Of a stretch of 48,644 bases of DNA, positions 1 to 48,644 are shown one piece after another. This stretch comes from Hydrurus foetidus. Its lineage: Eukaryota. Every line of letters starts with the position of its first letter. Position 1 is the stretch's first letter. The position numbers and the translations under genes were made by a program. A model generated the notes under the pieces. The model was not told the origin of the DNA and searched no databases. It saw only the letters and a list, made by a program, of their open reading frames with translations. The DNA is taken from contig UYFQ01000342.1 in NCBI GenBank assembly GCA_900617105.1, forward strand, positions 1 through 48,644, written 5' to 3'.

Positions 1-1066
1 CGCGGTTTTTGAAAACTTTCCACTCTGGATCCCGTACGGGTAGTCCAAAGGGGGGAATTCGCGCGGGCTCTGGTCCGAGTTTGTTGTTGAATAGCTTTAT
101 GTGTTTGACACAAATTGCTCTAATTTTAGCTTGTTGTTCAGGGGTACCATCGATTTGTATAAGATCGATGAGGTACATTTTGTCCTCTGTTGGATTGTCT
201 TGGAAAGGAGCGAAGGTATCCTTCGACTTGTAGTCAATCTCTTCGGGTCCGAAGGGTTGAACCTCTGGGAGTTCTTCACGCTCCCGGAGTAGAGCAGCAA
301 CTAAACCACGTGTTTGGGCTGGTGCCTTGGATGAGGGAGTAGGAGTAGCTAATTCCGGGCTCCTGTCGGTTGTTACACCTAAATCATTTTGTCGGGGAGG
401 TGACAACAAAACTGCTGCCTCGACCGTAGAGTGCAAAATGAACTCATCAGAATCTAGCCTAGCCGCTGCCGCAGCTAAGCTAGTGGGACACCCACATGAA
501 GGAGTGCATGTCTTGCTTGTACAAGCACCTCGAGCCACCAGGTCGTCTTGCCATCGACTGTCTGTGTCTGAGGGTTTTATCCCCTCTCGGCTAGTTATAA
601 CCGGAGGTAAGGTTGGACTTGTGATACTCGTAACTGTGTCCGACTCTGTATCTAACATGAGTGGAACATCCACGTGGTTTAATACCATGTTTGTGGATTG
701 ATTCAGTTTTTGAAATGAGTGAATTTTTTCATTTTGGATATTTTCCGGAGATTGGAAGAATTCCGGAATGATTTTAACCAAATTTAGTTTTTTTATGGTC
801 TCTAATCCTAAGATTAGGTCGACTTTGGAATCTTCTGCAATTCGCACCGGAAGAGAAAAAGTGTATTTTAAACCGTTTTTGTTAAATGATACAACAATAT
901 CAAGGACAGCAGTGGATTCAATACATTGATTATTTAGACCCGAACACATCCATATGGGAGAGTCGGTGGTGCGAAGTTGGGGTTCACCACGTAGGCCCCG
1001 AAGGACTCTACGATTGATTACGTCCCCAACTTGACATCCGGTGTCGATTTGGGCTAAGGCGGCCAT
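1..1066 (-). CDS. pol: G1 pol, partial: aspartic protease, spacer and start of RT (open to the window edge)
   Basis: Manual translation MAALAQIDTGCQVGDVINRRVL...MCSGLNNQC...VDLILGLETIKKLNL...KDTFAPF...PARIPPF. Probably missing from the ORF track because no stop lies within the window. Confidence 0.85.
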   Translation of the reverse strand, partial: MAALAQIDTGCQVGDVINRRVLRGLRGEPQLRTTDSPIWMCSGLNNQCIESTAVLDIVVSFNKNGLKYTFSLPVRIAEDSKVDLILGLETIKKLNLVKIIPEFFQSPENIQNEKIHSFQKLNQSTNMVLNHVDVPLMLDTESDTVTSITSPTLPPVITSREGIKPSDTDSRWQDDLVARGACTSKTCTPSCGCPTSLAAAAARLDSDEFILHSTVEAAVLLSPPRQNDLGVTTDRSPELATPTPSSKAPAQTRGLVAALLREREELPEVQPFGPEEIDYKSKDTFAPFQDNPTEDKMYLIDLIQIDGTPEQQAKIRAICVKHIKLFNNKLGPEPARIPPFGLPVRDPEWKVFKNR

Positions 1067-1473
1067 GCCGTTATTTTGGTCCATAGCTGGAGGAGGATTT
1101 GGGTGGGGACCGGTCTCGATCGCGGCGATCTTTGTCTTTGTCTTTTCCGCTTGGCGCGAGTCGTCTTTGCGGTTGGAGTCGCGGTCGCGGCTGTCAACTC
1201 GGTCGCCAAAGCGGTAGCCGGGGATTGGGTCTGAGGAAGATATATTGTTACTTGTAAGTAATCATCAATCTCGTTAGGTATGATTGTTGATAAAAGCATT
1301 TGCATGTTTGGCAAAATACGATTTTCTGAGATATTTTCCGCATACGGAATTTTGGACTCACTTTTTCCTTTGTACCCGCGGTCTTTGATGTCGCGAGTAT
1401 CGCGGTTTTCGTTGCGATCGGTGTCGCGATTGTCTTTGCGGTCGTTGTCGCGGTTGGACCGGTCGTTGTTGCG

Positions 1474-1506
<33 letters not shown>

Positions 1507-1911
1507 GGCTTTGGCTTTGTTGTTCTTGCTGTTGTTGTTGTTGTTCTTGCGAGGGTCGTCTTTTGCAGCGGGACCCATGTCAGTTTCGACGTCGTCGGTT
1601 GGGTAGACGTATGTTGCCGCGCCAGGATTGTTGGTTGTCCTGGTCATTTCGCCATTGAGTAGGACGTTTGGGACGAAATGGTCGTGGCCAATTCTCCTGA
1701 ACTCCGTTGCCAACGTGGATTGACTCCACGTGGTATACGAGTTGTTGCAATGAGGATTCATGAAATTGCGACAATCGTAGCGATTGTGTCCTTGGCGACC
1801 GCAGGTGTGGCAATTATCGATTGTTTTGCTCAGACCTGGGTAGGCGTCGGATTCGCGTTTGGGTATCGTGCGGTAGGAGGCGGAGAGCTGCGTTGTGTTG
1901 CTGGACGACAA
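1054..1911 (-). CDS. gag: G1 gag C-terminal part: zinc knuckle plus Asn-rich and Arg/Asp-rich tail
   Basis: CHTCGRQGHNRYDC (CX2CX4HX4C) and poly-Asn from a (TTG)n tract at about 1475-1545. Confidence 0.85.
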
Positions 1912-3521
1912 TGAGTCGGGGTGATTTTTGTCTCGAAGTCGTAACGAAGACCACCCATGTTGGACGCGTTGATAACTGTTTGCCGAGCTTCACTGAGGCA
2001 GAGATTCATTCGGCACAACATGTTTGGGATGGAATCCTTTTTGTTGTTTCTTGTTTTGTCCTTTGTAATGTTCATGAAGTTTTCAGTGAACTTATTATCA
2101 AGAGGGAGCTTTTTGTAGATGATCTTACAGATCTCATGTTGGCGGTCTGCAGGTATATTGTCGTAGCTGCCGTAGTATCCGAAGAGGATGTCTCGGAGTC
2201 GTGCAATTGCCGCCAACTCTACGTTTGGGTTTTGCCATTTGATCTTCATTTGCCAGTTTTTCAGGGCGAGGTCCAAGTCATAGGTAGACTCTGTGGCGCG
2301 ATCACTGAAGAATAGTTTCTTGAGATCGGTGGCCATGTCGCGAATGGACAGGAGTTTGTCGTCGATGATGGGCCAGGTTTGACACATTTTGATTGTGTAT
2401 CCGAGAGTCTTTCGATTTTGAAGGAGACTGTCTCGGATCACATGGACAGCTTCGTCTTCGATGAGATCCTTCCAAGGTGCATTAAACTGAGGGCGGTGCG
2501 CCTGTGTATAGAACTTTCGGGCTGTGCCGTCCATGTCCTTCAGTAATGTCTCACGTGTTACATAGAACACTTCCTTCATGTTGATGAGGGAGGTTGTGAG
2601 TGCTTGGGGTGTTCGTTGTTGTTCGAAGACTGTGTCAGTCTCTTCGGTTTTGCGTTTGCGGTTTGAAGTGGCAGCCGCTTTCGTGGAAGCTGTCGCTGAC
2701 TTCTTTGCAGCTGCTACCGTTGCTTTGGACGTTTTGGATCTGGTGGCACGCGTGGGTTTGTCTTCAGATTGGACGGCAGAGAGTTGTTTTGCCTCCCTTG
2801 TTTTGGCAAGGGGTTTGATTGGCATCGCCTTTTTCTTCTTCGGTTTTGGTGACGGTGGGGTTGACGCCTCCGACTCACTTTGATCTTCCTCGTCCGATTT
2901 GGACTTGGTATCGTCGGGGTTGTTGTCTTCCTCTTCGTCCTCGTCGTTGGTTTGTTCGTCTTCCGCCTCTTCCGAGGCGTTGTCAGACACCGAGACGTTA
3001 TCATCGTCGGAGAGAATTTCCTTCGGAGATATTTTGGTACCGATTGTGTCGTCGCCCTCTTCCGTTTGAGAAGGATTGATATCCTCTTCTTCTTCGGTTT
3101 GGGGTCGGATTGGAGAGCCATCCTCATCTGACTGAGGGTTTAGACTGTGTAAGTCATTTGTCTCTTGCATCCAGGCTGACAAGTCTTTCAGTTCTTGATC
3201 TTCGAGATCAGATCTGTTGTCAGCCTGTTCCTGCAGCACTTCAAGTCGCACGCGATTGCGTTCACGTTCTTGTTGTAGCTGCAGGAAGCGTGCTTCGTTT
3301 GCCGCCAATTCATCGGATATGCGCGTATGGGTGCTCGAGGCTTTGATAGCCGATTTGCCCAGCGTCTTCATGGAGTTGGCTATATTGTCTTCCCGAGCGA
3401 GACGCTCGAGTTTAGCCTTCTCTTTATCCGATAGGAAGAGGATATTTTGGGGTTTGGAGCGTTTGGAAGACGAGCTAGCTTCGCTAGAGCTCTCTTTCCT
3501 TGGTTTTTGGGCCTTAACCAT
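1830..3521 (-). CDS. gag: G1 gag N-terminal part with a long acidic/basic low-complexity extension
   Basis: First long ORF downstream of the 5' LTR. It overlaps the zinc-knuckle ORF by a one-base frame change. Confidence 0.7.
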   Translation of the reverse strand: MVKAQKPRKESSSEASSSSKRSKPQNILFLSDKEKAKLERLAREDNIANSMKTLGKSAIKASSTHTRISDELAANEARFLQLQQERERNRVRLEVLQEQADNRSDLEDQELKDLSAWMQETNDLHSLNPQSDEDGSPIRPQTEEEEDINPSQTEEGDDTIGTKISPKEILSDDDNVSVSDNASEEAEDEQTNDEDEEEDNNPDDTKSKSDEEDQSESEASTPPSPKPKKKKAMPIKPLAKTREAKQLSAVQSEDKPTRATRSKTSKATVAAAKKSATASTKAAATSNRKRKTEETDTVFEQQRTPQALTTSLINMKEVFYVTRETLLKDMDGTARKFYTQAHRPQFNAPWKDLIEDEAVHVIRDSLLQNRKTLGYTIKMCQTWPIIDDKLLSIRDMATDLKKLFFSDRATESTYDLDLALKNWQMKIKWQNPNVELAAIARLRDILFGYYGSYDNIPADRQHEICKIIYKKLPLDNKFTENFMNITKDKTRNNKKDSIPNMLCRMNLCLSEARQTVINASNMGGLRYDFETKITPTHCRPATQRSSPPPTARYPNANPTPTQV

Positions 3522-4073
3522 CTTGAAAACTTGGCGTGGGAAATCTCACTGGAACTCTGCGTCTTGGACAGCGACGGAACTCGGACGCGGTGATTCAGGG
3601 AAAAGAGGAGTAGGTTGTTCGAGGGTGAGGAATAGTAGGTTAAGGATGTGGTAGTAGGAGTCAGGGGGATTGGAATGGTTTGGTGCGATTTCGGGAGGAA
3701 ATCGCAACAAAATTTGGACGTGGGCGGCGGCTTCGTAAGGAACGAAGCTGGGCGTGGGCGCGTTGGATTTCGTTCGTGAACGAGTTTGGGAGGTGTTACT
3801 TGCTTGCAAGTTCCTTTCCTTCGTAAGCCTTCGCGTAGAAGAGCTGCACGATATTTTGGGAATAAATCGCCAATATTTGAGGTCGCGAACGACTACGATT
3901 CAGAGGCTGTCGCGTTGACGAGACCTTTGTAATATCGTTTTGGGTGGTTTTCACTCCTGAAGAGTTACTCAACTTGTTGCTCAGACTGTTTTACGGTCGT
4001 TGCGGGATTTTTTGTTGGGACGTTTGGTCAACTTGGATCTGAGAGATCACTAGCTGGTTCCAAATACCGGTAT

Positions 4074-4290
4074 TGTGGCCTTGCCAGGATCTGGGCGTTG
4101 GGAGCGGGACGGCTGGGAGCGGGAGCAAGGGAAAGGAAGCTGGGAGAGCTATTGCGATGGAAACAATGTGGTTAGCTTACAGGTAAACACAGCAGGTATC
4201 ATGGCAATGAATCGGATGGATCGGATCGTCCTCGATCCGGTCCGAACGTACGCCTGTACCCGTACAGCCCGTACGGGTGTGCGGGTCACA
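4074..4290 (-). repeat. G1 5' LTR (217 bp)
   Basis: TG...CA ends with imperfect terminal inverted repeat TGTGGCC/GGTCACA. Shares ATCGGATGGATCGG with the G2 LTR. The partner LTR is outside the window. Confidence 0.8.
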
Positions 4291-5378
4291 GTGCAGGTGA
4301 TGCTGCACCGCCTGTCTGGAGCGGTATGAAGCATTGAAGAACCTTATCAACGTATCCGGGCATACTGATATCAACATACTGCTGCTCATGATTGAACGCG
4401 ATGGAAAACCCTAGGTACTTACTTCCCGTCCAGTCAATGGTGATAGTGTATAGTTTTTGCAGGGTATCGATCAGGTGTTGTGCACCGTTTTTAGTCGTGT
4501 ATTTGACACCGAAATAATCTACAACTAAGGAGAAATCGGTGCCGTTACTGTCGTGTCGGAAAAGGCACGTGGCGGCAGTTTGGTGATAGCCATGTGCCGC
4601 CAGATGTTGTATGAGCCGGTTTTGCGCCAATAAACCAGCTTGCGGTAGACCATACATGCTCTTGTTAACTTCAAACAGAATTCAGCCGTTGGATAGATAT
4701 GATTTTAATTCATTCTTATCGAAAATGTGTTCCGGAAGAAATTTTGTGTTGATACGCAGGTATTCGGGTCGCTCGAGAGGTGTATTGAGGTGTCAAGAAG
4801 CGCTTGTCGTCTGACACGACGGACTGGAGTAGTTTGACTCCTAACGGCATCGCAGCTGTGCGTGCCGTGGTGGGACCGGGATAGTTAATGCGGTCGCCAC
4901 CAATTGTGCCGCGAACGCGATAAGTACAGCTTTTTCTTTTACCTGAGGGTTGTAGTATGTGCTATCGCTTATGCGGTCGATCAGCTGCTCCGCGAGATGT
5001 ATTGGCTTGATAGTGCCTGTACCCAACAGTTGCTGAATTTCCTCACCTACAGCTCGTTGCCACTGTACTTTGTTCGGTCCATTCTTTGCGGACCGATACT
5101 TCAGTGGGTGGCCTTGTTCATCGAGGTTTAAAGTGGCCGATGATTGTAAAGCTGTTGGTATGATAGACATACGGCGTGCGTCAAGTCGCGTGACCCAATC
5201 AGTTGGTGTTATTCTGACGAGGACGTGCGTTGTTCTGACGAGGACGATGGTGTGCTACCAGTGCAGTATTTGGATTATGAATCGTATTTTGCGGTGCCTT
5301 TACATTCTGCGATTGCTGTGAATCCGTGAGGGGTTGTCGATCTTACGGAATAGCTGATAGTATGGTTTCAATTGCAGC
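4291..5378 (-). pseudogene. C1 reverse transcriptase fragments (frameshifted)
   Basis: MYGLPQAGLLAQ, FSLVVDYFGVKY and TYYNPQVKEK match C2 RT (MYGLPQAGLLAQ, FSLVVDDFGVKY, TYYNPQTKEK). One catalytic Asp is mutated. Confidence 0.9.
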
Positions 5379-5585
5379 TGTAGTCCAGATAGGAAGTAGG
5401 TCGATAGAGGAAAGGTGTTAGTTAGTTACAGGCTCTAAGCTAGAAGCTAGGATAACTTCTACGAGTAGGCTAGAGCTAGCTAGCAGCTGCGCTAGAGATG
5501 TATGTGTACAGTAGGCGGTAGGATCGGATGGATCGGGACAAGGTCCGGTACGGCCCGTAGGCCCGGTATAGCCGGTCCGACCACA
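5379..5585 (-). repeat. G2 3' LTR (207 bp)
   Basis: Direct repeat of 11947-12153; TGTAGTCC...GACCACA. Confidence 0.97.
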
Positions 5586-5607
5586 TCACCCCCACTTATC
5601 TTTTTTC
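5586..5607 (-). other. G2 polypurine tract
   Basis: Minus strand GAAAAAAGATAAGTGGGGGTGA abuts the 3' LTR. Confidence 0.85.
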
Positions 5608-5941
5608 TGAAGAAAAAGAACCTATGACGCGACCACCACGTTTTGTACAAAAATCTAATACAACTAAAACTAACTAAACGGAGAATAAAGAAAAAGATTA
5701 CAAATATGTAAATCTTATAATACATTTAAAATGTAAAAATAAAAATAAAATAAAAATCTATACAAATAGACTGGGTGGTGGGTCGGTCAAGGTGATAAGG
5801 TGGATGCCTAGTACCATGTACTTGCGCACGAGACCTCGATACGTAATTATGTCAGATTTTTACTGACTAAAACCATAAAAACCTCATAGAGGGAAAAATT
5901 AGGAAAAATCTTCAAAAGATAATACGTTCGAGATCAGCAAC

Positions 5942-7966
5942 TTAGGCTGATGTCTCAATGTTTCTGGGAATGAAATGTTTCATTTTGTTATCCCGTAAAT
6001 AATCATGGAGTGCTTCACAGAGCCGTAGTGATTTCCACGGCTCCCATGTATTATGAGAATCATCGTAGTTGAGCCATTTAACATGGAACGACATTGTAGT
6101 CGGTTTCTTGGTGTCACCAGCGTGACCCAGAACTTTCTCAACCACGAACTCCATGTAATCGCGACGAGCAGTGTCAGCAGGTATATCTACCTCTGGGTCA
6201 TAATTGAATATCTTCAAATTTTTGACATGAACACTTCGTGTCTTGTGGTTAACAAGGTTAGCGATAACATACTCGGACCCCTTAAGGGAGACAATACAGT
6301 AAGGGCCATGCCACTTAGTATGTAATCGAGTTGGAGGTCGATCAGTGTATCGGCATAAGACATATGACCCCACGGGGAACACAGTCGCTGATTCAGCTGA
6401 CGCGGCATTTTTAGCATCCGCCGTTAACAAAGTTTGAACCGCAGTTTCAAGTACTTTGTCTTGTACACTTATCAAATCTGATATGTACGTTGATCTTGAA
6501 TGTGTTCCAACACTTAAGTGTGGAGTGAGAATACCACGATTCAAATCAAGTTTGTTCCCGAACAGTAAATGAGCGGGGCAGACACCTGTGCGTCTATTAA
6601 CTGAACCGTTAATGATACGTTGCACGAATGGGATTGACTTAGCATATCCCTCAAGGGTTTGTTTATCAAAAACTAAACCTCTTAAGTGTCTATTCACCTC
6701 TTTGTTGACTCTCTCAACAATTGCATTCTCTTGTTTCGAGTAAGCAAGGGTGAGATTATGTGGTGTCCCACAAAGATCTAAGAAATCTTTGATCAAATCA
6801 TTTGCGAAATGTGATCCTCGATCAGATCTAATCATATTTGGTGAACCAAATCGACCAAAATGCGCAAGCAAACAGTCAGCTGCTGATTTAGCATCTGCGT
6901 CTGCACACCAGAACAATTCTGTCCATCGTGTGAATGTATCGATGATGACTAGGATATAACCTTTGTCAGGAAATGGACCAATAAAGTCAACATTTAGCGT
7001 ATCGAAGATAGCATAATTTGAAGTTGCAAAGTGAGACGCATTGATCTTAGGATCTTTTGCGCTCAACTTTTGACAACACGGACAGTTCTGTATGAACGTA
7101 CGTACATGTTGTTTCATGTGTTTCCATACTTGTTGTAAACTAAACAACCGAGTAAGGGTACGGTCTACGCCGTTGTGACCGACAATTGCATTGTGGCACA
7201 TTTGAATGTATTCTAACTGATCGTCTGAAGCTGGTTCTATGACCGTCAGAGCTGATACAGTGAAAGAAGATGATGAAGTAGGAAGTAATTCCAATTCTTC
7301 TGTTCGTAATGGCAGAGCAATTTCTGTCAAATTAGGACAAAGCCTTGACAGTGCGTCTGCCAAAACATTCGAAGTACCGGGTACGAATACCACGGTAAAA
7401 TCTAGTTCTTGCATAGCAATGAACCATCTCGCCACCATTGAGGTAGGATTTTGTTTCATATATGTTATGTTCAAATGATCCGTATGGATAGTGAACGTAC
7501 GATCTCTGATTAGATAATCGAGTTGTGTACAACAAAAGAAGATGGCATAAGCCTCCTTTTGTATCGTAGACCACCTTATTTGTGTAGGTGTCAACGATTT
7601 GCTAATGAAAGCAATTGGTTGCCAAATGGTACCAACAACTTGGAATAAGACTCCACCGATACCAAAGTCGGATGCGTCTGTATACAAGCGGATGTCTAAC
7701 TTATTGTCATCAATGAAGTACATTAATGGACAACGAGATATAGCAATCTTTGTGTCAACAAATGAGTTGGTGCTCTTTTGAGTCCAAACTACAGCAGAAC
7801 GTCTCGGAGCAGAGTGATCAATCATATCCTGCATTGGCTTAACCAAAGTGGAGTGCATTGGTACAAACTGTCGAAAATAGTTCGCTAAACCCAAAAATGA
7901 CCTGAGTAAGGTTAAATTTTTAGGTATAGAAAAGTTTAAAACTGTTTCTATCTTCTCTTTTGACAT
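5942..7966 (-). CDS. pol: G2 pol: RT thumb, RNase H, integrase and C-terminal chromodomain
   Basis: YTDASDFGIG (RNase H), HHCC zinc finger, SDRGSHF...ENAIVER (DDE), GPY motif, and VEKVLGH...VKWLNYDDSHNTWEP (chromodomain). Confidence 0.95.
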   Translation of the reverse strand: MSKEKIETVLNFSIPKNLTLLRSFLGLANYFRQFVPMHSTLVKPMQDMIDHSAPRRSAVVWTQKSTNSFVDTKIAISRCPLMYFIDDNKLDIRLYTDASDFGIGGVLFQVVGTIWQPIAFISKSLTPTQIRWSTIQKEAYAIFFCCTQLDYLIRDRTFTIHTDHLNITYMKQNPTSMVARWFIAMQELDFTVVFVPGTSNVLADALSRLCPNLTEIALPLRTEELELLPTSSSSFTVSALTVIEPASDDQLEYIQMCHNAIVGHNGVDRTLTRLFSLQQVWKHMKQHVRTFIQNCPCCQKLSAKDPKINASHFATSNYAIFDTLNVDFIGPFPDKGYILVIIDTFTRWTELFWCADADAKSAADCLLAHFGRFGSPNMIRSDRGSHFANDLIKDFLDLCGTPHNLTLAYSKQENAIVERVNKEVNRHLRGLVFDKQTLEGYAKSIPFVQRIINGSVNRRTGVCPAHLLFGNKLDLNRGILTPHLSVGTHSRSTYISDLISVQDKVLETAVQTLLTADAKNAASAESATVFPVGSYVLCRYTDRPPTRLHTKWHGPYCIVSLKGSEYVIANLVNHKTRSVHVKNLKIFNYDPEVDIPADTARRDYMEFVVEKVLGHAGDTKKPTTMSFHVKWLNYDDSHNTWEPWKSLRLCEALHDYLRDNKMKHFIPRNIETSA

Positions 7967-8003
7967 GGATAAACCATCTTTGTCAACGACTCTGCCAACG
8001 TAT

Positions 8004-8819
8004 TCAATACGTGGAAGGCCGAAACGGCATTTTTTTAGCTTTGAGTCTTAGACCCTTAAGTCTAAATCTTGCAAAAACTTTTTTTTTCAAGTTAGTAAGA
8101 AACTCTGCTTCACCCTTGCCATATACTATACAATCGTCGAGATACATCTCGCAACAATGATAGATAAGGCCATAGAGGACCGCCGTTACCATCTGCTCTT
8201 GAAAGTAAGAGGGGGCTCGACACGGACCAAAGGGCAGTCTCGTAAACTGAAAGACCCCCGCAAAGCATATGAATGCCGTAAAAATGCGGTGTGCGGGGTG
8301 TAACGGTGCTTGATGGTAACCAGCGGTTAAATCCATCACACCAAAAATATCCGGTTTTTTATTACCGATCCTCTCAAAGAGGTGTTTGATATTTGGTAAC
8401 GGGAATGAGGCCGGCTTAAGACACCTATTAAGTGGCCGGTAATCGATGCAGGTTCGAAATTTACCGGGTGACTTAGTTACTATTACAGGATGACTGTAAT
8501 AAGCGGCATCTGATCGCTCTATAACCCCTGATGCAAGCATCTCGTCAAGGTTTTCTTTGAGAGCAACCTCTTTTGTTGATGACTGGGGACGTACCGGCGT
8601 ACGGTTTTCGTCTTTTTCCCACAACTCAAGTGGGATGTTAATCTCAAAGGGTCTAAGTGACGCTGGTTTCTCAGCTAATTGATCACTGAAGATGTCTGAA
8701 TATTCAGAACAGAGCTCTCGGAGCTTCCTTTGAAAGCTTTCATCTCCTTCAAAGGTAATCTCTTTGAGGAAATCCTCTGGCCCTTTGGGCAAGTCATCTT
8801 GACTAGGTTTCTCCGCCAA
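8004..8819 (-). CDS. pol: G2 pol: reverse transcriptase core
   Basis: RTCIDYRPLN, MDLTAGYHQ, RLPFG, YLDDC. Confidence 0.95.
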   Translation of the reverse strand: MAEKPSQDDLPKGPEDFLKEITFEGDESFQRKLRELCSEYSDIFSDQLAEKPASLRPFEINIPLELWEKDENRTPVRPQSSTKEVALKENLDEMLASGVIERSDAAYYSHPVIVTKSPGKFRTCIDYRPLNRCLKPASFPLPNIKHLFERIGNKKPDIFGVMDLTAGYHQAPLHPAHRIFTAFICFAGVFQFTRLPFGPCRAPSYFQEQMVTAVLYGLIYHCCEMYLDDCIVYGKGEAEFLTNLKKKVFARFRLKGLRLKAKKMPFRPSTY

Positions 8820-9910
8820 GAAGGGGCAAACGTATCTATCTTGCCATCGTCAATCTCGTCAACTGAGAGTGCGACACCACTGGGCCATAAAGGCTCAGTG
8901 ACATAGTCTAAGGTATCAGAGTCCTCAGAAGTGTTTGTAGGGGTGGGAATCTGGTCGCCACCTAGGTGCGGTGTATCACCCGTACGTTTTGCGAGAATAG
9001 TAGTGACACTATTCAGTCGCTCACAACCTACAACACCACAGGGATCTTGGGTAGCTACTCCCTCGATCTCCATCTGAGTATCGTTACATGTCGACATTGT
9101 ATGGACACAAGAGACGTTGCTCTTCGAAGAAGATTGACCATGCAATATGCTCTTCTTGTTTGGATACTCGGAAGATCCGTGTGTTTCTCTCTTTTTAGAG
9201 GGTGGTTTACCGCCTGGATATTTCAGCTTGTCGTAGTGAGGTGTTAAAGACTCGACTACGGCTGTATCAGGTTCGGTACCCAACGCTATCATACGACGCG
9301 TATATTTGTGTTGAAACAACGGATCGAGTTTATCCAAAGCTTCTTTTCTTTCGAATTCGCGTCTGCGAGCATCGCTCTTTCTCTTATTCTCAGCACTTAG
9401 CTCAGGAGAAATGCCGAATGCAAACGGAGTTAACGTCCAAAAATCATACTTATTTACCGTTTCACGGCTAAATAAAATGTCGATGTCGGTTTTCCGATTG
9501 ACCCTCATGGGTAGGCTGATGCTATGGCATTCACCATCGTAAGAATGAAAAAGGATTTTTAAATCGCAAATTTCGTTATTTAGATAGCATTGGCCATCAA
9601 GACCGCTGCAAACAGTTATGGCTTTAAGAGCAGGATAACATAAGTGAGTGGCATTTAATTTTTCAATCATGTCATATGAAATAAAATTGTCCGAATAATT
9701 GGCCGTATCCATTACGGCCTTCCCCGCGGCGCGCAGCTCGCTAGCTGGGCCTGTCCTGTCCTTATCCTGCACAATAACCGTAACGTTAAGGTGGTGAGAA
9801 GCGAGGATGGAAGGGGTATGTAAAAATTCTTCACGAATAGGTACAAGTGGCTGCACTTCGAGATGATCATCAGTCAGATTAAAGACATCATCATCGAATG
9901 TGGCAGCCAC
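8675..9910 (-). CDS. pol: G2 pol: aspartic protease and spacer
   Basis: AVMDTANYSDNFIS aligns with LLDTGSFAGNF (G4). CSGLDGQC is shared with G1 and G4. Confidence 0.8.
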   Translation of the reverse strand: MAATFDDDVFNLTDDHLEVQPLVPIREEFLHTPSILASHHLNVTVIVQDKDRTGPASELRAAGKAVMDTANYSDNFISYDMIEKLNATHLCYPALKAITVCSGLDGQCYLNNEICDLKILFHSYDGECHSISLPMRVNRKTDIDILFSRETVNKYDFWTLTPFAFGISPELSAENKRKSDARRREFERKEALDKLDPLFQHKYTRRMIALGTEPDTAVVESLTPHYDKLKYPGGKPPSKKRETHGSSEYPNKKSILHGQSSSKSNVSCVHTMSTCNDTQMEIEGVATQDPCGVVGCERLNSVTTILAKRTGDTPHLGGDQIPTPTNTSEDSDTLDYVTEPLWPSGVALSVDEIDDGKIDTFAPSWRRNLVKMTCPKGQRISSKRLPLKEMKAFKGSSESSVLNIQTSSVIN

Positions 9911-9929
9911 ACAGTCATGGGCAAGGTTC

Positions 9930-11384
9930 TTACCCTGGTGTTGTCCCGGCTGAGTGTTGGGAGGAGGGTTGTGTCCCTGCGGGGGTTGTATTTACCCTTA
10001 CCGCCGGACCCACGGCCCTGGTATTGGTTCGCATTGGGGTTTTGATGGCCCCTTTGCTTACCTCTACCACCCCCTGGTTACCCTGGTTACCATAACCAGA
10101 TTGGTTCTGGGAGTTTCCTCCTTGACCCTGGTTGGAACGATCTGAACCATCCGAGGTGTTGGAGTTGTTTCCAGAACCATGGCTGTTCTTGGCGCGCTTG
10201 TTGTCGTTACACATCAAGTAAGGTTTAGAACCTCTGGGGTAGAACTGAACTCGTTCCTCATATCCCGGAAGGACGAGGTTGAGTTGCCATTCAGAGTACC
10301 CCACCGCGGCCCAAGCCATCCCCACTGTAGAACTCTCCCACTCAACTTGGTGATTCGTGTTGGAGTCGGAGTAATACAGTATGGGGCAGTCCGCCAAATT
10401 GTGCGACGCAGCTCCGCACGACCGGCACGGACGAAACATCGGTACGAGCGGTACTTCCGTGGAAGCACGGACAGAGAGTCCGTGCTGCGTCGGAACGTAC
10501 GAGCTAGGAGTACGCACAGTAGCAGTGACTGATCTCGACGAAGCGGATGGTGTAGGTGAGGGTGCTTTAGCACTCGCTCTACTCGTCTCCCTCTTACCAA
10601 CGTCTGGTGGAACTGCTGATGCAGGAAACGAGTACACCGTGTCCGGGTTGCCATAGCTTTTGATGAGGTTCATCATTGCCCTAGCCTCGGCAAGAACCTG
10701 ACCAATGCGTAGCATAGTCGAATACCACGTATGAGGTGGGGAATTGTCAGCAGCTTTCGCTTTCAGGTAATCCTGTTGGATTTGACTACCCTTGGCTAGG
10801 CGCTTCTCCAATATCAATATGAGCTCAGCATGCTGAGTCTCAGATAATGGTCCCTTAGACCTCTCATAAGTGCTCACAAGTTCGTTGTAACGTACGAATG
10901 TGGCATTCTCATGATCGTGGTTAGCGATCTGATAATGGAAAGGAACTTGGCTAAAGCTCTCTGCCAGAGTACATTCTCCCAAACCATTTGGAGAGAAGTA
11001 CTTTATTATCAGTTTGGCTACCTGAAGTACCGACAATTTAGTCTGCCAATCATGGCGTTGTCGTCTATCGATGATGTTAAATTCAGGATCGATCATGATC
11101 CTGAAATTAAGTAACTCGATTGCCTGCTTCTGCATGCAATCGGTCAGCTTCATCAACGGGTACCTCTGAGCCTGTTCGTAGAACTCAGTCGCATCAGCTT
11201 CATCAATGAAGTTATGCCTGAGGACGAACACCTCACCCTGGAGTTGCATCGTCGAGGGGAAAGCTGGGAACAGCGAGTTCGACATTGAGATAGTCGACTC
11301 GTTGAGCGCGGCTAAAGCTGCCTGACGTGCAATCTCCTCTTCGTCCGGATTCGGATCAGGGTTTGGGTTAGGTGGTGATGACAT
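9930..11384 (-). CDS. gag: G2 gag with zinc knuckle
   Basis: CRSCGAASHNLADC and an N/Q/G-rich tail; position downstream of the 5' LTR. Confidence 0.88.
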   Translation of the reverse strand: MSSPPNPNPDPNPDEEEIARQAALAALNESTISMSNSLFPAFPSTMQLQGEVFVLRHNFIDEADATEFYEQAQRYPLMKLTDCMQKQAIELLNFRIMIDPEFNIIDRRQRHDWQTKLSVLQVAKLIIKYFSPNGLGECTLAESFSQVPFHYQIANHDHENATFVRYNELVSTYERSKGPLSETQHAELILILEKRLAKGSQIQQDYLKAKAADNSPPHTWYSTMLRIGQVLAEARAMMNLIKSYGNPDTVYSFPASAVPPDVGKRETSRASAKAPSPTPSASSRSVTATVRTPSSYVPTQHGLSVRASTEVPLVPMFRPCRSCGAASHNLADCPILYYSDSNTNHQVEWESSTVGMAWAAVGYSEWQLNLVLPGYEERVQFYPRGSKPYLMCNDNKRAKNSHGSGNNSNTSDGSDRSNQGQGGNSQNQSGYGNQGNQGVVEVSKGAIKTPMRTNTRAVGPAVRVNTTPAGTQPSSQHSAGTTPG

Positions 11385-11946
11385 GTCTAATCACTTATCG
11401 ATGTAAATCTCACTGAAAGTCAATGGAGATCGATAACCCCTGCTCAGAAAAATTTTTCAAGAGCTTCGCCTCGTTCACAAACGGGTACTGTAACGTCAGT
11501 AACAACGAATGAAGCAATTCTACCCAACTCTTGAACTGAAAAGTTCTATGGCGTGAAAGCCAAATTTAGAGTGGTAGAAAAATTGGGTGCCTGTTAAGGT
11601 CAAAGACGTTGCTCAACGTCGACAAAAAGAAGTCTATAGACTAATCTTATGTCTCTGGTGATGAATCTGTGATTCGATCGACCAGCGGAGCAAGTCTAAA
11701 ATGACTTCTGGGAAGGATAAATCAACTTCGACCAAAATGTCAAGTTTGGAAGAGCCCAATGCACGGGGATTCCAAGAAAGCAGTTACTCTGACTTTCTCT
11801 AACTTAGACTAGGTCTTCTGAGCCAATGGCTGCAGAAGAGAACGGCTCGAAAGTCGTTGAGCAAACGCTCAGAAGTCTTATCTACAGGTTGGGACGAGTA
11901 GACGGAATGAGAGGTAGCAGAGAAAAGAGTGGACTAATAGCGCTAT

Positions 11947-12153
11947 TGTAGTCCAGATAGGAAGTAGGTCGATAGAGGAAAGGTGTTAGTTAGTTACAGG
12001 CTCTAAGCTAGAAGCTAGGATAACTTCTACGAGTAGGCTAGAGCTAGCTAGCAGCTGCGCTAGAGATGTATGTGTACAGTAGGCGGTAGGATCGGATGGA
12101 TCGGGACAAGGTCCGGTACGGCCCGTAGGCCCGGTATAGCCGGTCCGACCACA
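11947..12153 (-). repeat. G2 5' LTR (207 bp)
   Basis: Direct repeat of 5379-5585. Confidence 0.97.
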
Positions 12154-12157
12154 CAGC

Positions 12158-14340
12158 AGTGATAGGTGGGTCATTGTTTGTGTCAGGTGTGTCGAGAGAC
12201 ACCCTCCTGATCTGAGCCGTTAGTTCTGGAATGATGAGAGGGTCGTATGGCACCCTCTGTTCTGCCACTGAGAGTTGGTGTGCCAGAACATCAGGGCAGT
12301 CAACAATTTCTAGTATACAATTGATCGGATACATCGCTGCTAATTGCTTGAGAGTGTCTGTTAGCGTTAGGAGGACATGTTCGGTAGGATGCATAGGTAT
12401 GTTGCTGTCCGGTACTGCGGCCGCTACATTGATGGCTTGCGTGAGATCAGTGACAGCCCCGCAGATAAAATCATGAGGCGATGGGCCAGGAAGTTCTAGG
12501 CCCTGCGAGAACCATGCAAGCGTGTCTGTAACACGAACACTACGTGTGGCCGTTGCCCATACGCAGTAGCATCGGTAGTGTAATTGAACAGGTCCGAGGT
12601 AGTAGCCATGCGTGCCGTGTGGTGCCAATGATCCCCTTGTGTTTGGTTTGTCGTGAATGACGACTTTCGTGCCCGCTGGTGCGATTGGATGAGCTGCAAA
12701 ATCGAATGCCCCGCCGTGTAGTCCAGCATACGCCGAAATACTCGTATTAGATGGATACGGAAGAAGGTGATTAAGGCACAGTTCCGCCTGCGGCAGGAGC
12801 TCGTCCCATAATGCTAGTGGGAAGTCGTGTGCAACAGTGCACAGCGTTGCAATAAAATGATTTTTAAATGTCCGGATGGCTCTCTCTGCCCGAAGAGCTC
12901 GATGTTGATGAGGTGCTCAATATTGGATGCTAATATTATTTGTGCGCGCGAATGTTTCTAATGCATGAAGTGTTTCGTTGTCTAACCTCTGGAATATAGG
13001 CTTTCGTCCCAGTTTTGCGAAAAAGTTGATCGTGCGTTTATCGCAATGTATTCTAAATGGTGTCGTGTGCGCAAGGGCTCCACATGTATATACCCATCTA
13101 AGCCTGACACAATGATATATTGCATACCGGAGAATGATGTGACCGGAAATTTACCAGTTAGATCTGAATGCATCGTGCCGGTCAATGTAAATACGTGAGT
13201 GTATGCGTTGTTATCGATGGAAGTGTCCGGTAGTGGTCGTGCATCGTCGACTTGATCATGAGGGTTTTCTGGAAACAGTGAGATAAATCGCTTCGTTGAC
13301 TTTTGTCCCTGTCTATTTTGGTCAAGGTGTCCTAACGCGGTGGGAATTGTGTGCTGAGGATGCGCTGTTACCAGTGCAGTTGTGAGGCGGGACAGTGATG
13401 GGAGATAATTCGCGCGAATGGCTTGTGTGAATGATGACAATGCCAGACTTCCAAGTGCCGGGTGTATGAAGTGCACGAACGCGCTAGGAGCAGGATTATA
13501 TATAGCTGTAGATGTGAGAGCCTTAGCTGGCGTGTTTGGAAGCTGGATGTGCCATTGATTTGCTGTTTTGCATTACTAGTCTTCCGCCATGTGTAATAGT
13601 AATCTGTTGTCCAGTGAACGTAGCTGTGCAATCAGCATTGCATAGCTCAGCATGCACAGCTCAGAAATGGACAGTAGTGATATTGAAAGGTCTTTGTCCT
13701 GAAAGGTATGGGCTTTAATAGGATGATCGAGGTAAGGAAGATGTAGGTTGCCCACCTTGAATGCTTAAATATGATCACCGTTGGGTAGTTGTACAGTTAA
13801 ATGATCGCTTTGAATATTCTGAAGCATAGAGCTGTCAGAGCGTCGCAGTAGAGTATGCGTCGATCCAGTATCCGCACACGCTGTGTGAGTAGCAGTAAAG
13901 GAGGCAGTGTTGGCTGAAGCAATTTCATTAATAAGGTTGCATCTACCCTTACTGCTGTTCCCTAGGAGCGGGTGCGAGCATTACGCCGTTTTTCACCAGG
14001 TGTAGCTGTTGATCCATCCGCCACCGTGGACGGGGTTGTAGCTTTCAAATGCGCGTCGGTGTATGTGGTATTGTCTGCTAACATTTTGAAGCATGCGCTT
14101 CCGTGATGAGTGTTGTTGTGGCAGTGTAGATAGCAGTAGTGAGTTGGCTTTTTTGTACCGCTGTCCGCTTTTGCATTGTTTGTAACGATGGCGTGAGCGC
14201 CTGTTGTACAGTTCTCGTCAGCAGTGCCGCGAATGCCGGCGATTGGAAATAATCAGATCCTGCGGCTGCTGGGACCACGTTGGCTGTGTATCCTGCGCCA
14301 GCCCAAGAAATTTTGCCTCGCATTGCTGTGCATGTTGATT
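12158..14340 (-). pseudogene. C1 gag (internally deleted), protease and integrase remnants
   Basis: ACADTGSTHTLL (about 13850-13885), MHSDLTGKFPVTS and APHGTHGYYLGP. Gag jumps from PINMHSNARQNF directly to AGYTAN...SPAFAALL, so roughly 250 codons are missing relative to C2. Confidence 0.88.
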
Positions 14341-15525
14341 GGCATTGGTGTTGTCTCAATTTGGGACTGTGAAAATTTAATAACAACTGTTGATTGCGTG
14401 CTGCAATGCTGACGTGTCAAACGAATTGTACTATTCGACGAACATTGTTATTAAGTTATGATCGTGCAGGTGAAGAAGAAAGCATTCACGCAATACTGAT
14501 GGCTACGCTTGGCCGTCGGCAAACAATGAGGTGATTGCATTTCATGCGGTTGTAAGCCGGATGTCCGGCACGCTACCCGATCATGAGCACGGAGACCGAA
14601 GGGAGAGACCGAAAAAAAGCCTACAATTTTTCGTGGTACAACCGCGCGACATCATTGCAACAGCACATTGATTCAAGTCATGTGAAGTCATATTATATCG
14701 AACAATTGAAAACCGAACTTTTCTCATCTTCCTCCACGACACCAACGGCATATTTGATCATCTTTCCGATAGTCATGCCTCTACAGCCTTCATGTACTTG
14801 TCTATAACTTCATCTGAGTGCTTCACACAAGAATGAGGAGTCCATCTCTATGTCGTGTCAAGCACTCAGATGAAGTCATTGTCAAGTGTATGAACACTTT
14901 CGACGCCTTACGATCGGAGATATGTGGTATACAAGCGGACGAAATTTGTCGAGTGCAGGTAAAAGAGTGATCTATTTTATGGGGGCACGAAGTACGAAGG
15001 TCTGTACCCGTCCTGGACGGGGTCGCAATATTTCTTACTACAGTGATCGCGAATTCACTACTTGTATTCAAAATGAGAGGATTACAGAAGAAGATGGTGG
15101 GCATTCTACTTTGTCAACACTAATCTGCTTTTCCTAAATCAAAACTAAATGGTTTTACAAAATGAAGTCGGAGTCGCTACTTTCGCCTGTGCTTTGTCGT
15201 GTTGGGATTAGCCACTGTGTAGTGTGTAGGACAATTCACGGGGACCTTAAAAAGTTTCCCATATAAATTTTGCCATAAAATATGCGGGAAAAGGAAAACT
15301 TTCCCATAAATAGGGGTAGTTTAGGGTAAATTTCGAACCTTATACCATAAAATACTTATACCGTCTCCGACCCTATTATTTATTTTGTTTGAGTGGTGTG
15401 TTGCGTAAACCAACTTTTTTTCCCGAGTGCTATGACGCTCTCGTACTTTCAATCTCATCATAGGAAAGATACGACAGCGATGAAGGCACCACATTTTTCA
15501 CAGGTGACATTTGTGTTTTCGGAAC

Positions 15526-18500
15526 GCCCTCACGAACATTCGAGCTCTTTTTGTGAGAATTGGCCATCAATAGCCAGACATATTCCGAGTTATGGACTTA
15601 ACTTCCGGTTACCATCAGGCACCTATGGATCATGGATCCAAGGTCCTAACTGCGTTCATTTGCTATTGCGGTGTATACCAATTCACCAGACTCCCCTTCG
15701 GTCCTCGGAGAGCCCCCTCTTACTTCCAAGAGATGATGGCGACTATTGTCCTTAATGGACTCATCTACATTTGTTGTGAGATGTACTTAGACGATTGTAT
15801 CGTCTTTGCACGAGGCCAGGACGAGTTCCTGGAGAGACTAGAACGAGTCTTTCGACGTTTTCGTTGTTTTGGTTTACTGCTTAAAGCAAAGAAATGTAGA
15901 TTTGGGATGTCTCAGATCGATTATGTTGGCAGACAGATCTCTTCTCAGGGCATTTCAATGTCCAAACAGAAGATTGAATCTGTCCTAAATTTCCCAAAAC
16001 CCATGACACTTACTTCTTTACGAAGTCTGTTGGGCTTGGCGAACTACTTCAGGAATTTTGTTCCTTTTCACTCCGACATCGTTGCGCCCCTTCAGAGGAT
16101 GATTGACCCTAAAGGGGGAAAGAAGTTTGCCCTTCAGTGGACTACGGAAACAGACAAGGCTTTTGTTCTGATAAGACAAGCCATATCCCGCTGTCCGCTG
16201 CCACACTTCTTAGACGAAGTGTCACCTATCGAGTTATACACCGATGCCTCCGACTATGGAGTAGGTGGAGTATTATTCCAAGTAACTAATTCTGTCAAGA
16301 ATCCGATCTGATTTGTGAGTAAGTCGCTTAGCGAAACACAAGTTAAATGGTCTACCATTCAAAAGAAAGCCTATGCAATTTGTTTTTGCTCTAAACAACT
16401 TGACTCTCTTATAAGAGATAGAAAATTTATCATCCATACGGATCATAAGAACTTGACCTTCTTAGGACAAGACCCATCTGCAATGGTAAATAGATGGTCG
16501 ATGGCTCTCCAAGAGCTCGATTACACTGTGTCCTATATAAGTGGACCCAAGAACTTCATCGCCGATGCACTGTCTCGGTTATGTCCTAACTTAACACAGT
16601 TAGTTCTTCTCGACCCATCTACTAGAGTGGAGGAAATTGATGTTCATATATCAGCTCTGCATGAAGTTGCACCTGTTACCGAGTTACAACTCGAAGTTAT
16701 AGAGATGTGCCATAATGCCATGGTGGGAAATGGAGGCAATGCTCGTACCCTCGATAAACTATGAAGTATAGATGAGGAATGGCTCGACGTGACATCCCAT
16801 GTTAGAGACTTCATCCGCAATTGCGCATGCTGCCAAAAATGAGTGTGATCTATATCCCAGTTCACATTCATAAGTACACAACGTCTACTTATAGACCGTT
16901 TGACGCAGTCAACATCGACTACATTGGTCCGTATCCAGATAATGGATATGTTTTGATAATAATTTGTTCGTTCACAAGATGGACTGAACTTTACTGGTGT
17001 GTTAACAACATTGCACAATGCGCATGTGAATGCCCTCTACAATTCTTCGGTAGATTTGGTGCACCAAGCATGATCCGATCGGATCGTGGATCTCATTTCA
17101 TGAATGAAATCATACGTGAGCTTACAGGGACCCCCCACAACTTAACCTTGGCGTACTCAAAGCAGGAGAATGCTATAGTGGATAGAGTTAATAAGGAAGT
17201 AAAACGACACTTACGTGCGTTTGAATTCCATTCTACAAATCTCGAAGCCTATAGGCTTTGCCTGCCCTTCGTGCAGAGAATTCTCAACAGTTCCGTACAT
17301 TCAAGTACGGGAGCTTCACCAGCTAGCTTGCCGTTGTGAAACCAACTTAACCTTGATAGAGGTATTCTAGTTAGGTTTCCAGATCAAACTCAAATTCCGA
17401 CTCGTTCGTCGAAGGTGATAGCAGATATGCTGCTCATTCAAACGCGACTCAACGATTTAGCAATAAATAACTTGAAGACAACAGACACTAACCGAGTAGC
17501 TATTAATACAGAACCTAGAGCTATATTTCCAACACGTTTGTACGTTCTTACATTCAACCCTAGAGGTGCTGAGACTAGATTACACAGTATGTGGCTGGGC
17601 CGTTTTCTGGTTGTAAGCTATGATAAAAGTGAATACACTATCAAAAATCGAATCACGAAGAAAAATCGTGATGTTCATGCAAGTCAGTTGAAGCCGTTTA
17701 GGTTCAACCCAACTTCGCAATCACCGAATATTTCATTGAAGAGATCTTTCCCATGTTGGGAATAAGAAGAAACCTTCTACAATGAAATTCTATGTCAAAT
17801 GGTTGAATACGATTCAAACCATAGTTCATGGGAACCATGGAAGTCCATGCGCGCCACAGATCAACTTCATATGTATCTGCGCAATAACAACATGTTGAAC
17901 GTAATTCCAAAAGAATTTCGAAATATGACTCCCAATAATAGGGAAGAACCGTGAATGATATCTTTTGAAGATTACTCCTAAAATTTTTACCTCAATCTAT
18001 TGTTTTTTTTACGGAGGTTAGTCAGTACAAATCTGACATTATTATTCACGAGCACACCCACTCGACACACAACCCCCCTTTTCTTTTCACATATTGTATT
18101 TTGTTTTATACAATACTATTGTCTTTTGTACAATATCATTTAATTTCTTTGATTGTTGCCCTTCATTACGAAGCGCTAGATTAGTTACTCTTCCTTCTAA
18201 AGCGTTAGCTTATTTCATAAAGAAACAAGATTTATTATTTTCAGTTCTGAAAAACGTTTTTCACTCTTCCTTCAGAAGCGTTAGTCTACTTGCCCTTCCT
18301 AAAAGCGCTAGCCTAGTTCCTTCATTCTCAAAATTGATGTCAATTTTAGTTGAAATAAGTGGGGGTAGTGTAGCCGTCTGGGGTCCTCGGGACCTCGGGA
18401 CCTTGGACCTTCCGTCTGTTTGGGTAAAAAACGTCTGTTTGGGATTCCGTACCCAAACACACCGTAGACTTCTAGGTAGACTCCTAGCACCTTGTTAGGA

Positions 18501-18589
18501 TGTCTCCGTGCACATCGCACAGTTCAACAACCCCTTCTAGGCCTAACCAACACCTCCTAGCTCTCTAGCCTAGTTCCTTCAGGGCCACA
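15526..18589 (+). mobile_element. 5'-truncated, decayed chromodomain Gypsy element G3 (RT-RH-IN-chromodomain pseudogene, PPT, 3' LTR)
   Basis: MDLTSGYHQ, YLDDC, YTDASDYG and SDRGSHF, with several stops and frameshifts. PPT GAAATAAGTGGGGGTAG at 18352-18368. Confidence 0.92.
18369..18589 (+). repeat. G3 3' LTR (about 221 bp)
   Basis: Follows the PPT; TGTAGCC...GGCCACA ends resemble the other Gypsy LTRs. No partner LTR is present. Confidence 0.7.
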
Positions 18590-18825
18590 TCAGCCATTAC
18601 GTTCTCCCACAGCGACTTTAAAATGCCGTACTTTTTGGTGATCGTTGATGATCTAACTATCTTATCGGCATTAGTAGATTCTAAAATAGCTTGTCTTCCA
18701 AGCAGTATCATGAGTGTGTTGAAAAAGTTTGCACTCTCGCTGTATGGTGCATTATGAAATCGTTCTACCTACTCTTTGTTTGAAACAACTTCGAGTAGGG
18801 CAATTACCTCTTGGACGTCAAACAT
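18590..18825 (-). pseudogene. Possible Myb/SANT-like (trihelix) domain remnant, cut by the G3 LTR
   Basis: Manual translation MFDVQEVIALLEVVSNKE*VERF...FFNTLMILL...RSSTITKKYGILKSLW resembles Harbinger accessory Myb/SANT-like domains. One in-frame stop. Confidence 0.35.
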
Positions 18826-19901
18826 TTTGGAAGCTATGGCAACAATACTACAGCAAGCAACGATCTGTTAGTTGTACAGCAAACAGAGAATTCTGCAAAA
18901 AAACTCTTGCTCAGACATTTGTAACGCAAGCACCAGTTTTCAAGTCTCAATTTTCGAGTTCATTCCAAAATGAACTCGATTTTCGACTCAAATTTCAACG
19001 AAAAAAAGCTTCAAAATTCAAGTGAAAGGCCCTAGTGTAATGCCAATGAGTTTACAGCGAAATCCGGGGATGCATCATATTCTGAGTTGTTTACTTCTGA
19101 GGACAAGCTGTTGGGCGAAAGTCGACCACTCTTCCGCAAAGCTACTAAAGGGTGCACAACCATCACTATTGCGACCGTGAAAGCACAGTATTCTTCCGCG
19201 GGAGACTCCATTTCGGTTCAAAATCTTCAACATTTTGTATGGCAAATTTTAACATGATGGACGACGCAGAAATCTCCGGACAAGGTTCAAATCGTTCTCT
19301 CTAATGCCATGTTGACTAGTTCTTATTGCACAATGAATACAAATTTGTTGAGTAATTCACTAAACTCCCAACCTTGAAATTTCCTGAATTTCAACTGACG
19401 CCGCGCAAAATCAGTTTCAGAAGTGACCTTTACAGTCGGTGATATACGCTCACAGAGCCAGACGAATAAATATCTCAGCTACTCAGGGCACCAAACGGCG
19501 TGAGATGACTCAGCATATTCAGTGAGTTGTGCTGATCCTTTACTAATGAGTTGTGAGACATCAAGTACTATAGGTGGTTGCTTTCGTCGACAAAAAAGGT
19601 TGGATTACCAAAAACAAAATAAATAATAGGGTTGGAGACGGTATGGGAAGATATTTTAGCGTACCCGTGAATACCGTAGTAGCCTCACGAACCCTCTGTT
19701 GGTGTACAACGTGTGAAGGATGTTATCCCCGAAGGGATCGCTCTGATCTCCTGCTGCCTGCAACAACTCAACTCAAACTGTCGCTCACTCGATCCCAGAT
19801 CGAGATCGAAGAACGAACAACTTCATCGATATTGATCCTCAACCTGCAGGTAAAGATACAACCGTAATCAGTCATAGGTCCTTCCTGTCATCGCGCTGAA
19901 G

Positions 19902-22028
19902 ATGAGAACCGGATCTCCAATCGCTCTGGTGGCTCTGCTAGTTGTTTCAGCACTGTCAATAGGCGTCTCTTACCAAAATGGTCGCCGTTACGGTATCGCC
20001 CACCCACAAGCGACAAACTCCGATAAGTCATATAATCTAATCGGCCCTCGATGCACGAAGAAGCTGCAGTCGGCTACCGCGCAAAGTTTGCTAATGAGGG
20101 GAGGCTTCATGAGTTCATATTTGACCAAAACACGAGCAACATTATTGTCATCGCCTTCAAATTTATTCAATGGACTGTTTCTGAGTCTAGCTGCCGTTGC
20201 TCTGGTTTCAAAAGTAGCCGGGGTTCAGTCAAGTAAATCATCGGAATCAAGTCAAAATGCCGAATCAGAGAAACCTGCTGGCGTGAAAGTTCTTCAGGCG
20301 AAATTTCTCACAGTATTTTGGCTTATGCGGATGGCGGACTGGCTTCAGGGTCCTTACTTTTACGAGGTGTACAGTAGCAAAATTATCGGTGGACTTCCAG
20401 TTTCATTAGATCTAGTTTCCAAAATTTTCCTGGTGGGTTTCGCAACAACTGGCATATTCGGTCCATTGCTTGGCAGACTTGTTGACACTGTGGGAAGGAA
20501 AGCAGGAACGCTAGCTTACGCAGCTCTATATGCTATTGGTGCGCTATCAACTCGATCCGCTTTATTGCCCTTGCTATTACTGGGGAGAGTCGCAGGAGGA
20601 TTGGGGACTTCTCTGTTGTTCTCTGCCCCGGAGGCGTGGCTAGTGGGAGAGCACCAGAAGGCGAACTTTGATGGAAAGTGGCTCGGCCAAACATTCGGAT
20701 GGGCCTACGCAGGCGACTCCCTCGTGGCTATCACTGCTGGTCAGCTTGCCTCTCTATCTGCCGCAAAAAGCGGTCCGACTGGTCCTTTTACTTTAAGTCT
20801 GCTCTTCCTTGCACTGGGGAGTTTGATCACCTCATTGAAGTGGAATGAGAATGTCGCGAGTCGTTCCAAAGACGAAGCAGCTGACGGTAGCCAAAAAGAG
20901 GCCAAACCCACAATCGGAGATGCTTGGAACGTGATGAAGGCCGACAAGAGAATCCTATTGCTAGGCGCTGTGCAGTCTCTTTTCGAAGGTATGGATGGGA
21001 AGCATGTAGTAGTGAACTCACCTCATAGACATGAGTGGTTACTCCTCCTTGCTAGGCGCAACTAAGTCGCTAATGTAGGGGAACCACTACTCACCTAATG
21101 GGCTAAATAGAGCTGCTTTGTGTACATGATTGGGAATTGTAATTGTGCTTCAGCCAATGTTACGATATCCGCTGTGAATGTCCCATGTCTGACTGTCGCC
21201 ATCACGTTTTTTCTCTTCCTCTTTTCAGGCGCTATGTACATCTTCGTTCTGCAGTGGCCCCCTGCAATCAAAGCAGCCATCCAGGCCTCACAGTACGGAG
21301 CTGGTTCCTCCATTCCCTTCGGCACTGTGTTCTCCTGCTTCATGGCGAGTTGCTTGTTGGGCTCCACTGCATTCGGTGAGTCAGGAGGAAGAACATTTTA
21401 AATTGAATCGAATCTTCTAATGAGTTTATGTCCTGTCTGCTTCACCACTTATCACTATGCACTTATTACCGCACTAGGCGCTCTGCAGTCTCGCAACGTG
21501 AAGGTAGAGACCAGCACCGCAGCCATGACAGCTGTAGCAGCTACCGCTATGGGGGTAGCCGCCCTCGCTGGTAGCTCCAACCTCGCAGCACTGATAGCGT
21601 CTTTCTTCGCCTTCGAGGCATGTGTAGGCATGTACTTCCCGTCCATCGGAACCCTCCGATCCAAGATCATCCCGGATAGCCACCGCTCAGTCATCATGTA
21701 AGTGCTGGCACCTCCAGCCTACAGTCTACAGTCTACAGTACCTCACTTGACTCGATATGGCGGCCGTTGACATCCTCTAATCCGCCTCTCTCTTTCCTAA
21801 CCTTTGTTCTCTTGTACATCACGTCACCTTACGTCTCTTCTCTTCAGGAACATATACGGGATACCGCTGAACCTCTTGGTTGTGTCTGTGTTCCTGTCCA
21901 TTAAGTCACTAGGAGTTAAGGGTGCTTTGGGCTGCGCCACAGCAGCACTCGCAGTGTCCTCTATCTGCATGAATCTTCTCAACGCTGGTGTGGGGGCGAA
22001 GCAGGGTGAAAGCAAGTCTGTGGCTTGA
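19902..22028 (+). CDS. MFSD5: MFS transporter of the molybdate-anion transporter family (MFSD5/MOT2, DUF791); exons 19902-20988, 21229-21375, 21478-21697, 21848-22028
   Basis: ADWLQGPYFY, GTSLLFSAPEAWL, QSLFEG|AMYIFVLQWPP, FEACVGMYFPSIGTLRS and IM|NIYGIPLN. Three GT-AG introns join in frame. Confidence 0.9.
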
Positions 22029-22159
22029 TTAATTATTGAATAGGTTATTGTAGACATTATCCGGTAAAATATTGTATTTATGATGAGCAAGTAATAGAGT
22101 TACTATGTATGGTCAATGGACATAACGTGTCAAAGCACTGTTTACTGTTTCACTTGACC

Positions 22160-23609
22160 TCACAGGAATATGCACTGGCGTATGAGCTCTTCGTGTTTCT
22201 CTGTCATGAAGGAGAGACATACGGCTTTCAGATCATCAAACAGCCCGCACACCCTGCCTTCGATGGAGGTCAGTCTGCAGTTCATGGTTGAGAGGCGCCC
22301 ATCGTGATCTCCTATGCTGCGCAGTATTTGTGTGTTATCTGTGTGAGAGCGTTGGAGGGTGGCGTGCATCTCCGTGAGTAGTACTGCTTGGCCCTCCACT
22401 GTGCGGGATAGTCCTAGCATCTCCTCCTTATCGCTCCTATTCTCTATCTCCCTCGCATCACGCCTCTTCAGCATGTCAAGGACGTCACTCTCCAGGGTGT
22501 CTGTTCTCTTCACAAGAGCCTCCCATGTGTCTTTGATACACGTCATGCGCCGGTCGCTCTCTCTCATCGCAGCCGCCAGGCTCTCCAGCATGGGCACAAC
22601 CTTGAGAGTGCGCTGCACGGGAGGCGCATTGGCTACTCCGTCCATCCTCTCGGATATGCTGGCAACCGCATGGGCCATCGTCCCCTTCCCTGCCACTAAA
22701 TAGTTCTGGACTTTGTCGAAATCGAATTCCAGTTGAGACTGCAGCTCTTCTATTCGGTGTTTGTTCTCCATCAAGCAGCTAGAAATCGATTCAAGCTTCT
22801 GCACAGCACAGCGATCATCCAAATCGTCAATAGACACCTTTGTTGCTTTCTTCAAGTCTCTGATTGATGACTCTGAGTTCTGCTTGAAGTCATCGAAAGA
22901 CTTCAGCATTTCATCTCGTAGATGGTTCAGATTGTTTCTCATTTCTTCAGCGTCATCGCTCAAGCCGTTGACAGCAACGGAGCTGACCTCACTGAGCTCT
23001 AGAATGCTCTTGCTGATTCTTTCTGTCTTGTCGAGAGCAATTTGAATCCGTTTTGTATTTGTGTTTTCAATCCCATGTATGTGTTTGTTGAGGAGAACCA
23101 TCTCTCTCGCAAGGTGCTCTTGAACAGATACTCTGATGGAGGAATGATATTGAACTATTAGTTATTTGCAATACTCACGAATAGTCAAGCCATAGCACGG
23201 TGAGTACGCAGTGCATAAGGTAATACACCAACCCGATGCCTCCAGTGATTTCCTCCAATGTTTTATTCATTCTACTGTGAATATCGCTTACAGATTCAAA
23301 CAAAATTTGTAGTTCTGCATCAGCCAGCCTCTTGTGCATAGTAGCCCTCATTTTGTCGATTTCTGATTGTGTGACATCGACTTCGGATTTCTGAGTTGAT
23401 TTCATGAAGTTGATCTTCGTGTTCAGGGTTGGACTTGATTCCTGCCGAACGATATCAATGTTGTTCCGTTGCCGTGGAAAGTTCTCATGACTCTCCACCG
23501 AGATAGGCGATATTTGCGAAAGCCGATTTTCAATAATATCCAATCTTCTCATCAGTGAGTCAGCCCAAATAGGCACAAGATCATTGCGGTAATGCACGCT
23601 TGACTTCAT
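22160..23609 (-). CDS. Hypothetical coiled-coil protein; exons 23609-23233 and 23132-22160
   Basis: Two ORFs are joined in frame by a 100-nt GT-AG intron. Heptad-like L/E/S/D/K-rich sequence; no recognised domain. Confidence 0.6.
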
Positions 23610-24035
23610 TTTCAGTTTTTGACAGAAGTTGAAGCTCACAGCTGGAATAAATTTTGATCTTCTCTCGCGTGTCAGGATAAATACTCAATCAAACTCTCGA
23701 TGATATCATCGACAGAATAAGGCGAGGCGAGTCACAGGTCAAAGGATTTAAAAGAAAAGTTATGAGACATCTATCTCTTGAACCCCATGAATCATGAACT
23801 GAACAACTCTTGTACGTTGTACAGTGGGTGACCTCGTAAATTCAAAACTCCCCCAGAACCCAGATTTGGGTGACATAAATTTTGACTTTCCAAAAAGTTT
23901 ATGTCACCCAAATCTAGGATTCGAGGAGAATCTAGACAGGGGGGGGGTCTAGATTTTTTTTTGGAATCGCAGATTTTAAAAAATTTATGTAACCCAGATT
24001 TGAGTGACCCAGAAAAAAAAATCTAGACACCCCCC

Positions 24036-24335
24036 TGTTGATCCGCAGATTAAATTGCGCACCAAAGGTGAAACGAATGTACGTGTTTCACAGGTGTTGG
24101 AATTAAATTATGCGGGATGGAAGTCAATACGCATGGCTAACTGTTGCTGCAATTGACAGTGTTTGAAAATGATAGTTGCGTACGATGTGTAGTGTATGTA
24201 CGCTACGTACAATGTGTGTTACATGTGTTGTACGTGCGCCCTGGTGTGTACGCTGCGTACATGTGTTGTACGTGCGCCCTGGTATGTACGCTGCGTACGG
24301 TGCGTGTTAACTATGTTGTACGTGCGCTATCAACA
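24036..24335 (-). repeat. C2 3' LTR (300 bp) with an internal about 38-bp tandem duplication
   Basis: TGTTGAT...ATCAACA; direct repeat of 29272-29571. Confidence 0.96.
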
Positions 24336-24484
24336 CACCCTCTCAAACATGGTGCATGCTTGAACAGATATGTATTCGTATTTTCAGGACAAAAAGACAG
24401 AGTTGTGACGTGATTGGTCAGTGATGATCAATCACAACCGAATGGCCGACGGTTCGATCCCCGTAAGGGCGCTCGCCGGCGGTG

Positions 24485-26971
24485 TTATGGGTGTCGGCCT
24501 ACGAAGCACTGTGGGTAAATCACCAACTCGTCCTTCAAATCATCATAATTAGGGGGAGTTTCGGTGGTTGAAGCCTTTTTGTTTCGATGAGTGAGTGCAC
24601 GAGATGCTGAGCTTGTGGTGTTTGTGGCGTACTGGGCAGGAGGAATGTGAACGAGCAGCGGCATAAGCTTTTGATGTAAGTGAACAGGCAGAGGTTTTGT
24701 GAAAAAATCAGCAAGATTGTCGGCTCCTTTGCGCCATGTGACTGTGTATTGTCCTTGACGAATTCTATCACGAATCCAGTGGAAACGCATGTCGATGCTT
24801 TTGGTGCGTTTTGGCTTTATGGTGTCTAATGCGATTCCCTCAGCGCATTTGTTATCGCACAGAATGGTTGTTGACGGTTGAGGATATCCGAGCGATTGGA
24901 GAATATGCCGGAGCCAAATTCCCTCTTGGCCAGCGTGAAAGAGAGCTGCATATTCAGCTTCAGCGACAGAGGCCACGACAGCAGGTATGATAGAACTGAG
25001 TGCGTGTACAGAACCATTGATGTGTGTGGGTTGACCAATATTTCCCAGGTAAAAGAGAGCTCCAGCTACAGAACGAGCTCCGGGACGAGAGAGATAGGAA
25101 GCGTCCGACTGAATATGTAAGATCATATCGCATGCATAGTATCGGAGACCATTGTTGGGATAGCGTGAGCAGTAAGCTAAGAGGCGTTGCGCGGCCTGGA
25201 GAACGTCTTGTGTAGGTTGCGCTTGTAGGGACGACAGGTGTGTTACCGCCGGCAATATGGTTACATCTACACCTCTGGCGTAATAGAGAAGGGAGCCAAC
25301 AATCTCTTGTAATGTAGTAGTTTCTGCGGGTGATAGACGTGTACTGGTGTCGATGTGTGGTGTCTGTTGTCCGACGCCATACTTGGGTGGGATGTATACA
25401 GCTGGAGAATTGGCTCCAATTTTGAGTAATGGCGCGAAGCGCTGAAGCACTTTAGCAATATAACCTGGCATGCTGAGCGTAACAGTACGATGACGTTGAT
25501 CAAAGTCAATCGAGAAACCGAGATACTTGGAACCTGTCCAGTCAACGGTGATGGTGTATAAGGCTTGGAGCGTTTGAATTAAGTGGTTGACGCCGTCCAT
25601 ATTTGTGTATTTGACTCCAAAGTCATCGACGACAAGCGAAAACACCGTTCCATTAGTCACATGGCGAAAGAGACAAATAGTATCGGTTTGATGATAGCCT
25701 TCGGATGCCAGGTGAGTGATGAGTCTTTGTTGTGCGAGGAGTCCTGCCTGGGGGAGCCCATACATACCTTTGTTGACTTGGAAGAGGATAGCATTATTAT
25801 GAAAAAATTGCTGAAGGTCGTGTTGATGAATTACTGTAGACGGGAGAAATTTTGACGCGATGCGCAGGTACTCAGGGCGAGGAAGTGGCGTGTTTAGGTA
25901 ATAATCTTTGATATCAATGGTGAGCCATTTGCTTCCGTCGGATATGACTGATTGAAGAAGGATTTTTACCAGGGGCATTGCAGCGGTTCGAGCAGTTGTC
26001 GGGCCGGGATAATGGATACGATCGCCACCGATGGTGCCACGGATGCGGTATGTTCTTTCACCTGAAGCATTTTGCTTTTCTTTTGTCTGAGGGTTGTAAT
26101 AAGTTGTATCCCGTCTGCGATCAATAGGTTGCTGAGCCAGGAAAATGGGCCGAATCGTTTCAGTTGCAAGAAGTCTGTCGAGCTCTTCGGCTTCGGCTTG
26201 TTGCCACAGTAGTGCATTGGACCCCGCTTTGGCGGTTGAGTAACGTAACGGTTGGCCGTGGTCGTCAAGATTAAGCGTGGTAAGGGCAGCTGCGAACTGA
26301 GGTGGGTGGGTAGAATTTCTGTAGATCTGAGGTGGGAGCGGTACCGATGGTCGTCGTGGATGATGGCTTGTGATGCGAATGTTGGGAGAGTCATATTGGG
26401 TGGAAGTGTTCAGATGTTGGTGTGGACCGGCTGGTATCTGGACTGATGGGGACACAAGAGGTTGAGGCACTTCGTGTTCTGCAAACGGAGGGGATAAAGG
26501 AGGTAGATCGGTAGTGCTTATATTGGGGACCACCCTCTGTTCTTGGCGAGAGTCCGGCAAAGGAAGAGGGATAGCAGCGACTGAAGGTGCTATGAGTGTG
26601 GTGTAATACGTTGGAGCAGGGAGAGCTAGCGCTGGTGCGGGTGTACTTACGGTATCCGGATCGGTACCCACAGTTCCGGCCGGGTCTGTACCCAAGATCC
26701 CGGCCAAATCGGTAATGACGGATTCTATGACGGAAACTCCGGGTTGCGAATTGGTACGAAATTGTGATAGTGCTGCAGCGCGGGGCCGAGGTAGTATCCT
26801 GGGACTCCATGCGGTGCCCAGGAGGATCGAACAGTGGGTTTGTCGTGGATAAGGATACGAGTTCCGGCTGGAGCGATGGGATGTCGAGTGAAGTCTAGCG
26901 CACCGCCGTGGATTCCAGCATACGCTGATACAGCGGGGTTGGGACTGTAGGGCAGCAGATGATTCAGGCAA
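24485..26971 (-). CDS. pol: C2 pol: spacer, reverse transcriptase and RNase H (the first about 70 codons of this ORF are probably not the true frame)
   Basis: IDIKDYYLNTPL, MYGLPQAG, VVDDF, SDASYLS, SVAEAEY, KSIDMRFHWIRD, NLADFFTK. Confidence 0.93.
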   Translation of the reverse strand: MPESSAALQSQPRCISVCWNPRRCARLHSTSHRSSRNSYPYPRQTHCSILLGTAWSPRILPRPRAAALSQFRTNSQPGVSVIESVITDLAGILGTDPAGTVGTDPDTVSTPAPALALPAPTYYTTLIAPSVAAIPLPLPDSRQEQRVVPNISTTDLPPLSPPFAEHEVPQPLVSPSVQIPAGPHQHLNTSTQYDSPNIRITSHHPRRPSVPLPPQIYRNSTHPPQFAAALTTLNLDDHGQPLRYSTAKAGSNALLWQQAEAEELDRLLATETIRPIFLAQQPIDRRRDTTYYNPQTKEKQNASGERTYRIRGTIGGDRIHYPGPTTARTAAMPLVKILLQSVISDGSKWLTIDIKDYYLNTPLPRPEYLRIASKFLPSTVIHQHDLQQFFHNNAILFQVNKGMYGLPQAGLLAQQRLITHLASEGYHQTDTICLFRHVTNGTVFSLVVDDFGVKYTNMDGVNHLIQTLQALYTITVDWTGSKYLGFSIDFDQRHRTVTLSMPGYIAKVLQRFAPLLKIGANSPAVYIPPKYGVGQQTPHIDTSTRLSPAETTTLQEIVGSLLYYARGVDVTILPAVTHLSSLQAQPTQDVLQAAQRLLAYCSRYPNNGLRYYACDMILHIQSDASYLSRPGARSVAGALFYLGNIGQPTHINGSVHALSSIIPAVVASVAEAEYAALFHAGQEGIWLRHILQSLGYPQPSTTILCDNKCAEGIALDTIKPKRTKSIDMRFHWIRDRIRQGQYTVTWRKGADNLADFFTKPLPVHLHQKLMPLLVHIPPAQYATNTTSSASRALTHRNKKASTTETPPNYDDLKDELVIYPQCFVGRHP

Positions 26972-28158
26972 AGCTCGGCCTGCGGCAGCAGTTCATCCCA
27001 AAGCGTCATGGGGAACTCTGAAGCTACTGTGCCCAGAGTGGCTATGAAGTGGTTTTTGAAAGTGCGAATTGCTCGTTCGGCTTTGAGTGAGCGGTGTGTG
27101 TGCGGCGGGCAATACTGTATGCTGATGTTGTTGGCAGTTGCGAATGCTTCTAAAGGACCGGATGTCTCGTTGTCCAAGCGTTGAAAGGCGGGCCGGCGGC
27201 CACGCTGAGCGAAAAAGTTTAGCGTCTTTTTGTAGGCTGTAACGTACTCTGTATGATGCCTTGTTCTCATTGTTTCAACATGGATGTAACCGTCTAAGAC
27301 TGACACAAATATGTATTGAGCACCATTGTGTGATGTTACCGGAAACCGACCGGTGAGGTCGGAATGTAAAGTATCGGACAGAAGGACAACTCGTGTGTAA
27401 GCGGTGAGCTGTGTGGGAGCGTCAGCTGGCACGAGATCCTCATCGGTGTCGTTTGTGTCAAAGATGGTGACAGGAATCTGAGTTGAATTTTGACCTTGGC
27501 GATGTTGATCCAAATGTCCCTGAGCTGTGGCGATGCTAATTGGCGGATGAGCATTTAACATGAGTGATGTGAGTCGCGGGTACGAGTGAAGATAGCCACG
27601 ACGAACAGCTTTCGTCAAGGTAGTGAGTGAGGGGCTACCAAGTGAAGCGTGCGTGAATTTTACAAACGAGGCATCTGATGACAGTGCGTACGCAGCACGT
27701 ACTGTGGGAAGGAGTGCAGTGTTGAAGGCTAGAAAAGGTAGAGTCCATAGGTTGTCGTCGGGCGATTTGAGGCCACGTAGTACGGGGCGGTTGCTGAATG
27801 TGATTGAGGCATCGGAGGCCGAGAAAGTAGCGACACATCCCATTTTACAAAGTTGCGATATGGATAATAGGGAAGTATTGAGAACGTCATTTGGAAAGAT
27901 GTGACACGGCACAGTGTGCGGGAGGTTTGGAAAATCGAGGTTGCAAGCACCGATAGATGAGATAGTAGCGCCGTTGGGGAGGAGCACATGAAGACTTGTT
28001 TCGATGCTATTGATATATGGGGCATCTGATGCACGGAGCAACGTGTGCGTGGATCCAGTGTCGGCACAAAGGGAAGGGGGGGCGACTGAAGAGGTTGTTT
28101 GAGTTAAGTTACACCGTGCAGGAAGATAACAGAAAAGCTCTTGCGCCGCCCCTAACCG
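26725..28158 (-). CDS. pol: C2 pol: protease and integrase, in frame with gag behind a single TGA
   Basis: LCADTGSTHTLL, LHSDLTGRFP, RLDNET and AERAIRTFKNHF. The homology breaks after GPALQHY (deletion plus frameshift relative to C1). Confidence 0.9.
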   Translation of the reverse strand, partial: RLGAAQELFCYLPARCNLTQTTSSVAPPSLCADTGSTHTLLRASDAPYINSIETSLHVLLPNGATISSIGACNLDFPNLPHTVPCHIFPNDVLNTSLLSISQLCKMGCVATFSASDASITFSNRPVLRGLKSPDDNLWTLPFLAFNTALLPTVRAAYALSSDASFVKFTHASLGSPSLTTLTKAVRRGYLHSYPRLTSLMLNAHPPISIATAQGHLDQHRQGQNSTQIPVTIFDTNDTDEDLVPADAPTQLTAYTRVVLLSDTLHSDLTGRFPVTSHNGAQYIFVSVLDGYIHVETMRTRHHTEYVTAYKKTLNFFAQRGRRPAFQRLDNETSGPLEAFATANNISIQYCPPHTHRSLKAERAIRTFKNHFIATLGTVASEFPMTLWDELLPQAELCLNHLLPYSPNPAVSAYAGIHGGALDFTRHPIAPAGTRILIHDKPTVRSSWAPHGVPGYYLGPALQHYHNFVPIRNPEFPS

Positions 28159-29253
28159 TCAGAATCGAGCGGTGGACGCACCGGATATAGTATTGTGATT
28201 TGTAGTGGCGCGTTGATCAGCGGCGAAGTCATTCGTGAACATGTGTCTACAGTCGGAACCGCGATGACTGTCATACCCGTGGTGGAAACAATACAGTCTG
28301 TCTTTTTGGGGGGCAGCAGCCGGGGGACGTTTCGCAGCCGGGGTGCGGGTGCGTTGGCCGCGAGGATTAACCGGAGTGGCCGCCTTTACGGCGGCTGTGA
28401 TGAGAGCGGCGAATGCTGGTGTGTGCAGTAGTGCGGACACGTTGTCAACGTCGAGAATTGTGCTGTGATTTTGGGTGATGGTCGCTGCGTAACCCATCGC
28501 TGCAGCTGTTGGAGTGAAGTTGGGTGCTTGTTGGAGCGTGTGTGCGGTGAGCGCTCTGAAGTTTTGTCCCCCCACTAGGGGATGAGCGACTAAGTAGGAG
28601 TCGATTGCATGATTGATGTGTGCAAGCGTTTTAACTGCTTCGCGAAAGTGATGACACTTGTCAAGTTCGGACAGGGGTTGCTGAGCTTCTGAGAATTGAT
28701 CGTGAAGTAACTGGTGTGTCCCGATAAAATCCTGGAGAGATGCGTTGGGTGTCATCGGGAGTGACAGTTGAGAGCGAAGGTGGGCGAAGTCGGTGCTGTT
28801 CAACGTGCCGTGGAGTTCTGTAAGGTGTATCATTATTGTCAATGCCGGCACATTGAGAAGACCAAAAAATGGGTCGTGTAGAATGACGATATCAGCTGGT
28901 TGGACGCTGGCGATAAGTTGTGCTTTGAGAGATCTTAGGCTATCGGTCACTAGAACATTTTCTGCGAGGCGCTTCTCCCAGACTTTGATGGTGAGGGCAG
29001 TGGCGTTGGCAGCCGGCGTGACGGGAAGAATGATGGTAGGGCGAGGCACGACTTCGTTTGGTAGTTCAGGATCGGCGTTGGGAACGAGATTTCCGGGAAG
29101 TTGTTCCCATTGTGCATCATTTAAGATAAATCCAAGCAGGCCGTGCTGGTGGACTGTGGTGCACGCAGCACCATAGGAGGCGACTGCTGCCCGATAAAAT
29201 GACCGAAAATTTTGTCGAGGTTGATCCATTAAAGTCACCGGAAAAGTGGCCAT
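28159..29253 (-). CDS. gag: C2 gag
   Basis: ATG 18 nt inside the 5' LTR boundary; GQHGLLG-like HQHGLLGFIL and knuckle YCFHHGYDSHRGSDC, typical of CoDi-like gags. Confidence 0.88.
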   Translation of the reverse strand: MATFPVTLMDQPRQNFRSFYRAAVASYGAACTTVHQHGLLGFILNDAQWEQLPGNLVPNADPELPNEVVPRPTIILPVTPAANATALTIKVWEKRLAENVLVTDSLRSLKAQLIASVQPADIVILHDPFFGLLNVPALTIMIHLTELHGTLNSTDFAHLRSQLSLPMTPNASLQDFIGTHQLLHDQFSEAQQPLSELDKCHHFREAVKTLAHINHAIDSYLVAHPLVGGQNFRALTAHTLQQAPNFTPTAAAMGYAATITQNHSTILDVDNVSALLHTPAFAALITAAVKAATPVNPRGQRTRTPAAKRPPAAAPQKDRLYCFHHGYDSHRGSDCRHMFTNDFAADQRATTNHNTISGASTARF

Positions 29254-29271
29254 GATGAGGTTAATTCCAAC

Positions 29272-29571
29272 TGTTGATCCGCAGATTAAATTGCGCACCA
29301 AAGGTGAAACGAATGTACGTGTTTCACAGGTGTTGGAATTAAATTATGCGGGATGGAAGTCAATACGCATGGCTAACTGTTGCTGCAATTGACAGTGTTT
29401 GAAAATGATAGTTGCGTACGATGTGTAGTGTATGTACGCTACGTACAATGTGTGTTACATGTGTTGTACGTGCGCCCTGGTGTGTACGCTGCGTACATGT
29501 GTTGTACGTGCGCCCTGGTATGTACGCTGCGTACGGTGCGTGTTAAATATGTTGTACGTGCGCTATCAACA
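29272..29571 (-). repeat. C2 5' LTR (300 bp)
   Basis: Direct repeat of 24036-24335. Confidence 0.96.
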
Positions 29572-29867
29572 CCCCTGTCTAGATTCTCCTCGAATCCTAG
29601 ATTTGGGTGACATAAACTTTTTGGAAAGTCAAAATTTATGTCACCCAAATCTGGGTTCTGGGGGAGTTTTGAATTTACCTCGTAAATTAAAATCTCACCC
29701 AGATTCATCAGATCTGAGTTACATAAACCTTACGCAGATCATAATCCTCGAGAAATCTAGACCCCCCCCCCCTGTCTAGATTTATCTGCGTTACGCAGAC
29801 GACGACTTCGTGATATCTATCCTCGAAGACATCATTTTTGCGCTAATTCCACAGCAGAACAGCAGCT

Positions 29868-32800
29868 ATGATAGCGGGTGATGAAGAAAATGATGAGCTT
29901 CTCTTCATCTGTGTAATTTTCGCAGCAGCAGTCTGGTATAACTCGTTGAGGCATAGGAGTAGATTGACCAGATCCGCGATTCTCGAGTCAAGATTAAGTC
30001 CTTGGATCAGGCTGCATCAGCACGGTGATGACAGGTCTTTCCTAGAGCTAACGGGCTTCAGTAGGGTTGCTTTCAATAACCTGAAAATCGCAATATTCGG
30101 CGTTAATGATAATCGAGTCGGATGGGTCGGTCGGCCGTCAAATTTAGATCGTAATGGTGAGCTTGGTCTATACCTATTTTTCGTGGGATCACAAATGAAA
30201 ATCAAGTATCTCTGCCTGATATTCGGCATCGTTCCAACAACAGCGACGGTTACTATTTACAAAGTCATGAGGCGGATTTGCAGGATCTTAAAGACACATC
30301 CTGCCGCAAGGGTGATCTTTCCAGATGACAACCAGATGCGAGAATTTGCTGAAATGATACAGATTAGAGAGCCAATGGTGAATAACGTCATTGGTTTCGT
30401 TGATGGGCTGAGTCTACCTGTGCAGTGCTCGGATGATATACTGCTGCAGAACGCCGCTTACAATGGATACAGTCACGACACGTGCTGCACAAACGTGTTC
30501 GCCTTCTCTCCATATGGAAAGATAATGTACAGTGCATACAATTATCCTGGGTCTTGGCATGACAGCACTGTTGCCCAGGATCTGGTAAACATAGTCATAT
30601 CAAGGATAGGAATCTATGCGTTGTGTGTCGATCAGGGATTTCCATGCAGTGGAGATCTCCACGGCAGATTTGTTGGACCCATGTCAAAGAAAATGAAAAG
30701 AAGGTTGTCACCTGAGCTAGCTGAATACTTGCTTCCACTACATGAAAGATACATATCTTTACGCCAAGCATCGGAATGGGGTATGCGTGCATTACAGGGA
30801 ACGTTCTCGAGATTGAAAAGTAGAATGACCTCTAGGACAGGAATAAGAAAGAAGATTATTTTCAGCATCATTCTGTTACACAATTTTAGGACAGAATTCG
30901 TTGGATTAAATCAGATAGCTACCGTTTTTAATCCGCATTACGATCAGTACATTAACTTAGATACATACGACAGAATGTGGTCTTGGGCGGGGCCTAGGAC
31001 GTTGGAGCTAAAAGTGGTGGTCGGTTGATGCAAGCGGTGGGCAAGGGAAGGAAGGATAGGTGGAGTTAACTTGTGTTAGTATTTTACAGTTGAGTATCTA
31101 CAAGTGATGTGTACGCTAAAGTGCATTCACGTCATATGTGGAACTAAGACCTAAAAGTGGAATCTGGGCGTAATATACCTATTGTACCTAGTTAACCTAG
31201 ACACATTGTATCCCCTTAGGAATGCAATAAGGCTACACTACCCCTTCTTCCTTTTTTGAAGATCTTTGATATGATATACAAAAAAAATGAAAAAAAAGAA
31301 AAGATATGTAAAACATATATATGAGATATAGATGAAACGATGATGTCAGACTTTTACTGACTAAACTCTCCAAAAAAGACCCGTAGGTAAAAAAAAATAG
31401 GAGAGAATCCTCATGGATAAAGTTTCAAATATATAAGTCATCTATGTTGCTTATTGATTAATTTAGTCATGTTATTATGACGTAAATAATCATGAAGTTT
31501 ATCAACATCACGAAGACTTGAATAAGGTTCCCAAGTGTTTTTGTCTGAAGGGTAATTTAACCATTTGACTAAAAACTCTATGTGGGTACGTTGGTGTTTG
31601 CCACGATGATCAAGAATGTCTTCAACAAAGTATTCCATGTGATCACGTCGTGCAACATCCAACGGATTTGTGATTGAAGGGTCAAATAGAAAAGGTTTCA
31701 TTGCAGAAACATGAAACTCTGAAGTTTTCTGAGTGACTAAATCATAAAGTGTGTAACGCGAATTTTCGCCACTAACGACTTTTAATGGGCCTCTCCAATG
31801 CGTGTGAAGACGTGAAGGAGGGGATCCATCGCGATAGTGCACTAAGACATAAGAGTCTTTTGGATAATCTACATGCTGAAAAACTTGAGACTGACTTTGA
31901 TGAAGCAAATCTGTGCGAAGAAGTTCTTTAGCAGAAGCTTTAAGAAGACTGTCTTGCGTTTTGAGTAGATTGCTCATACGCTTTGACAAAGGTTTGTCAT
32001 CAGTAACATTTCGCTCAGCAGGAGGTAAAAAAATACCTCTATCGAGTTTGAGTACATTTCCGAAAAGAAGTTGAGAAGATGATATTTTAAACGATCACTG
32101 TGATTCGAATTTAAAATTCGTTGCACAAATGGTAGTGACGTTTTATAATCTTCTAGTGTGACATTATCGAATGTTAATGCACGAAGATGTCTATTAACTT
32201 CTTTATTCATGCGCTCAACAATAGCATTTTCTTCTTTAGAATATGCTAAAGTAAGACAATGTTGAGTGCCAATAAGAGTTAGAAACTCTCTAATAACTTC
32301 GGAAATGAAGTGTGGCCCATTATCAGAACGGAGTTGGAGAGGTGCGCCGAAACGACCGAAGTGTTGCAAGAGGCATTTAGCTGTTGAAAGTGCTGTAGCA
32401 TCTTCTGTATGAAACAGTTCAACCCATCTTGTGAACGTATCGATAATTACGAGTACGTACCCGCCGTCTGGAAACGGTCCTATGAAGTCTATGTTAAGGC
32501 ATTCCATAGGTGTGTAAGTAGAAGTTGAGAAACCATGAGCATGTATTGGTATCTTTAACATACTCATTTTCTGACAACACGAACAGTGATCTATGAACCA
32601 CCTGACGTGCTGACGCATATATTGCCATACTATTTTTTGTCAATGAGACGCTTTAAAGTGCGCTCAAGGCCAAAATGCCCAACTTGTGAATTGTGTACTT
32701 TACTGATTGTATTGTACTGATCACGTGTTAGTTTGAATTTTTCAATAGTATTAGCAGACATGATTGCATCAGGAGTATATTCCTGAGGGAAATCAACCAT

Positions 32801-35800
32801 GTTATTGCGACAGAGTCGAGACATCGAATCAGCTATATCATTGTTAGCACCAGGTATATATTCAATTTTAAATGAATATTCGGATAAGGCCATAAACCAC
32901 CGAACAATCATTGGATTTGAATTATCCTTGATGTATAACAAGTTACGATGATCTGTACGCAATGTGAACGTACGATCACGTAATAGCGATTTTAAATACG
33001 TGCACGAATAAAAGATAGCATATGCTTCTTTTTGTATAACAGCCCAACGAAGCTGAGCTTTGTTAAGTGATTTACTGACAAATGCTATGGGCGTTTCTTG
33101 ACCGTCAACTAGCTGGAAAAGATAGGCACCTACACCATAGTCCGATGCATCAGTGTGCAAGTAAATCGGATCGGTGTCACTTAAAAAGTGCATAGTCGTG
33201 CATTTTGAAATCTCGGATTTGATCAAATTGAATGCTCTGAGAGATTCTATTGTCCAAGTTATTTTCTTATACTTATTATAGTTAAGAAGCAACTGATGTA
33301 ACGGGTATACAACAGTAGAAGCGTTTCTAACAAAGTCGTGAAAATAATTAACCAATCCTAAAAAACTTTTGAGTTGTTTAGATAGTACTGGTTTAGGAAA
33401 ATCTAAGACAGTCCGTATTTTTTCTTGTGACATTCTAAGTCCATCTGCAGATAGAACTTTGCCAACATAATCTATTTCGGCATAGCCTAGATAACACTTA
33501 TTCGGTTTAAGGAATATTTTGTGTTTTCTAAAACGTTCAAAAACAAGACGAAGTCTAGAAATGAGTTCGTCAATGTCTTTACCGAAAACATTGCAATCAT
33601 CTATGTACATTTCGCATATAGAGTATATCAGACCTGCTAACACAACAGTCGTCATAATCTGTTGGAAATAGGAGGGTGCTTGTTTTGGCCCAAAGGGTAA
33701 ACGAGTGAATTGATATACTCCGCAGAATAGTATGAATGCAGTATAAGCACGTGCAGCGAGTGTAAGTGGTGCTTGATGGTAACCTTGAGTGAGATCAAGT
33801 ACAGCAAACACTTTTGCTTTATGTGCACCTATTCGACGCAACATCTCACCGATGTGTGGAATAGGATGTGATTTATCTTCGGTACAATTGTTGAGATTCC
33901 GAAAATCAATACACATGCGCTTAGTTCCATCAGATTTTGGAACTAGTAAAACTTGGCTATAATAAGCCGCGTTTGATTTTTCAACAATATTTTGTTTTTC
34001 AAGTTTGTTAATTTGACTAAGAATGTCAGCTTGATCAACTGTTGATTTAGACCATGGAGGTTGTCTATTTTTAGAGACTCTCCATTGGTCGTCATTGACA
34101 TGAAAGTCAAAGGGTGGAATATTAGCAGGAGTGGCCGAAAGTTCACTGCTAAATATATCCTTGAATTCGTGTACTAGTAACCGAAGTTTATTTTTCTGAT
34201 CTTCATCACCTGCTAAGTTTATTAGCGAGAGTGGGTCAGTATCAGGAAATTCATCTATCCAAGGTGAAAACGAGTCCTTGATCGAGTCGTCGATTTCGTC
34301 CTCATCAGGGGGCACAGCCTCAAAAAGTCTTTCAGACTCTTGTATTAGTGAAGCTAGAATAACATGTGTTTGGGTTACTGCCGGTTTCACCTTTTGGGTT
34401 AAAGGATCGACCTTTGGGGAGCCATCAGAGGGTTGCAACTTCTCCTTAGGCTGACAGCCACACGTTATATCCACTTGTTCAGAAGATAAAACTTCCGCTA
34501 ATGAGGTAGTGTTTGATGAAGCATTGGCAGATATTTGATCGGGGAAACGTGAAAATAAATTCAATTCGCGAATTGTTTTTCGTCCCACTATTAGATCAAA
34601 TTTCGAATCGTCTAAAACATAAGCCGTGATTTGAAAAGTATAATAATTATTTAAATCAGGGCAAAAATAAGAAAGAGTTAAGTCTATAGTGTCAGAAATA
34701 TCATAACAATGATTATCTAATCCACTACAAACTTTACACAATTTCTTTGAAGAGTTAGATACGAATTGTGTGAAATTATGATTAATTATGATGCGGCGAT
34801 GTATAAAGTTGCCAGCAAAAGAGCCGGTGTCCAGGAGAGTAAAGACTCTATTACTTTTTCCAGCATAACCTCCTGTGAGAGGGGAGATACGAAGAAAGGA
34901 ATAAGTTCTGGATCATCGGAAAGAATAGATGATGAATTTAGGTTGCATAGTTGCTCACCTTTGTGTTTCTTCGCAGCGTTTGTCGAGTCTGCTGTTGATG
35001 TAGCAGGTTTTGACGAAGAGGAAGAAGAAGAGGAAGACGATGAAGAAGAGGTCGATGTCTTAGGTAAAGTTGGAATAAACTTAGCCTTTGAATCGACTTT
35101 CAACAACTGCTTATGACCCTCAGAGTTGATATAGGGTGCGTCTGTACTGTTATAGTACGGAGACGTAGTGTAGAAACACGTGGCGACGAAATGGCCGAGT
35201 CTCCCACAACCTGTGCACAGAGGTCTTTCGAATTTGTCAGACTTGTCTGATTGCACAGATTGTTCGCTCTCTCGTGGACGTTTTTGATTTTGTCCTGAGA
35301 GGAACGAGGAGGAGCTTTGATTTGGCGAGAGTGATCACCATACAAAGGAGAGACATCAATGAACCGTAAGGCATCAATTGATTCTCGTAGCTTAGCAAGC
35401 TGCGCAAGCCATACGAATCGAAAGTCTTCGATTGTAATGAGTCTTGGCGTTGTATTGTTAAGACTACGCTGTAACACTGCTCTCCAATTGATAGGTTCGA
35501 CAGGCAACTTATCGATTAGAATTTTGGTTGCCTGAAGTTGGAGAGCGGGTGTTGCATCAGGGAATCCATCAACAATATCAGCTAAAAGCTGATCTGTCTT
35601 GTCTTCCACTGATTTATCCTTCAGGTCGAATTGAAGTGCGACCTGAGAGACAGTTTCAATGAAACTCAGCTTGTCAGTTCGATTGACAGCTGATGTAGGA
35701 ACTGTGAGATTGAGTTCTCTACAGAACAATTGATTCGACCAATGTTTCCAATTGTTACAGGAGTCGCGACGATCGGGATCAGTTGCAAACTTACGCTTGA

Positions 35801-36732
35801 GAAGCGTTGTAAACGATTGATGGTTGGAAACATGGATTACATCAACTGGTTTAAATGGAGTTCCATTTGAAAGGAGGACCTCCATTACCCGTAGTACTTC
35901 CTGACGAGAGGGCACGGCGCTCAACTTAGGAGCTCTCTCACCCGTTTGCACATAGTGCTGAGGTGGTGCCATCGAACGAGGAATCTCAGCCGAAGCTGGT
36001 GTCGCAGACGAATCTGGTGTCGCAGCCGAAGCTGGTATCTCAGCCGAAGCTGGTGTCGCAGTCGAAACTGGTGATAACGTTAGAGCGGATAAAGCAGATA
36101 AAACAGGAGCATCAATAACAGACGAGACCGCAGGCTCCGAATTCCGCTGAGGAATCGGTGCAGACAGGTCGCCGGCGGGGTCCTGAGCCGCAGGTGGCCC
36201 AGGAGACTCGATGCTATCTCCTCCACGATTGTGGTGCTCCTCGTAACGTTGTCGGAAGGCGACGGCGACAGCTCTAGGAGGCTGTCGTTGTCGGCGAAGG
36301 GAATTGATGGTGCTAATCCTCTTGTCCTGGCGTCGGAGAGCCATTGTCTTCGACTGTCGGAATTACGTGATGGATTAAAAATTGATGGAGCGGAGAAACG
36401 AACTTCTCTCGACGAAAAAACTTTGGTATCGACCAAATATCGATATTGTGGTCTTGGGCGGGGCCTAGGACGTTGGAGCTAAAAGTGGTGGTCGGTTGAT
36501 GCAAGCGGTGGGCAAGGGAAGGAAGGATAGGTGGAGTAAACTTGTGTTAGTATTTTACAGTTGAGTATCTACAAGTGATGTGTACGCTAAAGTGCATTCA
36601 CGTCATATGTGGAACTAAGACCTAAAAGTGGAATCTGGGCGTAATATACCTATTGTACCTAGTTAACCTAGACACATTGTATCCCCTTAGGAATGCAATA
36701 AGGCTACAAGAATACAGAGGTATTTCGCATAG
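29868..36732 (+). CDS. DDE_Tnp_4 (PIF/Harbinger-type) transposase, 29868-30975 plus 36713-36732, interrupted by G4 near its C-terminus
   Basis: IGFVDG, PGSWHDS, CVDQGF and RQASEWGMRALQGTF. Removing G4 and one AGAA restores ...DTYDRIQRYFA*. Confidence 0.92.
30976..31237 (-). repeat. G4 3' LTR (262 bp)
   Basis: Direct repeat of 36447-36708. Confidence 0.97.
31438..34872 (-). CDS. pol: G4 pol (PR-RT-RH-IN-chromodomain), split by single-base frameshifts near 32630 and 32030
   Basis: LLDTGS, YIDDC, HTDASDYG, SDNGPHF and EYFVEDILDH...VKWLNYPSDKNTWEP. Confidence 0.93.
34873..36344 (-). CDS. gag: G4 gag (one frameshift near 35260) with zinc knuckle
   Basis: CTGCGRLGHFVATC, ATPASAEIP repeats and poly-Ser. 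Confidence 0.85.
36447..36708 (-). repeat. G4 5' LTR (262 bp)
   Basis: Direct repeat of 30976-31237. Confidence 0.97.
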
Positions 36733-36771
36733 TTAAACAAATTCAGAAAGTATTCAATATAATCCGACGTT

Positions 36772-37798
36772 TTAATAGTCTTCTTCCTCTTCTCTCTCGA
36801 TTCGATCTGATCTCGATCCGTTGCTGCTGTTCGAAGTATACGATGCGGAGCTGCTGGGAACTGCAGAAGATGAAAAACTTTCCGATAGATCACGATGGCC
36901 GACAGAAGCGGATCTTTGTGAGGGAGCCATCATCATCATCATCATTTGAAACTGCTGATTTTGCTGTACTCTTGCCTGTTCTTGACTCTGCTGCTGCATT
37001 TGCATTTGCAACAACATAACTTGCATCATATTCGGCTCATTCGCACTCTGCATTTGACGCTGCGTGAACGCATTGGCTAGACTGGTTAGTGCTGCTCCGG
37101 CGCTGCCTCTTGGATTGTGACGAGAATTTTTAGATTTTCCAACTTCCTCTGGCTCCGCAATGCCACGCCTCTTCTGTCCAGGTGCTGGTGACGGATTTCT
37201 CGGTGCAGCAAGCGGAGACGGCGCCCGCACCCCCCTTTCTTGTTGTACCAATGGGACGATCGGGACCGGTACAGCCAGTCGCGGGCTTTCTTGACGTGGT
37301 GGTGCAGAGAACGGATGACGCAATGGGCGTTGCTCGACATTATCTTCATCGTGATTGGTGTCCTCATATCGCACCGGCTCATCATACTGTGAATCAATTG
37401 GGGCTGCATCAAATACTTCATTTGCATCGTCTTCCTCAAATTGCGTGGATTCGTCAATTTCTTCCTCTGAATCCGAAGATTCGCTTTCGCTCCCATCGCC
37501 ACCGCAATTAATCGCTGACGATTTCGCAAGAATCCTGCGCCAAATGTCTTGGCATCTCGCCACAGTTGCTTTCGGGGCGGAAGAACCTGTCACTTTTTTC
37601 CCATTATTGCACATGTTTTTACTCGTGGTGAAGTGCCTCTTCAGATCGTGAGGATCCCTCTCTTCCACCTCACCGGAAGCCTCCTTGTACCTAGTCGAAA
37701 CCATACGCCATTGGAGTGGTCCTTGCTTCGACTACGTTGATCAGAAGATCATTCTTATCGTTTGGGACCCCAGCTGATCTGCCTTTGCTTCTCGGCAT
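36772..37798 (-). CDS. Accessory ORF2 of the Harbinger-type transposon (putative DNA-binding N-terminus, acidic and Q/M-rich tail), frameshifted near its 5' end
   Basis: MPRSKGRSAGVPNDKNDLLINVVEA (ATG 37798), then in another frame VSTRYKEASGEVEERDPHDLKRHF. Convergent with the transposase inside the TIRs. Confidence 0.7.
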
Positions 37799-37990
37799 TA
37801 TCGCTGAAGCTCGTGATTATATGTGATCGTCGTCAGAGCTGGTCGAGTTTCGAGTTGTGAAGTTCGCAACAGGAGTACTTTCGCATCAGAATTTGATACA
37901 AAAATCGAGAAGATAGCTTGGATCTAGGATTGAATAAAAGTTCACGTTTCAAAGTTTATGCAGCCTAAACGTTCCGCAGATATCTAGGTT

Positions 37991-38022
37991 TCTGGGTGAG
38001 ATTTTAATTTACGAGGTCACCC
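37991..38022 (-). repeat. Right TIR (32 bp) of the Harbinger-type element
   Basis: Reverse complement GGGTGACCTCGTAAATTAAAATCTCACCCAGA equals 23826-23835 joined to 29682-29703. Confidence 0.92.
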
Positions 38023-38259
38023 AGTACAGTACAGTATCCGGTGGGGTTTTTGAAATATTTTGAATTCAAATTATTTACAAGAAATAGGTGTTCAATGGAT
38101 TGCCTACCAATTATGTTCGGGTTGGAGAAGTACCAGAGGTTGGCGAAGCTGCCCTCAAAGTTGAGTGGAGACCTTTCTGCTTTTGCGTTAGGATCATAGC
38201 CGTTACGCCAATGCTATTGAGTAGGGCTCATCATAACAGGAAGAGACGCAGAAACGCTC

Positions 38260-39639
38260 ATGGATCGCTACCCAGCACCAGATCCTGAAAAGTTAAAGAC
38301 TTGGGTGTACCCAACCAATTATGCAATACGAAACTATCAAAGGGAAATATGCGAGGCCGCTTTATTTCAGAACACCCTTGTGTGTTTGCCGACAGGACTT
38401 GGAAAAACTCTTATCGCTGCAGTGGTCATGTACAACTTCCATCGCTGGTATCCAACAGGGAAAATTGTATTCGTCGCACCAACGAAACCACTTGTAGTTC
38501 AGCAAATTGCAGCGTGCTACGAAATTGTTGGAATTCCGGAGCAGGTAACTGCTCATCTGGAAGGTAGCGTCAATGTTGAGCGGAGAACGATTCTGTGGGC
38601 ACAGAAAAAAGTTTTCTTCTGCACTCCACAGACATTCGCCAATGATCTGCAGAGCGGGATATGTGATGCGCGAAATGTCGTGTGCATGGTTGTTGATGAG
38701 GCTCATAAAGCGACGCAAGGATTCTCGTATACCACAGCGGTAAGGTCTACACGATATCAATTTTGCAGACTTTTTTGTGCATCGAATTCGAAATAAAGTC
38801 CTGGAAATGCAACATTTTCCTCTGAATTCCTTCATGATATTCGATTTGTTGTCTTTGCAGGTGGAGGAGATCTCGCACATTCATAATCACTTCCGTGTCC
38901 TCGCTTTGAGTGCCACTCCTGGCAGCGAGCCTCGGAAAGTTCAAGCAGTAAGTGCAGCACCTGCATGTAACGTAGAAGCCACATAGAGTACTGCACTATG
39001 CGTTGTGCATTCACGCTACGGAGCACTGCAAAAGCTTTATCTTATATCACAGAGCTCTCACATTACAGATAGTTTGAATGTGCGACTCAGCTAATGTTTC
39101 TATCTGACTGTTCGGAACAACTACTAGGTGATCAACAACTTGAGGATTGAGAGAATCGAGGTCAGAGCAGAAGACGACCCAGACATCGCACAGTACGTGC
39201 ATGAGAAGCAGATAGAATTCGTTAAATGTGAAAAAGTCGGAGAGTCGATACTGCAGACAGCTAAGAAGGTGAGAATCTGCTGTTGATGACGTGGCACCGC
39301 ATCACTCAACGGGAGCATTTCACACCATGCCACGTCACCGGACATCACATCACATCATGTAGAGGAGAGTCATCTCTCCTCGTAGCAACCTCGCCTTATC
39401 GTGGAATATCACTGATTCATTCATTCCATTCCATGGCTGTCAGGAGTTGAACGATTTGATGTCACCAGCGACATTCCGACTGAACGAAGCCCAGGTCCTG
39501 ACGCACAACAATGCAGGGGGGCTCAACGCGTTCCTTGTCGCAGAGGGCGTCAAGTGAGTAGATTGTTCAAACTATTCTACTGCACTTCATGAAATAAGTT
39601 ATGACGTATTTCTGTCCCAGCATTGATTTCCCCTGCTGC

Positions 39640-39674
<35 letters not shown>

Positions 39675-42600
39675 CTGCTGCTGCTGTACTGCAGTGTGAC
39701 GACAGTCTCTTTCTGGTGTAGAACACACAAATAGGGCGATAGAGAGCAAATTACAGCATAATGGAAGAGAACAGAGCAGAGCAGAGCAGAGCAGAGCAGA
39801 AGAGTCACAAAGTTTGGCTCTTCGCCTGAGACAGTCTTCGTACCGCTTTGCTTTGTTTGCTTTGCTCTGCTTTGCTTTGCACGAATCCTATCTACTGACT
39901 CAGATTTTATTTTTTCCTCTTACATCATCTTGATGCATCTTTTTCTTTGCTCTGCTCAAACCAAGCGTAACGTGACTGATAAGAATTCTCACTGTTAGGA
40001 TTTTGGACATGAAACTGACGGATCACGAGATAGGATGGGCAAAAGCGCAGTCACTAAAAGAAGGTACAGAATAGGATAGGATAGGATGGGATGGGATAGG
40101 ATAGGATAGGATAGGATAGGATAGGATAGGATAGGATAGGATAGGATAGGATAGGATAGGATAGGATAGGATAGGATAGGATAGGATAGGATAGGATAGG
40201 ATAGGATAGGATAGGATTGGATTGAATTGAATTGAATTGAATTGAATTGAATTGAATTGAATTGAATTGAATTGAATTGAATTGAATTGAATTGAATTGA
40301 ATTGAATTGAATTGAATTGAATTGAATTGAATTGAATTGAATTGAATTGAATTGAATTGAATTGAATTGAATTGAATTGAATTGAATTGGATTGGATTGG
40401 ATAGGATAGGATAGGATAGGATAGGATAGGATAGGATAGGATAGGATAGGAAAGGATGGGAAAGGATGGGATGGGATGGGATGTGATAGGATAGGATAGG
40501 AAAGGATGGGAAAGGATGGGATGGGATAGGATAGGATAGGATAGGATAGGAAAGGATGGGAAAGGATGGGATGGGATGGGATGTGATAGGATAGGATAGG
40601 ATAGGATAGGATAGTACAGTACAGTACAGTACATTAGCTTATTGTTATGCGTAGTGCAGTAAAATAGGGTGCGCTGCTATACCATCTGCTCATCTGTCTG
40701 ACTGCCTCCTTCTCTGCCTGCCTGTATGTCTGTCTGTCATTCTGTTTGTCTCTCTTCCTGCCTGCCTGTATCTCTGTCTGTATCTCTGTATCTCAGGCAC
40801 TTTGTCTCTATCTATGTTTGCAACGATGTTCGTAGTGCTCATTTAATTGAAGTGTGCACATAGAATACATAGTCAAGTCCAGAGGATCACTCTCCCACTA
40901 CTTTTTGAACCGCTCACAGTTTCTCTTCTCTCTTATTTCTCCTTCTTTCTTTTCTTTTCTTTCTTTCTTTCGTCTCTTCTTCTCTTATCTTATCTTATAT
41001 CATCTTCCTCTTTTTCCCCTGTAGATCTGGAAGAGCTGCGCACACTGCTGATGTGCCGCAAAGCGCTTACCGAAGATGGCGGTAGGGCGGCCTTCAAGAT
41101 AGTGGACAGCATGAACAACTCCCTCATGGCAAGTCTCAGCAATTCATTCCCATCCTCATCCTCATCCAGTGCAGTGCAGCCCAAATCGTATTAGAAAGAC
41201 AAAACATTACGAACTTCTCGTATCGACTCCTCCCTGACGCCACTGCTTCTTTAATCATGTCGTATCTCATCTCCTTCCATCGCACCTCCTCTCATCGCAT
41301 CGCATCGCATCGCATCGCATCGTATGATACCAAATCACTTATCGCTACTCAGAATTTACCTCCCGGTCAGCAAGCCACTGTGCGCAGCCCTCGCTTCAAG
41401 CGGGTCCTCACTCTACTCAAGAGGATGCAGACCAGTGAGGGGGGAGGGGCAGAGGCCGACAAGAGACAGCCAAAGGTTCACAAACTAAGAGGTGGGGTGA
41501 CCGTTGTCATCCGTCTAGTAGCAACTGCTCCTCCTGCTTTCTCCTGTCCTGTCCAGTCCTGTCCTGTCCCATCTGTCCTCCATCTCCCGTCTGTCTTTTC
41601 TCTCCTATCTACCCATCCATCTCCACCATCGCCTCAATGCCTCTCATTCTCCCGATCGTCTCCAACACCTTAGAGGTACTCTGTGAGCATTTTAGCAGAC
41701 GAGCGAGGGGTGGACAGGGAGCCACTACGAAAGCCATTGTGTTCACGCAGCTGAGGGCCACAGTCAGAGAGATAGTCAGCGATCTGGCAGGAACTGACGG
41801 TGAGTTATACCCCACACACTGTATCCGCGCTCGCTCCTCTTCTTCTTACTTCATCTACACTTAGTGCTGCTTTCTCCATCGTCCCAGCTCCTTTAATCTG
41901 CACTCTACCTTTCCCTTTCACTCACACTCTCTTCTCCTTCTTCTTCTGAACCTTTACCTTCGTCTTCTTCTCCTTACTCTTCATCTTCTCCTCTTCATCT
42001 GCTGCTGCTTCTTCTTCTTCTTCTTCTTCTTCTTCTTCTTCTTCTTCTTCTTCTCTCCCCTGCTGATCTTAGGGGTCAGGGCCCAGGGCTTTATCGGTCA
42101 AGCGTCCAAAGCAGCCACAGGATCACAAGAAGCCCTCAAGGGACTCAACCAGAAAGAACAAGCGGCTATCCTGCAGGCAACCAACGCTATTGTGACGACT
42201 CGTCCTGTATAGGAGGATTACTGTTATCGGATCATGTATTACTACGTCACACTATTCCGCACTGCAGTGCACTACGTCATACTGAGATACACTGCACTAA
42301 AATGCACTACACTATACTGCACTACACGACGCGATATGACGTGACACTAAACTACTGCGCAATTCAACTCTACACTAAGCCAAACTGTACCATACTGCAC
42401 TGCGCCACTTTGCACTACACTACACCGGAAGCCTTCACGCTAACATAAGATTTCTCTCTTCCCCCTTCTCTCCTCCCTACCCCTTCCATTACTTACCCAG
42501 TCTTTCAACAGAGGCGAAATCAATGTGTTGGTAGCAACGTGCATCGCAGAGGAAGGGCTAGATATAGATGAGGTGCCCATCCCATCCCCTCTCATTTCGC

Positions 42601-45600
42601 AACGCCTGCATCTACTATCCGCCTCTCTAGCTCTCTTTCCTCGCCTCACCTCAACCTAACTAAATCCGATTCAACCTAGCACATCTACGGAGGCTTCTAC
42701 CGCATCAACTCATCATCCATTGTGATTTCGATTTTCCCTACGGTTGATGCTTCGCTAGACATTGTCTGTAAAACGAACTCGCGCGACATTTAAAGAGCAA
42801 TGTTTGTTTCTTCAACCGGTAATTATTGGCGATTATCAATTAATGTGCAGGTGGATCTGATTGTGTTTTTCGAGTCAATAAAGTCTCCCATACGCACTGT
42901 GCAGCGCATGGGCAGGACAGGGAGGTAAGACTCTCTCTCCTCTCCTCGTATCTTATCGTATCGTATCATGTCATATCCCTCCTCTGCCCTCAACATGAAC
43001 AGTATGAAGGCTCTAATGGGAAGTGAATCTGTGTCATGCCGTATTTATATGACGTAACATGACATGACATGACATGACATGATATGATATGACATGACGT
43101 AACATGACATAACATGACATGACATGATATGACATGACAGAGTGCCTCATCGTCAACTATGTTACCTACATGTTGTATTTTATATTGTCACTGAAGGCAG
43201 CACTTCAACTCATTACACATCATCACACTTTATCTCATCGCATCTTATCTCATCACATCGCATCATATCATATCTCATCATATCTCATCACATCGCATCA
43301 TATCATATCTCATCATATCTCATCACATCGCATCATATCATATCTCATCACATCTCACCGCACCATGTCATGCGACACTCCAGGCTTGGCCATTCTTTGC
43401 CTCCCAATATTTCTTTCCTATTCCCCCTAATCATTCATTACATTCCCGATATCAAAGGAAGCGGAATGGACGAGTGCTCATCCTCACGACTGACAGCAAA
43501 GACGAAGACAAGATACTGAAGACCAGTACCACCGCAGGCATCATCAGCAAGGCTCTGAGAGAGCCCTTGAAGCACTTAAAGTAAGATACACCACTTCATC
43601 TGAGTTGCTACTTTGTACAACACTACACTATATTACACTGTACTACACTGTGCCACGCTGTACTACACTACACTACACCACATTGCACTACACTACACTG
43701 CACTATACCACACTACACTACGCTGTACTGCACTACACTACACTGCACTACACCACACTACACTACGCTGTACTGCACTACACTACACTGAACTACATTA
43801 TACTATACTATACTATACTATACTATACTATACTATACTATACTATACTATACTATACTATACTATACTATACTATACTATACTATACTATACTATACTA
43901 TACTATACTATACTATACTATACTATACTATACTATACTATACTATACTATACTATACTATACTATACTATACTATACTATACCATACTATACCATACCA
44001 TACCATACCATACCATACCATACTATACCATACTATACCATACCATACCATACTATACTATACTATACTATACCATATTATACCATACCATACTATACCA
44101 TACTATACATACCATACTATACTATACTATACTATACTATACTATACTATACTATACTATACTATACTATATAACACCATATTGTACTGTACCATATCAT
44201 ACCAGCCTGCACTGCACTGCACTGCACTCTGCTTACGACATTGCGCTTTGCTTTATTCCACCAGCTGCTGTCTAGAATCATCAAACTTTCTAACTGAAGG
44301 GTAAAGATATCTTCCTCTGTTGCAGACTATTCGTCATTCCACAGGACAGCAAGGGACCCTGTCTACACCTGCCCTGCTCATCCCGAGTTACCATGGTGCA
44401 GAAGCGGCTCGAGATCAAGGAGTTCCACATGAGCCAGATAAGCAGCAACCCGACGACTAAGCCCTTGCGGGTCAGTGCACTACTCCTCTCAACTGTAACC
44501 CATTCCCTCCCTCCCTCCCTCCCTCCCCCTCCCTCCCTTTCTGATTTCCCTCCTTTCTGAGCCTTTCTCATGAACTTATTGACTTTTGAACTCCAGATGT
44601 CCAAGACGTCTGTTCCTCTCGCGAGACCCCCAGGCAGCATGCACGATTTTTTCGCACCCCATAGAGAAGGAATCGCAGACAGAGATAAGGAGAGGGACAG
44701 AGAGAGGGAGAGGGAGAGCTACATGGGTGTGGACAGGGATGAGAAGTTCTTTGAAGAAGAAGACTCCTCTGCCCTCTCCCACTCCCTCCCCCACTCAACA
44801 AACATGCCCTCCTCCTTCTTCTCCTCCTCGTTGCAAGGGGAACACCACCAGCATCACGGCCATCAAGGTAATCAGAATCACGGCTACACTAGAGACCATG
44901 TCGATGTCTACCGCAACTATGACTATGACTGCGACTCGAAGATTGATGAGAACGGGTACGGACAGGAACAAGGACAAGGGGGCAACAGTCCACACCTTTC
45001 CAGACACAGTTCATCAGCTGTCATTAGCGACATGGGTTATTCCAGAAGTGAAGAAAATAGTAGAATCAACTGGTACGCTCATTCCGGTAATGACACCGAA
45101 AGCAACCGGAGAAACGGAATCGTTGGCCGGACCACACACCGTGATGGTGATAGCATGGCTGCACGTGCATCCAGTAATCCTAACCCCAACCCGTCTACGT
45201 CCTGTTCCTCTAGATCGTATGTCCTGTGTCCGGGAGACAGACAGTTATTGACGGACCAAACAACTGGGGTAATCTCTTCTTCAGGCTGGTCAGGCCATTC
45301 CTCTGCTCAGAACTTCGTGAGGGTCGGAGAATGGAGAGGGGAGGGGGGAGGGAAAGGGATAGGGGAGGGGGCTGTGTATCTGGACGAAGAGGGGGGCATG
45401 AGGACCAATCCCTCTAGAGCAGCACGCAGATCCCCCATAGGGACCAAACCTGATCGACTCAGTGATGCATGCAGACCAATCAATCTCAGTGTCAGTTCCA
45501 GTGTTCTTTCATGGGGTGACTGGCCTGAAGAGCTGGAGGGGTTAGGGGGCAACGTCAGCGTTCCTCCTTCCGCTCCCGATGATTACGGACGGGAAGACGA

Positions 45601-48600
45601 TGTTGATATTGACCCTAAGGGGAGTGATTACAACCGCCAAGAGGGGGGTGAGGGAGAGGGTGGCTCGGACCAACACTGCAGCAGCAGCAGCAGTAGACCC
45701 AGCAGCAGTGGACTCAAGATCGATGATTGGAACCACAGCCGCACAGACAGCAGAGTGACTCCCAGTATGTCGCATCTCAATGCACACCACATGCAAGCAG
45801 CAGTGCCATTCCTCAAGTCTTCAGTTGGATCCGGCCACTCTAATAGCGTGAACCCTTCCTCTTCATCTGCTGTGCCTCACCCACGAGTAGAAGTCAGATC
45901 CACAGATAGTCGATTCAGTCCTCTTATCGCACCATCGCACACTGCTGCTCCCTCGTACAATAATGCGGATGCGTGTGTGCGCAGTGGAGCAGATATCATG
46001 CGCTATACTGTGCATGAAGATCCTGCCTCTGCCCTACCTCCACCTCAGTCCTCTGCGTCTCTCCAATTGACCACAGTACCGGTACCAGTACCACTAGTGA
46101 GGCCCCTTCATCCTGTCTATTCCGATCCTGTCTACTACGACTCCGACTCCAACACCAACACAATTCCATCTGCAAACCCTCTCACCGTCTCAGAACCAAC
46201 AGAGAACATTTCCGTGAACAGCGCGCACAGAAAATACTTCAGCGCTGAGTACGAGGCTATGCGAGAAAGGATGGCGACCAAGAGGGTGAAGAGAGGGACG
46301 GAGAGAGCAAAGGAGAGAGAGCAAGCTGGTTCCTTGAGGATGTTTCGCTGCTCCGACCCTGAGAGAGTCATCTCCTGTGGGAGAATAGTTGTCGGTGCAA
46401 TTGGACCAATCACCAACATGGCACACAACTCGGATTCCCTCTCAGAAAAAAGTGACCCTCAACTTGAAGTTGACGTTGAAGCTGGAGATAGTACCACAGT
46501 CCAGCCAGCACCCCCTGGAGGTATTTTGGATAATGTGCAGCATCGCATTGCTGTCGATGTCGATGTGTATCCTCCATCAGCTACGGGCAGTGGAGAGGAT
46601 CTAGACTTGTTCAGGAGGGAATCTATCACTCTACACTCCTCATCCTTCCATTTTGTCCCTGCCGCGCAGTCTAAAAGGATTTCATCTCTCATCACTGCAC
46701 TCACTGTGAGACGTCGTTGTGGTAGATATCATCACTCTACCAACGGAGCTCCATCCACCTCCAACTCCAACTCTGTGCTCTCCTCCCACCCACCGCTTCG
46801 CACTAATTTAGAAACGATACGATCGAAGACATCAACACTCGTAACCCTGAGATACACCCCAAGGGTGCCATCAATGGAGATGGAGAAGGAGAGGGAGATG
46901 CACACATACACCCCAAGGGTGCCATCAATGGAGATGGAGAAGGAGAGGGAGATGCACACATACACCCCAAGGGTGCCATCAATGGAGATGGAGAAGGAGA
47001 GGGAGATGCACACATACACCCCAAGGGTGCCATCAATGGAGAGGGAGAAGGAGAGGGAGATGCACACATACACCCCAAGGGTGCCATCAATGGAGAGGGA
47101 GAAGGAGAGGGAGAGGGAGAAGGAGAGGGAGATGCACACATACACCCCAAGGGTGCCATCAATGGAGATGGAGAAGGAGAGGGAGAGGGAGATGCACACA
47201 TACACCCCAAGGGTGCCATCAATGGAGATGGAGAAGGAGAGGGAGATGCACACATACACCCCAAGGGTGCCATCAATGGAGATGGAGAGGGAGAGGGAGA
47301 GGGAGAGGGAGAAGGAGAGGGAGATGCACACATACACCCCAAGGGTGTCATCAATGGAGAGGGAGAGGGAGAGGGAGATGGAGATGGAGATGGAGAGGGA
47401 GATGCGCACAGACGCATCGCTTGCCTTGTCACTATCTAACGGAGGAACTACAACTAGTAGAAGTGAGCACGTTGTCTTCTCCGCGTTCACTTTACCGCCA
47501 CTGCACGTACAGCGGTACCCCCTCCCATCAGCAGCCTCCTTCTTGCTGCCCGGTGCCCTCAGCTCCGATGAAGAAGATAACCAGGAGGAGGATGAGGACG
47601 AAAAGAAAGGAGAAAGGGAAGAGATTAAAGAGAGCGCACCGCCAGTCCATCCCAGTGGCCAGCTCTTGACATCCCATCAGCGGTATCCGGGTTCCACTGA
47701 AGCTGTACGCCAGGACCAAGGAGTACACGTGCAGAGTGAAGCTACCCTTGCAGTTAATCAGCACCCCATCAGCCATGCCCCTCGAAATGACGCACTTTCA
47801 CTGCCTGTGGGTGCGAAGAATGTTCCCGACACTGATAGTGATAGTGACCCGTCACACAGCTTCACTAGGAACAGCTACAACAACAACAGTAGCAGCAATA
47901 ATGGTAGCAGCAGCAGTAATTCTCTTACGGCAAGTCGCCACAAGGAGACATGCCGGTCTCCTGAGGAGCCAACATTCACCGCTGCTTCATACTTCTACTC
48001 CTCTCGTCCATCTCCATCTCCATCTCCATCTCCATCTTCTCCTCGCAAGAAGCCATCGGGAGGACTTCGACAGGCACAGACACTTGCAGAAAAGAGGGAC
48101 GCTGCCTTCTGTCTTCTTGACTCTTCTCCCTCTCCTTCTCCTTCTTCCTCCCCTCCCTCTTCATCGAGATACAGTGAGTATGTGACGTATAACTACAACA
48201 CTACTCCTGACGGTACTGCAGACTGGGAACAAGGAAAGGGAAAAGACCGAGTAAAAGAGAAGGAAAAGGACCATTACCAACATCAGGGGTCAGATGGCAC
48301 AGACAGAGACAAGAACAAGGACAGGGACGAGACACCACCTGCGAGCATCTGCAGTGTGACATTCGACAGATACAAGTACAACGCTAGTCACGAAAGTCTG
48401 CCCATCGTCATCAACAAACATGAACCCCTTAAGGGGATAAGGGGGACCAGCAGAGATCAGAGAGCGATGAGTCTGAGTGTGAGTGTGAGTGTGGAGGGCA
48501 GAGACGGACACATACGCACTAAGCCACCTACTGGTCGCTCGAACTACCTCCATACGGCAAGAGATAGCACCAATGGTGCAGGAGAAAAATCTCCGGGCAT

Positions 48601-48644
48601 CGGCATCAGCACCAACAGGGTAACAAAGCGAATGGGAGAGGATT
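38260..48644 (+). CDS. FANCM: FANCM/Mph1-like DEAH helicase, multi-exon, 3' incomplete. Approximate exons: 38260-38739, 38861-38947, 39128-39268, 39444-39553, 41025-41187, 41353-41491, 41674-41799, 42073-42176, 42501-42572, 42851-42924, 43458-43580, 44326-44471, 44597->48644
   Basis: [66 protein letters not shown] and [12 protein letters not shown]. The start codon and middle exon borders are less certain. Confidence 0.92.
40070..40632 (+). repeat. Intronic compound pentanucleotide microsatellite (GATAG)n-(ATTGA)n-(GATAG/GATGG)n
   Basis: Directly visible. Confidence 0.97.
43048..43370 (+). repeat. Intronic degenerate pentamer repeats (GACAT)n and (CATAT/CATCG/CATCT)n
   Basis: Directly visible. 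Confidence 0.85.
43618..44172 (+). repeat. Intronic pentanucleotide microsatellite (TACAC)n-(TACTA)n-(TACCA)n
   Basis: Directly visible. Confidence 0.97.
46853..47405 (+). repeat. Coding minisatellite, 9 units of 54-78 bp
   Basis: Core TACACCCCAAGGGTGCCATCAATGGA plus variable GAGATG/GAGAAG/GAGAGG hexamers; encodes YTPRVPSME(M/R/K-E)nMHT. Confidence 0.92.

Follow-up and report, generated by a model that had tools for sequence, protein, structure and literature searches.

The window analyzed here is the whole 48,644-nt stretch of contig UYFQ01000342.1 from Hydrurus foetidus. It is eukaryotic DNA dense in transposons. The single cellular gene checked, an MFS transporter gene, has named relatives only in algae and protists, with ~51-76% identity, on which the host was read as a probable alga with a red-lineage plastid. 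The LTR retrotransposons G1, G2, G3, and G4 are arranged in the window as follows (coordinates, strand, feature).

1..3545, minus strand: gag-like ORF and the start of a pol-like ORF of G1, running off the left end of the window and placed by position and layout
4063..4074, minus strand: palindromic PBS of G1, comprising the LTR-terminal A, the 10-bp core ATACCGGTAT, and a closing T
4074..4290, minus strand: 5' LTR of G1, 217 bp, TGTGA...CCACA; its boundary is inferred from the frame, the window holding no 3' LTR of G1
5379..5585, minus strand: 3' LTR of G2, with a polypurine tract directly before it and host flank without palindrome after it; TSD GCTG
5942..11390, minus strand: gag-pol of G2 in several interrupted frames, with RT, RNase H, integrase, and chromodomain
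11931..11954, minus strand: LTR/PBS junction of G2, with the 12-bp palindrome at 11936-11947 (core ATAGCGCTAT) and a short flanking U5/leader stem
11947..12153, minus strand: 5' LTR of G2, 207 bp, 100% identical to the 3' LTR of G2
15547..18589, plus strand: G3, a degenerate element of this clade that has lost its 5' end and whose PBS is unreadable because only pol, PPT, and the 3' LTR survive
30976..31237, minus strand: 3' LTR of G4, with an adjoining polypurine tract and host flank without palindrome; TSD TTCT
31438..36362, minus strand: gag-pol of G4 in several interrupted frames, with RT, RNase H, integrase, and chromodomain
36436..36447, minus strand: palindromic PBS of G4, comprising the LTR-terminal A, the core ATATCGATAT, and a closing T
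36447..36708, minus strand: 5' LTR of G4, 262 bp, identical to the 3' LTR of G4 but for one difference

G1, G2, and G4 are chromodomain (chromovirus-type) Ty3/Gypsy LTR retrotransposons. The Pfam domains of G2 and G4 appear in the order RVT_1, RT_RNaseH, rve, and Chromo, which is the order of Gypsy. The best solved-structure matches to pol were 4ol8 (RT/RNase H) and 7q5b (Ty3 Gag-Pol). Membership in Copia is ruled out by the Gypsy domain order together with RVT_1. Both G2 and G4 have a pair of TG...CA LTRs, an adjacent PPT, and TSDs of 4 bp. There is no Pfam match in the gag-like and pol-like part of G1 (1..3545). The catalytic motifs of RNase H, read from ORF translations, are unbroken in G2 and G4. 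Both elements have broken reading frames; many relatives, by contrast, carry a single ORF of ~1800 residues. The G2 element is present in metagenomes from freshwater, biofilm, sediment, and glacier. Scans of viral contigs for relatives confirmed none. The G2 family is diverse and very high in copy number; more than 4000 small contigs were matched on 1 kb in two runs (window 11300-12153).

The surroundings of these elements are composed of other repeats. G4 sits inside the ORF of a DDE_Tnp_4 (Harbinger-like) transposase, with a second ORF on the other side (29847-31028, 36772-37731), and G1 and G2 are inserted in remnants of Copia (4328-4671, 12044-13170). A Copia element with LTRs at ~24035-24344 and 29271-29579 is enclosed by perfect 107-bp inverted repeats (23836-23942 and 29572-29678), part of which is found again at 37982-38033. 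These inverted repeats are probably a MITE or a DNA transposon that took the Copia insertion. The sequence after the LTR of this Copia element (29250-29280) is non-palindromic and has no TGG at +1. Long arrays of 5-bp satellites (GATAG and ATACT types) are followed by an open frame of 1361 codons, which contains 54-bp repeats and runs off the window (39979-44300, 44561-48644).

The 5' LTRs of G1, G2, and G4 all end in ACA in the sense of the element, and the core and a T come next. The first-pass annotation had reported 12-bp palindromes at 4063-4074, 11936-11947, and 36436-36447, and all three were found there. It had also stated that each palindrome includes the last base of the LTR. This is provable in G2 and G4, because their LTR pairs and TSDs fix the ends, and in G1 it depends on the inferred boundary. 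What is strictly kept is the 10-bp core that spans +1 to +10, whereas the pair formed with the terminal A is broken in 4 of 39 junctions of the clade. Of the 6923 CA sites on the two strands of the window, 23 (the three junctions among them) precede a perfect core of at least 10 bp; the 5' LTR ends do so in 3 of 3 cases. As had been claimed, the LTR contains no copy of the palindrome; outside the site, none was seen with 0-1 mismatch in G2, in G4, or in as much of G1 as the window covers. The LTRs themselves are indeed largely unalignable, and the matches shared among those of G1, G2, and G4 do not exceed 26 nt. Among the variants listed for the G2 family from contigs, none falls inside 11936-11947; those listed include 11922, 11923, 11935, 11955, 11974, 11977, and 11979. 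The same listed contig variants include no strand-switch joints. The first 50 bases of the LTR are crowded with short GTAC, CCGG, and CGTACG palindromes throughout the clade (12100-12153, 4240-4290, and many other loci).

To survey relatives, 44 of at least 120 full-length relatives were aligned, and metagenome contigs were scanned with the alignment. The 58 loci studied (L numbers below) come from the best 80 of at least 108 confirmed stretches. The junction between the LTR and the internal region is readable in 34 of these loci, which gives 36 junctions; the other 24 loci are cut off before the 5' LTR or contain only the 3' LTR and its flank. With the three junctions of the window, a perfect palindromic core starting at +1 is present in 39 of 39 junctions. 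Under a null of shuffled sequences that generously counts a core anywhere within 300 bases, 5.45 of 39 would be expected. The core is 8 bp long in 3 junctions, 10 bp in 30, and 12 bp in 6, with 19 distinct sequences. The closing pair is A:T in 35 junctions, A:A in 3, and A:C in 1. At 80% identity in the RNase H-integrase region, the junctions form 27 clusters (G1 and L054 being without that region).

The junctions of relatives were partly placed by palindrome search, and only in G2, G4, and L031 does the element's own second LTR fix the boundary. Gag-like sequence or an ORF of at least 500 codons follows the junction in 25 of the 36 cases, and the other 11 are supported by the motif alone. Among the 58 loci, no locus with continuity from LTR to gag is without the core. 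Six loci (L008, L025, L030, L041, L042, and L048) show an LTR start and long downstream sequence with no palindrome, and no gag-like sequence follows in them. The core is absent at 7 of 7 junctions between a 3' LTR and the host, four of whose boundaries were set by eye. The palindromic site is a real, clade-wide feature of these chromodomain Gypsy elements.

Several variations were observed around the site. In the subclade of L007, L017, L020, L022, and L023, the LTRs end in TA instead of CA, and the LTR of L021 begins with TTA instead of TGT; the register of the palindrome is unchanged in both. The subfamily of L012, L019, and L028 has a second palindrome-like site ~44 nt past the PBS (L012:509-570, L012:6857-6920, L028:4229-4290), again behind ACA in L028 and in the second copy of L012. 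The contigs of L001, L003, L006, L017, L020, L021, L033, L047, L012, L014, and L018 are assembled as circles with one LTR or as tandems joined head to tail, and host sequence beside them is scarce or absent. Collapsed repeats are one possible cause, and extrachromosomal cDNA circles are another.

Covariation was analyzed in an alignment of 23 of the 30 junctions with the 10-bp core, near-duplicates being left out, which yields 21 distinct rows. The register was counted from the terminal A through the closing base. In this alignment, 124 of 126 cells are paired; 30 are paired by double change, and there are no one-sided changes and no G-U pairs. When the register is slid, 35-52% are paired. Neither the observed score nor the percentage paired was reached in any of 500 shuffles, while the less extreme count of double-change pairs was reached in 24 of 500 and that of further pair types in 71 of 500; these counts are not probabilities because kin share changes. 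The palindromy and covariation that the first-pass annotation proposed to score in relatives thus hold in 39 of 39 junctions for the perfect core and in 124 of 126 cells for pairing, and the covarying pair that it described is true and much wider than the three families.

The changes reach the center of the core. The central two adjacent bases occur in all four self-complementary states: CG, GC, TA, and AT. Between L019 and L028, which are 99% identical in amino acids in the RNase H-integrase region, the center changes from GC to TA. Between L029 and L021, with 84% amino-acid identity, it changes from TA to CG, and two pairs differ between L014 and L018. On a tree of this clade only, independent swaps are repeated. 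Two adjacent central bases cannot pair with each other in a hairpin.

The sequence following the LTR does not resemble known primer-binding sites. The absence of TGG next to the LTR, reported for the window, extends to the relatives: TGG is found within +1 to +5 in 0 of 39 junctions. TGG occurs at +11 to +18 in 8 of 39, including +12 in G1 and G4. A displaced tRNA PBS at +12 was considered and rejected; TGG is present within 20 nt in only 8 of 39, the letters that follow it differ, and it belongs to an arm of the outer stem. Neither the window nor the 58 loci contain tRNA genes. Self-priming of the Tf1/sushi type is recognized by a complement of the PBS of at least 10 nt inside the 5' LTR (criterion of PMC6317226). 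A 10-nt complement in the LTR is found in 0 of 39 junctions, so that with the 0 of 39 for TGG the earlier judgment that the site is neither tRNA-primed nor of Tf1 type stands. The longest LTR complement counted from +1 is 2 nt in G1, 5 nt in G2, and 4 nt in G4, and it is at most 8 nt in all 39 (two with partial LTRs). These lengths are no better than those in shuffled LTRs (27 rows with control). A possible Tf1-like exception is L033, whose A/T-rich LTR matches its A/T-rich core at 10 of 11 positions. A second arm of the GalEa type was also sought, and with at most one mismatch within 8-70 nt downstream it was found in 0 of 39.

In all 39 junctions, the core alone has a predicted folding energy of 0.0 kcal/mol and forms no hairpin. 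As a homoduplex, its predicted energy ranges from -2.8 to -13.1 kcal/mol, the weak duplexes (-2.8 to -5.8 kcal/mol) being those of A/T-only and 8-bp cores. The symmetry had been described as extending into the end of the LTR. Such an outer stem is present in G2 and G4 and is not a rule of the clade. As a conserved element, the outer U5/leader stem was rejected: 10 of 39 junctions fall in the top tenth of the local null, where ~4 are expected. In the G2 family it is hit by common variants at 11935 and 11955 (contigs), and the outer arm GGACTA described for G2 shares the first base of the palindrome.

The 3' end of the primer fixes the end of the LTR. Since the LTR end is set in this way, the primer must anneal at +1, and a primer that anneals at +1 on a palindrome must have the sequence of the palindrome. 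Within the element, that sequence occurs at the site and nowhere else. The best reading of these sequences, to which we give just over half of our credence, is that two packaged RNAs would pair via the palindrome and that one of them would be nicked to prime the other. Components of such a process have been described: RNase H cuts the Tf1 primer from the element's own RNA (PMC7175516; bioRxiv 2022.12.06.519325), and particles contain an RNA dimer (PMC7175516).

This priming in trans would proceed in three steps. First, two genomic RNAs would join through the core as an antiparallel duplex. Short U5/leader helices would sometimes flank the core duplex, giving a three-duplex shape like the pretzel of Tf1, made in trans. 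Second, the RNase H of RT would cut one of the two RNAs immediately 3' of the core, as in Tf1. The primer would then have its last core base paired to position +1 of the partner RNA, and synthesis would begin opposite the LTR-terminal A. Third, the plus strand would copy the primer, and the site would be rewritten as its own reverse complement. Second-strand transfer would then demand strict symmetry in DNA, and a single mutation would show as a compensating partner on the other strand. This demand would explain the double changes, the lack of G-U, and the lack of single-step intermediates. Under trans priming, both halves may change in one step because copying of the primer regenerates the symmetry. 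The core duplex would also serve as a dimerisation signal. The model would require that only one of the two RNAs be cut, and that either the long 5' part of the primer (R-U5) be trimmed or plus-strand copying be halted near the terminal A. The weak duplexes of the A/T-only and 8-bp cores speak against the model, as does the lack of strand-switch joints among the contig variants listed for the G2 family. Trans priming is in keeping with a 5' register that stays fixed while the core length varies among 8, 10, and 12 bp. The closing pair, broken in 4 of 39, can be dispensed with, which fits a primer ending at the core.

Among the alternatives, the one that survives best, itself unlikely, is that the palindrome serves solely to dimerise or package the RNA, in the manner of a retroviral kissing loop, and that a different primer is used. 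It accounts for the intermolecular symmetry and the family-specific letters, the monomer of G2 and some others is predicted to fold with the palindrome in the loop of a stem, and the idea was raised for GalEa by Donnart et al. (PMC5445492). However, it leaves the start at +1 of 8-, 10-, and 12-bp cores and the total absence of G-U unexplained. A primer would still have to anneal at the same place and bear the sequence of the palindrome, and the retroviral palindrome is described as an addition to a PBS (PMC5445492).

Somewhat more doubtful is a fold-back in cis, an option offered by the first-pass annotation, in which the RNA would form a hairpin at the site, be cut 3' of the core, and prime on its own U5. 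Here, the central symmetry would be imposed later, by the need for the primer copied into the plus strand to agree with the genomic site when the second strand is transferred; such symmetry at the DNA level would also account for the absence of G-U. With flanks, many junctions give weak predicted hairpins, down to -7.1 kcal/mol in G2. However, several junctions show little or no predicted monomer fold (0.0 in L003, L005, and L051). The option is weakened further by the core, which is without a hairpin in 39 of 39 and whose adjacent central bases covary. After the cut, the primer would be held by only about three A-U pairs, and a second, uncut RNA would still be required to give the minus strand the site.

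The third alternative, ranked lower again, is a short RNA made outside the particle, either a fragment from element decay or small RNA or a host RNA, which is then packaged as the primer. A free fragment of the sense strand anneals at +1 only on a palindromic site, so a fragment derived from the element accounts for the sequences no less well than trans priming does, and the problem of trimming is avoided. A host source would instead need 19 different 3' ends for 19 cores, and a host RNA would not require symmetry. Finally, an origin of the symmetry in detection or assembly, or in a protein site on DNA without a role in priming, is largely refuted and very improbable: the search partly placed the relatives' junctions by palindrome, several contigs are collapsed or chimeric (L012, L014, L018), and the regions are A/T-rich, but the TSD-bounded G2 and G4 set the boundary independently, every locus with LTR-to-gag continuity has the core while 3' LTR junctions are without it, and a protein site would keep letters and not symmetry alone.

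If trans priming by the palindrome is true, the two RNA copies in a particle play unequal roles, priming is free of host tRNA and tRNA fragments, and the palindrome of each family is a compatibility code that restricts co-packaging and recombination. It would also be a third mode of starting, beside tRNA priming and Tf1-type priming by the 5' end, that arose independently in Gypsy and in GalEa Copia; from the sequences compared, we put this at a little under an even chance. The palindrome also offers an annotation marker for a large Gypsy clade of aquatic protists, which PBS finders based on tRNA would miss. How reverse transcription starts in LTR elements without a PBS is still open for GalEa, Skipper, SM-Tcn1, and Cryptococcus Tcn2-5, according to PMC5445492, PMC5006619, PMC7175516, and PMC2864245.

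The site had been proposed as an undescribed mode of priming. The novelty is partial: in PMC5445492, both the architecture of a palindromic PBS and the idea of a dimer signal are published for GalEa, whereas a report on Gypsy was not found. For a palindromic PBS in Gypsy or for trans priming, a search that left aside most subscription papers (e.g., the original papers on Tf1, sushi, and Cryptococcus Tcn) returned no report. The elements classified as having no PBS in the supplements of PMC6317226 might include such sites.

The Tf1 group (Tf1/Tf2/Tj1, Tf1/sushi/Tcn1) resembles the present clade in being chromodomain Gypsy and tRNA-independent (PMC6317226, PMC4600332, PMC7175516, bioRxiv 2022.12.06.519325). 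These sources describe a PBS of ~11 nt directly after the LTR, a primer cut by RNase H from the element's own RNA, and helices flanking the primer duplex. In that group, however, the primer is the 5' end of the RNA, encoded in the LTR, and the PBS is described as non-palindromic (PMC5445492). No LTR here has a 10-nt complement (0 of 39), and the part of the primer would therefore fall to the PBS of a second RNA copy. Skipper of dictyostelids and SM-Tcn1 of Selaginella are also chromodomain Gypsy elements and lack both a tRNA PBS and a complement in the LTR, but their post-LTR sequence is described as polypyrimidine or T-rich, not palindromic (PMC5006619, PMC2864245). The retroviral dimer initiation site is likewise self-complementary and able to pair two genomic RNAs, a property that is represented here by predicted duplex energies only. 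It is a loop palindrome found besides a tRNA PBS (PMC5445492), whereas the palindrome here is at the position of the PBS, in a fixed register.

The closest likeness is to the Conserved Hairpin Site of GalEa, which has no tRNA PBS and a palindrome right after the 5' LTR, closed by A...T. In these fungal Ty1/copia elements, a 9-bp sequence stands in place of the PBS and forms a palindrome together with the final A of the LTR (Donnart et al. 2017, PMC5445492). The authors mention the idea of a dimer signal and state that no model fits. The main variants of its CHSeq1 are CTGATCAGT, with 25 occurrences, and CTAATTAGT, with 14, which differ by a double change (supplement file 3 of PMC5445492). The feature at +1 that includes the final A of the LTR is shared, with the closing A:T in 35 of 39 and the perfect core in 39 of 39 here. 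The GalEa core is 8 bp and nearly fixed, whereas cores here are 8, 10, or 12 bp, have 19 sequences, and are free at the center. GalEa is also described as having a second arm, CHSeq2, 12-41 nt downstream, which is seen in 0 of 39 junctions here. GalEa is Copia and the present clade is chromodomain Gypsy; as they belong to different superfamilies, the likeness is probably convergent. The architecture is thus a variant of the published fungal Copia one, and the evidence from covariation is stronger here. The clade adds what GalEa lacked: many natural variants, compensated to the center, in three lengths and one register.

Follow-up and report, generated by a model that had tools for sequence, protein, structure and literature searches.

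Which primer starts reverse transcription in two Copia-order retrotransposons of Hydrurus foetidus, C1 and C2, in which the nucleotides that follow the 5' LTR are complementary to a segment of that same LTR? Both elements lie on the minus strand of a stretch of 48,644 nt (hereafter, the window), for which an earlier note, made from the letters alone, had claimed self-priming similar to that of the fission yeast element Tf1. They belong to a divergent Copia-order lineage in which each primer position is paired with the LTR of the same element, and this lineage was used to evaluate the claim.

Structure of C1 and C2 and of their primer positions

C2 is bounded by a 5' LTR of 300 nt (29272..29571, minus strand; TGTTGA...TCAACA) and by a 3' LTR (24036..24335, minus strand) with a G run alongside. 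The two copies of this direct repeat (D7), 29571-29272 and 24335-24036, are identical at 299 of 300 positions, the single difference being located at 29547, and because a second LTR is present, the position of the LTR end is fixed. A 4-bp target duplication GGGG is compatible with the flanking DNA and is ambiguous, since it lies inside the G run. The polypurine tract AGAGGGTG is found at 24336..24343 (minus strand), and GGGTG likewise precedes the LTR start in 47 related loci. The G run that holds C2 sits between perfect inverted repeats of 107 nt (29572-29678 and 23836-23942), which are themselves palindromic, and a similar G-run palindrome occurs near 29755-29790, adjoining an ORF for a DDE_Tnp_4 transposase (29847-31028).

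The gag-like ORF of C2 (28159..29253, minus strand; ATG at 29253), for which the Pfam search gave no match, occupies the same place as the tblastn matches of the relatives. Protease and integrase (26725..28158, minus strand) were placed by motif positions, the frame being broken near 26760, while reverse transcriptase and RNase H (24485..26992, minus strand) were placed by motif positions and by a Pfam match of the RT to PF07727 (RVT_2) with an E value of 2e-9 and 37.8 bits, above the cut-off. We take DTGS to represent the protease, the D, D and E motifs the integrase, VVDD the RT, and the D, E and D residues the RNase H. With DTGS and D-D-E upstream of an RT of the RVT_2 type, the domain order GAG-PR-INT-RT-RH is that of Ty1/Copia elements, and C2 also shows the structural features of this group, namely direct LTRs, inverted termini and a polypurine tract. 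The integrase of C2 itself had no Pfam match; among the 66 homologous protease-integrase sequences of the query alignment, PF25597 (SH3_retrovirus) was detected in 18 and rve in one, and a comparison of the integrase alignment with solved structures gave no match. No Chromo domain was found in the C2 ORFs in the Pfam search. When compared with P0328, to which it is 95% identical, pol shows a gap of about 50 codons near 26760 that is out of frame, so this copy of C2 is probably defective. A stop a short distance ahead of the protease closes the pol frame in 36 of 36 relatives, none of which has a long open frame preceding that stop, and TAG followed by G is present just past the gag end in C1 (13948-13972), C2 (28146-28170) and several relatives. 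Judging from these frames, pol may be expressed via splicing or another recoding step.

C1 is a decayed element. Its inferred 5' LTR (14388..14662, minus strand; termini TGTTG..CAACA) has its end in common with C2; with no second LTR in the window, the end at 14388 was deduced from the shared ATCAACA end and from the inverted terminus TGTTG..CAACA. The decayed internal region (4291..14376, minus strand) contains an inserted Gypsy element (5379-12153) and is truncated at 4291 by the LTR of another one.

Directly after the terminal CA of the C2 LTR, the putative primer-binding position (29261..29271, minus strand) reads GTTGGAATTAA from 29271 to 29261, and its exact reverse complement is located inside the LTR at 29342-29332. 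This LTR arm (29332..29342, minus strand), which would be the paired 3' part of a self-primer, forms a duplex of -12.1 kcal/mol with the site. The same layout was found in C1, where GTTGTTATTAA at the putative primer-binding position (14377..14387, minus strand; read 14387-14377) pairs with TTAATAACAAT in the LTR arm (14444..14454, minus strand; read 14454-14444) by 10 Watson-Crick pairs plus one G-U. The loop between arm and LTR end is 60 nt in C2 (29272..29331, minus strand) and 56 nt in C1. On all these points the coordinates, pairings and lengths given earlier could be reproduced. Adjusted for composition, the chance of such a match is about 2e-4 per LTR for C1 and C2 each. A conserved hairpin within the loop was considered and rejected, as the mean fold z score over 43 elements is -0.26 despite a value of -3.1 in C2. 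When the first 250 nt were folded, the stem reached a probability of at least 0.5 in 37 of the 43 elements and stayed below 0.5 in six, including C1. Searches of Rfam gave nothing at the LTR and primer site, and in the flank only hairpin matches below threshold.

Pairing and covariation across the lineage

Relatives were collected from metagenomes, taking the best 80 of at least 524 confirmed loci together with 14 contigs filed in prokaryote MAGs, that is, 94 loci. A readable GGGTG polypurine tract with LTR and leader was present in 47 of them (22 read directly, 19 across overlapping contig ends and 6 downstream of the RT), and the 47 loci that lacked it were dropped. Removal of five near-duplicates left 42 non-redundant relatives, and the set of 43 elements consists of these 42 minus L026, plus C1 and C2. 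L026 has no stem and its LTR seems to be followed by DNA that does not belong to the element; it was counted as a miss in the stem-blind test described below. In L016, the second-ranked stem, of 11 nt and located directly after TATCAACA, was chosen by hand over an A/T-rich one of 12 nt. Most relatives are metagenome contigs collapsed in assembly, in which a single LTR separates the pol end from the gag start; their LTR ends rest on the inverted terminus and not on flanking DNA, with 11 of 41 matching the terminus at fewer than five of six positions. Among 19 upstream-only loci, seven have a stem of 10-13 nt after a CA or TA end, L023 has one of 8 nt, in L009 and L029 the stem was seen in their 3' part, and the remainder start too late or show no stem (L020, L046, L075, L088).

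The named protein relatives are chrysophytes, Spumella vulgaris (54% RT identity) and Ochromonadaceae sp. CCMP2298, and the nearest Atlas clusters include a few members of Bacillariophyta and Rhodophyta. No relatives were found in the viral contigs searched. No RNA data set with the element was listed among 20 sequencing runs, which is uninformative on expression. The 14 contigs of this eukaryotic retrotransposon lineage that sit in prokaryote MAGs (L081-L094) are probably placed there by binning contamination. With LTR ends anchored on the stems, the termini of the 43 elements are TG..CA in 28, TG..TA in 8, TA..TA in 5 and other in 2, non-canonical ones being found in L027, L047, L055, L060, L067, L069 and others.

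In a blind search for the top perfect inverted repeat within 700 nt after the LTR start, a repeat of 9-15 nt (mode 12) was obtained in 41 of the 42 non-redundant relatives. Its right arm directly follows, within 1 nt, a match to the LTR terminus of at least five of six positions in 30 of 41 relatives, against 1.16 expected, and a match of four of six in 37 of 41, against 6.79 expected. The stem-blind test, which starts from hexamers resembling the LTR terminus and ignores stems, reached a complement of at least 10 nt in 29 of 42 relatives, the null share being 0.0014. Perfect pairing is widespread: 41 of 42 relatives keep a perfect duplex of 9-15 nt while their sites are diverse, which is the covariation that the earlier note had asked to be checked. 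The agreement of the 11-nt stem of C2 with the 11 nt of Tf1 is coincidental, and this length is not special given the range found in the 41 relatives.

The pairing is specific to each element. The site is complementary over at least 10 nt to the LTR of its own element in 38 of 43 cases and to LTRs of other elements in 9 of 1806 cross comparisons, and 40 distinct 10-mers occupy the primer site in the 43 elements. The duplex begins at the first base past the LTR and is almost purely Watson-Crick: the first ten pairs, 430 cells over the 43 elements, comprise 425 Watson-Crick pairs, one G-U and four mismatches. At pair positions 2-8, at least 85 changes were counted on each side on a quick RT tree of 42 rows, from which L003 was excluded for its too short RT piece. 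Both tallies are anchored on the stems found and measure turnover of letters, not an independent rate of pairing. Since almost all of the first ten pairs are Watson-Crick, with a single G-U in 430, we infer that the primer site is copied from the arm and not kept by selection on structure alone. An A at arm position 9 in 32 of 43 elements is a positional conservation beyond what self-templating alone explains.

Sister families were followed in contigs from four public runs, which come from at most three studies and of which two contain near-identical DNA. Among the 40 variants listed out of 281 rows, none falls in either arm, and with the narrower stretch variants were listed only at 29288-29317. 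Two loose ends of sister families carry variant primer sites, with their LTR partners outside the view.

The RNA start, a predicted mechanism and its rivals

Upstream of the arm, C2 carries the motif CATAA (29344..29348, minus strand), which has the form CAYWA in the lineage and predicts an RNA start at A29347, or at T29346 by the diatom rule CAY(+1)A; in C1, CATAA is found at 14456..14460 (minus strand) with a predicted start at A14459. The motif, which was spotted by eye before counting, lies 14-18 nt from the 3' end of the arm in 38 of 43 elements, and its A is 15-18 nt from that end in 35 of 43, against a background of 3.6% per 4-nt window. It agrees with the diatom initiator, given as CAY(+1)A / TCAH(+1)W in the excerpts of PMC4686930. 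No stem extends upstream of the A of the motif in any of the 43 elements, and inspection by eye revealed no outstanding TATA-like column upstream of it.

A boundary of conservation is found at the same place, so that motif and boundary are both 4-6 nt upstream of the LTR arm. Sister families fit only from 29260/29261 to 29344-29348 (six listed pieces, runs X7 and X8), and loose ends pile up at 29348-29350 in four of four runs, this boundary being independent of the motif. With the narrower stretch, 26 of 32 pieces end at 29344-29350, among the 32 listed out of 87. Mean identity in 15 pairs of relatives was 0.57 upstream of the motif, 0.72 from the motif to the end of the site and 0.53 downstream, where the pairs are hand-picked and non-independent, the value of 0.72 is inflated by the anchors and two pairs reverse the trend. 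For self-priming fission yeast elements, the excerpts of 10.1101/2022.12.06.519325 describe a comparable boundary close to the U3-R junction and past the PBS. From the position of the motif and the boundaries of the sister families, transcription of C2 probably starts at 29346-29347, 4-5 nt upstream of the 29342 predicted in the earlier note.

The covariation across the lineage strongly supports self-priming, and we consider it likely that elements of the C1/C2 lineage prime reverse transcription with the 5' end of their own RNA rather than with a tRNA. All steps of the mechanism that follows are drawn by analogy with Tf1. Transcription of C2 would start at A29347 or T29346, and of the first 15-16 nt the last 11 would fold onto 29271-29261, leaving 4-5 unpaired bases at the 5' end. 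The RNase H of the element would then cut between 29332 and 29331, comparable to the cut of Tf1 between bases 11 and 12. C2 contains the catalytic motifs of RT and RNase H, and cleavage by the latter is predicted from its motif. The predicted primer of C2 (29347-29332) would be 16 nt long and those of the lineage 15-17 nt, with an unpaired 5' tail that is mostly 3-6 nt in the predicted primers. From its new 3' end, RT would extend from the terminal CA of the LTR across the loop, which has 60 nt in C2 and 23-95 nt in 40 relatives, to give strong-stop DNA. Plus-strand synthesis would copy the still-attached primer, and the primer site would be re-templated from the LTR in each cycle, so that arm and site could drift together without G-U intermediates. 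The Tf1 primer, according to the title of a report, is said not to be removed.

Two other readings accept the duplex and assign it a different role. It seems improbable that the duplex primes while CAYWA is a poly(A) signal of the UAA type, the arm being the 3' end of the transcript (cut at C/A) or part of a longer R, and the primer the 3' end of the RNA or a long 5' fragment. In two diatoms, according to the excerpts of PMC6413133, UAA predominates among the near-upstream poly(A) elements and is located 10-35 nt ahead of the cut; in our set, TAA is found at 12-17 nt from the end of the arm in 33 of 43 elements, and CA spans the 3' end of the arm in 22 of 43 and AA in 8. However, the most constant part of the motif is the CA that precedes TAA, and there are CAC variants without TAA at that place. 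Moreover, the similarity of the sister families ends immediately upstream of the motif, where R should go on, and a primer from the 3' end would not be copied into the site, which would make the scarcity of G-U harder to explain. We regard it as less probable still that the duplex is a structural hairpin of the U5/R-leader that serves packaging, controls translation or protects the site, and that a host tRNA, a tRNA half or another small RNA is the primer. Half-tRNA priming without TGG occurs in several Copia lineages according to the excerpts of PMC6317226, and C2 does have a TGG two bases past its LTR, the usual geometry of a tRNA site, which was overlooked when a non-tRNA primer site was claimed. 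Within the lineage, TGG falls among the first 8 nt in only 4 of 43 elements, and the TGG of C2 was rejected as a tRNA site for its lack of conservation. The 40 different 10-mers, which change even between close relatives, do not correspond to one or a few tRNAs: judged from the sites and not from tRNA sequences, a conserved TGG-initiated whole-tRNA site is not what is found, and the diversity, again judged from the sites alone, also speaks against a half-tRNA site of the Osser, Bryco or Bianca type. No tRNA genes were found within the 48,644 nt of the window. The stem, besides, starts exactly at the LTR end, and it nearly lacks the G-U pairs that a merely structural stem would be expected to tolerate.

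That the match arose by chance, or by a local inverted duplication through template switching or assembly, is practically negligible. A/T-rich tracts match more easily, and for 19 of 47 related regions the reading was joined over overlapping contig ends, but the expected frequency per LTR and the null share stand against 29 of 42 observed, and the 22 loci that need no joining show the same pattern; the lineage-wide counts rule this origin out. Self-priming by the RNA 5' end is the reading that we compare with known systems below.

Known self-priming systems and other elements of the window

Self-priming has been demonstrated for Tf1, in which the first 11 nt anneal and RNase H cuts between nucleotides 11 and 12 (excerpts of PMC7175516). 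In Tf1/Tf2 of Schizosaccharomyces pombe and the Tf1/sushi group (Ty3/Gypsy chromoviruses), like here, a complement derived from the LTR faces the tract right after the 5' LTR and there is no tRNA site, and the Tf1 mechanism fits the geometry of the C1/C2 lineage. In contrast to Tf1/sushi, our elements have the Copia domain order and RVT_2, and no chromodomain was seen, which places them outside that group. The duplex of 9-15 nt (mode 12) is part of a predicted primer of 15-17 nt with an unpaired 5' tail, whereas the primer of Tf1 is fully paired. Tf1 RNA forms a 'pretzel' of three duplexes (excerpts of 10.1101/2022.12.06.519325), and its two flanking duplexes were not detected lineage-wide in a simple duplex test of 42 elements, with mean z scores of -0.25 and -0.13; z reached -2 or less in 2 of the 42 for the one duplex and in 5 for the other.

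The earlier note had not known of self-priming being described for Copia, and this has to be corrected. For plant Ty1/Copia elements, self-priming was predicted for Houba and Osr-1 (PMC6317226, citing Capy 2005), and 89% of 203 elements of the TAR lineage, to which both belong, are predicted self-primers in the excerpts of the same paper. The sequence criterion for TAR given there is the same as here, with at least 10 complementary nt at 0-5 nt past the LTR. TAR is described in the excerpts as a land-plant lineage with a single ORF and a 5-bp target duplication, whereas our elements have a very divergent RT (37.8 bits to RVT_2), gag and pol in separate frames or separated by a stop, and chrysophyte relatives.

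A second likeness is to CoDi, the Copia elements of diatoms (Blackbeard, Surcouf; Maumus 2009). The 5.5 kb and the 300-nt LTRs of C2 are within the CoDi range as far as the excerpts give it, some CoDi families there lack TG/CA ends, as do some relatives here, and the Atlas clusters nearest to the C2 lineage include Bacillariophyta; the likeness is by description and not by reference sequence. Neither a primer-binding site nor a tRNA is discussed in the main text of the CoDi paper, in the parts available (PMC2806351). In the fungal GalEa Copia elements there is no tRNA site and the Conserved Hairpin Site (CHS) is a palindrome pairing with downstream sequence, its authors having found no LTR complement (both from excerpts of PMC5445492). 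The lack of a tRNA site in Copia elements is shared with C1 and C2, but in these two the site is no palindrome and pairs with an LTR segment upstream of it. Self-priming in diatom or chrysophyte Copia elements was not found described in the open-access library searched: PMC8147415 contains no term for self-priming or primer site, and the excerpts of PMC3601003, PMC2864245, PMC2206039 and PMC7466962 make no such claim.

What is new is a further, stramenopile-associated Copia lineage predicted to be self-priming, beyond plant TAR. It is plausible that the trait arose here separately from TAR and Tf1, and we lean, with reserve, towards a large Copia lineage of stramenopile protists whose self-priming would be independent of Tf1/sushi and TAR and would have its own design: a capped primer of 15-17 nt from a host-type initiator with its 3' 9-15 nt paired, no pretzel, a re-templated site, and primer and site drifting free of host tRNAs. 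If this is true, self-priming arose at least three times among LTR elements, twice of these within Copia, and a Copia-type RT/RNase H makes its own primer, which in the literature examined has so far been shown only for the Gypsy-type Tf1. From the dozens of compensatory variants found in nature, start, cut site and primer can be predicted exactly and in testable form. Where annotation retains LTR candidates only if they have a primer site of the tRNA type, as in the excerpts of PMC7466962, it would be expected to miss this lineage in protist genomes. That self-priming had already been predicted for plant TAR, and that it is based on sequence here, limits the significance.

The Gypsy elements of the window resemble the GalEa CHS more than C1 and C2 do. 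In three of them (4063-4074, 11936-11947 and 36436-36447, minus strand), the last A of the 5' LTR is the first base of a perfect 12-nt palindrome, the centre of which differs between the elements (AATACCGGTATT, AATAGCGCTATT and AATATCGATATT), with no TGG within 5 nt and an LTR complement of at most 6 nt. Only 22 such 12-nt palindromes occur in the first 39 kb. They are similar to the fungal GalEa CHSeq1, and through it two RNA molecules could pair with each other at the primer site. The LTRs of the two complete Gypsy chromoviruses are near-identical, and these elements have 4-bp target duplications, GCTG and TTCT, at 5372-5378/12154-12160 and 30969-30975/36709-36715. Finally, the region 39979-47463 contains long arrays of tandem repeats of 5, 10 and 54 nt.
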